Shown: piece after piece, positions 1 through 64,000 of the stretch
Position numbering within the stretch: position 1 is the first letter of the stretch
How the letters are laid out: every line of letters starts with the position of its first letter
Assembly: GCA_965197745.1 (NCBI GenBank)
Contig: CBDANS010000006.1
Span: 64,001 to 128,000 of the forward strand
Reading direction: 5' to 3'
DNA from: Opitutales bacterium
GTDB lineage: Bacteria; Verrucomicrobiota; Verrucomicrobiia; Opitutales; PNEW01
Length of the DNA stretch: 64,000 nucleotides
The notes under the pieces: generated by a model
Told to the model about the DNA's origin: nothing
What the model saw: only the letters and a program-made list of their open reading frames with translations
Database searches by the model: none
Position numbers and translations under genes: made by a program

Positions 1-960
1 AAACTTTACGATGACGTGCGATCGGAGATATACGGTCATCCCAATCAAGTTACCGGGGATGAATACCGTCAACATGTGGAACAAGCCTGTGACTTCCTCA
101 GGGGGAAATCCCAAGAGTGGCTGAGCGATATCAAAACGGAGATGCAGACATTGGCTGCACGACGCGATTATGAAAAAGCCGCTGAATTGCGTGATATCGT
201 ATCTGCGCTTGAGAAGACTGTTCTAAAGACCCGCAAGTTTGCTCATGCCCACGGCGCCATGAAATGGACGGATTCCGAGATTGTTCTTAGAGAACTAAGA
301 ACGACGCTTGCGCTGACCAGTATTCCAAAACATATTGAATGCTTTGATATAAGCCACATCTCCGGTACTTTCGTTGTCGCTTCAATGGTACGTTTTACCG
401 ACGGCAGACCTGATACCAGCCAATACCGCCGTTATAAAATAAAAAGCTTTATCGGTAATGATGATTTTCGTGCCATGGAAGAAGTCGTAGCTCGGCGTTA
501 TGTGCGTCTTTACAAGGAAGCTAAAACTTTTCCCGATCTTATTGTCATAGATGGGGGGAAAGGTCAACTCGGGGCCGCTCTGCGCGCGTTTCTGGGAAAG
601 GGGCTGGAGCCACCGCCGCTCATAGCACTGGCAAAAAAACGTGAGACCCTCTATTTTACCGACGAGCGACCGCCTCTTAATCTCAAACTGCAAAGCAATA
701 CGCTACGATTACTGCAACACCTTCGTGACGAAGCGCATCGTTTTGCCAATACCTTCAATGCGGAAATTCGCAGTCGCAGGATGAAAGAATCCATCCTTGA
801 TGATTTTCGTGGATTAGGTTCGGTACGGCGAAAAGCGTTGTTAAAAAAATTTAAAAATTTAAAAAATCTAAAAGTAGCCACTCCAGAAACATTGCGCGAA
901 GTGGAGGGTATTGGCCCTATACTGGCAAACGAATTATTCATCTATTTAAAGAATATATAA
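1..960 (+). CDS. uvrC: Excinuclease ABC subunit C, C-terminal part (5' end outside window)
   Basis: UVR motif (YEKAAELRD), IECFDISH, NDDF..M.EV..RRY, PDLIVIDGGKGQL, LRDEAHRFA, C-terminal HhH; frame open from base 1. Confidence 0.95.
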   Translation, partial: KLYDDVRSEIYGHPNQVTGDEYRQHVEQACDFLRGKSQEWLSDIKTEMQTLAARRDYEKAAELRDIVSALEKTVLKTRKFAHAHGAMKWTDSEIVLRELRTTLALTSIPKHIECFDISHISGTFVVASMVRFTDGRPDTSQYRRYKIKSFIGNDDFRAMEEVVARRYVRLYKEAKTFPDLIVIDGGKGQLGAALRAFLGKGLEPPPLIALAKKRETLYFTDERPPLNLKLQSNTLRLLQHLRDEAHRFANTFNAEIRSRRMKESILDDFRGLGSVRRKALLKKFKNLKNLKVATPETLREVEGIGPILANELFIYLKNI

Positions 961-1169
961 ACGTTTAAGGCATTAAATTGAGTTTTAAATCTCAGTAAAA
1001 TATTTTTATAAAATTGATTTTACTAATTATTAACAGCTTTCACCGTGTTCAACTCAGCGAGCGGTCATTTGAATCATCTTGATTGTCAGTCCGTTTTTAT
1101 TAGGATATTGGGTGTTGGTTAATTTTAGTTTCCCGAGGTAGAACATCCTAAATGTAAAGGGTATTCAAC

Positions 1170-1550
1170 ATGACACATGAAGAACACTTTGAATTGGCAA
1201 ACGGTCAGACAATAATGGAACAGGGAGATGAAGGCCGCGGCTTTTTTATCCTCGAATCTGGATCACTGGAAGTTATTAAAGATGACGTCCTCCTGAGCAC
1301 GCTCATGTACCCGGGCACCATCTTTGGCGAAATGAGTGACATTCTGGGAAAGCCAAGGACCTGCACGGTTAAGGCCAAGAAAGCGTGTAAGATTACTCAT
1401 GTGACAACCACTAACATGAGTGAATTCATCCAGGATTATCCCCAGGTCGGGGTGAAAATCATAAAAACGCTTGCCAGTCGCCTTGATCGAGCTACCAATA
1501 AATTATCGGAAATGGCCATGGAGTCCCCTTTGTGGTCGGTACGTAAATAA
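1170..1550 (+). CDS. Stand-alone cyclic-nucleotide-binding domain protein
   Basis: QGDEG.GFFILESG.LEV...PGTIFGEM...PRTCTVKA cNMP signature; no HTH domain. Confidence 0.85.
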   Translation: MTHEEHFELANGQTIMEQGDEGRGFFILESGSLEVIKDDVLLSTLMYPGTIFGEMSDILGKPRTCTVKAKKACKITHVTTTNMSEFIQDYPQVGVKIIKTLASRLDRATNKLSEMAMESPLWSVRK

Positions 1551-1560
1551 TTTCACCTTC

Positions 1561-2064
1561 ATGCTTGTCGCGGATAAAATTTTTCTAATTATGGTCTTAA
1601 CGATGACCATCTCCAGTGAAGACGCAGAGCCCATTGCCGTTGGCGCAGATGCACCCGCTATCACATCCCTTGCTGAAAACGGATCTCCTATAGATCTTAC
1701 CGAGGTCTACGATAAAGGACCCACGCTTGTTTATTTTTATCCCAAGGCCGACACTCCCGGTTGCACCGCACAGTCCTGTAATCTGCGCGACGCTTATGAG
1801 AATCTGCAGGATGCCGGCATTACGGTTATCGGAGTAAGTGCCGATACACCGGAAGAGCAAAAGGCTTTTAAGGATAAATTCCAGCTTCCTTTTATCCTAC
1901 TCGCTGATTCCAAGGGAGAGGTTATCGAAGCTTTTGGCGTGCCGCGCAATAACGGTAAAGCGAAACGCCAGACGTTCCTGATCAAGGGCGGCAAAGTAGT
2001 CTGGCGTGATCTGCAAGCCGAACCCAAAACTCAGGCAGAAGACGCGCTGAACAACCTGCCCTGA
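1561..2064 (+). CDS. bcp: Peroxiredoxin, BCP/PrxQ family (start uncertain, 1561 or 1591)
   Basis: YFYPKADTPGCTAQSC, VIGVSAD, LPF.LLAD, RQTFLI. Confidence 0.9.
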   Translation: MLVADKIFLIMVLTMTISSEDAEPIAVGADAPAITSLAENGSPIDLTEVYDKGPTLVYFYPKADTPGCTAQSCNLRDAYENLQDAGITVIGVSADTPEEQKAFKDKFQLPFILLADSKGEVIEAFGVPRNNGKAKRQTFLIKGGKVVWRDLQAEPKTQAEDALNNLP

Positions 2065-2082
2065 GATAACAATTTCAGGATA

Positions 2083-2430
2083 TCAACCGGGCGCGTTTTC
2101 ACCGATCAACCAGACTCGCCGGATGAGGTCCTTCTTCACTTCATATAAGGCAATATTGTAAGTGACAGGAGATTCCGGATAGCCGGTAATTTTTTCATGT
2201 AAGACCGTGTAATCACCCTGGCTTACAGTATTTAAAATGGCGCAATTTAAATCGGGCGATACTCTGAATTTATTAGCGTATATAGTGCGCACTGATTCCA
2301 GTCCCTGAGCTATTACCTCTCCTCCCGGTAATTGAAAAACTTCTATCTCATCACTGAAACAGTCGAGAAAAGCGCCTAGATCTCTGGCGTTAAATGCACG
2401 CACATGGTCATCAATAACATTTTTCGGCAT
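2083..2430 (-). CDS. SnoaL-like / NTF2-fold protein
   Basis: AFNARDL.AFLDCFSDEI...LHEKITG...YEVK..LIRRVW. Confidence 0.8.
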   Translation of the reverse strand: MPKNVIDDHVRAFNARDLGAFLDCFSDEIEVFQLPGGEVIAQGLESVRTIYANKFRVSPDLNCAILNTVSQGDYTVLHEKITGYPESPVTYNIALYEVKKDLIRRVWLIGENAPG

Positions 2431-2522
2431 AAGAATTACTGAATAGAAAATCGTGAGATCGACTTGCGCGGGAAAGATAAATTCGAGCGCTACGATTTGT
2501 CCATCGCAACGGTAATAAAATA

Positions 2523-4931
2523 TTAAAGTGTAATATTTAAGCCAACACGCGCCCTCCAGGAACTGAAAATCCGATCAGAGGGGCGCAGCGTATCACCTTC
2601 TAAACTGTTCTGCACCTGTTCCGAGATATTGAAAAAATCGGCGAATATACTCATATTAGGATGAATTCGATACTTCGTTGAAAAATTGATAATGGTCTCA
2701 TGATCGAGATATTCATCGGCATTGGTGGTTTCCGCTACATTATCAAGCGAGCGGCTTTGGAAATTTAAACTGATGCGCGTCTTCAATTTTCCGATTTCAT
2801 TGAGCAGGGCAACTTCCAGCATGTGCGCTGCTCTCTCAGGTAAAAGCAGTGTTTCACCCGGTCGCTTAACCGTAAATGCCTGGGAATCAGAATAAATGTA
2901 AAAAATAGAGGCTGTTGCATTGCCTAATGCTTGGGGGAACAGCGGAACATTTCGGTTCCAACCAAATTCCAATCCCCACAATTGGGCTTCTTCCCCATTT
3001 TCCGGCCGTCTGAACTTGAAGCCGTCGAGGGTTCCTCCCTCAACTAAAAATTCACCTTGAAAGAAAAAATTCTTGATATCCTTGTAATACCACGCCGCAG
3101 AAAAATTACCGGTCCAGGGGTTTCTGACATCTGCGGTCACGATAAAATTAGTATATTCCGTGGACTTCAAGTTCGGGTTGCCCTCTCGGATGAATTCACT
3201 GCTGCTAAATATTTGCCGATAGGGAACAAGATCAAAGTAATTGGGCCGCGCCAGGGTTTCGAAAGCAGAGGCTCTCAAATTAATCTGTTCGTTCAGTAAA
3301 TAAACAAATTCCAGCGCAAAATAGGTATTATCGTATTCATTCACATTCGAGACGGGAATCGTTTCCACGTATTCATCTTCACCGTCCACTTCTTCGGTAA
3401 TTACCGTATTGCCATCGGTTTCAATTTGCGTTTTCTCAAAGCGAAATCCGGCATTTAAAGACCATCGTGGAGCTTTAATGCGCTGCATCACATAATAGCT
3501 CTGTACCGATTCGAAAGACCTGAAATTATTGGGATCACTTTCGATATGGGTACGGCCAAAATCCAACTCATAATTATCGAAGTTATCCGCGAAAAACGTG
3601 CGAGAAAGAGAGGGGTCTGCTCCTCTCCCCAACCGATAGTGGTCTTCGGCAATCAAATCCGGTTCTTCTGTAACCACCGAATCGCTTAAGAGGTAAGTGC
3701 CATTATAAACTTCATAAATAAACCTTTCGTCTTGACTTGTTCGTTCTTTTTGCCGGTAGAGACTACCGGCAAAGATTTCCATTTCCGTTTTTGAGAAATT
3801 AAACCGTTTATGGAAATGAATATCTCCCGCGTAATCTTCATCCACTGTAAGCGAACTTCGATCGCGCATTTCGCGAAAGGACAATTCGTCCGGGTCATAA
3901 ATATCTATATCACTATGATTAGTAACTTGAGGAAAGTGGATATCTTCTCGATTGTAAGACAAATCCACACCCTCGCGTCGAAATTCGACCTTGAAAAGTT
4001 CAGGACGGCTGCGCTCGTAGTTTGAATAATACATACCATACTCCAAACCCCAGTCTTCCGCTTCAATTTTGCCGCCACCCTCGAAACGGTAGATATCAGT
4101 GCGCTCTGGTTCATCGCGCATTTCACGTTTTACACTCGCGCCGCGGGAAAAAGCAGATAAGTCTGATACAGCTTCGTATTCACCATCGGAAAACCGCATT
4201 TCCAGACGTTGCGCAATGTCACTGTCTTCGGTTTGTCTAAGATCAGTTTTGAAATAGAGGGTGTGATTATCGCTCAACGCTCGTTCAAGGACTCCTTTAA
4301 AACTTTTGCGCCGTGAATGGACCATACGCCTGCCGGTATTCAATCGTTCAATCACATTCTGTTCTCCAACATCTGTATCGATGGTACCCCATCGTGTAAA
4401 AATTCGCTCAAAGGCAAGTTCCGCCGCCAGGTCATCGAGGTAAAACGATAAGGCCCAACGATGGTCTCTGCCGAAAATCTGGGACATTGAGACATAGCCC
4501 TGCCAAAGGCCAGCGTCTGACAGTTTCCCATAGTGATATGAGGCTTCACTCTTTATCCTTAAGGTTGGACCATCTAATATGCCTCCGGATGGCAATTTAC
4601 CGTGGTAATTTACCCCTTCGGCATCCGCGTTGGCAAAAGACACCACTCCAACACCTCCCACCGATTGATATTCGGAAGCCATTGGATTCTGCTTCTGCAG
4701 CACTCGCTGGCGATCACGGGGGTTGGGCGCCAGACCGCCACTCACCGCCGGGAATACTACCATGCTGACTTTTTTTTCAGCTGGTTTTGCTTCAACGGAA
4801 TTAACCGACTCAACGGTCGCTTCAGGACTCAGACTCGTCTGGGCAAAACCTGAAGAGAAAAAAAAGGATAAATAAAATATCCCCAGGCTGAATCCTACTG
4901 TCGCGGCCGACGCACTGTATTTAATTGGCAC
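2523..4931 (-). CDS. TonB-dependent receptor-like outer-membrane beta-barrel
   Basis: Signal-like N-terminus; GFRFEKT, LARPNYFDL, GNPNLKS, PENG..A..WGLE, C-terminal amphipathic strand RVGLNITL. Confidence 0.85.
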   Translation of the reverse strand: MPIKYSASAATVGFSLGIFYLSFFFSSGFAQTSLSPEATVESVNSVEAKPAEKKVSMVVFPAVSGGLAPNPRDRQRVLQKQNPMASEYQSVGGVGVVSFANADAEGVNYHGKLPSGGILDGPTLRIKSEASYHYGKLSDAGLWQGYVSMSQIFGRDHRWALSFYLDDLAAELAFERIFTRWGTIDTDVGEQNVIERLNTGRRMVHSRRKSFKGVLERALSDNHTLYFKTDLRQTEDSDIAQRLEMRFSDGEYEAVSDLSAFSRGASVKREMRDEPERTDIYRFEGGGKIEAEDWGLEYGMYYSNYERSRPELFKVEFRREGVDLSYNREDIHFPQVTNHSDIDIYDPDELSFREMRDRSSLTVDEDYAGDIHFHKRFNFSKTEMEIFAGSLYRQKERTSQDERFIYEVYNGTYLLSDSVVTEEPDLIAEDHYRLGRGADPSLSRTFFADNFDNYELDFGRTHIESDPNNFRSFESVQSYYVMQRIKAPRWSLNAGFRFEKTQIETDGNTVITEEVDGEDEYVETIPVSNVNEYDNTYFALEFVYLLNEQINLRASAFETLARPNYFDLVPYRQIFSSSEFIREGNPNLKSTEYTNFIVTADVRNPWTGNFSAAWYYKDIKNFFFQGEFLVEGGTLDGFKFRRPENGEEAQLWGLEFGWNRNVPLFPQALGNATASIFYIYSDSQAFTVKRPGETLLLPERAAHMLEVALLNEIGKLKTRISLNFQSRSLDNVAETTNADEYLDHETIINFSTKYRIHPNMSIFADFFNISEQVQNSLEGDTLRPSDRIFSSWRARVGLNITL

Positions 4932-5221
4932 GCACTATAATATGTAATTTCGCGTCAAAGTTGGCAATAGTAAACCTAAAAGATAAGAATACGTAATCCT
5001 TATCATAAATTTTTTTTTCAAATAATCTTAATTATCCAACTCGTGCCCTATAGATTTTCAGAATAATCCTGAAAATAGAGTATTCACAGTTTGTGCTTAC
5101 AACCGTAAAATGCATGATAAGCTGATGCCAGAGATGCGTCCTTGTTGAGCCCTGGTATCGATGACTATAGCGCGGTCTTCAGTTAATATTCAGGCACTAC
5201 CCGGATACTGGAATTACCTGT

Positions 5222-5617
5222 CTATTCTATAACAATCTGTCCTATCATCATCAGCTTATGAAAAGTACAGTAATAAGTATAAGTCCCTTTTTTATCAGGA
5301 ACAGAGATGGTAAAACGCTCAAACTCTCCATAGGACAATACTGCCGTCTGGATGTCCAAACCCTCTATGACCAGGTCATGGCGGATTCCTGCATCTTTAT
5401 TTTGAAACAAAATTGAGATTTTTTCTCCAACATGGAAGGTGAAGGTCGGATTTAACTCACCCTCAATATTCTGAGCAGAGGAAGAAAAGCTCATATTCTC
5501 GGCCACTATGATGACTTGACGTGGCAATTCCTTATCCTGCAGAAAGGTAACAAATAAGGCAAAAGCGCCCGCAATAATAACGAGTAATAAAATACTGATC
5601 AGTCCAACACTTTTCAT
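5222..5617 (-). CDS. Membrane-anchored cupredoxin-domain protein
   Basis: N-terminal TM helix; H (RHDL) and YYCTFHKLMM type-1 copper ligand set. Confidence 0.85.
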   Translation of the reverse strand: MKSVGLISILLLVIIAGAFALFVTFLQDKELPRQVIIVAENMSFSSSAQNIEGELNPTFTFHVGEKISILFQNKDAGIRHDLVIEGLDIQTAVLSYGEFERFTISVPDKKGTYTYYCTFHKLMMIGQIVIE

Positions 5618-5657
5618 TTTTTATAGCTGAATTTAAAATACATTTATCTAAAACCGA

Positions 5658-6833
5658 TTATGCTGCGCCCACCAGCAGACCCGTTCCGTACATGAGAAGG
5701 TACCCGATGAGTAAGCCTAAAAGATTTAGGGGTTGCAGATTTTCCGATCTGGATTGAGTCCCGACAATCGCCCCAATAACCTGGACAATCGCTCCGGAGC
5801 CAACTCCTAAAAATAAAATTGCCCAGAGATGGGAATAGGTAAATGCGCCGATCCAACATCCCAGTATCGTCGGCACACCGGCAAGCGCTCCAAGGCAAAC
5901 GAGGAATGGGATATTTACTTTTTCCTTAAGTATCGGTGAAACAATAGCGATCCCCTCGGTAGCGTTATGGATGGTAAAGCCCGCAACGAGCAATGCGCCT
6001 AAAGTAAATTCGCCAAGGACATAAGCTGAGCCGATGGCAAGACCTTCCCCCATGTTATGAAGGCCAATCCCGAGAGCGATGAGCCAGGCTATACTGTCCG
6101 CAGACCTTACCCCTCCATTACTATCCGGAGCCCGAGCTGAAATGCCTTGTAGGAAAAGATAAGCCCCCACCAGGCCCAGTATTAATAAAGCTTTTCCGTG
6201 ATATACGGAGGGTAGCATCTCGGCGACTTCCAATCCTTCTTCCACTGCGTCGACAACAAGAAAAGCAAGTAGGCCAACCGTAAAATATAAAAAGAATCCC
6301 AACGTTTTTCTCCCTAAGCGACGGAGAAATGGAAACCATGCAATCCCCAGAGCTACGGGTATCACCCCTACATATATCCCCAAAAGCGCGAACCGTCCAA
6401 AAGCAGCAGGTGTCGGTTCAGGGGTTAAAGATGCAACTTCAATTTCGTAGACAAAAGTTAGCCCCGTTGAAGAAAGGAGATTTATCTCAACCGGTTCACC
6501 AAGATTCCAGGGAAAGGGAATTGTCACGCGCGCTCGTTCCAGCGGTTTCAAAGTACGCTTTGGCGAAACCCCGTGTTGCCAGAACGCACCGCGAACCATC
6601 ACTTGAGCAAGAGTACAGGGGTCGGGGCCGGAGTTGACGATATCCAAATAGATAACGTCCTCTGCTAACGAATGTCTCAAAACGTGGAGTTCTTCGACAG
6701 GAGGCAGGTCTGATTGGAAAATAGCCAGGGGCCCCTTCCGAAAGAGGGCAAAAATTACGATCCCGAGGAGAAGTAAGGGGACGAGTGCGTAGACAATCGT
6801 CGCCATTGACAGTTTACCTTCTTGTTTAGTCAT
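5658..6833 (-). CDS. ZIP-family metal transporter with extra N-terminal TM and soluble domain
   Basis: GIGLHNMGEGLAIG and GFTIHNATEG ZIP motifs; ATG at 6833 overlaps the upstream gene stop (6826-6828). Confidence 0.88.
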   Translation of the reverse strand: MTKQEGKLSMATIVYALVPLLLLGIVIFALFRKGPLAIFQSDLPPVEELHVLRHSLAEDVIYLDIVNSGPDPCTLAQVMVRGAFWQHGVSPKRTLKPLERARVTIPFPWNLGEPVEINLLSSTGLTFVYEIEVASLTPEPTPAAFGRFALLGIYVGVIPVALGIAWFPFLRRLGRKTLGFFLYFTVGLLAFLVVDAVEEGLEVAEMLPSVYHGKALLILGLVGAYLFLQGISARAPDSNGGVRSADSIAWLIALGIGLHNMGEGLAIGSAYVLGEFTLGALLVAGFTIHNATEGIAIVSPILKEKVNIPFLVCLGALAGVPTILGCWIGAFTYSHLWAILFLGVGSGAIVQVIGAIVGTQSRSENLQPLNLLGLLIGYLLMYGTGLLVGAA

Positions 6834-7857
6834 TGCGGACCCTTTCCCTGGGAAGAACGCGGAATAAGCCCATCCAACCCCGCTCAGCAAACTCGGTCTT
6901 GTGACCGTGAAACATGAAATCTCCCGTAAAAGGAAATTTTACTTCTACTATCCCTCGTTCTCCCTGCCCGAGTATTACCGTATCCGTAAAATCGCGCGGA
7001 TTTTTTTTTGTTCCCGTGGGATAGTAATCAAAAAACGTGGCATGGATGTGGAATGAATTGATCATGTCGAATTCTAGAACATTCCCAAGGTAGATCCGGA
7101 CAAGCTCACCCTGTTTTACCTCTATCGGATTCCTCTGATAATGAAAGGCGACGGTGTTCACTCCATAAATTTCATTCTCTTCATCAAAGTTTGGATCAAA
7201 ACCGTTCATCATCATGTAGAGTTCGCGCGCGGGTGGGCGTCCTTCCTTGGGATCTACTATCCAGAACCCATAAAGCCCGTTGTGGATGTGTTGTGTAAGC
7301 GGTGTGGCGTGACAATGGTATAGGTGAACGCCGACCGGATCCGCATTAAATTCGTAAATAAAAGTTCCTCCAGGGGGAACCAATTGTTTTAGCATGGCCC
7401 CATCCATTCTCGCCTCGTGAAACCCGTGAAAATGCATTGAGTGTGGTCGGTCTCCCAAGTTAATGAAGGTAATTTTTATTCGCTCGCCCTCAGTGGCGCG
7501 AAGCGTGGGTCCGGGGACATCCCCATTGTATGTCCACGCGGGGAAAAAAATTCCCGGGGCAATCTCGATTTCCTTATTGACGGCATGGATCTCGAAAGAT
7601 CGCAGGGTGCGACCATCGGGGAGTTGAGTTACTTTCCCCTCCATATAATTGTCTAAATAGCGATCGGGATCGAGCGCTTGCGAGGTTACCTCGCCCACAG
7701 TTCCATTGCGAAAGGAAGTAAGGTCCAAACCATCGAGTCCCCGAAGTGCCTCCTTCTCCTCCCTGTCTAAAGAAGATACGGAATATGCCATATAAGCGGC
7801 CCCGATGAGTGCGATGGAACCTGAAAATATAAATAGTAAACTGCGCCAAGTATTCAT
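6826..7857 (-). CDS. Two-domain multicopper oxidase
   Basis: HSMHFHG, YHCH...HIHNGL in domain 1; SFHIHA and MFHGH in domain 2; N-terminal TM segment. Confidence 0.9.
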   Translation of the reverse strand: MNTWRSLLFIFSGSIALIGAAYMAYSVSSLDREEKEALRGLDGLDLTSFRNGTVGEVTSQALDPDRYLDNYMEGKVTQLPDGRTLRSFEIHAVNKEIEIAPGIFFPAWTYNGDVPGPTLRATEGERIKITFINLGDRPHSMHFHGFHEARMDGAMLKQLVPPGGTFIYEFNADPVGVHLYHCHATPLTQHIHNGLYGFWIVDPKEGRPPARELYMMMNGFDPNFDEENEIYGVNTVAFHYQRNPIEVKQGELVRIYLGNVLEFDMINSFHIHATFFDYYPTGTKKNPRDFTDTVILGQGERGIVEVKFPFTGDFMFHGHKTEFAERGWMGLFRVLPRERVRND

Positions 7858-7859
7858 AA

Positions 7860-9143
7860 TTAAAAAATGAATTGAAAACGTATGCCAAAGACAATGGCAT
7901 CTCTCGCTCCTTCGTGAGGGTTAAATATAAATTGCAGATCCGGTTGTAATGAAAACCAGGGGGTAATCATTCCCTGATAGGTTATTTCAAGCACACTTTC
8001 AGTGCTGGATACACCCGGGTTGGCGCTTACATAATCATTACTGAAATCGGTGTGAAGAAATCCAATTCCCAAAATGTCATCAGAGCGCAGCCCAAAAGGC
8101 CCTGCCCAATTAACGCCGAAGTCTGTATAATACGATACTATGTTTTTTTCTTCTTCAGGGCTATAGCCCACGCGCCACCAGCCGGTTAAAGATTCTGATA
8201 GTTCCTGGTTGATGGCAAAATATATACTCGAATTGCCATCCACGGGTTCATCGGTATTAAAATCAATAAATTCTTCCCCACTGTGATAAAACCCGCCGAC
8301 TTTAAAAACACCCTGACGTCCTAAAATATGGGACGTCACCCCCGCTTCAAAGATATAAAGAACCCCCTCAACTCCTCCTAAATTAATATGTAGTCCATCG
8401 TCATTGATTGCCTCGTCTCCAAGATTCCCATCGTAAATGCCAAACTGAACATAGGTATTATTCATCGGCTCAGCATAGAACAAAGCACCAAGTGCTCCTA
8501 TCGGCCATATCGGTGCAGCGTTGTTAAGCGATTGTGTGGGCAGCGGACCAAAACCACTGTTGATAAATAGCCCCGTAGAATCGGCTATCATAAAATCATC
8601 ATCGAGATCAATAAGCCCAACCCTGAATGACATCGATCCATCCATTAATTCCTGCTCATACCAGGCTTGAAAAAGACGCGTCGTATTGTAAGCGACAATA
8701 TTGCTTAAAGCATTGATATCACCAGCAAACACACTTGGGTCATCCCCGTGTATCGATTGACCATGGAGATGGATCATCCCGCCAGGCAGTCCGATTAAAT
8801 TTTCCAGGTAAAAATCGGCTCCGAAGTCAGCCAAACCCTGCCACGCAGTTCCGGTATTATTACCCCCGCTTATGACACTGAAAAACTCACCGGAATACCC
8901 CAGGAAGGGTTGTATCCCCTTCTCATCATTTGCCTTTTCGCTACTTAACCAATCCGTCGTTTCATAGGCCTTCGTTTCACTTCCTGCTCCTTCAAGCAGA
9001 GCACTCTCTTGAGCTCTTGAGTTAAGCGCAAAAGTGCACACGGGTATCAGTAATACGGTTAAAAAACTCCTTCCCAGAAAACACAGGTTCTCTCCGGGTG
9101 ACCCTTTTCTGATCCTCTGTATTAATCTTCGATAGGTATCCAT
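7860..9143 (-). CDS. OprB-family (carbohydrate-selective) porin
   Basis: RLFQAWYEQ, FINSGFG, AP.WP..ALG, E.TYQ...PWFSLQPDLQFI.NP, terminal Phe. Confidence 0.88.
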   Translation of the reverse strand: MDTYRRLIQRIRKGSPGENLCFLGRSFLTVLLIPVCTFALNSRAQESALLEGAGSETKAYETTDWLSSEKANDEKGIQPFLGYSGEFFSVISGGNNTGTAWQGLADFGADFYLENLIGLPGGMIHLHGQSIHGDDPSVFAGDINALSNIVAYNTTRLFQAWYEQELMDGSMSFRVGLIDLDDDFMIADSTGLFINSGFGPLPTQSLNNAAPIWPIGALGALFYAEPMNNTYVQFGIYDGNLGDEAINDDGLHINLGGVEGVLYIFEAGVTSHILGRQGVFKVGGFYHSGEEFIDFNTDEPVDGNSSIYFAINQELSESLTGWWRVGYSPEEEKNIVSYYTDFGVNWAGPFGLRSDDILGIGFLHTDFSNDYVSANPGVSSTESVLEITYQGMITPWFSLQPDLQFIFNPHEGARDAIVFGIRFQFIF

Positions 9144-9217
9144 TGATTTATGAGTGGAATGGGATGGGAATCCTTTTTTAGTTATGGGTCAAGCAAATTT
9201 TGTAGAATTAAAATAAT

Positions 9218-9237
9218 AATTTTGAGTTGTCTAAATA
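9218..9237. promoter_or_regulatory. Candidate DtxR/MntR-type operator
   Basis: Imperfect palindrome AATTTTGA-GTTG-TCTAAATA in the AT-rich spacer between the divergent regulator and porin genes. Confidence 0.4.
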
Positions 9238-9305
9238 AGCAATTAAGGACATTAAGTTTGATCTAAAGCGATAAAAATCATAATAAAGGCTTAGAGGAAC
9301 CATTC

Positions 9306-9962
9306 ATGGCGACGAGCACCGTTGAAGATTACATCAAGCAGATATATCTGGAACAGATAGAAAATAAGGCTGGGCCCGTATCCATGGGGCGCGTGGCCAA
9401 TTCTCTGGGCGTCGTTCCCGGGACAGCCACAACGATGATGAAATCGCTCGCCGATTCAGAACTGGTGGACTACGAACCGCGGGTGGGAGTACGATTAACG
9501 GAAGCCGGTGAAGAACTGGCACTGCAGATGTTGCGGCGTCATCGTCTAATTGAACTCTTCCTCGTGGAAACGCTGGGCCTTGACTGGTCTGAGATCCACG
9601 AAGAGGCAGAAAGATTGGAGCATGCCATTTCCGATCGTGTATTGGAACAATTAGACGCATTTCTCGGGTACCCAAAAGTTGATCCACATGGCGATCCCAT
9701 CCCCACTGATTCCGGTGTATTAAGCCAGGAGCAATTAAAGAATTTATGTGAATGTGCGCTTAATCAGCAACTGCGCATTTCCCGGATCACCGACCAGTCT
9801 TCCCTCTTTCTACAATTTATAAATAGGACCGGGCTCAAGCCGGGAGTGGAACTTACGATTGAAGAACGTGACCCCGCTGCTGACGCCATAACGATTCAAT
9901 TTTCGGATGGAAAAAGTCTCACCGTTGGCACTATCGCGGGCGAAAAAATTCTCGTGAAATAA
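9306..9962 (+). CDS. DtxR/MntR family metal-dependent repressor with C-terminal FeoA-like domain
   Basis: EDYIKQIY, RRHRLIELFL, HEEAERLEH, DPHGDPIP. Confidence 0.93.
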   Translation: MATSTVEDYIKQIYLEQIENKAGPVSMGRVANSLGVVPGTATTMMKSLADSELVDYEPRVGVRLTEAGEELALQMLRRHRLIELFLVETLGLDWSEIHEEAERLEHAISDRVLEQLDAFLGYPKVDPHGDPIPTDSGVLSQEQLKNLCECALNQQLRISRITDQSSLFLQFINRTGLKPGVELTIEERDPAADAITIQFSDGKSLTVGTIAGEKILVK

Positions 9963-9984
9963 AATGGGCGCAGTGAGAGCTGCG

Positions 9985-10497
9985 TTAATTCTTTTTAATT
10001 GAATGCGCCGCGAGTTGTTTAAATTCGTTTATTTTATCACGGTATTGAGCCGCGTCTTCATAGTGTTCACTGGACACTGCGCGCTCCAGTTGTGATTCCA
10101 AATGTTTTATGCGATCGTTGAGAAGATTTTCGGCAATTGCTTTTTCTGGAATCTTCCCCAGGTGACGATACCCGGCGTGCATTTTTTTCATCAAGGGATT
10201 GAGCAAGCCACTGAACGTTTTGTAACATTGAGGACAACCTAACCGTCCCGATTTTTCAAATTCAGTTTGTGAACAACCACAATCCTCACAGCGCAGTACA
10301 TTTAAATCCAGAATGATAGTCGAATCGTCTTCGATATTTCCGAGGCCGAGCAAATCGCAACTGGAAGGATGTAAAATGCTGGCTTTTTCAGCACAGGTCG
10401 GGCAATAGCTCTCGGTGGTTAATTCACAACCCAGCACCGTTGATACATGTATAGTTGCCCTTTCATCACACTCTACACATTTTACTTCTTTCGACAT
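9985..10497 (-). CDS. mcsA: McsA-like CxxC / UVR-domain protein
   Basis: Four CxxC motifs, GRLGCPQCY..F, H.GKIP, C-terminal EHYEDAAQYRD. Confidence 0.8.
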   Translation of the reverse strand: MSKEVKCVECDERATIHVSTVLGCELTTESYCPTCAEKASILHPSSCDLLGLGNIEDDSTIILDLNVLRCEDCGCSQTEFEKSGRLGCPQCYKTFSGLLNPLMKKMHAGYRHLGKIPEKAIAENLLNDRIKHLESQLERAVSSEHYEDAAQYRDKINEFKQLAAHSIKKN

Positions 10498-10723
10498 ACT
10501 TTATTAAATAAATCGCTTAAAACTTAAATGCCAATGAACCGGTTGTCTAATTAATACCAGATTTTATCAATATTAATTTAGAGCATAATGTTCCAGCATA
10601 TTCGAGAGAATAGTTTAAAAATATCAGTGGCCTTTTCAGATTAAGATAACGAATGGGGATGGTGCGCGCTATATGATTGATCCCGATTTTTAAAATACGA
10701 GTCGGATAATTCTGATTAATTTA

Positions 10724-11644
10724 TTATAAATTCCCGCGATCATTTGAACGTTTATCATTTACAAGTGTTCCGCTGTGGAGAATTCCCTGGTCCATGACTC
10801 TGTCTCTCCAGGAAACGGACGCATCGAAGATTTTCTCATTGGTATCGACCGTAGATACGAGAACACCCGCTTTATTACGGGGCAGCATTCCAGTGATCAT
10901 CCCATCAGCCCTGACGAAAAAACCAGGGAAAGCGGATTCTTTCGCCGATGTATTATTACAACTGATCCAGACATAATTATTGGCCGCGTAAGCTTGCATT
11001 GTGGGTGGCGCTAAAAGACCGGAGGTAACCGTATATCCTTTTACTTTTCTTACCCGCGGGCCAAAATAATTTTGAACCGACTTCCAAAATCTGGCACTGT
11101 AATGACCTATGTGGTAGGAGTGAAACATAAGCTTTACCCCTCTCCTTTTATACTCTCGATAAAGTTCCTGGTAGCGCATGTCATGGCATATTAATGCTCC
11201 ACACTTCATCCCTTTAATCGTAAAAACGCTGAAACGCTCACCCGAACTGTAATGCGCCAGATCTTCCGTATTCTCAGATTTTGCGCCCACACAGAATAAT
11301 TTATCATAGCGATCAACAATACTACCCCGGTCGTTTATAATATATAAACTGTTATGGGGTTTATGCTTTCCTGTCAGTCGATGGGTCGAACCGAGTATTA
11401 CCCACAGCTTTAATTCGCGCGCCAGTTTGAGTACCTTCTTACTGCAGATAGTGAGTAAATCCCAATCAAAATTATCATAAGATTTAAATTCTGATCCGGC
11501 ATAACCACTAAGACAAAGCTCAGAAAAATGAGCAACATCTGCGCCCTCATTTTTGGCTTTATGCATTTGTCGCAATACATAGTGAGTGTTACGCTCTATG
11601 TCCCGATCCACGGGAAACTGGCAGGTTGCGACAACAAGCTTCAT
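10724..11644 (-). CDS. Carbon-nitrogen hydrolase (nitrilase superfamily)
   Basis: Catalytic triad motifs FSELCLSGY, RYDK, LICHD. Confidence 0.88.
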   Translation of the reverse strand: MKLVVATCQFPVDRDIERNTHYVLRQMHKAKNEGADVAHFSELCLSGYAGSEFKSYDNFDWDLLTICSKKVLKLARELKLWVILGSTHRLTGKHKPHNSLYIINDRGSIVDRYDKLFCVGAKSENTEDLAHYSSGERFSVFTIKGMKCGALICHDMRYQELYREYKRRGVKLMFHSYHIGHYSARFWKSVQNYFGPRVRKVKGYTVTSGLLAPPTMQAYAANNYVWISCNNTSAKESAFPGFFVRADGMITGMLPRNKAGVLVSTVDTNEKIFDASVSWRDRVMDQGILHSGTLVNDKRSNDRGNL

Positions 11645-11713
11645 AATGCCCCTTCACATGAATGTAGGATCATAGGTGATAATTGATACTAAGTAGAAAA
11701 ATATTTTCCCTTT

Positions 11714-13054
11714 TCATTGGACCTCAATGGCAGCCTGATGCATAGCCTCTATTAACCCGTCGACATGGCTCTCATCCATGGCCAGGGACAGGCTATTCAT
11801 GGCCAGGGTATGAGAAAGAAAATAACCCTGCTTTAATAGTGAATGAAAAACCAGGTGTGTTATCTCCGCGTCATTAGTGGCTATATTTCGGTATTTGTTG
11901 GCTTCTTTATCGGTAAAATAAATACTGAATACGGAACCGATGCCTACCACTTGCGCTTTTATACCGGCACCCTCAAGGGATTTCCTTAAACCTCTGAGCA
12001 ACCGGTCACCCAATCCGTTAAGACGGGTATAGGCCTCTGGCCTCAACTGCTTAAGGGTCGCTAATCCTGCCACCATTACAATGGGATGCGCGCTAAAAGT
12101 ACCACTTTGAAAAAAGCCTGTCGGCCCCGAAGAGTTATCGAAAAGATCCATAATATCCGCGCGTCCTCCAAATGCGCCAGCGGGAAACCCACCCCCCACC
12201 AATTTACCAAAAGTCGTCAAGTCAGGGGAAATGGCGTAAGATTCCTGAAGCCCCCCATAGCCTTCGCGAAAACCGACGATTTCATCAAATATGAGAAGCA
12301 CATTGTTTTTACGGGTGATTTCACGGACCGCCTGGACAAAACTTTTGTCCAGGGTCATGAGCCCGGCCTTGGGGTCGAATATGACGCAGGCTAATTCATC
12401 CCGAATTTTTTCGATCAGGTCCTCTACCGAGGACACATCATTGTAGGGAAGCACAACAACTTCCTCCGCGGCGTGCGGAGAAGCCCCACCGGCACTGGCA
12501 ATTGAAAGAGGACTGTTTTCGGGACCCGCTTGATCCGGGGGCGGGGCTACGCTGACTTCGACAACGTCATGGCTTCCATGATAACCGCCTTCGAATTTAG
12601 CAATTTTTGAGCGCTTACTGAACCCCCGTGCCAGTCGAATCGCGTGTAATGTCGCTTCCGTTCCTGAGTTGCAAAACCGAATCCGATCTACAGATTTCAC
12701 CCGGCGGGTCATTTCCTCTGCCAATTCTGCCTCGACCCCCGCAGGCGCACCCAGCGCGATACCCCGTTTCATCTGCTTATCGACAGCCGTTAAGACTGCA
12801 GGATGATTATGGCCTAATATTTGAGTGGTATGATGGCAGGCAAAATCAACAAACTTTCTCCCGTCTAAATCGAAGAGGTGACACCCCTCACCTCTCTTCA
12901 TGGTAAGAGGATAAGGGGCATAAAAGTAGGCGCCCTTAGCTCCCCCTGGCATGGACGCCAATGTTCGTTCGAAATACTCCTGTGACTTCGGGCTCCCTTC
13001 GCGATAGCTGTCTTCCAATGAACGCTTGAGTTCCATTACCGTTGAATTACTCAT
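11714..13054 (-). CDS. Class III PLP aminotransferase (GSA-aminomutase-like / beta-aminotransferase-like)
   Basis: NSGTEAT, GGYHG, FDEI..FR, TTFGK, SGTFS. Confidence 0.88.
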   Translation of the reverse strand: MSNSTVMELKRSLEDSYREGSPKSQEYFERTLASMPGGAKGAYFYAPYPLTMKRGEGCHLFDLDGRKFVDFACHHTTQILGHNHPAVLTAVDKQMKRGIALGAPAGVEAELAEEMTRRVKSVDRIRFCNSGTEATLHAIRLARGFSKRSKIAKFEGGYHGSHDVVEVSVAPPPDQAGPENSPLSIASAGGASPHAAEEVVVLPYNDVSSVEDLIEKIRDELACVIFDPKAGLMTLDKSFVQAVREITRKNNVLLIFDEIVGFREGYGGLQESYAISPDLTTFGKLVGGGFPAGAFGGRADIMDLFDNSSGPTGFFQSGTFSAHPIVMVAGLATLKQLRPEAYTRLNGLGDRLLRGLRKSLEGAGIKAQVVGIGSVFSIYFTDKEANKYRNIATNDAEITHLVFHSLLKQGYFLSHTLAMNSLSLAMDESHVDGLIEAMHQAAIEVQ

Positions 13055-13101
13055 GATTTATCATCCTCTCTCCTTTTCGGATTTGATTACCTGTCTATGC
13101 C

Positions 13102-13875
13102 TTAAAGTATTTTAGCCACAAAAAGTTGATTGCTTACGGATGGCCCCAAGGACTTAGGATCCGAATAATGAACAAAGGGAAAAGCCGCATTTTCAAGCAT
13201 AACCGGTAATTGCCTGACGCATTCGGTATAATCCCATTTATTATAAACGAAAAATGCACGCCGAAAAATTTCCACCTCCAGCTTATATTCAATATTAAAA
13301 TCGGGTATGAGGAGCGGCCCCGCATCGATCTGCCAGGTAGCGTGCTGATGTCTCGCGTTCATCGGATATACCGGGTATTCCGCTATTACCTCGATTGCGT
13401 CATCTCCCCAATGATCTATATAGTGCGTCCTTCCCAGGATCGGTAAATTGCCAACCATGGCGTCATGGACCTCCTCATATTCAGTCATCTCAATGACCTG
13501 TTTATAATGTCTGATCCTGGTATTCATTTCTGTGATCGTCGAACCCCTGCCGTCATGCGTGGGAATCGTTTCACCCACCCGGTTGGCCACCCTCGTGTAA
13601 CCTGCGGCTTCAGCAAAATGTTTAACAATCATGAATTGACCATTATTGGAAAGGACGAGGTGGACTTCAGAAGTAGGTCTGTGGATTAATTCTTTGTCCC
13701 TATACATCTGTTCTCCAATACAAGTATGAGTCAGAAAATACTCGCGATATTCTCCGCCTTTTTCGCGAATTTTACAACTGGCTTGAAGCGCCATTCGCGG
13801 GGTATGGTCATCGGAGGGACTCGACCACTGCACGAAGGAATTATTATAGTCAATTTTTAAGATGTCATTCATCAT
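13102..13875 (-). CDS. Hypothetical protein
   Basis: 257-aa ORF, 47 bp upstream of and co-oriented with the aminotransferase; no family recognised. Confidence 0.7.
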   Translation of the reverse strand: MMNDILKIDYNNSFVQWSSPSDDHTPRMALQASCKIREKGGEYREYFLTHTCIGEQMYRDKELIHRPTSEVHLVLSNNGQFMIVKHFAEAAGYTRVANRVGETIPTHDGRGSTITEMNTRIRHYKQVIEMTEYEEVHDAMVGNLPILGRTHYIDHWGDDAIEVIAEYPVYPMNARHQHATWQIDAGPLLIPDFNIEYKLEVEIFRRAFFVYNKWDYTECVRQLPVMLENAAFPFVHYSDPKSLGPSVSNQLFVAKIL

Positions 13876-14100
13876 TGATGAAATTAAATAGTCTAATTCA
13901 GTCCTTCTTTATAAAGTCTCAACGCATATTTCATTACACGGTGGAAGCTATTGAAGAGGCGAGCCATTTCTAAATTATTTAATTACTGCCTCCCGCTTCA
14001 TAACTGTCCTATGCCCTGAATCCCAGTAAGATAGGGCTTAAAATCTTGAATAGCCCTTGACCGTCACAACCTTATACCAATAATTAAATTTTTAATAAAT

Positions 14101-14868
14101 ATGGATTTTACTATTCCGGAGGAAAAAATAAGCCAATATAAAGTGGATGGTTACTTTATTTTGGAATCCGTTATCCCCGACGACCATCTTGAATTGCTGC
14201 GCTCTGAATGCCAATCCGCGGTTGATGAAATTGATGCAGAGATGGACCGTAAGGGCACTGATGTTCTCGGAATCAACCATCGCGGAAAACGCTATTTTTG
14301 CGGGCAGACCTATCGCACTCACCCCCGCTTAGGCACCTTCATATTCAGTGAGCTTATGACCGCCATCTGCCGTGTCACGATCGGTGATAATGCTTATTTT
14401 CATAATGATCAGTACGTCGTTAAAAGCGGCAAAACCGGAATGAAATTCAGCTGGCACCAGGATTCCGCCTATGTCCAGGCGCGCATTGGCGACCATCCCG
14501 AGCACATGACCTGCTGGTGCGCCTTAGATGACGTTACCGAAGACAACGGGACGGCTTATCTTTTACCCGTCAGCCGCTACGGCAAGCGGGAACTGGCTGA
14601 TCATATAAAAGATGAAGAAACAAATGACCGTATTGGCTATTTTGGCGATGACCCGGGCGAACCGGTAATCGCCAGGGCGGGAAGCATCGCCGTTTTTTCA
14701 ACGCTTACTTTTCATCGCAGTGGTCCCAACTCGACCGGCCGAAAGCGACGTGTCTATCTCGCCCAGTATGCGCCCGCCCCAATTGTTAATGAGCCAGGTG
14801 CCTACCCCCAGTATTTTGCAGAACCGTTTCTCAAAGATGGCAATCCTGTTTTGCGAAAATATAAGTAA
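14101..14868 (+). CDS. PhyH-family Fe(II)/2-oxoglutarate dioxygenase
   Basis: WHQD ... W.ALDD...NG ... FHRSGPN...RR. Confidence 0.9.
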   Translation: MDFTIPEEKISQYKVDGYFILESVIPDDHLELLRSECQSAVDEIDAEMDRKGTDVLGINHRGKRYFCGQTYRTHPRLGTFIFSELMTAICRVTIGDNAYFHNDQYVVKSGKTGMKFSWHQDSAYVQARIGDHPEHMTCWCALDDVTEDNGTAYLLPVSRYGKRELADHIKDEETNDRIGYFGDDPGEPVIARAGSIAVFSTLTFHRSGPNSTGRKRRVYLAQYAPAPIVNEPGAYPQYFAEPFLKDGNPVLRKYK

Positions 14869-14971
14869 AACCTGAATATTCACTTTCAGTAAATCCATGC
14901 ACCGTCTGTGTTTTACCTGTTAATTATGCTGACATCGTTAATATTCACTCAGAACAATAACTTTGGATAAG

Positions 14972-15760
14972 ATGGCGATCGATATTCCAAAAGAAAAAAT
15001 TGAACAATACGAGATTGACGGTTATTTCATTTTGGAATCCGTAATCCCGCAAAAGGATATCGAACTGTTGCGCACAGTATGTAAGATCTCCATGGATGAA
15101 ACGGATGCGGAAATGGATCGTTTAGGAACCGATGTTATCGGCCTTAACCATCGCGGGAAACGGTATTTTTGTGGTGGCATGTTGAATAAACATCCCCGTA
15201 TGAAAGATTATATTTTCAGTGAACTCATGGCTGCCATTTGCCAGGCGACTCTTGGCCAGAATATTTTTCTTCATGGCGATCAGTTTGTCGTAAAAAGCGG
15301 TAAAACCGGTATGAAGTTCAGTTGGCATCAGGATGGTGCTTATGTTCATAACCGTATTGGCGATCATCCCGAGTGCATTACCTGCTGGGCTGCTCTCGAT
15401 GATGTGAACGAGGAAAACGGCACGGCCTATCTTCTCCCCATAAGCCGCTTTGGTAAACGGGAGATTATCGAACATATTAAGGATGAAGTGACCAATGATC
15501 GCGTCGGCTATTTTGGTGATGATCCCGGTGAACCGATAATTGCTCCGGCAGGCAGTATCGCTGTTTTTTCCAGCCTCACCTTTCATCGCAGCGGCCCCAA
15601 TCCCACGGGATTAATGCGCCGTGTCTATCTTACCCAATATTCCCCCGCACCTATATTAAATAAACCCGGAGGTATTACTCAGTATTATGCTGAACCCTTT
15701 TTAAAAAATGGTCTGCCTGTTTTTTCAGATTCATTTGAGAAGGTGGGAAAAAGGACATAA
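14972..15760 (+). CDS. PhyH-family dioxygenase, tandem paralog of 14101..14868
   Basis: Same motifs; long identical stretches (VVKSGKTGMKFSWHQD, GYFGDDPGEP). Confidence 0.9.
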   Translation: MAIDIPKEKIEQYEIDGYFILESVIPQKDIELLRTVCKISMDETDAEMDRLGTDVIGLNHRGKRYFCGGMLNKHPRMKDYIFSELMAAICQATLGQNIFLHGDQFVVKSGKTGMKFSWHQDGAYVHNRIGDHPECITCWAALDDVNEENGTAYLLPISRFGKREIIEHIKDEVTNDRVGYFGDDPGEPIIAPAGSIAVFSSLTFHRSGPNPTGLMRRVYLTQYSPAPILNKPGGITQYYAEPFLKNGLPVFSDSFEKVGKRT

Positions 15761-15872
15761 TCTTTATTATAAATACCCGCATGAATTTCATGCCATTTAC
15801 AATGGCCGGGTGATGATTTTTGGGATTTTAGAATATCTGTCATCGCTGTCTTACCATAAAATACCGATTCGA

Positions 15873-16397
15873 ATGAAATGCAGACAGGTCATTTTCAGTA
15901 TCATTCCAGTTTTATTATTGGCAGCATGCAGTGCTGGGAACCCTGAAGTTCCAAGTGATGATATTCGGTGGCAACAAATCGAGACCCTGTTCTATGAATA
16001 TAAATTGAAGTATTTCTCCAAGGTTCCGGAAACTACTGTTGACCAGATTCCGAACGACTTAAAAAATCATGATCTGATCATTATTGATGTGCGCAGTCCT
16101 GAAGAAAGAGCGGTGTCGTTTATCCCCGGATCCATCACACGCGAGGAGCATGAAAATATTACAGTTAGCAAAGATACGAGGATTATCACTTATTGCACGA
16201 TTGGAATGCGCAGCGGACTATACGCGAAAAAACTGAGGGATAACGGTTTCAATGCATACAATCTAAAAGGAGGGGTTCTCGCGTGGGCACACCAGGGAAG
16301 GAAATTTATCGACGGAAACAGTGTAACCTTAAATCGTATCCATGTTTACGGGCAAAGTTGGGAGCTTGTCCCTGAAGGTTACGAAGCTGTGTGGTAA
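15873..16397 (+). CDS. Rhodanese-domain lipoprotein
   Basis: Lipobox LLAAC after [27 protein letters not shown]. Confidence 0.85.
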
Positions 16398-16407
16398 TAA
16401 CTTTCTA

Positions 16408-18135
16408 ATGGATAAAAACAATATTGCGGCTGTGCTTGAAGAGATCAGTGTTCTCCTCGAATTAAAGGACGAGAACGCGTTTAAAGTGCGCGCCTATCAG
16501 AGCGGAGCCCGCGCCCTCGAGAGTTTGGATGAAGACCTCGATACCGTAATTAAGGAGAAAAGACTCAAAAAGGTGAAAGGTATCGGCAATGCCCTGTCCG
16601 AAAAAATTGAGACCTTATTCCTTACAGACGAACTCAAGTACTACGATGATTTGAAGGCTTCCGTGCCTGCCAGTCTTGTCGAGATGTTGGATATACCTGG
16701 ACTTGGGGCAAAAAAAATAAAATTGCTTCACGAAAAGTTGAAGATCGACAGCATCGAAAAGCTCGAGAGCGCCTGCAATGCGGGAAAGGTGGCAAACCTG
16801 GAGGGCTTTGGGGGGAGATCAGAGGAAAAAATAATTGCCGGTATCAAGCACCGTAAAATTTACCGTAAACGCCATCTCTGGTGGAACGCGCAAAAGATTG
16901 CATCGCCACTCATCGAAGGGTTGCGTTCCCTTCAAGAGGTGGAAATCGCTGAATGCGCCGGCAGTCTGCGCCGGGGGGTGGAAACCGTGGGTGATCTCGA
17001 TTTCATTGTGGCTTCTGAAAATCCTGAACCGGTTATGAACTGGTTTACGACGCGTGAGAATGTAACAGAAGTTACGGCCAAAGGGGATACAAAGTCCAGC
17101 GTGCGATTCGATACCGGTTTACAGGCGGACCTGCGTGTCGTCTCCATCGATCAATTTTACTTTACCCTTCACCACTTTACCGGATCTAAAGAGCATAATA
17201 TTAAAATGCGCCACCGCGCCCTGGGCCTCGGTTACAGCTTGGGCGAGTGGGGCCTGACTCCTGAAGCGGGTAGCCCCCATAAAGGGCTGGCTAAAATCTC
17301 CAGCGAAAAAGCCCTCTTTAAAAAACTGGGGCTCAATTATATCCCCCCGGAATTACGTGAGGGGCGTGATGAAATTGAGGCCGCGGAAAAAGGCCAACTG
17401 CCGCACCTGATTGAAGATGGAGACATTCGCGGAGTTTTTCATAATCATACTACCGCTTCCGATGGCAGTAACACGCTCAGAGAAATGACCCGCGCTGCGG
17501 AATCATTGGGTTGGGAATACCTCGGCATCGCGGATCACTCCAAGGCCAGCTTTCAGGCTAATGGTTTAAATGAAGAACGTATCGAAAAACAGGTTATTGA
17601 AATTAAAAATCTGAATGATTCCAAAGAATTTAATACCTTTGTTTTCAATGGTATTGAATGCGACATTCTGGCCGATGGGTCCCTTGACATCGCCGACTCC
17701 ATCCTTTCTCAACTGGATTATGTCGTGGTATCCGTGCACAGCTCCTTCAGCTTGTCTGAGGAAGCTCAGACTAAACGCATCATCCAAGCCATTGAACATC
17801 CCTCCACCACTATGCTCGGACACTTAACGGGTCGCATTTTGCTTCGACGCGAGAGTTACAAAGTTGATGCGCATAAAGTAATCGACGCGGCTATCGCCAA
17901 TGGAAAAATGATCGAATTAAATGCCAGTCCCTATCGCCTGGACATGGATTGGCGGCTGTGGAAAAATGCTTCAGCTAAAGGGTTGCTCTGCAGCATTAAC
18001 CCGGACGCCCACAACACCGATGGCTTAAATCATTTCCGAGCCGGCGTACTGTCAGCGCGCAAGGGGGGATTAACCGCTGAAAATGTTTTCAATACCCGGA
18101 CCTTGGAGCAAGTGAAGGCTTACCTTTTAAAATAA
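16408..18135 (+). CDS. polX: DNA polymerase X / PHP 3'-5' exonuclease
   Basis: AGSLRR, GDLD, ADLR, TGSKEHN; PHP motifs HNHT..SDG, ADHS, GH.TGR, DAH. Confidence 0.95.
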
Positions 18136-18153
18136 ATTGTCTCCGCTGAGCGA

Positions 18154-19299
18154 TCAAAGGAGATCCAATGCGGTGTCCAGTTCTTCCCGCGTATTGAAAA
18201 AATGCGGTGAAAATCTCAGCCAGAATTTTTTATCGCGCGTCTGTCGTAATGAGACCGTAATCTTTGCCTCTGTGAATGTATCGTGCAGTGCTTTCAGATC
18301 GGTGTTCTCTTTGCGAAAGGATGTTATCCCGGAAAGTCGGCTGTCATCGGAACAAGCCAGAGTGTAGCCCTTGTTCTGCAAAACTTCACGCAGATGGCGC
18401 GTGTGCTTGAGTATTGTCTTTTCAACTTCCGGCAGCCCGTACTCTAATAACATTTTCATCGCGGCATGCATTCCGGCCAGCCCGGCGAGATTCGCGCTGC
18501 CGGCTTCATACCGTCTCGCGTCATTTTTAAAAGTTATCGTATCGGGGGTAACATAATTCGGGCAGATTACATTACTCCAGCCAAGGAGACTGGGCTCGAG
18601 AATTTTACGCGCTTCGGGGCTTACGTAAAAAATGCCTGCCGCGCAGGGTCCCAGCAGCCATTTATGAGCGTCAGCAGCAAAAAAATCCACATTCCTGATC
18701 GGTGTGCTTATGGCACCCAGGGTTTGAATGCCATCAATACTGAAGAGGACATCCCGTTCCTTTAACCAGGCTCCAATGGTGTCAGTATCTGGTTGATACC
18801 CACTGATAAAGTGGGCCGTGGAAAGGGCTACGAGTCGCGTGTTTTCATCAACCCTCGAGCAGATCGCTTCCAGGGTTATACGCCCGGGTTCTGAAGGGAA
18901 AAGAGGACGCAGTTCAATACCTCGTTTCTCCAGGTTCATCCAAACAACTGCGTTGGATGGGTAATCGTCAGGTGAAAAGACGATATTCTCTCCTCGCTTA
19001 AAATTCAGTCCGTTAGCGACGAGAGAAAGACTGATCGAAGTGGGCCCAATTAACGCGATATCGGTCGCGTCGCAATCCAGTATTTCTGCCGCAAGTCTGC
19101 GGATTTCACCAAATAAAGCAGGGGTGAAAATGAGTTCCTGGTCACCCTGGGTCGCCCGATTCACATAATCGCTCATCGCCTCAGCTACGCATTTGGGGAG
19201 GGGGCAAACCGCCGCATTGGCGAGAAATATCTCCTTATCAGCAACCGGGAATTGTTGGCGCCGAAACGCTTCGTTATTGTGAATCTCTTCGATTGTCAT
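18154..19299 (-). CDS. Class V aminotransferase (cysteine desulfurase / lyase-like)
   Basis: DGIQTLGA, ADAHKWLLGP, RYEAGS, RFSPHFFNT. Confidence 0.88.
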   Translation of the reverse strand: MTIEEIHNNEAFRRQQFPVADKEIFLANAAVCPLPKCVAEAMSDYVNRATQGDQELIFTPALFGEIRRLAAEILDCDATDIALIGPTSISLSLVANGLNFKRGENIVFSPDDYPSNAVVWMNLEKRGIELRPLFPSEPGRITLEAICSRVDENTRLVALSTAHFISGYQPDTDTIGAWLKERDVLFSIDGIQTLGAISTPIRNVDFFAADAHKWLLGPCAAGIFYVSPEARKILEPSLLGWSNVICPNYVTPDTITFKNDARRYEAGSANLAGLAGMHAAMKMLLEYGLPEVEKTILKHTRHLREVLQNKGYTLACSDDSRLSGITSFRKENTDLKALHDTFTEAKITVSLRQTRDKKFWLRFSPHFFNTREELDTALDLL

Positions 19300-19363
19300 A
19301 TTTTAATTTTATACAGGTAATCACAGGGGAATATTTTTTTAAATATTAAAAGGATCTCTAATT

Positions 19364-20551
19364 ATGGAATATAAACTGTTTCTTCTGAATAAGGAAAATG
19401 AACTATGGCAATATGAGATTGGTCGTGATGGCCACGCTCAGGTGGCAAGAAAATATACGGATGGAGACTTTCCCGGCATTTTCCCCATCGCGAGAATTAA
19501 AATGTCAAATGGGAATATTTTAAATGGCTACGATGCTCAAGGGCAAATGAAAGGACGACTACTGTTCGATCCCACAACTGACAGTTTAAAGACCTATAGC
19601 GGCGATCCGGAAAAAGCAATTGAGGGACTGCGTGTCCTCGAGACCCGACAGGCTGAAGACATGATCAAGAGCGATGCGGGATCTGATTATGAAGATTTTT
19701 TCGCCCTTGAAAATTCGGTATATGGTATTTCCGGTGATCATATTGACCAGCTATCCGCAAAATCAACTCCGGAAGATAACGTCTCTTCCCATAGGGTCCT
19801 GACTATTAAAGGGAGTCATCTCATCGCCGCAGCAGTCAGTCACTGGAAGGAAGCCTTTATCAGCGATACCTCGAATAATCGCATCCTTCGGGTAAAACAC
19901 AGTGATGATTCATTGCAATTTAATGGAGAAATTATTGAAGGCCGTTTGGATGCTCCTCGAGGATTAGTTTTCAGTCCTGATGGAGAGCTATTTGTTATTA
20001 ATTGTCGCGCAGATAATAATCAGATTATCCAATATGGTTTTAGATGTTATGAGCAAATTAACGTTAATGATTATACGCGAGAAGATGTCTGGGCTGTTGT
20101 ACCCGGTGCGGGATTTAACCTGGGCTCGGCAGAAGTAAGTGATCTTACCCTGGCGAAGCGGACAAGCATGGTATTTTCCGAAAAGATGAATCCACTAAAG
20201 AGAATGCAAGAGGCCAAAGCGGGGAAGGGCCACCACGGGGTCAGCGCTACAACTTATCTTAATTGTATTGAAACTCCGGACTATTTCGGTGAAAAAGCCA
20301 ACTCGGAAGCCGCCATAATCGGTCTCGTCGAATACGAACCGGGTGGACACACTGACGTCCACGTCCATGCGGATATGGAACAGGTATTTTATGTCTTAGA
20401 CGGCAAAGCTCTATTCGAAATGGGAGAAGTGGAAAAAGAGGCGGGGCCTGGCGATCTCGTTTTTTTTCCCCGTTTTGTAAAACATAGCTACAAGGTTATA
20501 GGTGATAAACCATTTAAATTCCTGATGCTGGAATGGCGAAATCTAAAATGA
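19364..20551 (+). CDS. Beta-propeller/NHL-like N-terminus fused to C-terminal cupin
   Basis: FISDTSNNRILRV and LDAPRGLVFSPDGELFV; cupin HVHADMEQVFYVLDG...PGDLVFFP..VKH. Confidence 0.7.
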   Translation: MEYKLFLLNKENELWQYEIGRDGHAQVARKYTDGDFPGIFPIARIKMSNGNILNGYDAQGQMKGRLLFDPTTDSLKTYSGDPEKAIEGLRVLETRQAEDMIKSDAGSDYEDFFALENSVYGISGDHIDQLSAKSTPEDNVSSHRVLTIKGSHLIAAAVSHWKEAFISDTSNNRILRVKHSDDSLQFNGEIIEGRLDAPRGLVFSPDGELFVINCRADNNQIIQYGFRCYEQINVNDYTREDVWAVVPGAGFNLGSAEVSDLTLAKRTSMVFSEKMNPLKRMQEAKAGKGHHGVSATTYLNCIETPDYFGEKANSEAAIIGLVEYEPGGHTDVHVHADMEQVFYVLDGKALFEMGEVEKEAGPGDLVFFPRFVKHSYKVIGDKPFKFLMLEWRNLK

Positions 20552-20570
20552 AATTCTAGCCTCGCTTCAT

Positions 20571-20849
20571 TTAAGTGTCTCCCCACATTTTCACCATCGT
20601 TTGTTCATATTCTGGAAAGTAGTTTCCAATCAGGGGAAGATCAAAACGGCGCAGGATCATCGTATTACTTTCGCGTTCCAGGAGGAAAGTAAATGATTTT
20701 TCAATAAGATCTTCGGGGGGAATTCGACCCTTCGTCAGTTTCTGGTAATAGTCCTGAGTAAGCGTCACGGTATGCGTGGTCGGTGATTGCCCTTCTACGA
20801 GGACCTCGTAACTTTCTGCGTCACATTTTTTTACCGAGATTGCTTTCAT
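20571..20849 (-). CDS. Conserved hypothetical protein
   Basis: PEDLIEKSF.FLLERE...IL..FDL..I..YFPEYE pattern, recalled from an uncharacterised small-protein family. Confidence 0.7.
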   Translation of the reverse strand: MKAISVKKCDAESYEVLVEGQSPTTHTVTLTQDYYQKLTKGRIPPEDLIEKSFTFLLERESNTMILRRFDLPLIGNYFPEYEQTMVKMWGDT

Positions 20850-20983
20850 TTCAATCAAAGATATAGCTATAATACCGACATCCTCCAGTTGATTATTCAA
20901 AAATCCTGTTTTAACTAGTGTTATCTGTGTTTGTCTTGCCCATCGTGATATTTCAATAAAAGTATCCAGTTGACTGTAATATT

Positions 20984-22174
20984 ATGTCTCAGAATTACGT
21001 CGTATCTGCGCGTTGGACACGCGCATTTGATGAAAACGCGCTTGAAGTGTGGGCTGAACAACTGCGTAAACAGATTATAGATGAAAAAGTATCACTGGGC
21101 TTATTGTTTTTGACCCCTGCCTTTTTTGAGGATGCCGAAAAGATTCTGGAAATCATTCGTGTCCACGCTCGTGTCCCTATTCTCATGGGATGTTCCAGCC
21201 ATGGTATTATTGTCAATGGTGAGGAAATTGAAGAGGAAGGGGGAATCGCCCTTTCCCTTTTTCACCTCCCCGGGGCAAATCTTAATGCCTTCGCTCTTTC
21301 CTCGGAACAGATCAATGATGTAGATGATGAAAATACACTGCCAGAACTGACAGGTATAAACCGTGAAGACACCAATGGGTGGCTGCTATTCGCGGACCCC
21401 TTTCACCTCAATAGCGATCAATGGCTCAATGGTTGGAACGCAGCTTATGCCCCAGTGGCTATGCTTGGTGGTTTAGCAGGTGGCAGACCAGGTGAACTCC
21501 GCACCTTTCTCTATCTCGACGGCAGGACCTATGATGAGGGCCTTGTCGCTTTGTCCGTAGGAGGCGCTATCACCCTCAAAAGTATTATTTCTCAGGGCTG
21601 CACACCGATTGGCGATACATGGACTATTACCCAGGCTGAAAAAAATATTATTTATAAAATCGGAAACAGACCGGCTTTCGAAGTGCTCTTGGAAACGTTA
21701 AACAATCTGCCTGACGAACTTAAAAAACGCGCCAATCGTAATCTTTTCACCGGACTGGTTATTGATGAATACCGCGAAGCGTTCGGGAGAGGTGACTTTC
21801 TTATACGCAATCTCATTGGGGGTGATCCTGATAAGGGTGCGATTGCTCTCGGTGCTTACCCAAGGGCAGGTCAAACGATACAGTTTCAACTTAGGGATGC
21901 CCAGGCCGCGACTGAAGACATAGACGCCTTGCTCCTCAAAGCCGAAAAATACCTGCACGATAAAATTGTCTATGGAGCCTGTCTTTGCTCTTGTAACGGT
22001 CGGGGTAAAGGACTGTTCGGAAAACCGAATCATGACGCCCATCACCTTCAGGCTCATCTGGGTCCCCTGGCCGTCGGTGGATTTTTCTGCAATGGTGAAA
22101 TCGGACCGGTTGGCGATATTAGCTATCTCCACAGTTATACCGCATCAATTGCCTTTTTCGTTAATAATGGATGA
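20984..22174 (+). CDS. FIST N/C domain protein
   Basis: ADPF, GGLAGG, SQGCTPIG, DFLIRNLIG, SCNGRG, GFFCNGEIGP. Confidence 0.92.
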   Translation: MSQNYVVSARWTRAFDENALEVWAEQLRKQIIDEKVSLGLLFLTPAFFEDAEKILEIIRVHARVPILMGCSSHGIIVNGEEIEEEGGIALSLFHLPGANLNAFALSSEQINDVDDENTLPELTGINREDTNGWLLFADPFHLNSDQWLNGWNAAYAPVAMLGGLAGGRPGELRTFLYLDGRTYDEGLVALSVGGAITLKSIISQGCTPIGDTWTITQAEKNIIYKIGNRPAFEVLLETLNNLPDELKKRANRNLFTGLVIDEYREAFGRGDFLIRNLIGGDPDKGAIALGAYPRAGQTIQFQLRDAQAATEDIDALLLKAEKYLHDKIVYGACLCSCNGRGKGLFGKPNHDAHHLQAHLGPLAVGGFFCNGEIGPVGDISYLHSYTASIAFFVNNG

Positions 22175-22418
22175 TCCTTCATCCTGATGTTTCAATTGCC
22201 TGGTGATCTGGATTATTATGTCTCCACTTTCGCCTTCAAACTATTCGAACCGTGGATTACCACGCGTTAACAATGAATATTTAAGTTGAAAAGAGACCTC
22301 CACGCGCTGCCAGTCTCTATTTTTGTGGTTATCATCAATCCAGTAATAAATATTAATTGATCGTTCAATCAATTATTAAGCATAATCCTGCTAGCGTGCA
22401 GAAATCCGGTGCAGGGCA

Positions 22419-22790
22419 TTAAATATGCCTTGAATCGTCGAGGTCTTTAGCGGAATAGCCATCGTCCTGGCGTTCTATATTAACTTTATTCTTTTTAACA
22501 TAGGCGTCGTGGACGTCGCCGGGTGTCATTCCAAGCACTTGGGCAAGTGAGATAAGAAAGTGAAAAAGGTCGACAACTTCGACCCGGGCATTTTGCTGGT
22601 CAAATTTCTGGTATTTAGCCCACCATTTCCAGGGCACAGAATCAACGAGCTCTGCTAATTCCTGTTGCATGGCCCTGGAATAATTGAGCAACCACTCTGT
22701 TTTTTCTTCATCTGTGAGATCCTTGGTCTCTACGCCGATACGATGGTTAAGAGATTCTTGCAATTCAAAGATCTCGTCTAATTTATCCAT
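22419..22790 (-). CDS. Dimeric (all-alpha) dUTPase
   Basis: ELAEL.DSVPWKWW, VEVVDLFHF, KN.VN..RQ..GY. Confidence 0.85.
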   Translation of the reverse strand: MDKLDEIFELQESLNHRIGVETKDLTDEEKTEWLLNYSRAMQQELAELVDSVPWKWWAKYQKFDQQNARVEVVDLFHFLISLAQVLGMTPGDVHDAYVKKNKVNIERQDDGYSAKDLDDSRHI

Positions 22791-23091
22791 GTTTCAGTTA
22801 ATGTATCAAATAGCAGTATATTAAACGCAAGTTCTTTCAGCCGCAACAGCTTGATTGAAAGGGGGTCTGTTAAAAAATGATTGAGCCTCAGAAAAAAATC
22901 CTCATGCTCATAACTATAAGGAATAACCTATTCTGAATAAATCCTTCTTTATCGGTTATAACAAAAGCGAATCAGTAAATTTTAAGCATCTTATAGCTTG
23001 GAAGATTTGTTCGCGGCGGGAAGATTTCAGGAATTCTGTGTTATACCATGTCCTGATATAGAATATATTCATTCATCTATTTATTAAAATC

Positions 23092-23841
23092 ATGCCACAA
23101 TTTATACATTCAGACGATAGTGACTCGACCACACCGAGTGAAAACCAAGATTCGCAGAGTTTTACAGATCAGTCGGGTCCCCATTCCAGAAGCCAGACAT
23201 CAAATCCCATAGCGCCTCATCACCGAGAAATAATTGAGTACACGCCACGCAGATCTGAAAATAAAAGGGAAGAAAAAGGCGACGACCTCGCGAAGAAAAG
23301 CGATGTTAGCACACCACCGAGAAGGGTTGATAGCCAAAAAAATAGAGCCCCACAACCCCGTCGGAAAACGAACTACCAATGCTATAATCGCAATCGGTCA
23401 AATCGGCATAATAAGTCCCGCGACAGGCGATCATTATTAGATAGAATAAAAGCCCTATTTTATTTTATCTTTCGAATAAAGGATCCAAAGCGTAAGAAGG
23501 AAGACAGAAGGCGGAAAAGAGGAAGATATAGAGGGCAATACCGCAATCGTCGCTCGGGCGGGGGTAGATCTCGACGACAGGGTGGTGATGGTCAAGGTTC
23601 AACAAACCGGCAGAACAACCGGGGTGGTAATCAGCAGCGGGGTAATGATAGAAACCAGCGCAATAATCGCGGGGGTCGACCCAGGAACGCCCGGCCTCAA
23701 AGCAGCGACACTGAGTCTAATAATAGTAACAGTGATGGAGGGGGGAACCAACCACGTTATCGATCGAGGAACCGAAGACGTGATAGAAACCGAACGGATA
23801 ATCCCCGGTCTGATCGCAACAGAGAAAACGATTCCCGATAA
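23092..23841 (+). CDS. Arg/Asn/Gly-rich low-complexity protein
   Basis: 249-aa ORF filling the space upstream of murA; polar and basic except for one short hydrophobic segment. Confidence 0.75.
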   Translation: MPQFIHSDDSDSTTPSENQDSQSFTDQSGPHSRSQTSNPIAPHHREIIEYTPRRSENKREEKGDDLAKKSDVSTPPRRVDSQKNRAPQPRRKTNYQCYNRNRSNRHNKSRDRRSLLDRIKALFYFIFRIKDPKRKKEDRRRKRGRYRGQYRNRRSGGGRSRRQGGDGQGSTNRQNNRGGNQQRGNDRNQRNNRGGRPRNARPQSSDTESNNSNSDGGGNQPRYRSRNRRRDRNRTDNPRSDRNRENDSR

Positions 23842-23853
23842 TTTATTAGTTTG

Positions 23854-25158
23854 ATGGATGTCATTCGCATCAGAGGGAGAAATCCATTAAGCGGTAGAGT
23901 AAAAGTCAGCGGCGCTAAAAACGCGGCTTTGCCGGTCATGGCAGCGACGCTGCTTACGGACGAACCCTGCACCCTCTACAACATGCCCGATTTAAGCGAT
24001 GTTCACTTCATGGGGGACATTCTTCAGCACCTTGGTGCTGATGTGGAACAATTGGAACCGGAGACATGGCGCATAAGAGCGCATCATATTAATCCGAAAG
24101 CGCCCTATGAACTGGTGCGTAAAATGCGCGCTTCTATTTGTTTACTCGGTCCCCTCATAGGTCGGTTACGGAAGGCTGAAGTTTCCCTCCCCGGGGGTTG
24201 TGTTATAGGGCCGCGGCCCATCGACTTGCATTTAAAAGGTCTTATCAAGTTGAAATGTGATGTGCATATCAACAGCGGATATGTCAAAATTGATGGTTCT
24301 CATTTATCGGGAGCGGATATCTTTCTTGGCGGTCGTTTTGGGAGCACTGCCACCGGAACGGCCAACATCATCATGGCCGCTGTCCTCGCGCCCGGGACTA
24401 CGAGAATTGAAAGTGCCGCCTGCGAACCGGAAGTCATCGATTTATGCCAGATGCTTACGTCCATGGGGGCGGAAATCGAAGGGATCGGCGGACATGTCCT
24501 GACCATTACGGGTGTTGATAGCTTGCACAGCTGCGAGCATCATGTCATCGCTGATCGTATAGAAGCAGGGACATTCATCCTCGCGGGTGCGATTACCGAC
24601 GGAAACATTACGATTACTGGCGCGGAGCCCGAACACCTGGGTGCCTTGTTAGATAAGCTTGATGAAGCTCAGATTCCAGTATCCGTCAAAGACAGTGGGG
24701 ATATCAGTGTCACTAATCAAAATCATGTGCAACAGCCCGTGGACCTCATTACCCTGCCCCACCCGGGATTTCCTACTGATCTGCAGGCACAAATGTGCGC
24801 ACTCATGAGTATCACTCCTGGTCTCAGTATTATCACTGAACGTGTTTTCCCACATCGTTTCATGCATGTGCCGGAACTGCAACGCATGGGCGCTGACATC
24901 GCCATCGAAGGTCCCAGCGCCATCATACAAGGTAAGCAATCACTTTCTGGAGCACCGGTAATGGCCTCTGACCTGAGGGCAAGCGCAGCGCTTCTCCTAT
25001 CCGGCCTGGCCGCTACCGGAGAAACCTGGGTTCAACGCATCTATCATCTTGATCGCGGCTATGACAGAATAGATGAGAAGCTACAGGCTCTTGGCGCAGA
25101 CATCACGCGCATGCCGGTTGAATCCATGCCAAAGGATTTACAAACCGAAACCGTGTAA
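23854..25158 (+). CDS. murA: UDP-N-acetylglucosamine 1-carboxyvinyltransferase
   Basis: SGAKNAALP, MRAS, PGGCVIGPRPIDLH (catalytic Cys), DRIEAGT, PGFPTDLQ, DLRA, DRGY. Confidence 0.97.
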   Translation: MDVIRIRGRNPLSGRVKVSGAKNAALPVMAATLLTDEPCTLYNMPDLSDVHFMGDILQHLGADVEQLEPETWRIRAHHINPKAPYELVRKMRASICLLGPLIGRLRKAEVSLPGGCVIGPRPIDLHLKGLIKLKCDVHINSGYVKIDGSHLSGADIFLGGRFGSTATGTANIIMAAVLAPGTTRIESAACEPEVIDLCQMLTSMGAEIEGIGGHVLTITGVDSLHSCEHHVIADRIEAGTFILAGAITDGNITITGAEPEHLGALLDKLDEAQIPVSVKDSGDISVTNQNHVQQPVDLITLPHPGFPTDLQAQMCALMSITPGLSIITERVFPHRFMHVPELQRMGADIAIEGPSAIIQGKQSLSGAPVMASDLRASAALLLSGLAATGETWVQRIYHLDRGYDRIDEKLQALGADITRMPVESMPKDLQTETV

Positions 25159-25238
25159 TCACTGCCGCTATTTTGAGAGTGCTGGCACGAGACATCTTTT
25201 GGTTTGTTTATCTGAGATAAAAAATACATGGTGTCTAT

Positions 25239-26276
25239 GTGAGCGAACCGGAAAAAGGCGGCGAATATTTCAGCAATGCTCTGGAGCGAGACGAAACGGT
25301 GGATGCGGCATTGCGGCCCCTGTCCTTCGGCGATTTCACGGGGCAGACAAAGACGATTGAACGTTTACAGATAATGGTAGGCGCTGCGCTTGCTCGAAAA
25401 GATGTCCTCAATCATATTCTTATCAGTGGCCCCCCGGGTTTAGGTAAAACCACGCTCGCCTTTATTCTTGCCCAATCGATGGGCACGAATTTGCGACCGA
25501 CCTCGGGGCCGGTAATAGAAAAACCCGGTGACCTTGCCGGCATGCTTACCAACCTTGAAGAAGGGGATATCCTCTTTATCGATGAAATTCATCGCATTCC
25601 AAAAACGGTTGAAGAGTACTTGTATTCGGCCATGGAAGATTACCGTATCGATATTATGCTCGACCAGGGACCTAACGCTCGCAGTGTCAGGCTCAATATC
25701 CCCCACTTTACCCTGGTCGGGGCAACGACTCGCAGCGGACTCTTAACCGCACCCTTGCGCAGCCGCTTTACCCTGCAAACGCGCCTTTCTTATTATAATC
25801 ACCGGGAAATTTTATCGATTGTGAAGCGCAGCTGCAATCTTCTGAATATCCTCGCCAACAATGAGGGGGCAAAGGAAATTGCGGATCGCGCCCGCGGCAC
25901 GCCCAGGATAGCCAACAATCTCATTCACTTTATACGCGACTATGCGCAACAGCGCGCCGATGGAAAAATAACGCGTAAAGTTGCCGCGGCGGGACTGGAA
26001 CTGCTCGAAATAGATGCTTACGGTCTCGATGAGATGGACAAACGTATTCTCCAGATTATTGCAGAAAATTACCAGGGAGGACCGGTTGGTCTGAACACCA
26101 TAGCCATCGCGGTGGGTGAAGAAGAACAGACGCTGGAAGAGGTCAATGAACCCTACCTTATTCAAGAGGGGTACCTGCAACGCACAGCACAAGGGCGCAC
26201 CTTGACTTCAAAAGGGTTTGAAGTGATAGGACTCAAGGGGCCGTTGACCGGCGATGATCAACTTGAGCTTATATAA
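25239..26276 (+). CDS. ruvB: Holliday junction branch migration helicase RuvB
   Basis: LRP..F.DF.GQ, GPPGLGKTT, LFIDEIHR, GATTR, RGTPR, EPYL; GTG start. Confidence 0.97.
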   Translation: MSEPEKGGEYFSNALERDETVDAALRPLSFGDFTGQTKTIERLQIMVGAALARKDVLNHILISGPPGLGKTTLAFILAQSMGTNLRPTSGPVIEKPGDLAGMLTNLEEGDILFIDEIHRIPKTVEEYLYSAMEDYRIDIMLDQGPNARSVRLNIPHFTLVGATTRSGLLTAPLRSRFTLQTRLSYYNHREILSIVKRSCNLLNILANNEGAKEIADRARGTPRIANNLIHFIRDYAQQRADGKITRKVAAAGLELLEIDAYGLDEMDKRILQIIAENYQGGPVGLNTIAIAVGEEEQTLEEVNEPYLIQEGYLQRTAQGRTLTSKGFEVIGLKGPLTGDDQLELI

Positions 26277-26317
26277 GCTGATTGATTTTAACGTCCCTTA
26301 GGACAGAAGCCTCGATA

Positions 26318-27295
26318 TTAACAGATAAGGCTTTTAAAATCGTCTATCTTACTTTTAAACCCGCCGGGCACACCCTTGTTGATAACAGAAACGGCATCAT
26401 GTGAATGGAGTGATTCCAAATGTGCACACGCAACCTGGAAATCGATAATCCGTTCGTCGGTGTCAAGTTGCTCATAAAGCAGGCGCGCCGCGTCCTCAAC
26501 AAATTTCACATTGGCCCCGTTTAGTTCAGCAAAAGCCTGTTCATCTTCACGTTTAACCATTACCTGGGTTTCGGTTTGAAGCCCTTTGAGACTGTGGCGG
26601 TAAAGGTCTTCAATCATAACCTGCATCCCCGGACGCACCTCTGCACTGATCCGGGCTTTGCTTCGCTGGCTGTGGGGGATGGCAAAGACCTGGCGATTAT
26701 CGCGTGCGTGTTCAGCCAGTTCGGAAGAACAGGGACAGGTCGATGAGTAAACAAAATCAAAATGGAAAATCTTCCGGCAGCGATTGAGATCATCAAGAAT
26801 GCCTTCATAGACGACTTCGTAATACTGATAACCCTCAAGTTCGCTGCGCAGACTTTTTTGAATTAAAGGATAGGAAAATCTCAGTTCCAGATGGGCCCGA
26901 CTACTGCCGTGGTCCTCCTTATAGCGCAGCAATATTTCCTCCAGTAATTCCAGGGTAAATATACGATCTTTGAAATAGTAAAATGTGCGTATTATGCGCG
27001 ACATGTTAATACCTTTAGAGTCCGCTGCGTGTGAGACCGTGCCGGAAACAGAGGTCTCAAGAGATACTGTCTCTCCGTCTCCTTTAAGGTACTTTAATGG
27101 TAATCGAAAATTGGAAATGCCTACCTGTAATATAGGGACATTCGCTCCGCGAATCTCATCGCTGGGTGCATTCTGGCTGTCTGGTAAAGAATTTCGATAC
27201 GTATCGGATACCACAAATTTTTTGTTGTAATGTTGTTTCAAAGACGGTCCTTCTGTTACCGGCTCCGAGGAAGTGCTTTTGCTTTTGTTGTCCAT
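26318..27295 (-). CDS. folE2: GTP cyclohydrolase IB
   Basis: [43 protein letters not shown]. Confidence 0.95.
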
Positions 27296-27546
27296 TATTT
27301 ATTAAAACCATTCAAAAAAGGTAAGATACGCCAAAAAGTCAATTATTCCTAACACAGGTATAGCTAATTTTGACTTATGTTGAAAATCTACTCCAAAACA
27401 TATAAAATTGCGAGTATAGAAAATACACGAATCGAGGGAGAAGAATTAAATCTGCAACAATAGAAAGGGTTTTAAAAAATGACCTAAATTGAAGAAAATT
27501 CAAGAAAACCTTTGCAGAACTATTGTATTTAAAATTATGAATCTAC

Positions 27547-28347
27547 ATGGCCATGCGTTTCAGGATATTGGGAAGTAGCAGTTCGGGTAATGCGGCTCTC
27601 CTTATTACCGAGAACTGCAAAGTTCTCATCGATGCCGGATTCTCGGGCCGTCGGCTCGGTGAGTACCTCGAAAACTGCGGCGAGTCCATTGATGCCCTGG
27701 ATGCGGTTTTTCTCACCCATGAACACAGTGATCACGCTTCCGGGCTCAGGGGGTTATCACGTCTTCCTCAATTGAAAGTATTCGCCAACCATGCGACAGC
27801 TAAAGTCGTCGAGGACGATATAAAGCGCCGCATCGCTTGGAAGCTGTTTGAAACTGGAACAACCTTCCAATACCGGGATCTCGAAATTACTACATTTGCC
27901 ATTCCGCATGATGCTTGTGATCCCGTGGGGTTCGTCATAAAAGAAAGTCCGCAAGCGCATAATCAGTCACAAAGCAGCATCGGCTGGGTTTTGGATCTGG
28001 GTTATGTTCCACAATTAGTACGTGAGCGTATTCGCAATGTCGACCTTCTCGTCATTGAGGCCAATCACGATATACGTCTGCTCGATGAAGATAGCCGCCG
28101 TCCATGGTCGGTTAAACAACGAATTAAAGGCAGACACGGACATCTCTCTAACGAGACCGTGCACACCTTCCTCAATGAGATGGAAAATCCAGGATGGAAG
28201 CAGGTACACCTGGCCCATCTGAGCAAAGATTGTAATAAAAAAACACTGGTTCAGGAAATGTTCAGTCCTCAAAAAGGATTTAAAAAGGATTTTGAGATAA
28301 ATGTTATTGATCCCCTAATTGAAACATTCCCCGCTCACGATTTTTAA
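27547..28347 (+). CDS. MBL-fold metallo-hydrolase (YycJ/WalJ-like)
   Basis: GSSSSGNA, THEHSDH, PHDA..P, EANHD, GHLSN, AHLS. Confidence 0.9.
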   Translation: MAMRFRILGSSSSGNAALLITENCKVLIDAGFSGRRLGEYLENCGESIDALDAVFLTHEHSDHASGLRGLSRLPQLKVFANHATAKVVEDDIKRRIAWKLFETGTTFQYRDLEITTFAIPHDACDPVGFVIKESPQAHNQSQSSIGWVLDLGYVPQLVRERIRNVDLLVIEANHDIRLLDEDSRRPWSVKQRIKGRHGHLSNETVHTFLNEMENPGWKQVHLAHLSKDCNKKTLVQEMFSPQKGFKKDFEINVIDPLIETFPAHDF

Positions 28348-28376
28348 AGATATTAATTCGTGATACTCCGAATCAC

Positions 28377-29033
28377 TTACGATTTCTCGATAACCATTTG
28401 TTGATTCATATAAGCTTCAGCGCGTCGCCAACTATTAAGGTCATCGATATCTTCCAATGGTTTGAGAATAGTTACACTGCGGCCCGACGCCTTGATCCGA
28501 TCCAGCGTTTCTCTGAAAACGGATTCTGTGCTCCAGTTGATATCGACAAAAAGTTCTGGCTCGAATTGCTTACCGGCAAGCAAATAGTAACCTCCATCGA
28601 AGGCGGGTCCGATAACAAAATCGTGGTTTATCAGACCCTTGCCAACTTCCTCTAAAACCGATCGATCAATGTAAGGGCAATCCCCTCCCAACAAAACTAA
28701 AGCTTCGGCACCTCGCTCAAACGATTCCCTCCATGCGGACTTGAGACGCTCGCCCAAATCCCCATTCGACTGGGTATAAAAATTATATTGATCGCCCAAC
28801 CACGCGCACACTTGCGATTCAGCACCAGCGGGCGTGTAATATATTTCTACCGGGAATTCTGTGGGGAGCCTGGAGAGAAAGTATTCCACCATTTTACGGT
28901 AAGCATTAAGAGCCTCTTCTTCACCAATACACCGGGCAAGTCTGGTTTTCACGGCAACAGCGTTCGGCACTTTGAGCATAATTATCAAGGTAAGTGCCGC
29001 CGGGGATATTTTATTATTTTTCTTAGAGGGCAT
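28377..29033 (-). CDS. DUF2064 / TIGR04282-like glycosyltransferase-fold protein
   Basis: VKTRLA, Q..GDLGERL, GGDCP, GPA.DGGYYL, I.WST..V, DIDD. Confidence 0.85.
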   Translation of the reverse strand: MPSKKNNKISPAALTLIIMLKVPNAVAVKTRLARCIGEEEALNAYRKMVEYFLSRLPTEFPVEIYYTPAGAESQVCAWLGDQYNFYTQSNGDLGERLKSAWRESFERGAEALVLLGGDCPYIDRSVLEEVGKGLINHDFVIGPAFDGGYYLLAGKQFEPELFVDINWSTESVFRETLDRIKASGRSVTILKPLEDIDDLNSWRRAEAYMNQQMVIEKS

Positions 29034-29053
29034 ACCGCACGTTGATGCTTTTA

Positions 29054-30166
29054 TTATACTGCTTTGCGGTAGAGATAGAGGGCAAAAAATAACATAAAAG
29101 TGTTGGGCAGCCATGCCGCTTGAAAGGGCTCTATTATCTGTCGCTCACCCAAAAGGGTGCAAAAGCTGGCCATAAAGTAATAGGCGAAAAAAAGACCGAA
29201 CGATTTCGATACCCCGACCATTGGATTCACTCTGACTCCCGCTACCGCATAGGGCACGGCAAGACCCAATACAATAAGACAGCTTAATGGATTGGCGAGA
29301 ATACTGTGGTAACGGACAGCATAACCATTTACGCGGGGATCATCATCCGACGAAAGTTTATCAAGTATTCTGGCCAATTGCAAAAATGATAAATCCTTAG
29401 GACGTTTTTCCAACGATTTCATTAATGTGGGATCTTCGGTTAAATAATGCAGGCTCTTCCGTTCGAACGCGACTGAGCGAATCGGTTCACCTAAAGCGGA
29501 ATCAAAGATTGTTTCACGCCCTTTAAGAAATACCCAATTGCCTTCAACATCGTCAAAAAAACCTTCATTTGCCATGAGCCTTGTCATTTCACGCTGATGC
29601 GTATCGAGAATGGAAATAGTTATTCCGTATCCACGGTAAGTGTATTCGCTGAATCTATTCATGAACCAAAGGCGATTATCCTTATGATTATAAAATGTAA
29701 GATTATAAATAAGGCCGACTTTAGATTCATCTTTCTCGGTCAGTTGATCGGCAAAGGCGTAGTTTTCCCAAATCTTGCGCGACTGTTCCACTGACCAGGG
29801 GACAAGTTGCGCATTGAGGTAGAGAAGCAGCAAGGTGGAAATGACACCCATCACCCACAAACTTCGTGTTATCTTATAAAGACTTAACCCACAGGCGCGC
29901 ATCGCTATTATTTCATTATTGCGATGCAGGCTGCCGAGGCTGAAGAGAACGGAGACGAGAAGAGATAACGGTAAAACAGTGGGAAAAAAACTTGGTAAAA
30001 GCACCAGGTAATACCAGCCTACGTTACGTATATCAGCTCCAAACTCGAGCAAGTCTGAGAGGTCGTCGTACATATCCTCCATCAGGAGCAACCCGAGCGT
30101 CACGCCTAGAGCAAGGGCAAAGGTCTTAAACCATTCTATGAGTATGTAACGGTCAAAAGTAGTCAC
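29054..30166 (-). CDS. lptG: LPS export permease LptF/LptG family (GTG start assumed)
   Basis: FDRYIL, LP.SLL, NEIIAMRACG, periplasmic domain, AAWLPN; F versus G assignment uncertain. Confidence 0.8.
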   Translation of the reverse strand: MTTFDRYILIEWFKTFALALGVTLGLLLMEDMYDDLSDLLEFGADIRNVGWYYLVLLPSFFPTVLPLSLLVSVLFSLGSLHRNNEIIAMRACGLSLYKITRSLWVMGVISTLLLLYLNAQLVPWSVEQSRKIWENYAFADQLTEKDESKVGLIYNLTFYNHKDNRLWFMNRFSEYTYRGYGITISILDTHQREMTRLMANEGFFDDVEGNWVFLKGRETIFDSALGEPIRSVAFERKSLHYLTEDPTLMKSLEKRPKDLSFLQLARILDKLSSDDDPRVNGYAVRYHSILANPLSCLIVLGLAVPYAVAGVRVNPMVGVSKSFGLFFAYYFMASFCTLLGERQIIEPFQAAWLPNTFMLFFALYLYRKAV

Positions 30167-30348
30167 GACTGAGTATATCCTAAAATAGGGAATCAAATGT
30201 AAACCCTAAGCGGATTTTTAACACACTAAAATTTACTTTATTACCTTCATGCTCCCGGGAGTGCCGGATTGGGGAATTATTCCTCTATTATTCCAAAATG
30301 ATTTTTTGCTGGCTTCTTTGATCAAGGAAATTTCAAATATCTCATATT

Positions 30349-32097
30349 ATGGGTAATCTGAAGGAAAGTTGGAATTCAAGAATAGGGGTGATTCTTGCCG
30401 TGTCTGGAAGCGCCGTTGGTCTGGGGAATTTTCTCCGTTTCCCCGGTCAGGCAGCACAGTACGGCGGTGGCGCCTTCATGCTCGCTTACCTGATTTCTTT
30501 TCTCATTATCGGTCTGCCCATTTGCTGGGCGGAGTGGACAATGGGTAGATATGGTGGACAGCGCGGGTTTAATTCCGCCCCCGGTATTCTGAATGCCATA
30601 TGGCGTCATCCGGCCGCAAAATATTTAGGCATTATCGGAGTCATTATTCCAATAATAATTTATATGTATTATGTTTATATCGAAGCCTGGTGCCTGGGCT
30701 ACGCCGTAAATTTTATCGTTGGGAATATGGAATTTGATGCGGTTGAAGAAGTCGGAGAATTCTGGGGAAACTTTATCGGAATTGAGGCGAATGGGGGCGC
30801 TTTCGGATTTAGCATTCGCCATGTCGGCATCTACCTTCTCTTCGTTTTTATTCTTAATTTTTTTCTTATTTATCGTGGGATCGCCAAGGGCATAGAACTC
30901 TTTTGCAAATATGCCATGCCGACCCTCTTAATTCTCGCCCTCATTGTTCTTGTCCGCGTCTTGACCCTTGGAGCGCCGGACAGTGAGCACCCTGAAAACA
31001 ATGTCGCCAATGGCCTTGGCTTTATGTGGAACCCGAATAAAATTATTCTCCAGGAAAAATCGATTGCTCCCCATGGTGGTGAAATCGTCTGGGTCGATAA
31101 AGAAGAGTTGGTGGGTGAAAAGGTCATCGAAGCGGCAAGAGCTGAAATTATTGAAAACCCCGATCATCGTATCTACAATCGCACGGTTGGAGAACAACTT
31201 CTGAACCCTCAGGTGTGGTTAGCCGCGGCCGGCCAGATCTTCTTTTCACTCTCTGTTGGTTTCGGTATTATTTTGACCTACGCCAGTTACCTGTCGCGAA
31301 AGGATGATATCGTCTTGAGCGGCTTATCGGCAACCAGCACCAATGAATTTTGTGAAGTTGCCCTGGGGGGGCTTATCACCGTTCCCGCAGGATTCGCCTT
31401 CCTCGGCGTAGTTGGCGTTGCTGGCAAAGGCACTTTTGGCCTGGGCTTTAACGTCCTCCCCATGGTTTTTTCTGCTATGCCCTTTGGCGCTTTCTTTGGA
31501 TTTCTTTTCTTTTTTTTATTATTTCTCGCGGCCGTTACCAGTTCGATCTCAATGCTTCAGCCGGGCATCGCTTTCCTCGAGGAAACGCTCAACATAAACC
31601 GCAAGCAATCGGTTGCTTTGCTGGGTCTGATTACGGCCATGGGCTGCCTTTTCGTTGTTTATTTCAGTGAAAATGTAAAGGCTCTCGATACCATGGACTT
31701 TTGGGTCGGCACCTTTCTTATCTTCATTCTTGCCACCATACAGATTATAATATTCGGCTGGGCTATGGGATTGGATAAAGGATTTTCCGAAGCCCACCAG
31801 GGCGCCGCCTTTCCTATTCCCGCCTTTTTTAAAATCATTATGAAATATATCTGTCCTCTTTTTCTCCTCACTATTTTCGTTCTATGGATTCTCGTTAATA
31901 TAGTCGGTCTTGATTTCGCAACTGGCCAAAGCAATGTCCCCACTTATGTTTCCGACCTCTTTGGCGAAAATAAATCCGTGGTGGCGTGGATGAGTGTGGG
32001 TATTATACTCCTTGTTGCCGCTTTTTTTGCGATTATCGTTTCACGTGTGCGTCGATACAGAGAACTGGACGAAAACGAAGGAGGAACTGGAATATGA
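30349..32097 (+). CDS. Sodium-dependent transporter, NSS/SNF family
   Basis: GSAVGLGNFLRFP, GGGAFM..Y, AAGQIFFSLSVG, AA.TSSIS. Confidence 0.95.
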   Translation: MGNLKESWNSRIGVILAVSGSAVGLGNFLRFPGQAAQYGGGAFMLAYLISFLIIGLPICWAEWTMGRYGGQRGFNSAPGILNAIWRHPAAKYLGIIGVIIPIIIYMYYVYIEAWCLGYAVNFIVGNMEFDAVEEVGEFWGNFIGIEANGGAFGFSIRHVGIYLLFVFILNFFLIYRGIAKGIELFCKYAMPTLLILALIVLVRVLTLGAPDSEHPENNVANGLGFMWNPNKIILQEKSIAPHGGEIVWVDKEELVGEKVIEAARAEIIENPDHRIYNRTVGEQLLNPQVWLAAAGQIFFSLSVGFGIILTYASYLSRKDDIVLSGLSATSTNEFCEVALGGLITVPAGFAFLGVVGVAGKGTFGLGFNVLPMVFSAMPFGAFFGFLFFFLLFLAAVTSSISMLQPGIAFLEETLNINRKQSVALLGLITAMGCLFVVYFSENVKALDTMDFWVGTFLIFILATIQIIIFGWAMGLDKGFSEAHQGAAFPIPAFFKIIMKYICPLFLLTIFVLWILVNIVGLDFATGQSNVPTYVSDLFGENKSVVAWMSVGIILLVAAFFAIIVSRVRRYRELDENEGGTGI

Positions 32098-32249
32098 CAT
32101 TAGGGGGGTGGATCATTTTAATTATCTCCGTAGGCACCGTTGTCTCACTCTTTACCTGGTGTATTTACAAAGTGTTTACTATCCCCGGAGAAACCGAACA
32201 TATGCATGGTTTCGAACAGGAAACACCGGACGAAAAAGAAGACGACTAA
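32094..32249 (+). CDS. 51-aa single-TM protein, probable NSS transporter small subunit
   Basis: ATGA overlap with the NSS stop, GGAGG shortly upstream; MTLGGWIILIISVG...TWCIYKV plus acidic tail. Confidence 0.75.
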   Translation: MTLGGWIILIISVGTVVSLFTWCIYKVFTIPGETEHMHGFEQETPDEKEDD

Positions 32250-32926
32250 TTATCAAAAATCCGGAAAAACGCCACGGCATCGGATAAATCTGTAAGCACG
32301 GCCGTCGGATTATGAGCGGCAAGATCCTCGACATTTGTCCACCCTGTTGCCACTCCAATAGTATTTGCCCTCAATGCCTTGCCGCACGCTATATCGTGTG
32401 AGGTATCACCGATGACAAATATCTGGTCGGATGGGAATGTGTAACGGCAAATATCATGGGCGCGCTCCAATGCTTTGGGTCCCAAATCATTTCGGTCGTA
32501 GCTCTCTTCTCCATAAGCGCCAAACTCAAAATAATGCCAGAGATTAAAGTGCTCCAGTTTTGCTTGCGCGTTTCGTTCAAAATTTCCGGTGAGCAATCCC
32601 TGAACCAGATCATCCCGCTGATGCGCAATTTCTAAAACTTCAGGAATCCCCGGGCATACCATCCCTTCGCCCTTCGGTAATTCAACAGGTAGTTGTTGAA
32701 AATAGAGTTCACTCAGTCCCTGCAAATTCTCTTTAGTATGCTCCAACTCGTATTTACTGAAAAATTGCCTGAGGATATTAAGATCCGTTCGCCCGCTAAA
32801 ATCTATATCGTCAAGAGACGCTTCGATTGAGAATATACTGTTTATAGCGTATTCCAAGGCCCGCCTGCTGGCCCCACCGGATTTTAGCAATGTTCCGTCT
32901 ATGTCCCAGAGCAGAAGTTTTTTCAT
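32246..32926 (-). CDS. HAD-family hydrolase
   Basis: WDIDGTL, LLTGN, VIGDT.HDI. Confidence 0.9.
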   Translation of the reverse strand: MKKLLLWDIDGTLLKSGGASRRALEYAINSIFSIEASLDDIDFSGRTDLNILRQFFSKYELEHTKENLQGLSELYFQQLPVELPKGEGMVCPGIPEVLEIAHQRDDLVQGLLTGNFERNAQAKLEHFNLWHYFEFGAYGEESYDRNDLGPKALERAHDICRYTFPSDQIFVIGDTSHDIACGKALRANTIGVATGWTNVEDLAAHNPTAVLTDLSDAVAFFRIFDN

Positions 32927-32930
32927 CCTC

Positions 32931-34247
32931 TTAATTCATCACCTCGACGATGGATCCTTCGACGAAATCTGCGCTGATTTTCTCGAGGCGCACGCGGGCC
33001 AGGCAATTCGTCAAGTCCACCGATGATTCGCTTACTACCCGGATATAATTACCGGTATAGCCCGGCCAGACACCCTGGCGTCGATCTTCGAAAAGGACCT
33101 CCATTGTTCTCCCTAAATACGACTCGTAAAAATCATGCCTTCGTTTCGCGCTTAGCCGACGCAGACTGGCACCCCGACGGTTACGCTCAGGGACAGGAAC
33201 AGTATCAGGTCGCCGCGTTGCCATTGTTCCCTCACGTTCCGAGTAGGGAAAAACGTGGCAATAGGCAAAAGGATTATCGAGGAACACTCGACAGGTTTCC
33301 TCAAACGCTTTCTCTCCTTCTCCTGGAAAACCAACGAGAATGTCAGTCCCCACACAGAGATCGGGAATGCGATTGGCGGCGTTATTAATAAATTTTATGA
33401 AATCCGAAACGGTATACTTACGACGCATCAACTTGAGAATAGAATCGGACCCGGATTGCAGGGGTATGTGTAAATAGGGCAGAAGAGAATGTTCGGGATC
33501 GGCCATACGTTCGAATAGCGCGGTGGGGACAGTCGTCGGTTCAATGCTGCTGATACGAATACGTAAGAGACCACCAATGGCATCGAGGTGATCGACAATC
33601 CTTACGATATCGAAATCCTGATTATCATAGGTGCCGATATTAACCCCGGTGAGGACCAGCTCCCGCACCCCGCGTTCGACCAGGTTGTGGGCTTCCTCCA
33701 TGAGATTGTTGAAGTCTCGGGATCGCGCCCTACCGCGCGCAAATGGAATGATACAGAACGAACACATGAAATCACATCCATCCTGTATTTTAAGATTGGC
33801 TCTTTTCTCGAATGGCTGGTCACCCACAAAACTTATAGAAAAATCATCCCTATCGATGCGGTCTCGGACAATGACCGGTCGTTCGTTTTTTCCATCGCCA
33901 ACGTAATCTAGGACACTCAATTTATCCTGGTTGCCGATGATTAGATCGACACCGGGTATTTCTGCTATGGCTTTGGCGCCCATCTGCGAATAACAACCCA
34001 CCACCGCGGTAAAAGCACGAGGGTTGGCACGAATAAACTGCCGGATTGCCTGTCTGCATTTCGCGTCTGCCTCGCGCGTTACGGTGCAGGTATTAATTAC
34101 GGCAAGGTCAGCAGTATCACCGAAAGACACATAGCGGTAGCCTGCCGCTTCCAGCTTCTCGCGAATGATCTGCGACTCCGACTGGTTAAGGCGGCACCCA
34201 AGAGTATGAACGGTCGCCCGCTTTTGTCTCGCTTTATTAGATACCAT
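32931..34247 (-). CDS. mtaB: tRNA t6A37 methylthiotransferase
   Basis: TLGCRLNQSES, NTCTVT, KIQDGCDFMCSFCIIP, LTGVNIG, SSIEP, HVFPYS.REGT. Confidence 0.92.
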   Translation of the reverse strand: MVSNKARQKRATVHTLGCRLNQSESQIIREKLEAAGYRYVSFGDTADLAVINTCTVTREADAKCRQAIRQFIRANPRAFTAVVGCYSQMGAKAIAEIPGVDLIIGNQDKLSVLDYVGDGKNERPVIVRDRIDRDDFSISFVGDQPFEKRANLKIQDGCDFMCSFCIIPFARGRARSRDFNNLMEEAHNLVERGVRELVLTGVNIGTYDNQDFDIVRIVDHLDAIGGLLRIRISSIEPTTVPTALFERMADPEHSLLPYLHIPLQSGSDSILKLMRRKYTVSDFIKFINNAANRIPDLCVGTDILVGFPGEGEKAFEETCRVFLDNPFAYCHVFPYSEREGTMATRRPDTVPVPERNRRGASLRRLSAKRRHDFYESYLGRTMEVLFEDRRQGVWPGYTGNYIRVVSESSVDLTNCLARVRLEKISADFVEGSIVEVMN

Positions 34248-34399
34248 TTGCTGCCAACAATTATGAGAATATTAAATAGAGGAAAATAAGCTAATTCTCT
34301 ATTTTTGAAAGATAATTTCTGGACACTTTAAATTATTACACTGCTCTTTTCGATAGACTTTCATAATTTATAATAGTAAATGGTCATCATTATATTATT

Positions 34400-35281
34400 A
34401 TGAGCTGGAATTTTGAACAAGTTGCGGGGCCTTTCAGTTTTACGGAAGGACCCGCCTGGGATGGGGAAGCGGTTTTGTTTTCTGAATGCCCGAAAAGTCG
34501 CGTCATGCGTTACTTTCCGGCCAGTGGTGAGTGCACAGAATTTCGCACCGAAACGAACGAAGCCAACGGACTTATGTTTGACAATGACGGGCAGCTTTAT
34601 GCCTGTGAGGGCGACCCGGAAGGTGAGATCCATCGCATGGTGCGCTATAATAAAGATGGGACAACGACGATCGTCGCCGATAATTTTGAAGGGAAAAAAT
34701 TAAACAGTCCCAACGACTTGGCTTTTGATAAAAAGGGGCGGCTATGGTTTACGGATCCCCGTTATGGTGATGTCATTGACAATATGGAACTCGACCACCA
34801 GTCCGTTTACCGTGTTGAACAATCGCCGGACGCCACCTGGAAACTTACACGTGTTACCTATGATACGACAAAGCCCAACGGTCTATTGATTTCACCAGAT
34901 CAAAGGCACCTGTATGTCGCGCAAAGCGAACACGGCGAAGGTAAGGAGAGGGAATTGCGTGATTATCCCATTAATGATGACGGCAGTGTTGATGAGTACA
35001 CTGTGCTTCACGACTTTTATCCGCATCGGGGCATCGATGGCATGTGTCTGGACACCGATGGAAACATTATCGCCACGGCCGGGTTTGAAGAGAGCGGACC
35101 GGGTCCAATGATTTATGTATTTGCTCCTGACGGGCAGGTATTGGAAACGCATCCTGTCCCCAAAGACAATCCCACTAACTGCACTTTTGGAGACGCGGAT
35201 CTGAAGACCCTTTACGTTACCGCCAGCGGCTGCCTCTTTCGCGCCCGGACGGAACGCACCGGGTATCTCATATACCCGTAA
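34400..35281 (+). CDS. SMP-30/gluconolactonase family protein
   Basis: FTEGPAW, ANGL, LNSPNDL, FTDP.YG, PNGL..SPD, DGM..D..GN, PTNCTFG. Confidence 0.92.
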   Translation: MSWNFEQVAGPFSFTEGPAWDGEAVLFSECPKSRVMRYFPASGECTEFRTETNEANGLMFDNDGQLYACEGDPEGEIHRMVRYNKDGTTTIVADNFEGKKLNSPNDLAFDKKGRLWFTDPRYGDVIDNMELDHQSVYRVEQSPDATWKLTRVTYDTTKPNGLLISPDQRHLYVAQSEHGEGKERELRDYPINDDGSVDEYTVLHDFYPHRGIDGMCLDTDGNIIATAGFEESGPGPMIYVFAPDGQVLETHPVPKDNPTNCTFGDADLKTLYVTASGCLFRARTERTGYLIYP

Positions 35282-35292
35282 ATAACCTGCCT

Positions 35293-36162
35293 TTAATGGG
35301 CATAGCGCTCACTGGCATCTCTATGCGCGGTCTTCATTTCCAGTTCGTATAAAAGCGCGAGCAGTTTTTCGCGATCATGTGTGAACTCCGATAATACACT
35401 ACTCTCCTGATCGTAATCCAAGGTCGTCATCTGTAGGTTACAGCGTAGATCATCTGCTTTTTCGTAAACCTGGTTCTGGAATCGCTGCGGATTTAATTTT
35501 CCACAGTTTTCAATCACTCTTTCCAGATTCCCGTAAGCATTGAGCCATTTTGCCGCTGTTTTCGGCCCGACTCCCTGGAGTCCCTGTATATTATCAGAAG
35601 TGTCACCGATAAGGGCAAGATAGTCGGGAATTTGATCGGGCCTTACTCCAAATTTTTTTTTCACGCCCTCGGCATCGAGGCGTCGCCAGCCCAGCTTCGG
35701 ATTCGCGGTGGGAGGAGGAAGCAGTTGTGTGACGCCGTCGGCAACACATTGTGCCAGGTCCTTATCCGCACTGACAATAAACACTTCATCACCATTCTTT
35801 GCCAGATCGCGAGCGTTCACCCCAATAAGGTCATCCGCTTCGACCCCTTTTTTCTCTACTCCACCGCAACCCATTGCCAGGGTTAACGCCTTGATATAGG
35901 GTATCTGCACACTAAGTGATTCCGGACATTCATCCCGGTGGGCCTTGTATTCGGGTTGCAGTGCCTCGCGTCGTTCGTCGCCACCGAGATCGAAAAATAC
36001 CACCATTTGATCAGGTCTTTCATCATCGATAAGTCGCCAGAGGGTACGCATCCATCCGTGAATCGCATTGGTCGGAAAACCATCTGATCGAATCAGATCC
36101 GGCATGCCATAAAATGAGCGAAATGCCAGGTTATAACCGTCAACAAGAAGCCATTTCGCCAT
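35293..36162 (-). CDS. Stand-alone 5'-3' exonuclease / flap endonuclease (Pol I N-terminal-like)
   Basis: LVDG.NL.FR, YKAHR, EADD, SADKD, GDTSDNI.G..GVGPKTA; stops after 289 aa with no polymerase domain. Confidence 0.9.
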   Translation of the reverse strand: MAKWLLVDGYNLAFRSFYGMPDLIRSDGFPTNAIHGWMRTLWRLIDDERPDQMVVFFDLGGDERREALQPEYKAHRDECPESLSVQIPYIKALTLAMGCGGVEKKGVEADDLIGVNARDLAKNGDEVFIVSADKDLAQCVADGVTQLLPPPTANPKLGWRRLDAEGVKKKFGVRPDQIPDYLALIGDTSDNIQGLQGVGPKTAAKWLNAYGNLERVIENCGKLNPQRFQNQVYEKADDLRCNLQMTTLDYDQESSVLSEFTHDREKLLALLYELEMKTAHRDASERYAH

Positions 36163-36313
36163 TTATGTCCTTACCTGAATTTTAAACGGATTAAACGTGA
36201 ATAAAACACTATTAATTTAAAAGTTCATATTTTCTGAATCCAGATGGGGATGGTGTTGCGTCAAATACTAAGTGTCAAAAATTAATTGTATTAACCCTCA
36301 ATGCACCACTCAA

Positions 36314-36748
36314 ATGTTAAAATATATAACAGTATTATTATTAGGACTCCTTGTTTTCAATCTATTAACAGGATTCCATAAAACAAGGGAAGAAAGAGCA
36401 AACAGAGCAATCGATGAAATTTCCACCAGGTTGGACCTCACTGAGAATCAAATTAGCCAGTTAACTCTCATCAACGACCAATTCACTAAGGTAAGGAAAG
36501 AATTGGAAAAAGAGCGACAATCATACAGGGAGGAATTTGTTGAGATGTTGGCCTCAGATGAATTTAATGGGGATAAACTCAATGCGCTTATTAAAGATAT
36601 GCAAAGACAAGTAGACGATATTGTGCCTCAGCTTCTCGAATCTGTTGCTGATCTGCATCGTAGCTTAGATCCTGAACAACGGAAAGCGCTTGTTCACGAA
36701 ATAGAAGAGCACGTACTCATACTCCAATCATGGAAAAGACAATCGTAG
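36314..36748 (+). CDS. Spy/CpxP-like periplasmic helical protein
   Basis: Signal-like N-terminus; LDLTENQ and L.PEQR motifs. Confidence 0.7.
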   Translation: MLKYITVLLLGLLVFNLLTGFHKTREERANRAIDEISTRLDLTENQISQLTLINDQFTKVRKELEKERQSYREEFVEMLASDEFNGDKLNALIKDMQRQVDDIVPQLLESVADLHRSLDPEQRKALVHEIEEHVLILQSWKRQS

Positions 36749-36962
36749 TTGCTTTTACCATTAGCTTCACCCCGTTTGATTTTATAATGCCGAGATGATA
36801 GTGAAAAATGGGACCGTTAATAGCCCTTGCTTAAAAGCGCAACGCGTACCCGATTTTTTGTAAAAACTGAATTAATTTGAGTTGATTAATCAGAAGCGAG
36901 CTATCAGGTTTTAATCTGAATCAAGTATAAGTTAACTGAGACAGGCAAAAAGGAGATTACTG

Positions 36963-37463
36963 ATGAACAGGTTTAATCTATTTCATTTTCTAAATACAGC
37001 CCTTATAGCGGCTTTATTAATCACGGGCTTGAACATTAAAAATGTAACATCCGCTGAGGAGGATACATGGCAAGATAAAATTTTTCAAAAACCAAAAAAT
37101 TGGATAGTGAGGGCCAACCTGCCAAGTATGGGTGAAATAAAAGAAGTAGAAGCTGAGATCACTTTATTTAAAGTAGATAGAGTATCCATTCCCCAAAATT
37201 TAACCTTCAGCAAATCGGGTAAAGATAAAATTGACAGTCATTCAATTTCTTTCAGGAAAATACAATATGTTGGAAAAATGTTATTGTCAGTTGAAATTAA
37301 AAAAGTCGACGTCCTCCAGCGAAATAAAAATGTTTCTTTCATCTTACTGAAAAAGAATAAAAAAACCGGCGGATATGATGAAATTCCCGGTGCCAAAGTC
37401 AGTTTTCATGATCCTAAAGAAGGCGATGTTGGCGAAACCGTATTTCAACATAAGAATCAATAA
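36963..37463 (+). CDS. Hypothetical secreted protein
   Basis: AGGAG RBS, signal peptide, Lys-rich; no family recognised. Confidence 0.65.
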   Translation: MNRFNLFHFLNTALIAALLITGLNIKNVTSAEEDTWQDKIFQKPKNWIVRANLPSMGEIKEVEAEITLFKVDRVSIPQNLTFSKSGKDKIDSHSISFRKIQYVGKMLLSVEIKKVDVLQRNKNVSFILLKKNKKTGGYDEIPGAKVSFHDPKEGDVGETVFQHKNQ

Positions 37464-37555
37464 AAGGTAGGGATTCTTTATTGCTTTATATTACTTTATG
37501 GCGCTTCATACGCGTGGAATAATTCACGCAGTCACGCTCATCGACGTTAATAGTC

Positions 37556-38296
37556 TCAGGGTTTTTGGCAGTCTACGATGATTGTTCTTCCTAATAAAAG
37601 ACGCGCGCTGTTCATCTCCATGACAAAGCGCTCGTTCAAATCATCAATGGTCTGATATTTTCTCCTTTCTTTTCGAAAGGCCAGAAAGCCAATAAATTTT
37701 ATGGGCAGCCATAATAATATGAACCCGATCATCGATGTAGTCTGCTTTTTATCAATCGATACATTAATTTTATCAAACCCCATCTCGCTTAGGGCATGAG
37801 CAAGATAAAAATATGAAACCGGGTTAATATGCCCTCTGGTACTATACTTCCTGCTATCGCGCACATGCAAGGGTCCAAATAAATTCCAAAACCCAAAATA
37901 GAAAAATCTTAACCGCGATTTAATATTCAGAATATTGGGTGTAGATAAAACCAGTAAACCTCCGGATTTTAGAACTCTAAAAATCTCTCTTAGCGTTTCA
38001 CGATAATGTTCAAGGTGCTCGATCACCTCCGTGCAGGTAATTAAATCGAAGAAATTATCTTCATAAGGAAGCGCCTGCTTGTTTAAATCTACGATATCAA
38101 CAGACTGCCCGGGTATATGGATTAATTCATCAGTGTAATCACAGGCATGGGATCTAACCGTAAATTCCGCGCAAACTTGAGTGATGAGTTCTCCATGGCC
38201 ACTTCCGATATCGAGATAGTTTCCGCTTAATGCCGGGTTGTACTCTTTAATTTTATTTACCGTTACCTTAAGCGTCTGTTGCAAGCTCAGTCCCAT
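37556..38296 (-). CDS. Class I SAM-dependent methyltransferase
   Basis: YLDIGSGHG, LPY.D..FD, EVIEHL, LKSGG.L..STPN. Confidence 0.9.
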   Translation of the reverse strand: MGLSLQQTLKVTVNKIKEYNPALSGNYLDIGSGHGELITQVCAEFTVRSHACDYTDELIHIPGQSVDIVDLNKQALPYEDNFFDLITCTEVIEHLEHYRETLREIFRVLKSGGLLVLSTPNILNIKSRLRFFYFGFWNLFGPLHVRDSRKYSTRGHINPVSYFYLAHALSEMGFDKINVSIDKKQTTSMIGFILLWLPIKFIGFLAFRKERRKYQTIDDLNERFVMEMNSARLLLGRTIIVDCQKP

Positions 38297-38303
38297 CGTT
38301 GTT

Positions 38304-38879
38304 TTATCTTTTATCGGTATAGCCCGAATTTACTCTTAAAAATATATTACTGAAACTCCGCATGACAGCGGTATCCCATTTTTGAGATATTAATTCCACG
38401 GGGGTGTTTTTCTTTTTAAATGCGATGATTACCGTTATCATAACAAAAATTGCGTAGGCAACCGAGTTCTGCCAGGCATGCAGATACCACTGTCCATCCC
38501 ACGTCCAATTCCATGCTTCACTGAAGGGGAGCAGGTAAGGTATCGGCCATTGATATTCGTCAGGGCCTCGACCGCCCAGCACGTCGCATAGCATGTGAAG
38601 ATGAAAAGTAAGTGTGACAAAGAGAAAGCTTATTATTTTCTTATCAGCGAATAGGAGCGTAATAATAAGGAAGACTATGTATGCGCCAAGATTGTGTCCG
38701 ACAATATGGTGAAACTTGCAGAAAATATCGGAGGACGGATCAAAATAATCGATGATATATCCCAGTCCGTCGAGATCGGGGGCCACCCCGCTCATCGTGA
38801 TCAAAAACCGATCGCGCGGAGAAAATTTTCCTGCATTAGCGCATGACCAACTTATCAAGAGATGTGTTCCCGGCGGCAC
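38304..38879 (-). CDS. YdjM-like membrane metal-dependent hydrolase (GTG start assumed)
   Basis: P.THLL..W, APDLDG, HH..GHN, HLH..CD. Confidence 0.8.
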   Translation of the reverse strand: MPPGTHLLISWSCANAGKFSPRDRFLITMSGVAPDLDGLGYIIDYFDPSSDIFCKFHHIVGHNLGAYIVFLIITLLFADKKIISFLFVTLTFHLHMLCDVLGGRGPDEYQWPIPYLLPFSEAWNWTWDGQWYLHAWQNSVAYAIFVMITVIIAFKKKNTPVELISQKWDTAVMRSFSNIFLRVNSGYTDKR

Positions 38880-39184
38880 GGTAGACAGGGTAAAATGATC
38901 AGGGGACAATTCACAACTAATTACTTTCAATTTGAAACCGGTCACGGGATATCGCGACACCGGGTGAAACACGAAAGAGGAAATCCTCCATACAGTGACC
39001 TGTAACTTTCTGGATGAGATTGAGTGTTATTAAACTATTTCGTAATAATTATGGGTTGGTCTGACTCCTCCTCATTTAGAGGTGACAAGCCTCGGATTTC
39101 TCAGCTTTCTCATAGACGAAATCAGCTAATTCTGATTATACTTAAAAATATTCTGGTACTAAAACCCATTAAAACGGGTAAATC

Positions 39185-40033
39185 ATGCTCACCGATCATC
39201 AACTCACCCACTTCAATACATTCGGTTTCGTTCGCCTTCCGGGACTTTTCAGTCAGGAAGAAATAAAAAATTTTAACGATGAATTTCAGTTAAAGTTAGA
39301 ATCTACACTGCGCTTCACTTCAGACCGGGACGAACCCGCTAAATTCAGCAGCTGGTCTAACCTGGGAGCTGAGACGCCCCATTTATCAAGGTTGGTTGAA
39401 GATCCGAGGCTTTTGAATATTGCCAGGCAATTACTGGGTGAAGATTGTGTCTTAAGGTGCTGCAATTCCGGCAGTTACGTCAATGAAACTCCCTGGCATC
39501 CCGATAGCAGCATGTTTCATGAGCACACCGTTAAGTTTCCCATCTACCTGCAATCCCTCGACGAAACCAACGGGGCTTTACGCCTTATCCCCGGTTCGCA
39601 TAAGAAAGCTTTCCATGATGTAGTAACCCGATTCGGTCCGGGGGGAATTGATAATGATGAAGCGCGTAAAATTGATGAAATGAAAGAGACCCCCGCTCAT
39701 GTCTGTAAAACAGAACCCGGTGATGTCTATGCCTTTGAATGTCATATATGGCACGCTTCATGGGGGGGCGGCATGGACCGTCGGATGATTTCACCCATTT
39801 ATAGCAAGAATCCTAAAACCCCTGAAGAAGAAGAAGCGGTCCGGGAGCAAGTGAAATTAAATTTCGCGGTGCGAGAAGACTTAGCTAAAAATACTTATGC
39901 TGAACGCCAGCCGGAATATCCCCTTGAATGGTTGGCAAATCCTGAAAATAATCCACTGCGTCAACGCTGGATCGACTGGCTTCACAAGTGGAAATACATC
40001 GAATCCTTCCAGGACACACCAGCGAAAAATTAA
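39185..40033 (+). CDS. PhyH-family dioxygenase
   Basis: FNTFGF, WHPD, GALRLIPGSH, PGDV..F...WHAS. Confidence 0.88.
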   Translation: MLTDHQLTHFNTFGFVRLPGLFSQEEIKNFNDEFQLKLESTLRFTSDRDEPAKFSSWSNLGAETPHLSRLVEDPRLLNIARQLLGEDCVLRCCNSGSYVNETPWHPDSSMFHEHTVKFPIYLQSLDETNGALRLIPGSHKKAFHDVVTRFGPGGIDNDEARKIDEMKETPAHVCKTEPGDVYAFECHIWHASWGGGMDRRMISPIYSKNPKTPEEEEAVREQVKLNFAVREDLAKNTYAERQPEYPLEWLANPENNPLRQRWIDWLHKWKYIESFQDTPAKN

Positions 40034-40108
40034 ATTGCTCTCTCTCATGTTTTCGGTAGCTCATGTTGCCTTTAGTAGGAGCATTATCGGTATTCACCGT
40101 TCCCCGTT

Positions 40109-42004
40109 ATGAAATTAATTTACGCTCTGCTCATTCTCTCTTGTCCTCTCGTTTTCAACCATGCGCAGGAGCCGATCGACATCGGTTCGCGTTTAGAGTT
40201 GTTTGTCGATGATTATATCATCGACACGTTGTCCGGTGAAGCCCGGATAATTTTACACCAGCCCACTCCAAGGGAAGTAGCTATCGTCCACGATGAACCC
40301 TGGGAAGGCAACGCCAGCCATTATCACAGTGTTTTTCAGGATGGCGATCGCTATCGTTTGTACTACCTGGGAAACCAGTATACCACCACCGAAGGAAAGC
40401 TCACCTCACCACACCCGCTAATCTATTGTTACGCCGAAAGTGATGACGGTATTCACTGGCGTAAACCCGATCTGGGCCTCATTGAATTTAACGGGTCAAA
40501 GAAAAACAATATTATGTGGGCTAACAATCAGCCCGACCGTGAAGTGCAACCCGGTACAGCGGTAATTTTATCCATCAACGCAAGCGGCGACGATCTCAAA
40601 TACCAATGGTATATAGGCAAACCTGGTGACACTGCAAACCCCATTGCAGGAGCAACCGGCAGTACTTTGACTACCGGCGCTCTCACTGTGAGTACAAACT
40701 TTTGGGTCATGATAACAACGAAAGCAGGAGTAAGTGTTAACAGTGATACTTCGATTATCACCGTTGCGGCCCCTTCCGATCTTCAGGACCATGAAGCTTT
40801 GGGCGATGGGACCGGAGAAGACAGTCAGCATCTTGACGGAGCCGTATTTGGTCCGATTTTACTCAATATTGTCGATGCAGGACATTCCGCAGTGTTTAAA
40901 GATACAAATCCAGAAGCTCCTTCGGACGCGCGTTACAAAGCGATCCGCGTATCCGGTGATTTCAAAGGATTAATGGCTTTCAAATCAGCTGACGGCATTC
41001 ATTGGACGGCTATGAGTGACAAAAAGATCATTACTAAGAGTGATCTCTCAAAATTTGACAGTCCAGGAGTAGGTACTTTTTTTGATTCGCAAAACCTGGC
41101 CTTTTGGGATTCTACCTATGGATTTTACCGTCTCTACTTTCGCTACTGGCCGGATGGCCGCCGCGACATTATGACGATGACCTCGAAAGACTTTTTGAAC
41201 TGGGTCGATCCGGTTCCTCTCGAATACCCTGGCGCGCGACCCGAGCATCTTTACACCAACCAGATTAAACCTTACTACCGGGCCCCTCATATTCTCATCG
41301 GCTTTCCTACACGCTATATCGACCGCGGGTGGACGGATTCTACACGTGCACTGCCGGAATTTTACAAGCGTCGTCAACGAGCCGGTCCTGTTGTCGATAT
41401 CGCTGAGGATGAGCTTGAACCACGTTTCGGCAGCTCAGTCACCGAATCACTGTTCATGGCCAGCCGGGACGGAAAGACTTTCAAACGATGGAATGAAGCG
41501 TTTCTGCGACCGGGCATCGAGCGAAAGCACAGTTGGGCTTATGGCAATCAGTACATTGCCTGGCATCTGGTTGAAACTAAGTCGAGATTTGAAGACGCCC
41601 CAAACGATTTGTCGCTCTACGCCACTGAAGGTTATTGGACTGGCACCAGCAGTCAGCTCCGCCGCTATACCTTGCGCCTCGATGGATTTGTTTCTGTCAG
41701 TGCCTCACTTAGCGGCGGTGAACTGCTCACCAAGCCTCTTGTATTCGATGGGGAAGAGATGGTCATAAACTTTTCGAGCTCGGCAGCCGGTGGCGTCCAG
41801 GTCGAAATCCAGGAGGTATCAGGCCAGCCGATAGAAGGGTTTACCCTGGCGGATTGTTCCCCTGTATTCGGCGACTCAATCGAGCGCAGGGTAAACTGGT
41901 CGGGTGCTTCCAGTCTTGCCGGGCTGGCAGGGGAACCCGTCCGGCTGCGCTTTGTCTGTAAAGACGCGGACCTCTATTCCTTTCGCTTTCGTTCCACCCC
42001 GTAA
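40109..42004 (+). CDS. Secreted five-bladed beta-propeller glycoside-hydrolase-like protein with inserted Ig-like segment
   Basis: Signal peptide; ELFVDD, PWEG, YAESDDGIHW.KP, SADGIHW, FDSQN.AFWD, LRLDGFVS; insert at 40523-40864. Confidence 0.8.
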   Translation: MKLIYALLILSCPLVFNHAQEPIDIGSRLELFVDDYIIDTLSGEARIILHQPTPREVAIVHDEPWEGNASHYHSVFQDGDRYRLYYLGNQYTTTEGKLTSPHPLIYCYAESDDGIHWRKPDLGLIEFNGSKKNNIMWANNQPDREVQPGTAVILSINASGDDLKYQWYIGKPGDTANPIAGATGSTLTTGALTVSTNFWVMITTKAGVSVNSDTSIITVAAPSDLQDHEALGDGTGEDSQHLDGAVFGPILLNIVDAGHSAVFKDTNPEAPSDARYKAIRVSGDFKGLMAFKSADGIHWTAMSDKKIITKSDLSKFDSPGVGTFFDSQNLAFWDSTYGFYRLYFRYWPDGRRDIMTMTSKDFLNWVDPVPLEYPGARPEHLYTNQIKPYYRAPHILIGFPTRYIDRGWTDSTRALPEFYKRRQRAGPVVDIAEDELEPRFGSSVTESLFMASRDGKTFKRWNEAFLRPGIERKHSWAYGNQYIAWHLVETKSRFEDAPNDLSLYATEGYWTGTSSQLRRYTLRLDGFVSVSASLSGGELLTKPLVFDGEEMVINFSSSAAGGVQVEIQEVSGQPIEGFTLADCSPVFGDSIERRVNWSGASSLAGLAGEPVRLRFVCKDADLYSFRFRSTP

Positions 42005-42097
42005 TTTAATAAGTATTCAGCTTGTAATAGCATTATCTGATACTTAGAAAACTGGCCGCCATTGTAAGTAAACCATATGACCAATCAAAGGGGTAAA

Positions 42098-44341
42098 ATG
42101 TACTCAAGAAATATTGTTTCGGTTTTATTAATAACTCTGACAATTCCCGTATTTGTCTCAGCGCTTCCTCAAGACCTTGAAACTTTTTTCGATTTCGAAA
42201 ATGAATCAGCGACGGGGACGGAATTCACCCTGGGCGTAGCCCCGTTTACCATCCGGGTTATTGGGTTTACCCTGGAAACTGTTGATAACCCGGCCCTCGC
42301 TCATTCTGGAACCAAAGCTTTAGTCCTTGCAGCGGGTCAGGAAGGGAAAATTATTTTAGAAAGGGGCGCCAATTTACTCCAGTTTTATGCTGGTGAATCA
42401 TCCGGTGGCGGCCGTTTGGAACTCAGAGATAGAAGTGCTCTGGTTTTAAGTCCTGATGGGACAATTGATGGGCTGCCAGCTAACATCAGCCCGGGCGCTA
42501 ATCCCCCGCTTCAAAGTTTTGTCGCCTTCACTGGAGATATTAATGATCCAAACGACCTAAACTTTACGAGCGGTGTCATCGAAATAAAAATCATCAATGT
42601 AAATGAACGGGCGGTTATAGACGATCTTGGGTTCACCTACACGGTTGGTCCTCCCAACAATACCATTTTTGAAGATTTCAATAATGTAGGCACCCATTTA
42701 AAACCGGAATTTAATAGCCCTAATTCGAGGGTAAATTTCACTCTCGGAACCTCCCCTTACACCGCGACGTTTACCGGGGGCATTGCCTCCAATTCGGGCG
42801 GCGGTTTTTTTAATCATTCTATTCCCAGCGGTGGTTCTGACGTTGCAGGTGTCTGGAGAGTTGAAGATGCCTCTTTTTCAGGGGCGACGGGTGTCGGTAT
42901 TGTTACTTTCGAGACACCGGTCGCTAAATTAGAATTCTACGCTGCGGTCTTCCTCGAGGAAGATGGGGAAATTCAAATTTTCGATACTAATGATAACCTC
43001 CTCACATCAACCAAAGATTTACCGCTTAATATAAGTCACTTTTTTGAGTCACCCTTTACTTATTTATCTTTTAATGCCGCGGAGTTAGGGGCTCCTGAAG
43101 GAATTGGGAAAATGCATTATCTCAACTTGGAAGAAGTCTCTTTTCAAGGGAACGTGCTGCATAATGTCATTGATGATATTGGGTTTACTCCGGTCGGTGC
43201 TCCCGGTAGCGGTTCCGAGGGCCCCCCCCCGGTAGCCGGTCCCTCTATTACCACCCAGCCCGTGAGCCAGGAAGTGCAGTCGGGTTCAGCCATTGCCTTA
43301 TCGGTTGTCGCCAGCGGTGATGATCTTACCTACCAGTGGTATACCGGCAACAGCGGTGACACCGCCAGTCCCCTCGCCGGGGCTGCCGCCAGCACCTACA
43401 CCACCGGTGCGCTCACCGCGAGCACCAACTTCTGGGTGCAGGTAAGCAATGCCGGAGGTAGCACTGACAGCGATACCGCGGTCATCACCGTGACAGCGCC
43501 TTCCATTCCCCTCGTCCTTGACGGCTCGGGTGATATCGCCGGGGAAGACATTCAGCATGCCAACGGCAACGTCTTCGACCAGATTTTACTCACCGGAGAG
43601 TTCGTCCAACTCCAGGCCAAACCGGGACAGATCACCCGTGTTTCTTTCATGGACGAAAACGAGGACATTGTGCAGGTCGAGTTCTCAGGCAACGGGACCT
43701 TTACCGTAACCCTCGATCCGGCCACCTTTCTGCCCCCGGCCATACCTCCACGCTACAACCAAGCCGTCGAGTACGTGACGGGCAAACCCAGCGTGGTTAT
43801 CGACGGAGCTGATGCCAATACCTTCTTCAGCATCTTTACAGTGGGCAAGATCAACGCCTTTAACCAGGCACTGTTCCCCGAAGGACAGGTCTATGACGCC
43901 CAGGCCGATGTGGCCCTCGTGGAAGTAGTCAACTCCACGGGACTGGGAGGGGTGCAGCTATCGAATGCCGTGTTCAGTGGAAGCACGGGCAAGGTCGGCT
44001 TCGATGCGCGCGGCGTGCCGATCGCGGTACGCTTAACGGTGGGCGACATCGATGCCAACGGCGATGCGGTGCCGCACCTCCTGTTCGGAGACGGGTCCTT
44101 CACGGTAGCGGCGGGCAACCCCGGGATGCGTATTACCGGAGGAGACCTGATGCAGACGAACGGTGCCGCAGTCGTGGTCGCGGAGAGTGGTTCAACAACC
44201 CCCGGGTTCGAGACCCTGATCACCCAGAACAACTTCAAGTCTGACGAAACGCCTCAACCGACACTGAGCATCGATGCCACCTTCGCCAACGAGGACGGTG
44301 ACGAGATCACCGTGGATATTGATGAGATCACGATCGAGTGA
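42098..44341 (+). CDS. Secreted surface protein, array copy 1 (two variable modules + Ig + conserved C-terminal domain)
   Basis: Signal peptide ending VSA-LPQ; Pro/Gly linker; ITTQP...YQWY Ig-like domain; C-terminus shared with three paralogs; alternative start 42077. Confidence 0.85.
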   Translation: MYSRNIVSVLLITLTIPVFVSALPQDLETFFDFENESATGTEFTLGVAPFTIRVIGFTLETVDNPALAHSGTKALVLAAGQEGKIILERGANLLQFYAGESSGGGRLELRDRSALVLSPDGTIDGLPANISPGANPPLQSFVAFTGDINDPNDLNFTSGVIEIKIINVNERAVIDDLGFTYTVGPPNNTIFEDFNNVGTHLKPEFNSPNSRVNFTLGTSPYTATFTGGIASNSGGGFFNHSIPSGGSDVAGVWRVEDASFSGATGVGIVTFETPVAKLEFYAAVFLEEDGEIQIFDTNDNLLTSTKDLPLNISHFFESPFTYLSFNAAELGAPEGIGKMHYLNLEEVSFQGNVLHNVIDDIGFTPVGAPGSGSEGPPPVAGPSITTQPVSQEVQSGSAIALSVVASGDDLTYQWYTGNSGDTASPLAGAAASTYTTGALTASTNFWVQVSNAGGSTDSDTAVITVTAPSIPLVLDGSGDIAGEDIQHANGNVFDQILLTGEFVQLQAKPGQITRVSFMDENEDIVQVEFSGNGTFTVTLDPATFLPPAIPPRYNQAVEYVTGKPSVVIDGADANTFFSIFTVGKINAFNQALFPEGQVYDAQADVALVEVVNSTGLGGVQLSNAVFSGSTGKVGFDARGVPIAVRLTVGDIDANGDAVPHLLFGDGSFTVAAGNPGMRITGGDLMQTNGAAVVVAESGSTTPGFETLITQNNFKSDETPQPTLSIDATFANEDGDEITVDIDEITIE

Positions 44342-44365
44342 TTGGTGATCTATCGATCAGTGTTA

Positions 44366-44401
44366 GCCGCCGTCGTCCCGCGGGTGCGGGACTATGGCGT
44401 G
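44366..44401. repeat. 36-bp hairpin repeat GCCGCCGTCGTCCCGCG.GT.CGGGACTATGGCGTG (also 47154-47189, 52441-52476)
   Basis: Three near-identical copies with internal stem GTCCCG...CGGGAC. Confidence 0.85.
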
Positions 44402-44419
44402 ACATGAGTGTTAAGTTTT

Positions 44420-44502
44420 AGGTGGAACGCACTGTCCCTAGTGCGTTTAGAACTTTTATTATTGATAAACTACTAAGCGCGCTGGGACAGCCCGCTCCAC
44501 CT
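44420..44502. repeat. GGTGG-tagged REP-like inverted doublet (also 47201-47308, 52502-52579; single unit 52330-52381)
   Basis: AGGTGGA.CG...TGTCCC... paired with ...GCTGGGACAGCCCGCTCCACCT. Confidence 0.8.
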
Positions 44503-44580
44503 TTCATTGATAAATCAAGCAGCTATCGGTGACATCTTCCATTCAATGGAAATGACGATCACCCCTATTGGCCGACAGTA

Positions 44581-44740
44581 ACCGTTCACTGTTTATTGTT
44601 CACCGTCCCCTCTCCACTGTTCACTCTCCACTCCCCACTGTTCACTGTTTACTGTTCACTGTTCACTCTCCACTTTCCCCTCCCCACCGTTCACTGTTCA
44701 CTTTCCCCTCTCCCCCCTTCACTGTTCACTTTCCCCTCAC
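44581..44740. repeat. Degenerate 7-mer tandem repeat (CTGTTCA/CTCTCCA); shorter tract at 49881-49939
   Basis: Visible runs such as ctgttcactgtttactgttcactgttcactctcca. Confidence 0.85.
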
Positions 44741-44926
44741 TCAGTATCGGGATTATTTTAATAGTTGACGGAACATTTTTCCTGTTTTGGTATTCTAAAT
44801 ATCATACGGCCTGTGCTGATTTTAGACTAAAACCTCATCCAGGATAAAAGTCTATACACGCAATTAAATAAAAGTTGGCTAATGGAGCTCTAAATAAAAC
44901 ACGTTCCAAAATAATGGGGGGATCAA

Positions 44927-47136
44927 ATGTTCAAAAAAAAACTCGTTTCACTATCCTTAATTTCACTGATGTTACCTGTCATGCTCTCAGCTCTTCCTCA
45001 AGATCTGGAGGTATTCACAGATTTCGAGAACATCAGTGGTGAAGGGGAATTTTTCATTGGGGAGGACCCCAACAGGGTCAAGATAGTCGGATTCACGGTT
45101 GAAACGCTGGAAGATCCGGCACTCTTACACTCCGGAACAAAAGTGATAACTCTCGGGCCTGGTCAGGAGGGGGTAATTGTATCGGAAAGAGGACTTGATG
45201 AAATCCAATTCTATGCGGCTGAGAATACGGGAGCAGGTAAAATCGAGTACCGAGGAAACTCCATTCTAGCTGATGGAACTATAGGAATCGTTCTCGCCCT
45301 CAATGGCGTAATCGATGGTTTGCCCAATAATATCAGCCCCGGCGCAAATCCCCCCTTACAAGGCGGTATTGCAGATAGTGGTGTTTTTTTCGATAACGAC
45401 GACTTTGACTTTATCGATGGCATCAGAGAAATAAAGATCAAGGATGTTACAGGTAAATTATCCATCGACGATCTGGGCTTCACGCTTACGTCCAGACCGT
45501 CCAATAACACGGTTTATACTTATTTTGATGAATTCAGTGTAGGTGTTGGACAGTTCGAACCCATTGTTATTGGGACATCACCCTATACTGCTTCTTTTGA
45601 TGGTGGTATAATTATGTCCGGAGCATCAGAAAACCCCACTCATTCGGGAGAACTGTCCTATGGGATTCCAGTTAATGGCGATTCATTCGAAGTCGTCTTT
45701 GAAACCCCCGCTTATGAAATAGACACTTATGCAGGTGCACTTTTATTATCAAGCGCTTCAGAATCTGATGGCTCGATTGAAGTCTATGATACGGATGATA
45801 ACCTGATTGCTACTTTTACGGATTTTACGGCTTCTGGTGGTCTACGCTTTGAATTCAAACCCCCTTTTTAACGATCAATGCAGTTGAATTGGGAGCCCCG
45901 GGCGGTATCAGCAGACTGGTTGTTAAAGACAATCCAAATTTAAATGAAGCGAGAAGCCGGACAGTCATAGACACTTTTGGTTTTACCCCTATCGGTGCTC
46001 CCGGCAGTGGTGGTGAACCACCTCCGGCACAAGGCCCTTCCATTACCAACCAGCCCGCCAGCCAGGAAGTGCAGTCCGGCGCTTCGGCGAGTTTGTCTGT
46101 CGCTGCCAGCGGCGACGATCTCACTTACCAGTGGTATACCGGTAACAGCGGTGACACCGCAGCTCCCGTCGCCGGCGCCACCGGAAGCACGCTAACTACG
46201 GGTGCTCTCACCGCGAGCACGAACTTCTGGGCACAGGTAACCAACACCGGGGGTTCCGCTGACAGCGATACCGCGGTCATCACCGTGTCAGCACCTTCCG
46301 TGCCCCTCGTTCTTGACGGCTCGGGCGATATCGCCGGGGAAGACATTCAGCATGCCAACGGTAACGTCTTCGACCAGATATTACTCACCGGAGAGTCCGT
46401 CCAACTCCAGGCCAAACCGGGACAGATCACCCGCGTTTCCTTCATGGACGAAAACGAAGACATTGTACAGGTAGAGTTCTCAGGCAACGGGACCTTTACC
46501 GTAACCCTCGACCCGGCCACCTTCCTGCCCCCGGCCATTCCCCCACGCTACAACCAGCAAGTTGAGTACGTGACGGGCAAACCGAGCGTGGTCATCGACG
46601 GAGCCGACGCCAATACCTTCTTCAGCATTTTCACGGTGGGCAAGATCAACGCCTTTAACCAGGCACTGTTCCCCGAAGGACAGGTCTATGACGCCCAGGC
46701 CGACGTGGCCCTCGTGGAAGTAGTCAACTCCACGGGACTGGGAGGAGTCCAGCTGTCGAACGCTGTGTTTAGCGGAAGCACGGGCAAGGTCGGCTTTGAT
46801 GCGCGCGGTGTGCCGATCGCTGTACGCTTAACGGTGGGCGACATCGACGCCGATGGTGATGCGGTGCCACACATCCTGTTCGGAGAAGGGTCCTTCACGG
46901 TAGCGGCGGGCAACCCCGGGATGAGGATCACCGGTGGCGACCTCTTGCAGACGAACGGTGCTGCAATCGTCGTCGCTGAGAGTGGTTCAACAACGACCGG
47001 GTTTGAGACCCTGATCACCCAGAACAACTTCAAGTCCGACGAAACACCTCAGCCGACACAGAGTATCGATGCCACTTTCGCCAACGAGGACGGTGACGAG
47101 ATTACCGTGGCTATTGATGAGATCACGATCGAGTGA
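44927..47136 (+). pseudogene. Surface protein array copy 2, frameshifted
   Basis: AAACCCCC-T5-AACG at 45857-45873 versus T6 in copy 3; ORFs 44927..45871 and 45889..47136 join into a full paralog if one T is added. Confidence 0.85.
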
Positions 47137-47559
47137 TCTATCGATCAGTGTTAGCCGCCGTCGTCCCGCGGGTGCGGGACTATGGCGTGCCATGGGTGTT
47201 AGGTGGAACGCGGTGCCTGTGTCGGCCATAGCTTCAGCGACGGCTGATCCCTACCGCGTTTAAGTTCAGTTATAAAAAAGAAGCGTGCTGGGACAGCCCG
47301 CTCCACCTAAAATAATTTAAGGAGATAGACGAGGACGACGATTTAATGTTTATATTATAGTTAAATATAAACTATAAAGCAGCCCAGGGACCACCCTGGT
47401 TCACTATTATTGGACGAAAGTACCTGTTCACGGTTCACTAATCCCAAAAGGAGCTAAGAATTGTTAAATATCACTTGAATTGTGTTCATTAGACAATTAA
47501 TTAATAGTTAACTAATGGAGCTCTAAATAAAACACGTTCCAAAATAATGGGGGGATCAA

Positions 47560-49785
47560 ATGTTCAAAAAAAAACTCGTTTCACTATCCTTAATTTCACT
47601 GATGTTACCTGTCATGCTCTCAGCTCTTCCTCAAGATCTGGAGGTATTCACAGATTTCGAGAACATCAGTGGAGAAGGTGATTTTTACATTGGGGAATTT
47701 CCAGATAGAATCAGGTTAATTGGATTCACGGTTGAAACGCTGGAAGATCCAGCGCTCTTGCATTCCGGATCAAAGGCGATAACCCTCGGGCCGGGTCAGG
47801 AGGGGATAATTGTATCGGAAAGAGGACTTGATGAAATCCAATTTTATGCGGGCGAGAATACGGGAGCAGGCAAGATCGAGTATCGAGGAAATTACGAAGT
47901 AGCATCAGGTTCGGGTTTTGGGACCTCTATAGGACTCATTCTCGCCGACAATGGCGTAGTCGATGGTCTGCCTAATAATATCAGCCCCGGCGCAAATCCC
48001 CCCTTACAGGGTGGTATTTCAGACAGTGGTGTTTTCTTCGATAACGACGACTTTGACTTTATCGATGGCATCAGAGAAATAAAGATCAAGGATGTTACAG
48101 GTAAATTATCCATCGACGATTTAGGGTTCACTACAACGTCCAGACCGTCCAATAACACGGTCTATACTTATTTTGATGAATTCAGTGTAGGGACAGGACA
48201 GTTCGAACCCATTGTTATTGGGACATCACCCTATACAGCTACTTTGGAAGGCGGTATTATTATGTCCAGAGCGGCAGAAAACCCGGCTCATTCGGGAGAG
48301 CTGTCCTTTGGGCTTCAGGTAAATGGCGAATCATTCGAAATTGTCTTTGAAACCCCCGCTTATGAAATAGACACTTACGCAGGCGCGCTTTTATTATCGA
48401 GCGCATCAGAATCTGATGGCTCGATTGAAGTCTATGATACGGGTGATAACCTGATTGCTACTTTTACGGATTTCACAGCTTCTGGTGGCCTGAACTTTAC
48501 TCTCAAACCCCCTTTTTTAACGATCAATGCAGTTGAATTGGGAGCCCCGGGCGGTATCAGCAGACTGGTTGTTAAAGACAATCCTAATTTAAATGAAGCG
48601 AGAAGCCGGACAGTCATAGACACTTTTGGTTTTACCCCTGTCGGTGCGCCCGGCAGTGGTGGTGAACCACCTCCGGCACAAGGTCCATCCATAACTACCC
48701 AGCCCGCCAGCCAGGAAGTGCAGTCCGGCGCTTCGGCGAGTTTGTCTGTCGCTGCCAGCGGCGACGATCTCACTTACCAGTGGTATACCGGTAACAGCGG
48801 TGACACCGCAGCTCCCGTCGCCGGCGCCACCGGAAGCACGCTAACTACGGGTGCTCTCACCGCGAGCACGAACTTCTGGGCACAGGTAACCAACACCGGG
48901 GGTTCCGCTGACAGCGATACCGCGGTCATCACCGTGTCAGCACCTTCCGTGCCCCTCGTTCTTGACGGCTCGGGCGATATCGCCGGGGAAGACATTCAGC
49001 ATGCCAACGGTAACGTCTTCGACCAGATTTTACTCACCGGAGAGTTCGTCCAACTCCAGGCCAAACCGGGACAGATCACCCGCGTTTCCTTCATGGACGA
49101 AAACGAAGACATTGTACAGGTAGAGTTCTCAGGTAACGGTACCTTTACCGTATCCCTCGACCCGGCCACTTTCCTGCCCCCGGCCGTCCCCCCACGCTAC
49201 AACCAGGCCGTCGAATATGTGACGGGTAAGCCGAGCGTGGTCATCGACGGAGCCGACGCCAATACCTTCTTCAGCATTTTCACGGTGGGCAGGATCAACG
49301 CCTTTAACCAGGCGCTGTTCCCCGAAGGACAGGTCTATGACGCCCAGGCCGACGTGGCCCTCGTGGAAGTAGTCAACTCCACAGGATTGGGAGGGGTACA
49401 GTTATCGAATACCGTGTTCAGTGGAAGCACGGGCAAGGTCGGCTTCGATGCGCGTGGAGTACCGATCGCTGTACGCTTAACGGTGGGCGACATCGACGCC
49501 GATGGTGATGCGGTGCCACACATCCTGTTCGGAGAAGGGTCCTTCACGGTAGCGGCGGGCAACCCCGGGATGAGGATCACCGGTGGCGACCTCTTGCAGA
49601 CGAACGGTGCTGCAATCGTCGTCGCTGAGAGTGGTTCAACAACGACCGGGTTTGAGACCCTGATCACCCAGAACAACTTCAAGTCCGACGAAACACCTCA
49701 GCCGACACAGAGTATCGATGCCACTTTCGCCAACGAGGACGGTGACGAGATTACCGTGGCTATTGATGAGATCACGATCGAGTGA
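47560..49785 (+). CDS. Secreted surface protein, array copy 3
   Basis: Intact close paralog of copy 2 with identical signal peptide. Confidence 0.88.
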   Translation: MFKKKLVSLSLISLMLPVMLSALPQDLEVFTDFENISGEGDFYIGEFPDRIRLIGFTVETLEDPALLHSGSKAITLGPGQEGIIVSERGLDEIQFYAGENTGAGKIEYRGNYEVASGSGFGTSIGLILADNGVVDGLPNNISPGANPPLQGGISDSGVFFDNDDFDFIDGIREIKIKDVTGKLSIDDLGFTTTSRPSNNTVYTYFDEFSVGTGQFEPIVIGTSPYTATLEGGIIMSRAAENPAHSGELSFGLQVNGESFEIVFETPAYEIDTYAGALLLSSASESDGSIEVYDTGDNLIATFTDFTASGGLNFTLKPPFLTINAVELGAPGGISRLVVKDNPNLNEARSRTVIDTFGFTPVGAPGSGGEPPPAQGPSITTQPASQEVQSGASASLSVAASGDDLTYQWYTGNSGDTAAPVAGATGSTLTTGALTASTNFWAQVTNTGGSADSDTAVITVSAPSVPLVLDGSGDIAGEDIQHANGNVFDQILLTGEFVQLQAKPGQITRVSFMDENEDIVQVEFSGNGTFTVSLDPATFLPPAVPPRYNQAVEYVTGKPSVVIDGADANTFFSIFTVGRINAFNQALFPEGQVYDAQADVALVEVVNSTGLGGVQLSNTVFSGSTGKVGFDARGVPIAVRLTVGDIDADGDAVPHILFGEGSFTVAAGNPGMRITGGDLLQTNGAAIVVAESGSTTTGFETLITQNNFKSDETPQPTQSIDATFANEDGDEITVAIDEITIE

Positions 49786-50050
49786 TCTATCGATCAGTGT
49801 TAGGTTCTAAGTTTTAAGTGTTAAGCAATTAGGTGGACCTCGTGGGTGCCTGTCAGCCGTTGGGCTATGACTGACAGGCACCGTTCACTTTCCCTCCACT
49901 TTTCACTGTTCACTGCTCACTGTTCACTTCCCCCTCTCCCTATATAGGGATTATATTAAGAGTTGACGGAACATATTCGCTGATTTGGTATTCTAAATAT
50001 TAGGCAACCCACGCAGATAATTGAGTAAAACCCCTATAGGATAATAGTCT

Positions 50051-52285
50051 ATGCACGCATTTAAATCACGATTTATCATAATTCTACTCGTATCTTTTCC
50101 GCTTATCCTTCAGGCCATACCTGAAAATCTCGACACTTTTTACGATTTTGAAGAAGCTGATGGTAAAGGGACAATATTTCTCGGTCAACCACCCAATAGT
50201 ATAACGTTAGTTGGTTTCACCCTCCAGTCCGTAGGGAATCCCGCGCTCTATCACTCAGGGTCAAAGGCCATAATGTTGGGGGCAGGACAGGAAGGGACCA
50301 TCATCTTTGAAAGAGGTGTTCAAACACTCCAATTCTATGCAGCTGACACTGGTGGTGGTGGTAGAATCGAACTGAGAGACAGAAATAAGATCGAGTTATC
50401 TCCACAAGGTGTTGTCGAGGGTTTGCCAACCAATATCAGTCCCGGGGCGAATCCGCCGTTGCAAAGTTTCGTCGCTTTCAGCGGGGATATAAATGATTTG
50501 TCAGATCTGAATTTTACGGGCGGGATCAGGGAAATCAAAATTGTGAATGTGTCCGGGCAATTTTCTCTCGACGATCTCGGTTTCTCCTATGTGGTTGGAC
50601 CTCCCAATAATTTCGTCTTCGAGGACTTTCAGGTATTTACACAAAATCCCGTATTCGCTAACCGGGTAAACTTTGATTTAGGGCAATCACCCTTCTCCGC
50701 CAACTTTTCCGGTGGCATTGCCTCGGGCAATGGTGGTTTTAATGCATTTAATCACACTTTACCCGACTTAGCGGGTACTCAAGACCAGGATCCTTATGGG
50801 GCATGGAGAGTAGAGGATATATCTTTTGGGGGGTCTGGTTTAGGTGTTATTACTTTTGAGACACCGGCCGCCAAGGTGGAATTCTATGCCGCTGTCTTTA
50901 TTGAAGGAGACGGTGAAATACAGGTTTTTGACACCAACGATAAGCTGCTCACCTCGACAACGAATATCCCACTGAGTATCAGTCATGAATATCTCATCCC
51001 CTTCACATTTTTTTCATTTATTGCTGCAGATTTAGGCGCTCCCGAAGGGATTGGAAAAATTAACTACACCAATGGTCCAGCGACTACGACACAAGGAAAT
51101 GTTCTTCATAATGTCATTGACGACTTTGGCTTTACTTCGGTCGGTGCTCCCGGTAGCGGCGGCGAACCGCCCCCGATAACCGGTCCCTCTATTACCACCC
51201 AGCCCGCGAGCCAGGAAGTGCAGTCGGGTTCGGCTATTGCTTTATCGGTTGTCGCCAGCGGTGATGATCTTACTTACCAGTGGTACACCGGCAACAGCGG
51301 TGACACCACCAGTCCCCTCGCCGGGGCCACCGGCAGCACCTACACCACCGGTGCGCTCACTGCGAATACCAACTTCTGGGTGCAGGTAAGCAATGCCGGA
51401 GGTAGCACTGACAGCGACACCGCCGTCATCACCGTAACCGCCCCCCCGGTGCCACTCGTCCTCGACGGTTCGGGTGATATCGCCGGTGAGGATATCCAGC
51501 ATCCCAATGGGAATGTCTTCGACCAGATCCTCTTAACCGGAGAGTTTGTCCAACTCCAGGCCAAACCGGGACAGATCACCCGCGTTTCCTTCATGGACGA
51601 AACTGAGGACATTGTACAGGTAGAGTTCTCCGGTTCAGGGACCTTTACCGTTACCCTCGACCCGACGACCTTCCTGCCCCCGGCCATTCCCCCGCGCTAC
51701 AACCAGGCAGTAGAGTACGTGACAGGCAAGCCGAGCGTGGTCATCGAAGGAGCGGACGCCAACACCTTCTTCAGCATCTTCACGGTGGGCAAGATCAACG
51801 CCGTGAACCAGGCCCTCTTCCCCGAAGGACAGGAATATGACGCCGAAGCCGACGTCGCCCTGGTGGAAGTGATCAACTCCACGGGAATAGGTGGGATGCA
51901 GTTGTCGAATACTATCTTTTCGGCAAGTACGGGAAAGACTGGCGTGGACGCCCGCGGAGTGCCCATAGCGGTACGCTTAACGGTAGGCGACATCGATGCC
52001 GATGGTGATGCGGTTCCGCATATACTCTTTGCGGATGGATCCTTCACGGTGCCGGCGGGCAACCCCGGAATGCGTATCACCGGAGGTGATTTAGCCCAGA
52101 CCAATGATGCCGCGGTAGTTATCGCCGAGAGTGGATCGACGATCCCCGGGTTTGAGACCTTGATCACTCAGAACAATTTCAAGTCCGACATCACGCCTCA
52201 ACCGACGCAGAGCATTAATGCCACATTCGCCAACGAGGACGGTGACGAGATTACCGTGGCTATTGAAGAGATCACGATCGAGTGA
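50051..52285 (+). CDS. Secreted surface protein, array copy 4
   Basis: N-terminus and Ig domain closest to copy 1; most diverged C-terminal domain. Confidence 0.88.
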   Translation: MHAFKSRFIIILLVSFPLILQAIPENLDTFYDFEEADGKGTIFLGQPPNSITLVGFTLQSVGNPALYHSGSKAIMLGAGQEGTIIFERGVQTLQFYAADTGGGGRIELRDRNKIELSPQGVVEGLPTNISPGANPPLQSFVAFSGDINDLSDLNFTGGIREIKIVNVSGQFSLDDLGFSYVVGPPNNFVFEDFQVFTQNPVFANRVNFDLGQSPFSANFSGGIASGNGGFNAFNHTLPDLAGTQDQDPYGAWRVEDISFGGSGLGVITFETPAAKVEFYAAVFIEGDGEIQVFDTNDKLLTSTTNIPLSISHEYLIPFTFFSFIAADLGAPEGIGKINYTNGPATTTQGNVLHNVIDDFGFTSVGAPGSGGEPPPITGPSITTQPASQEVQSGSAIALSVVASGDDLTYQWYTGNSGDTTSPLAGATGSTYTTGALTANTNFWVQVSNAGGSTDSDTAVITVTAPPVPLVLDGSGDIAGEDIQHPNGNVFDQILLTGEFVQLQAKPGQITRVSFMDETEDIVQVEFSGSGTFTVTLDPTTFLPPAIPPRYNQAVEYVTGKPSVVIEGADANTFFSIFTVGKINAVNQALFPEGQEYDAEADVALVEVINSTGIGGMQLSNTIFSASTGKTGVDARGVPIAVRLTVGDIDADGDAVPHILFADGSFTVPAGNPGMRITGGDLAQTNDAAVVIAESGSTIPGFETLITQNNFKSDITPQPTQSINATFANEDGDEITVAIEEITIE

Positions 52286-52582
52286 TTGGTGATCTATCGA
52301 TCAGTGTTAGGTATTAAGTTTTAAGTTTTAGGTGGAGCGGGACCTGAGACGAGCTCAGTCGAATCGTGTCCCAGCACGCTTCTTTTCTTCTTATAACAAT
52401 CTAAACGAGCTTCAAGCAGCTGTCGGTGAGATCAGTGTTAGCCGCCGTCGTCCCGCGAGTACGGGACTATGGCGTGCCATGGGTGTTAAGTTTTAAGTGT
52501 TAGGTGGAGCGGGCTGTCCCAGCACGCTTCTTTTCTTCTTTTAATAATCTTAACGCGCTGGCAGGTACCCCGCCCCACCATA

Positions 52583-52957
52583 TTGTCATTGCGAGGGAGG
52601 CTATCAGCTGACCGCGGCTACCGAGCGCAGCGACATCTTCCAATCCAGGGGAAGGTCTGTTGCGTGATGAAAGTCCCTTGATGTTAGAGTTTACATTCCG
52701 TCGAGCAATTGTCGATTTTCAATCAGCTTCCCTTTAGCGGCTAGCATTAAGCTACCGACATTCCCCTTGAATGTGAGATGTCCAACCTTCTTACATCGGA
52801 TATCGTAACTCGTAAATCGTATATCGATGCTATTGATATCCGGTATGTGATATCCGAGGTTAGATATTCGAAATATTGAGCTTACTTCAAACATCATATA
52901 TCGTATATCGATGCTGACGAGACCGAAGTCTATGCTCGACATCTTCCATTCCAGGGA
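52583..52957. repeat. Partial TGTCATTGCGA element with decayed internal repeats
   Basis: 52583-52690 aligns by eye with the left part of 59727-59971; CGACATCTTCCATTCCAGGG recurs at 52937. Confidence 0.7.
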
Positions 52958-53066
52958 AATACCCGGGCATGTATTGACAGCCTCCTGGATGGGTTGATAT
53001 CGTGTCGCGATTGCGCACGGAGTGCGCCCGTCCAGAAATATTCGGCAATATTAAATTGTATCAATC

Positions 53067-55883
53067 ATGACCTATAATAAAAAATGGCATCTTGTTCAAA
53101 TTTCACTTAGCGCGCTAGTAGCGATGTTCCTGATTGGCAGTCCCCTATACTCCATGGGCAAAAAGGAGAAAGAAGCCGAAGCCATGGAAGGGCAAGCGGT
53201 TTGGATCCACAACGGATTTGAGGATTTTTCAAAAGGACAATTCGATAATGCGGGGAGCAATCTTTATGTGAATGCCAACGGTGTTATTGAGATGATTAAT
53301 AACCTCGATGTAAATAGTGACGGTTATGTAGACCTCGTCCTGGCAAATTCACACGATAGAATTGAACGCGGTCCCACCTGGGCGTATTCAACCGGTCAGG
53401 GGCCGGGTGAAAATTGGAAGCGACACGAGATGTCCGCGGATAGCGGATGGATGAGCCGGGTCATCGATGTGGATGGTGACGGACACAACGACCTGGTGAC
53501 CGTGAACTCTCAGAACGGAGTCTCTTCGGAATTGGACTCATACATTTATTGGGGAGGTCCTGAGGGACTGGAAGCGAGCAGAACGGACCTCCCGACGATT
53601 GGAGCTTTCGATGTCGCGCCACTTGATATTAACAGCGATGGAAAACTCGACTTACTCTTCCCCTCCGCGTGGGTAGACGGACACAATCCGGCAATACCAC
53701 GATTAGCTCACGTCTATATTCAAGGAGAAGACCGAGCATTTAAAGATGAGGGAAAGCGCTATGGAATGATCGCGACAGGGGCCTTAGGCATCGCGACCGG
53801 GGATTTGAACAACGATGAGTATGCGGATATTGTTTTGGCCAGTTACCGTGTAGGTCAAAGTAATTTAAATACGGAGTCTTTAATTTTCTGGGGAACAGAG
53901 GAGGGAGTTAATGCCTACGATCCTTTCACTTTACCTACTTACGGAGCACGCCAGGTTATACTTGAGGACCTGAACCAGGACGGGAGCAACGACCTGATGT
54001 TCTGCGGTAGCGCTCAAGTTCGCGTCTATTGGAATAAAGGAGGAAACATTGATAGTGAGAACCCCGTCATTATTGAGGGGAAAGGTCAATCTGCAGAATT
54101 CAGCAGTAGCGTTATTCGCGCTGATATTGCCGATGTAGATGCTAATGGCTTTCCGGACCTGCTTATTGCCACCTCAGATGGCGTGCAGATCCGCTCGGGA
54201 GATAACATGGAGGAGATGAAAACATTGATTGAAGTAAAAAACTCTCGGTGGGTAACGGCCGCTGATCTCGATGGGGATAGTTTACCTGAACTGATCATCA
54301 GTAAGCACTCTGACGGGAATGAATACGATATCCAGTCACCTGTCTACTGGAATGGACCGGACGGGTATTCTGACGATCGAACGAGTTGGGTGCAAACGAT
54401 AGGGGTCATAGGTAACACCGCCGGGGACCTGGATGGAGACGGGAAGCCGGAAGTGATCTTCAATAACGTCATCGACGGGCATGTGAGTAGCATACCCTCT
54501 TATGTGTATCTCGGTAACGAAAAGGCAGATTACAATGAGGATAATCGACTCGAATTTCAAACTGTACATAGCATGATAGCTCTCGTTGCCGATTTGAATA
54601 GCGATGGGTATCCCGAAGTTGTTTTTACCACTCCGGATGGATTTCGCATATTCAGCGGTGGAGCGAAAGGACCGTTATAGAATGAATATAGCGATTTTAA
54701 TAATGATTTTGAATTAGGTGAACTGCAGGCAGTCGATTTTAATCGGGATGGCTATCTTGATATTCTTGCGGTTGCCTTTGGTTCCAGTCTTGGTGAGAAT
54801 GACAGCGATAATACTTCTTCCCTATTTTATGGTTCACCCAGCGGATTTTCCATGGAGAGAACCGATTCAGATTCACTATACAATAGAGGGGACCGGGGTG
54901 TCGTCGGTGATGTCAATAACGATGGCTATATTGATATCGTATTTCACGATAAACGGAACTTCATACGCATTTATCTCGGAAACGCTGAAGGGTTTTCCCA
55001 GGACCGGAAATGGGAAATACCCTGTCACGGCCTGGAAGATTCAGCAGCTTTAAATATGGCAGATATTAACAGTGACGGATGGCTGGATATAATTGTCGGC
55101 ATCCTTGGCCACCGCAGACGTCATAAAGACACATTGCGTATTCATTATGGAAGTCCGGAAGGCTATCAGGATGATAACATTCAGGAATTGTTGTCTGGAT
55201 ACAGCGCAATATTTACAGGAGTCGCGGACTACAATAACGACGGCAACCTCGATATCCTGGTCACCGCCTATGCTGACCCGACTTCGAGAACACCGCCGGC
55301 ACAGTTGTTTTACGGGGACGGTAAAAGGATTGATTTTGACCATCCTGTCAATCTTCCCGGTTATGCCGCCGGCGCGGTGACCCAGGCAGATTTGAATCGT
55401 GACGGATGGATAGATATCGCCCTGGCCTGTCATCGCAACGATATTGGACACCAGGTCGATTCATTGATTTACTGGAATAGCCCCGACGGGTTTGACAGGA
55501 ATGAAGTATCCCGTTTCCCCGGTCTCGGCCCCCACGGGATGACAGGTTTCGATCGGGGAAATGCATTCACCCGGAAGCCTGAAGAGAACTATGTATCCCC
55601 ACCCTATGCGTTGGGGGATCGAAAAGCGCGCCGCATCCATTGGGACAGTAAAGAGACAGAACTTCTGAAAATAAAATTCCAGCTTCGATGGAGCGAATCG
55701 GAAGCAGGTCTTGATGATGCTGCCTGGATGGGCCCGACCGGGACCGCGTCTTATTATGAAACCTCCAGTGAAACGATTGAGGGAATACCGAATGACGCCC
55801 GGTGGTTGCAATACAAAGCAACACTTATTTCAACTTATGGGTGTGGTTCACCTAAACTGAATGAAGTTCGGATCGACCTCTGA
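53067..55883 (+). pseudogene. Secreted FG-GAP/VCBS repeat protein interrupted by one in-frame TAG (54678-54680)
   Basis: Many D.N.DG..D repeats; the frame stays open after the TAG and runs into ORF 54852..55883. Confidence 0.8.
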
Positions 55884-55988
55884 TCCAAGGTTGATTTTTT
55901 TTGATTCTTCATCGTAGGATAGTTCGAGCAGTTCAATATTTATATTGCGATTATTTTATAAAATTCCTCAATTACGGCCAGGAGAACG

Positions 55989-57107
55989 ATGAATTTTTGG
56001 ACAGAGATTAATGAGATAAAATTTGCCGAAAACGAACTTTGGCGCATTGGTCTCCTTTTTTTAGTCCTCCTGCTCGCGCTTATTATTGGGCGTATTACTA
56101 AAAGCATTCTGACAAAATATGCGCTGGTGTTCGAAAATCAGGAAAGACTGATGGGAGCGGCCGCGCTCAATGCTTTAGCGCGCACGGTAATTCTACTCTC
56201 GGCGGCAATTGGTGTTTCTATCGGTGTTAAATTGTTAGTCCTCAGCGAAGGGCTGGAAGATATTTTAGTTACGATAACAGACCTGTTGCTTGTTATCTCC
56301 GTCGGGACTGCTGTTTATTGGCTGGTGGATGTTCCCCACGCATGGCTGACTTACATGACCAAAAAAAGTCAAAGCAAGCTGGATGATATGCTTGTCCCTA
56401 TAGTACGCAAAAGCCTGCGCATTACTATAGTCCTGGTGGTCTTAGTCCAGGTGGCACAAATCCTGAGTGATAAACCTGTAACATCTATTATTGCGGGTTT
56501 AGGCATTGGAAGTTTGGCCATTGCCTTAGCTGCGCAGGATTCTATTAAAAACTTTTTCGGATCGCTTATTATTTTCACCGATAAACCGTTCGAACTGGGT
56601 GACAGGATTAAAGTGGATGGTCATGACGGACCCGTCGAAGATGTGGGGTTGCGCTCGACTAAAATCAGAAACCTGCAAGGTCATTTAGTTACTATCCCCA
56701 ACGGGGAACTGGCGAATAAATCAATTCAGAATATTGGTAAGCGTCCTTTTATCCGTCGTATTGCCAATATCACCATCACCTATGATACATCCTCGGAAAA
56801 AGTGGATCGCGCGCTGGAAATACTTAAAGAATTACTCAAAGACCACGAAGGGATGAAAGAAGATTTTCCGGCCCGTGTTTTCTTTAATGAATTTAACGAT
56901 GCCTCTTTAAATATCCTTGTCATTTACTGGTATCATCCCCCCGATTACTTTGACTATCTTGCTTTTACCGAGAAATTTAACAAAGAGGTATTTCGTCGCT
57001 TTAATGATGAGGGTATCGAATTTGCCTTTCCCACGCAGACCCTATATCTCGCCGGCGATCCTGCACGGCCGCTCAACGTGGGCGTGCAACAGGATGACGC
57101 GAATTAA
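55989..57107 (+). CDS. mscS: Small-conductance mechanosensitive channel family protein
   Basis: AGLGIG.LAIALAAQD, DKPF..GD.I, G.VE.VGLRST.IR, TIPN, IEFAFPT. Confidence 0.92.
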   Translation: MNFWTEINEIKFAENELWRIGLLFLVLLLALIIGRITKSILTKYALVFENQERLMGAAALNALARTVILLSAAIGVSIGVKLLVLSEGLEDILVTITDLLLVISVGTAVYWLVDVPHAWLTYMTKKSQSKLDDMLVPIVRKSLRITIVLVVLVQVAQILSDKPVTSIIAGLGIGSLAIALAAQDSIKNFFGSLIIFTDKPFELGDRIKVDGHDGPVEDVGLRSTKIRNLQGHLVTIPNGELANKSIQNIGKRPFIRRIANITITYDTSSEKVDRALEILKELLKDHEGMKEDFPARVFFNEFNDASLNILVIYWYHPPDYFDYLAFTEKFNKEVFRRFNDEGIEFAFPTQTLYLAGDPARPLNVGVQQDDAN

Positions 57108-57197
57108 ATGGAGAGTATTTCCCCTTCCGTCTTTAATAAAAGTGTCACTTCCTACCAGGACTACGCTCTTTTCTGGATCTTTGCCCCTGCGGTAATT

Positions 57198-57734
57198 TTA
57201 TCGGTCAGCGGTCTCCTCGCGGAAAATCTTAAAACCGCGCGCTTCATAGTTCTGTAATGCTCTTGGGTGATCAAGGGAGTCAGTGTGTAACCAGACTCGC
57301 GATGCACCCTCCCACGCCCAGGCAGATTTTACAGCGTGTGATAACAGGACCCCACCATATCCCTTGCCTATAAATTGCGGCGTAAGGCCAAATGCCAGGA
57401 TTTCCACGTCCGATTGGTTCTGACAGAGTTCATAGTAACCGGCTACCGAACCTTTGCAGTAGGCCATCCATGTTCTATGATTTTCACTTTCAACTAAAGT
57501 TTTCCACTGACTGTCAGACCACGAGAGCTTGCTTTTCCATTCCCAGTCTTCACCAACGAACAGGTAAAGAAATTTATTAATTTGAAACTGCGCAACATCA
57601 CATTCACCGACAATTAATTCCTGCGATTCACTTTTTTCCCTCAGCCATGAGGATGACAGCATTTCCAGGTAATACGTCGTTACCTTTTCCTTTCCGCCAT
57701 TCACATTTCTGATATCATAATGATTAGGTAACAT
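57198..57734 (-). CDS. GNAT acetyltransferase
   Basis: FGL.P.FIGKGYG..LL, RVWLHT.SLDHP.AL.NY..RGF. Confidence 0.9.
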   Translation of the reverse strand: MLPNHYDIRNVNGGKEKVTTYYLEMLSSSWLREKSESQELIVGECDVAQFQINKFLYLFVGEDWEWKSKLSWSDSQWKTLVESENHRTWMAYCKGSVAGYYELCQNQSDVEILAFGLTPQFIGKGYGGVLLSHAVKSAWAWEGASRVWLHTDSLDHPRALQNYEARGFKIFREETADR

Positions 57735-57848
57735 ACTGATCAGTCACTCTTCAGCACAACACAATTTATAGGATAACATAGGGAGAAAAGTCACACTAGT
57801 CATAAAATCCCTGGAAAGTGAGCGATTTTAAAGTATTGAACGCACCCA

Positions 57849-58116
57849 TTGTCATTGCGAAGGAGGCGTAGCCGACTGTGGCTACCGAAGGGTTTAACCC
57901 GACATCTTCCACTCCAGGCGAATAGACATTGTGCGTACGAATGCCAGTCTCCGATTAGATCTTTATAATGAGGGTTTGTTTCTTCAATTAAGGCAATTAT
58001 TCAGCTGAGAATAAACACTTACATCCAAGGAACTAGATCGCGCAACCGACATTCCCCTGGAATGGAAGATGTCGCTTCGCTCTGTAGCCGCGTCGCGTTG
58101 CTCCTCGCAATGACAA
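57849..58116 (-). mobile_element. ~270-bp MITE/REPtron-like element with TTGTCATTGCGA...TCGCAATGACAA termini
   Basis: Terminal inverted repeats; reverse complement aligns along its length with 59727-59971. Confidence 0.75.
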
Positions 58117-58217
58117 AAAAGGAAATTAACCAACAACCACTGAAAAGGAAAGGGTTGTATTTTTTTACCTCCTACGTGGGAGATTAAATCAATTATACTA
58201 GTGCAGAATATTCAAAT

Positions 58218-58439
58218 TTACTGAATGAATTTCTAAACGCGCATGCCATGATGGACATCAACCACGTAGACGACACCGTCTTCACCGAGTGCGTCATTTT
58301 CAGGCAGCTGCGGCCAACCGTGCACCACTTTATAACTTTCATGATGCGCACCCATGACCGCTGCTATGGGGAATAGATTTAAAGCAAATGCCTTTAAATA
58401 ATATCCGAGGTTATAATGATCCAGGCTGCATGTTTTCAT
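58218..58439 (-). pseudogene. Internally deleted NHL-repeat (PAM/PAL-like) gene remnant
   Basis: YKVVHGWPQLPE..ALG joined directly to EDGVVYVVDV..GMRV*KFIQ. Confidence 0.6.
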
Positions 58440-58574
58440 TATAATCCTTTTCTTATACTAAATGGACTAAAGCAAGGTCTGACTCCTGATGACTATGCCT
58501 TTGTCCTGCTGAAGTTTTACTCTCTTTTAAATTTATTGTGCATGTGAGCCATAATTATATAGAAAACCATCACT

Positions 58575-58976
58575 ATGGATATGCTCAATAGTCTTGCTGA
58601 CTCACTGACCCATAAATGGACAGGAATTTATATTCGCGTTTTGGCTGTCATCCTGGCCTACGGTGCCATAATGCACGTCGGGAATATACTTGGGTGGACG
58701 GGTAAACCCTGGATGGACACTCCCCTGCACTGGCGGACGATGGATATAGTGCTGCTTCTTTTTAATATAGTAGTGGGTGTTGGATTGTGGATAAAAGCTC
58801 CGTGGGCTGTGGTTGTATTTCTAATTGGGATCATCGTTCTGCAGATAGTTCCCTACACATTATTCCGCTCGCATTTTGCAGAATCACCCGATCAGGTAAA
58901 AACCCTGAATGGCCTTGTTATAACATGGGTGCTCTTATTGGGAACACTTTTTGTTCTATTTTCGTTGAAGAAGTAA
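58575..58976 (+). CDS. Small multi-TM membrane protein
   Basis: 133 aa with about four hydrophobic segments. Confidence 0.75.
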   Translation: MDMLNSLADSLTHKWTGIYIRVLAVILAYGAIMHVGNILGWTGKPWMDTPLHWRTMDIVLLLFNIVVGVGLWIKAPWAVVVFLIGIIVLQIVPYTLFRSHFAESPDQVKTLNGLVITWVLLLGTLFVLFSLKK

Positions 58977-59006
58977 TGACGGCTTTTTAACGCTTTGGGT
59001 TACGCT

Positions 59007-59651
59007 ATGCTGCGCCGACGCTCCATTCGACTCATCCTCATCGGGTCAGTAGGAATCTTTCTCTTCCTTTCGCTTGTTCTCTACCGAATTGCCCAACTCC
59101 CCGAGCCGGCTCCCGAAACGATGCAGGTGTCCGGAATGCAGATCATCCGTGATGAGCTGGAGAAAATGCGGGAGTCTTCGTTTGGAAGATCACCACGAGG
59201 CACGATACTCTGTGACAGGGTGGAGAATTTCCTCGAAGAGGGACGCATCATTTTCAGCTCCCAACTCGGAGGTCCACGCGGTGTGTGGCACCAGAGTATC
59301 CTCGGGAAAGAAAAGATTTATGTCAGGATTCTCGAAAACAACAACGACTACTTTATTCACCAGTTGCCCTACCAGATGATGGAGGCAATTTTTCATGAAG
59401 CCGTGCATTCCGCCCATGGCAGGTTTCACCGCAACAGTATCGAGGAAGAATGCGATGCCTTTGTCGCGGGCATGACTGTCGAGGCACTGATTAAGGGTAA
59501 ATCGGTGCCCGACGTGTTTATGATCGATGGCAAAACTTTGGGGGACTACCTTCTTGCCGCGTATTCGGATCTTCCAAGAAATCCTGACTATCGCCCCATC
59601 GGCATTACCCTGGAGGAAATCTACCGGCGTTCGAACATCGAGCGTCCGTAG
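59007..59651 (+). CDS. Membrane-anchored HExxH protein (zincin-like)
   Basis: N-terminal TM; IFHEAVH followed by EEECDAF. Confidence 0.65.
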   Translation: MLRRRSIRLILIGSVGIFLFLSLVLYRIAQLPEPAPETMQVSGMQIIRDELEKMRESSFGRSPRGTILCDRVENFLEEGRIIFSSQLGGPRGVWHQSILGKEKIYVRILENNNDYFIHQLPYQMMEAIFHEAVHSAHGRFHRNSIEEECDAFVAGMTVEALIKGKSVPDVFMIDGKTLGDYLLAAYSDLPRNPDYRPIGITLEEIYRRSNIERP

Positions 59652-59726
59652 TGTGTGCGAATACGCGTGAATGCGGATTGGTCCTAACGGATATTATAAG
59701 TAATACTCATTTTCGCAATTCTCCTG

Positions 59727-59971
59727 TCGTCATTGCGAGGAGCAACGCGACGCGGCTACCGAGCGAAGCGACATCTTCCATTCCAAGGGAGTGTCTATTG
59801 CGTAATGTAGGTCCCTGGATGTAAGGGACTACTCTCAGCTAAACGAATGCCTTTACTGATGAGATGAATCCTAATTGGAAAGATCCGAGCTGAGACTGGC
59901 ATTAGTAAGCACAATGTCTATTTGCCTGGATTGCTTCGTCACCCGCGACTGCGGGATCCTCGCAATGACAA
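59727..59971 (+). mobile_element. ~245-bp MITE/REPtron-like element, inverted copy of 57849-58116
   Basis: CGTCATTGCGAGGAGCAACGCGACGCGGC...CCTCGCAATGACAA. Confidence 0.75.
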
Positions 59972-60139
59972 ATGAGAAAATTAACTCAATTACTATTAAA
60001 TTTCACCAATGTAGTAAGATAGCATGTGATCACTGTTCACTGATTGCTTTCTAGCCATCCTGCATCCCGCATCCTGCATCCTTAATCATACACCCAATCT
60101 GCAATCGGCATTCCAAAATCGTAAATTGATTACCCTACC

Positions 60140-61474
60140 CTATCGCACCAGTCTTCGAAAAGGTTCCTTCTTCAGATCGACCACCAGGTAGCGGTCAAGA
60201 TTACCCTCATCCAAACCTTTTTTGATCATTTCAAACGATTCTGCTGCGGCCCGACAGGTTTGTTCTATATCCTCTTCTGTATGCGCGAGCGTCGCATTGA
60301 CAGCATGGCGTGTATGTATCCCTCGCCTCGACATTTCCTGGATATATAAAGTGCTGGCTTCAGGGATAAGCTTCTCAGGAATATCTAACTTGACGGAAGG
60401 ACATACATAATGACCGACACAGCTTCCCGACAGACCTGATGAAGCAATCGCGTCATTCATCGATGCACGGTATCTTTCCCCGATTTCCTCAAATCTTTTT
60501 TCTGAGTCACGCCGTTTCAGTTCTCTAATTGTTGTGAGAGCCGCGGCCAGGCCGACATTGTCACTCCAGTAGGAACTGGAGATAAACATCCGTGATGCCG
60601 GTTCCATCACCTCACGCGATCCAACCACCGCGCCCAGGGGATAGCCGTTCGTCATACACTTGGCCAGGACCGTCATGTCCGGGGTGACACCGATGTATGC
60701 CTGTACACCGCCAACGCGTATGCGCCAGCCACTCGAGACCTCATCGAAAACAAGAAACGCATCATATTGATGCGCGAGCGCCTTCACACTTTCCAGGTAA
60801 CCATCGGGAGGAACTTCTGATCGCATGGGTTCCATCATCACCGCGGCGACTTCTCCTTCGTGTTGCTTCAACAGGTCTTCCAGCATATTCAAATCGCCGT
60901 AGGAAAAAGGAACTGCGGTTCCCGCGAGAGCTCTCGGCACCCCTATGGGGTCGATCCCCGCGAAGGGAAACTCTCCACTTTCCGGATCCACCAGGTAGTT
61001 GGCGGATTGATACCAGTCGTGCCAGCCGTGGTAACCGCAAAACAGAATGATGTCCTTGCCTGTGGTTCCCCTGACAATACGGGCGGCCAGTGCACAGGCC
61101 TCACCGCCCGCTTTGGCATAGCGAACCATCTCTGCGCTGGGAATGGTCTTAACCAGTTCTTCGGCCAGCTCTACCTCTAATGCGCTGTTGATCGTATAGA
61201 TACTGCCTTTATCAATCTGTTCTTTAACCGCCTGGTTCACCACCTCGTCGGCATGGCCTAGAATAATGGCGCTCACCGCATTCACCCAATCGATATAGAC
61301 GTTGCCGTCTATGTCTACGAACCTGGAGCCTTTTGCGTGGGCCGCGTATATAGGACTGACCCCATCGGCGAATTGGCTGGCGCGGCGCCCGAAGAGTTGT
61401 GTATGTCCCGGAATGAGTTCTCCGGCTCTCTTATACAGTTCTTTTGAACCACTTATATCAGGGAATTCTGACAT
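60140..61474 (-). CDS. Class III PLP aminotransferase (GSA-aminomutase-like)
   Basis: CGYHGWHDW, MEP.R, FDEV.SGWR, LAKCMTNGYP, ISSSYW. Confidence 0.88.
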   Translation of the reverse strand: MSEFPDISGSKELYKRAGELIPGHTQLFGRRASQFADGVSPIYAAHAKGSRFVDIDGNVYIDWVNAVSAIILGHADEVVNQAVKEQIDKGSIYTINSALEVELAEELVKTIPSAEMVRYAKAGGEACALAARIVRGTTGKDIILFCGYHGWHDWYQSANYLVDPESGEFPFAGIDPIGVPRALAGTAVPFSYGDLNMLEDLLKQHEGEVAAVMMEPMRSEVPPDGYLESVKALAHQYDAFLVFDEVSSGWRIRVGGVQAYIGVTPDMTVLAKCMTNGYPLGAVVGSREVMEPASRMFISSSYWSDNVGLAAALTTIRELKRRDSEKRFEEIGERYRASMNDAIASSGLSGSCVGHYVCPSVKLDIPEKLIPEASTLYIQEMSRRGIHTRHAVNATLAHTEEDIEQTCRAAAESFEMIKKGLDEGNLDRYLVVDLKKEPFRRLVR

Positions 61475-61654
61475 GAGAATTTACGAGAAAAGGTCGGGCT
61501 GTGTATTTATAGATTGACAGAGTAAGCGGTGCAAATGGCTTAGTAATGTTGGTGATAGTGTTACAGTTCTCAGGTAAAAGTTTTGCAATTAAAATTTTAC
61601 CAAAATATGACTCATGCAGATTAAACTAATATTTTTCGGAGGAGATATAATAAA

Positions 61655-62650
61655 TTGGAATCAATAAATATCTTATTCACCGACAAGCAACAAGCTGAAT
61701 TACGCAGCGAGCCCCTGCCCTCCCTGCCCGATGACTCTCTATTGGTGAAAACCAGTATGAGCCTGATCAGCACCGGCACCGAATCGATCTGCTACCGCGG
61801 CGTGCTGGAAGAAGGTTCGCACTGGGCTAACTGGGTGAAATACCCTTTTCATCCGGGCTATAGTAATGTCGGCACCGTTGAGCAAGTAGGAGCGAAGGTA
61901 GATGGCTACGCGGTGGGCGACCGGGTCTTCAGCACCGCCAACCATCGGCAATACTCTATTACCAAACCCCCTGTAACCAAAATCCCTGACACGATCAGCA
62001 ATGAATCAGCGATCTGGTCGAAACTCTGCACCATCGCTCAAACGGGGGTGCGGCGGGCACAATTGACTATGGGAGACAAAGTGGTGATCATCGGCATGGG
62101 GCCGTTGGGGCAACTGCTTACCCAATATACACGGGTAATGGGCGCTGAAGAAGTGCTTGCTATCGACACCATAGCCAGTCGCCTGGAGGTGGCCACGGCG
62201 CACGGGGCCACCCGGATCTTTAACGGTAGCGCCGCCGATGCCATCCCTTTTGTCCAGGATTTTACAGATGGACAACTGGGCGACGTGGTATTCGATGCCA
62301 CGGGCCATTACGCGGTCTTCCCACTGGCCCTCAAACTGGTTCGCCAATTTGGCACCATGATGCTCATCGGCGACTCACCACAGCCGGGTAAACAGGCTCT
62401 CACCGGTGATATTGTGACCCGTCAGATCAGTGTGCGCGGCTCGCATAACGAGCAATTACCGGACAAGAGCAAATGGCATATTTTGCGCCAGATTGAGCTG
62501 CTCTATAAATATCTCACACGGGGTCAGATGCGTGTCGATGATCTGATCACCCACCGCCATCCGCCTCAGAACGCGCCCAGGGTTTATGCCGATCTCCTGG
62601 AAAATCGGTCCGACACCATCGGCGTGGCCTTTGATTGGAGTTTATTATAA
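61655..62650 (+). CDS. MDR-superfamily (Zn-binding ADH-like) dehydrogenase
   Basis: SLISTGTE, PGYSNVG.V..VG, IIGMGPLG, DATG; TTG start. Confidence 0.88.
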   Translation: MESINILFTDKQQAELRSEPLPSLPDDSLLVKTSMSLISTGTESICYRGVLEEGSHWANWVKYPFHPGYSNVGTVEQVGAKVDGYAVGDRVFSTANHRQYSITKPPVTKIPDTISNESAIWSKLCTIAQTGVRRAQLTMGDKVVIIGMGPLGQLLTQYTRVMGAEEVLAIDTIASRLEVATAHGATRIFNGSAADAIPFVQDFTDGQLGDVVFDATGHYAVFPLALKLVRQFGTMMLIGDSPQPGKQALTGDIVTRQISVRGSHNEQLPDKSKWHILRQIELLYKYLTRGQMRVDDLITHRHPPQNAPRVYADLLENRSDTIGVAFDWSLL

Positions 62651-62715
62651 ATGAGAAGCAACCGATAACCTGTAATTCAAACGATGAATTAACGTCCGGA
62701 AAGGAACCCAGTCTT

Positions 62716-63495
62716 ATGCCTGTTAAACAATCCGTCTGCACCCCCATGGTCCCCCAGGAAGTGATGTCCCTGGAGGAAATTATTGAACAGATTGCCAACA
62801 TCGGTTACCCCGCTATCGAAATCTGGGGCCGGGATGACAACTTCGAGTCTATCTGTAATTCAGCCGAACAAAATAATCTTCGCGTGGCCAGCATGATTGG
62901 GCACGCTTCGCTACCGGATGGTCTCAACAACCCGGCCAACCACGATCGAATTGAGGCCGAGTTAAAGGAATCGATCGATCTCGCCGCCGATAAGAGGATA
63001 CCCGGTTTGATTTGTTTCAGCGGCAATCACCTCCCCGGTATGGATGACGCCGAGGCCATTGCTAACACGGTGACGGGTCTGCGTCGATCGGCCCCCTATG
63101 CTGAAGCCAAGGGCATAAATTTGAATTTGGAGCTGCTCAATTCCAAAGTGGACCATCCCGGCTATCAGTGTGATCACACCACCTGGGGTATGGCGGTCGT
63201 CGAGCAGGTAAACAGCCCGCAAGTCAAACTGCTCTACGACATTTACCATATGCAGATTATGGAAGGTGACATTATTCGAACTATGGTCGATAATTTATCA
63301 GCGATCGGGCATATCCATACCGCCGGTAATCCGGGGCGGAATGACCTCGATGATGACCAGGAATTAAATTACCAGGGTATCTGTCGCGCCCTCTCCGCTG
63401 CAGGATACGAGGGCTACGTCGGTCACGAATTCCGACCAAAAGGGGACTTGGTTGCAGCCTTGCGCCAGGCATATGAACAGTGCACCGTCGAGTGA
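62716..63495 (+). CDS. hyi: Hydroxypyruvate isomerase family TIM-barrel protein
   Basis: ICFSGN, ELLNSKVDHPGYQCD, LLYDIYHMQIMEGD, HTAGNPGR, GHEF. Confidence 0.85.
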   Translation: MPVKQSVCTPMVPQEVMSLEEIIEQIANIGYPAIEIWGRDDNFESICNSAEQNNLRVASMIGHASLPDGLNNPANHDRIEAELKESIDLAADKRIPGLICFSGNHLPGMDDAEAIANTVTGLRRSAPYAEAKGINLNLELLNSKVDHPGYQCDHTTWGMAVVEQVNSPQVKLLYDIYHMQIMEGDIIRTMVDNLSAIGHIHTAGNPGRNDLDDDQELNYQGICRALSAAGYEGYVGHEFRPKGDLVAALRQAYEQCTVE

Positions 63496-63603
63496 GATTC
63501 AAATAGATTTGTAGGGATTCAAAACGGGTAGCCGCTGTCGTTAGACTGATAAAAGATAATTCGCTTCAAATCAAATGATTGATGAGAAGAGAGATAATTG
63601 AGT

Positions 63604-64000
63604 ATGCGTATTCTTGAAGTTCGACGTCATTCAATGCGCAATAAGCCAGGTGAGCACCTTTCCCGTGAAGGCATTGAACTCGCGCAATTCATCGGATCAA
63701 AATCTGGTCCGTTTGATTTGGTTGTTACCAGTCCAATCCATCGTGCGATCGAGACAGCAGTTGCAATGGGATTTGCCGTTAATGAAACTTGTCAGGTTCT
63801 TTCCGAGCTATCTTCTGATATATTCCATAATTCGGGATGGCCAGCTCCTTTCGATCAACTTCGGGGACTTGCGTATCAGCATCGCAATGTTGAGTCCTTC
63901 GCAATTACGCAAGCACATGCCTGGCGGGATATTGTCTGTAAAATAAATGATGATGAGCAGGTTCTTATTGTCACCCATGGTCTTTTTGTAGAGTTGGGAG
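63604..64000 (+). CDS. Histidine phosphatase family protein (3' end outside window; absent from the ORF track)
   Basis: Manual translation: MRILEVRRHS...LSREG...VVTSPIHRAIETA...VLIVTHG. Confidence 0.85.
   Translation, partial: MRILEVRRHSMRNKPGEHLSREGIELAQFIGSKSGPFDLVVTSPIHRAIETAVAMGFAVNETCQVLSELSSDIFHNSGWPAPFDQLRGLAYQHRNVESFAITQAHAWRDIVCKINDDEQVLIVTHGLFVELG

Follow-up and report, generated by a model that had tools for sequence, protein, structure and literature searches.

Domains nested within other domains are common in protein structures, and the donor of such a domain and the DNA-level event that placed it can rarely be traced. Among glycosidases, the GH3 β-glucosidases provide an example in the PA14 domain, a carbohydrate-binding-type β domain that occupies a loop of the catalytic module and is thought to shape substrate access. 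The GH33 sialidases NanI and NanJ of Clostridium perfringens contain a β-sheet domain inserted in their propeller, which is absent from NanH (PMC11525138). Among the literature matches listed (titles and abstract starts), this sialidase analogue was the only one found, with no paper on the protein family or the insertion that we describe here. We analyzed a 64,000-nucleotide stretch of DNA from an Opitutales bacterium, hereafter the window, in which a propeller hydrolase gene stands beside four array genes and contains a segment resembling them. An earlier note on this sequence took the segment for a domain captured next to its donor. We find that this is a case of real, conserved domain shuffling, old and shared, which involves no new kind of mechanism.

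The host gene (40109-42004, + strand) is an open reading frame of 631 amino acids that encodes a secreted-looking protein. The AlphaFold2 (AF2) model of this protein (mean pLDDT 85.3, pTM 0.81, with pLDDT mostly above 85 in the portions outside the insert), together with Foldseek, describes a five-bladed β-propeller and a C-terminal β-sandwich of the GH43/GH32/GH130 type. The best Foldseek matches were GH43, GH32 and GH130 chains, with E values from 4.9e-9 to 5e-7 at about 10% identity; the TM-scores were low (0.15-0.38, and 0.60 on one GH130 chain) because of the extra domains. At the level of sequence models, Pfam and NCBIfam gave no family match for the host outside the insert, nor for the proteins P0002 and P0017, and no GH43, GH32 or GH130 model in either collection matches the window's protein; the distant homolog P0023 barely reaches Glyco_hydro_32N (22.7 versus 22.1 bits). 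A single-sequence search of the host against the PDB returned nothing significant, and a host profile found one GH130 phosphorylase chain alone, weakly (E 4e-4 over 59 residues). There were 6895 host homologs, one of which is named a GH43 protein by NCBI. The model points to a GH43/GH32/GH130-like propeller enzyme with a putative sugar-hydrolase-like activity.

Nucleotides 40523-40864 (+), the extent originally given for the insert, translate to the 114 residues quoted with it, and these residues are in frame within the ORF 40109-42004, between ...GSKKNNIMWA and VDAGHSAVFKDTNP.... This extent stands as the quoted span, but alignment with insert-less relatives assigns its first two residues, NN (40523-40528), to the host, and places the inserted piece at approximately amino acids 141-254. 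The portion that matches the array Ig segment and the start of the array C-terminal region is host residues 141-252 (nt 40529-40864, about 336 nt). It consists of an inserted Ig-like domain (residues 141-221; 40529-40771, +), identified by Pfam Ig_7, array-protein similarity and AF2, and an inserted tail (residues 222-252; 40772-40864, +), which corresponds to the array linker and to the opening ~23 residues of the conserved C-terminal region that follows it in the array; we refer to this tail as the overshoot. The junction residues N253 and I254 (40865-40870, +) are present neither in the array nor in the insert-less sisters, judging by the alignment and by the junction at locus L002; the sisters read WAD(N/S)K(S/I)-VDAGH at this point and the carriers ...ILLN(A/I/T)-VDAGH. 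Pfam Ig_7 (PF19081) matches host residues 145-214 with 28.0 bits against a gathering cut-off of 27.3, and the carrier P0009 falls under that cut-off with 20.6 bits. In the AF2 model the insert is placed between the predicted β-strands 135-138 and 255-264; this insertion loop is short, and a D-x-x-H motif that hardly varies in the family follows just downstream. The Ig part (residues 141-220) is modelled as seven β-strands, with pLDDT averaging 67-88 per 10-residue block; in the tail, pLDDT is below 50 at residues 226-246 and 249-252. This prediction suggests that the insert separates secondary-structure elements and that the host fold is kept.

Downstream of the host gene are the four array copies, all on the + strand. 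Copy 1 (42077-44341, 754 amino acids) encodes a signal peptide, two CBM-like β-sandwiches, an Ig_7 domain and the conserved C-terminal region, as judged by Pfam, AF2 and Foldseek, and its donor-equivalent segment is at nt 43256-43591. Copy 2 (44927-47136) is split into two ORFs, 44927-45871 and 45889-47136, with a frame change near 45853-45871, and is 92.9% identical to copy 3 at the DNA level over its full length. Copy 3 (47560-49785, 741 amino acids; ORF, Pfam and tblastn) and copy 4 (50051-52285, 744 amino acids; Pfam and tblastn) are followed by the FG-GAP repeat gene or genes (53067-55883, +; Pfam), which anchor the synteny with locus L002, where positions 17050-19872 are 85-87% identical to them in amino acid sequence. 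The C-terminal region of the array protein did not fold in AF2 (pLDDT 22-50), which leaves sequence conservation as the sole basis for delimiting the overshoot; an atlas look-up of this region returned unnamed clusters only. A scan of 38900-53200 for promoters and terminators found terminator-like sites to be no commoner than in shuffled sequence, and none in the gap at 42005-42076. The scan speaks neither for nor against co-transcription of the hydrolase and the array.

By BLASTP, host residues 141-252 align with residues 394-505 of array copy 1 with 67/113 identities (59%, E 1e-32), and tblastn gives the identical span, 40529-40864. The translation, this alignment and the Ig_7 match all agree with the claim in the earlier note that an array-like segment is present in frame inside a propeller hydrolase. 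A database search with the insert only returned 101 proteins, comprising 12 insert-bearing hydrolase clusters, which are 60-68% identical to the window insert (the window's own cluster, at 98%, is not counted), and 89 array-type proteins, for which identity is 53-65% and collinearity extends across 81-100% of the insert (at least 98% in 79/89). The array C-terminal region was present in 87 of the 88 non-window array-type matches and hydrolase parts in none of them. The tail of the window insert is collinear with array residues 475-505, and with an HMM of the array linker and the start of the C-terminal region it scores 9.9 bits; 7 of the 14 insert tails, the window's included, score higher than any of 2800 shuffles (maximum 7.6 bits), and 3/14 do not reach the 99th percentile of the shuffled set. 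The collinear match and the tail HMM thus bear out the view that the insert overshoots the domain boundary into the array's constant region, and this run-on into the donor's next region shows that what moved was a stretch of DNA and not a neatly bounded domain. The DNA word GATTTTACTCA, previously noticed at the right junction, is indeed common to the right end of the insert and to array copies 1 and 3, but is not a junction signature in itself because it is one of several exact runs between insert and array, the longest of which is a 16-mer inside the Ig part. The Ig type is carried by 5022 cluster representatives at E ≤0.001, many with tandem copies, and non-array Ig proteins gave no match to the tail. 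These comparisons indicate that the insert is an autonomous domain found in other architectures and that the array family is its source, including the overshoot into the conserved C-terminal region.

We then compared members of the host family, using protein clusters defined at 90% identity. As had been anticipated for homologs, 104 of the 118 aligned members are without the insert and have a loop of 5-10 residues there; the remaining 14 carry it, with 13 clusters other than the window's having the insert at the same site, and four genes in two other Opitutales-type assemblies also carry it. Inspection of carriers at the DNA level covered two genomes, and the co-occurrence of carriers, sisters and arrays in a single genome is based on loci L001-L006. 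When the insert columns are left out of the host tree, the 14 carriers group as one clade (support 99/97) with the window basal, and in a tree of 106 Ig segments the 14 inserts again form one clade (SH-aLRT 100), with the window basal to the other 13 (96). The inserts and the arrays are the two sides of one branch in the Ig tree, which is unrooted and without an outgroup and so does not by itself place the inserts within array diversity, and 0.42 changes/site split the 14 inserts from the 92 array segments. The window's four array copies are scattered inside the array diversity, and none is close to the insert. In the host tree the carriers, P0017, and P0019 with P0021 emerge as a three-way fork with no resolved order; the next outgroup, P0022, is without the insert, and the three closest insert-less sisters have a loop that is shorter than in the rest of the family.

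Locus L002 of OY829953.1 has the order hydrolase, arrays, FG-GAP and is syntenic with the window locus, and its hydrolase is an insert-less sister; the carriers of this genome, L003 and L006, are elsewhere. The refuting case named in the earlier note, a homolog with the segment in a genome without the array, was not encountered in the sequence available; one carrier genome, OY829953.1, has arrays at another locus. At the three carrier loci with two-sided sequence, there were no array genes within the available flanks (≤10 kb per side), and the L004 carrier sequence ends inside the gene. Several further candidates for same-site insertions were rejected: the long tblastn matches at L005, L009, L018 and L034 are tandem paralogs, and at L045, L051 and L054 the insertion lies elsewhere in the gene. 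Two observations run against a simple history of the window gene, namely that the C-terminal partition groups it with the insert-less sisters (SH-aLRT 80, branch 0.016), and that it is a carrier whereas the OY829953.1 gene at the syntenic, array-adjacent locus is insert-less. Taken together, the alignments and trees indicate a true in-frame nested domain insertion that is due to one capture with a single origin in the carrier clade, and that is shared rather than private to the window locus.

At the DNA level the insert is 63.4-67.0% identical to the four array copies, which are 77.5-99.1% identical among themselves, confirming that it is the more diverged. Synonymous divergence between the insert and the array copies is saturated (dS 1.49-1.61 or undefined). 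Across 10 pairs of 5 carriers, the Ig part has a dN/dS of 0.09-0.37, compared with 0.07-0.22 and 0.15-0.19 in the N and C parts of the host, respectively; in the tail it is 0.39-1.22, and nonetheless the last ~10 residues are conserved in 14/14 carriers. The 5 carrier genes for which DNA was translated are free of stops and frameshifts. The insert has a GC3 of 0.447, compared with 0.719 for the array Ig segment and 0.53 for the flanking host sequence. We considered whether the window insert looks basal and array-like owing to recent gene conversion from the array, and rejected this because the stretch around GATGSTLTTGALT, in which 19/20 residues are identical to the array, nevertheless differs at most synonymous sites. 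These findings show that the Ig part of the insert is under purifying selection, that the insertion predates the divergence of the window's four array copies, and that the present four copies are not the donors. The notion of an older, in-frame insertion at the DNA level therefore holds, with dS near 1.5; the notion of a capture peculiar to this locus, with the donor alongside, is not supported, given the same-site inserts elsewhere, their single clade, the scattered copies and the saturated dS.

Could the window gene have acquired its insert from a relative rather than by descent? An originally insert-less window gene may have received its 5′ part and the insert from an insert-bearing paralog through conversion or recombination, the adjacency to the array then being secondary. 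This would fit the synteny with L002, whose gene is without the insert, and the partitioned trees, since the N part places the window inside the carrier clade (96) and the C part places it outside a 13-carrier clade (99), beside the insert-less sisters (80). It would also fit the highest C-part identity, which is to the insert-less P0017 (84% overall and 88% for residues 401-520), and the ratio of carrier-like to sister-like diagnostic sites, which is 12:0 in the N part and 21:14 in the C part (Fisher p 0.009, post hoc), or 3:0 and 2:10 in a strict set; other carriers, too, switch partners between the N and C trees. On the other hand, a single 14-carrier clade survives the AU test on the C part (delta lnL 1.28, p 0.387), carrier-like and sister-like sites are interleaved in the C part with no clean breakpoint, and many of the sister-like states are shared ancestral characters because they are also the outgroup state. 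Moreover, the window insert is basal to the other 13 (96) and not nested among them, so that the donor paralog would have to be an unsampled basal lineage, and we regard this origin as unlikely, though not negligible. We are more doubtful still of an insert that is older than the carrier clade and was deleted in the P0017 and P0019/P0021/L002 lineages. The sisters, with WAD(S/N)K(I/S)-VDAGH at this point, have none of the G-P-L-type loop residues of more distant insert-less members, as a deletion might leave them, and the three-way fork allows it; yet it requires one gain and one or two precise in-frame losses instead of a single gain, the next outgroup P0022 is also insert-less, and the N-part tree separates the carrier clade from the sisters (96), with the AU test rejecting a grouping of the window with the sisters there (p 0.0015).

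Three further explanations concern the source of the segment. A donor among other Ig_7-repeat proteins, for instance a giant multi-Ig protein, might be expected from the abundance of such domains and their frequent tandem arrangement; however, those matches are 28-46% identical over the Ig part only and stop near insert residue 90, longer proteins yielded 4 matches only, with at most 47% identity and 70% coverage, and the 53-65% match running through the tail is found in array proteins only, making such a donor highly improbable. That one of the four present array copies was recently and privately captured has the adjacency of gene and array in its favor, as well as the 11-mer common to the right junction and the array, but this word is one of several exact runs. 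Against it stand the occupation of the same site in 13 further clusters and in 4 genes from other genomes, a dS of ~1.5 or more against every copy, congruent insert and host trees, and a shift in GC3 from 0.72 to 0.45, and we find a recent capture scarcely credible. Finally, a chimeric assembly or misjoin of the hydrolase and an array gene, for which only the adjacency of similar sequence speaks, is very unlikely, to the point that we give it virtually no weight: the same junctions are seen again in 13 independent protein clusters drawn from several sources and at 4 loci of 2 other assemblies, and the insert, being just 63-67% identical to the local copies in DNA, cannot be a misassembled copy of them.

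We consider it probable that the insert is an ancient nested capture from the array family that has since been inherited and kept. In this history, about 336 nt of an array-family gene would have been placed in frame into a short propeller loop, once, in the ancestor of a small Opitutales-type gene clade. The insert would then have passed down with the host gene, reached other loci through duplication, taken on host-like codon usage and been retained under purifying selection, with the window gene as the earliest-branching carrier, which still adjoins an array. Adjacency probably predates the capture, because the insert-less sister gene is also array-adjacent. We infer that the donor was the array gene neighboring it at that time, and that the discordance between tree and synteny reflects old duplication and differential loss. 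With regard to function, the Ig domain may act as a projecting binding or spacer module, candidate roles being the binding of a glycan or of a partner close to the mouth of the active-site funnel; the variable tail would serve as a flexible linker leading back to the propeller.

A more speculative and improbable suggestion is that the insert is a docking module through which the hydrolase joins a partner or assembly used by the array proteins. This could follow from the retention of the Ig domain together with the first, most conserved strand of the array C-terminal region, and from the conservation of the last ~10 residues beside a variable linker. A complex prediction of insert residues 139-256 with array C-terminal residues 476-754 gave no answer (score 0.00), which counts neither way on binding. 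If it were true, docking would put the enzyme beside the variable CBM-like heads, in a small, lineage-specific, cellulosome-like arrangement made from a copied attachment piece.

This locus offers an insertion in which the donor family can be identified and the copied piece bears a scar, the run-on into the donor's next region. The host family supplies thousands of insert-free members as a reference, and the carrier clade is compact enough for the event to be dated. The locus therefore lends itself, as a clean natural case, to studying how a propeller enzyme accommodates a foreign loop domain and goes on to use it. It also draws attention to two uncharacterized families found in Opitutales-type bacteria that are probably connected through polysaccharide use: one GH-like, large and unclassified, the other secreted, multi-copy and equipped with variable CBM-like heads.

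Compared with known systems, the host shares its predicted fold with the five-bladed GH43, GH32 and GH130 enzymes, but no family model matches it and its identity to solved structures is ~10%. The Ig_7 model of Pfam ("Ig-like domain CHU_C associated") is matched by the insert and by all array copies; it describes the domain alone and is silent on its nesting in an enzyme and on the array's C-terminal region. PA14 in GH3 is likewise a β domain in a glycosidase loop, but differs in fold and family. Within branches of the host family itself (L045, L051 and L054), a Laminin_G_3 (ConA-like) domain is similarly a β-sandwich domain nested in frame in a continuous ORF, but that insertion lies in the C-terminal sandwich, at host residues ~546-550 versus the window's insert site at 140/255, and both the domain and the lineages, Verrucomicrobiales and Lentisphaerae, differ from those of the Ig insert. 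NanI and NanJ resemble the window's protein in having a small all-β domain nested in a β-propeller glycosidase, in some members only and with the host fold unchanged (PMC11525138). They differ in that the GH33 propeller is six-bladed and the host described here is five-bladed and GH43/32/130-like, and in that no donor family is named for their insert; the inserted domain of the sialidases is placed away from the catalytic site (PMC11525138).

The hydrolase that hosts the insert is encoded by a 631-residue ORF on the forward strand (40109-42004), and nucleotides 40523-40864 translate in frame, as the earlier note had claimed, to the 114 residues it quoted, which are flanked by ...GSKKNNIMWA and VDAGHSAVFKDTNP.... 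By BLASTP against the first array protein, host residues 141-252 matched array residues 394-505 with 67/113 identities (E 1e-32), and Pfam Ig_7 matched the host at residues 145-214, barely over the cut-off, as well as each array copy. The representative of the cluster that contains the window's protein (P0005) is listed at 100% identity overall and gave 98.2% over the 114-residue insert by local BLAST. The four array copies are paralogous genes of about 740-755 codons downstream of the host: copy 1 (42077-44341), copy 3 (47560-49785), copy 4 (50051-52285) and copy 2 (44927-47136), which a frame change near 45853-45871 splits into two ORFs in different frames. Since copy 2 shares 92.9% DNA identity with copy 3 over its full length and 99.1% in the Ig segment, it is a recent tandem duplicate whose frameshift marks either a pseudogene or a mistake in the assembly. 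The insert was indeed more diverged than the copies, with a DNA identity of 63.4-67.0% to the four of them compared with 77.5-99.1% between copies, and the DNA word GATTTTACTCA is common to its right end and copies 1 and 3, although this word is one among several exact runs, the longest being a 16-mer within the Ig part.

The host family is very large (6895 matches at E ≤0.001 among 8000 candidates scored), and we aligned 118 of the best 120 homologs, omitting P0005, P0023 and P0043 and adding the window's protein. The segment is absent from 104 of the 118 aligned proteins, which are 470-547 residues long and have a loop of 5-10 residues there; the expectation that homologs would lack it thus holds for these but not for the remaining 14, the carriers. 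The junction reads WAD(N/S)K(S/I)-VDAGH in the nearest insert-less genes and WA(N/D)N-[insert]-N(I/A/T)-VDAGH in the carriers, which places the foreign piece at about residues 141-254; the two residues with which the earlier note began the segment are part of the host.

The overshoot described previously was also found, since the final 31 residues of the insert (the tail, residues 222-252) align without gaps to the array linker and the start of the array C-terminal region. The latter is strongly conserved, with invariant columns from G483 of P0003 onward. With an HMM of this linker and C-terminal-start stretch, the window's tail scored 9.9 bits; 7/14 carrier tails outscored all 2800 shuffles (highest score 7.6 bits), and three (P0006, P0011 and P0014) fell under the 99th percentile of shuffles. 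The array residues retained in the tail differ from carrier to carrier, as common descent from an array-like sequence would predict. AF2 left the array C-terminal region unfolded (10-residue block means of pLDDT 22-50), so the "domain boundary" is one drawn from conservation only. In 65 array proteins, conservation of the C-terminal ~250 residues (for example, window 43592-44338) is extreme and many columns are invariant; this region had no Pfam family and only unnamed Atlas clusters, and represents an uncharacterised domain in a multi-copy family of secreted proteins.

A database search with the insert only, covering proteins of 347-1105 residues, returned 101 proteins, comprising 12 hydrolase clusters (the window's own included) and 89 array-type proteins. 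The array-type matches were 53-65% identical and covered 81-100% of the insert, with coverage of at least 98% in 79/89. The array C-terminal region was present in 87 of the 88 array-type matches from outside the window, and hydrolase parts were found in none of these 88. Among proteins longer than 1105 residues there were four weak matches to the insert. When 1.84 billion representatives were searched without a word index, this Ig type was found in 5022 proteins, most of them giant with many tandem copies, but these are only 28-46% identical and the match stops at about insert residue 90; one seemingly longer match was rejected because it had no real similarity in the tail. On these sequence comparisons, the array family is the only identified relative that has the tail in common. 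The transfer was probably from array to hydrolase, because the segment is missing from most of the aligned hydrolases and present in all array proteins.

In the host tree (25 rows, 511 columns, insert columns excluded), the 14 carriers grouped together as a single clade (99/97), in which the window's protein branched first; nearest to them were the insert-less P0017 and P0019+P0021, in a fork without resolved order, followed by P0022. The Ig tree, built from 106 segments after dropping only P0005 as a near-copy of the window, likewise united the 14 inserts (SH-aLRT 100), with the window again basal (96) and the 92 array segments across a branch of 0.42. The window's four array copies were scattered among the arrays of other genomes. 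A local event lying beside its donor, as the earlier note had proposed, is not supported by this single carrier clade and the scattering of the local copies.

The proposal that the insertion is an older one was borne out by its divergence from the local copies, with dN of 0.26-0.29 and dS of 1.49-1.61 (undefined for copy 4). An insert stretch that is near-identical in protein to copy 3 differs from it at most synonymous sites, and recent conversion from the neighbouring array copies is therefore excluded. The insert had a GC3 of 0.447, compared with 0.719 for the array Ig segment and about 0.53 for the host flanks. Among the five carrier genes with DNA (the window and loci L001, L003, L004 and L006), pairwise dN/dS was 0.09-0.37 in the Ig part, 0.39-1.22 in the tail, 0.07-0.22 in the host part before the insert (N part) and 0.15-0.19 in the full-length host part after it (C part). 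The insert is old and has been inherited together with the host gene, with selection maintaining the Ig part. As separate observations, the Ig segment of copy 1 (43250-43591) has a GC3 of 0.72 compared with 0.555-0.568 for the whole array genes of copies 1, 3 and 4 and a window GC of 0.47, possibly due to GC-biased conversion among copies or to codon selection. Among the carriers at L001, L003, L004 and L006, insert dS (0.18-0.76) was mostly below N-part dS (0.53-2.3), and several carriers (P0013, P0016) have other partners in the N-part tree than in the C-part tree; both patterns are hints that carrier paralogs have recombined or undergone conversion with one another.

Two other carrier genomes were available at the DNA level, Verrucomicrobia bacterium Opi.OSU.00C (L001, L004) and the Opitutales MAG OY829953.1 (L003, L006). 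No array genes were found within up to 10 kb on either side at L001, L003 and L006, nor in the sequence of L004, which ends inside the hydrolase gene. L002, also from OY829953.1, has an insert-less P0019/P0021-type gene with two array genes and then an FG-GAP gene downstream of it, so that the window's carrier and this insert-less sister share the array-adjacent position. The adjacency therefore predates the insertion, or is at least not tied to it; this arrangement is consistent with capture from a neighbour. The FG-GAP repeat gene, a single 940-residue ORF at L002 (17050-19872) with 85-87% amino acid identity to the window's, is present in the window as two ORFs (53067-54680 and 54852-55883; 537 and 343 residues). 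At about 9990-10080 of L002, the signal-peptide region of the array-adjacent hydrolase is out of frame with the gene body, owing either to a frameshift or to an indel in the assembly. Downstream of the carrier gene at L003 there are five tandem ORFs of 533-544 residues (11946-20270), the last of which (18663-20270) weakly resembles the hydrolase (28-32%), and these look like a cluster of distant paralogs.

Because the sister at L002 is insert-less and array-adjacent, synteny and the gene tree disagree. They would be reconciled most simply by an old duplication with differential loss afterwards; tandem paralogs are common in the hydrolase family. The window's gene might instead be a mosaic, being placed inside the carriers in the N-part tree (96) and weakly with the sisters in the C-part tree (80), outside a 99-supported clade of the 13 other carriers, and the make-up of the diagnostic sites differed from one part to the other (Fisher p 0.009, post hoc). 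However, by AU test a single carrier clade was not rejected for the C part (p 0.387), a grouping of the window with the sisters was rejected for the N part (p 0.0015), and we consider a mosaic unlikely.

AF2 modelling of the host from the 118-row alignment (mean pLDDT 85.3, pTM 0.81) addressed the structural question of where the insert sits, and in the predicted fold it is flanked by strands 135-138 and 255-264. The Ig part has seven strands in this model (10-residue block means of pLDDT 67-88), and residues 226-246 and 249-252 have a pLDDT below 50. Curated family models gave no match for the hydrolase, and the sole match of its family profile was a GH130 phosphorylase (E 4e-4); Foldseek placed the model beside GH43, GH32 and GH130 five-bladed propellers with an added beta-sandwich (E down to 4.9e-9, about 10% identity), suggesting a putative propeller with beta-sandwich of this type. 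The array proteins have N-terminal tandem beta-sandwiches, predicted with confidence, that resemble CBM-type modules, which may serve as a lead only since TM-scores were low. Judging from anatomy and constraint, the Ig domain may project from a loop adjoining the nearly invariant D256/H259 motif and act as a binding or spacer module, and the variable part of the tail could be a flexible return linker.

Our literature search of titles and abstract beginnings found no paper on this hydrolase family or on the Ig insert. The hydrolase family carries a second, independent nested insertion: in members of other branches (Verrucomicrobiales, Lentisphaerae), an extra ~240 residues lie within the C-terminal sandwich at host residues ~546-550 in continuous ORFs (L045 10001-12148, L051 10001-12160 and L054 10001-12157), identified by Pfam as Laminin_G_3 in L045 and L051, the two loci scanned. 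This insertion thus shares the host family of the Ig insert but occupies a different site. Nested beta-domains in propeller glycosidases are already known, and the GH33 sialidases NanI and NanJ are reported to have an inserted beta-sheet domain that NanH is without (PMC11525138), an arrangement that resembles the predicted fold of the window's hydrolase in having a beta-domain nested in a propeller. The Ig insertion is unusual only in that its donor, its scar and its time course are all legible.
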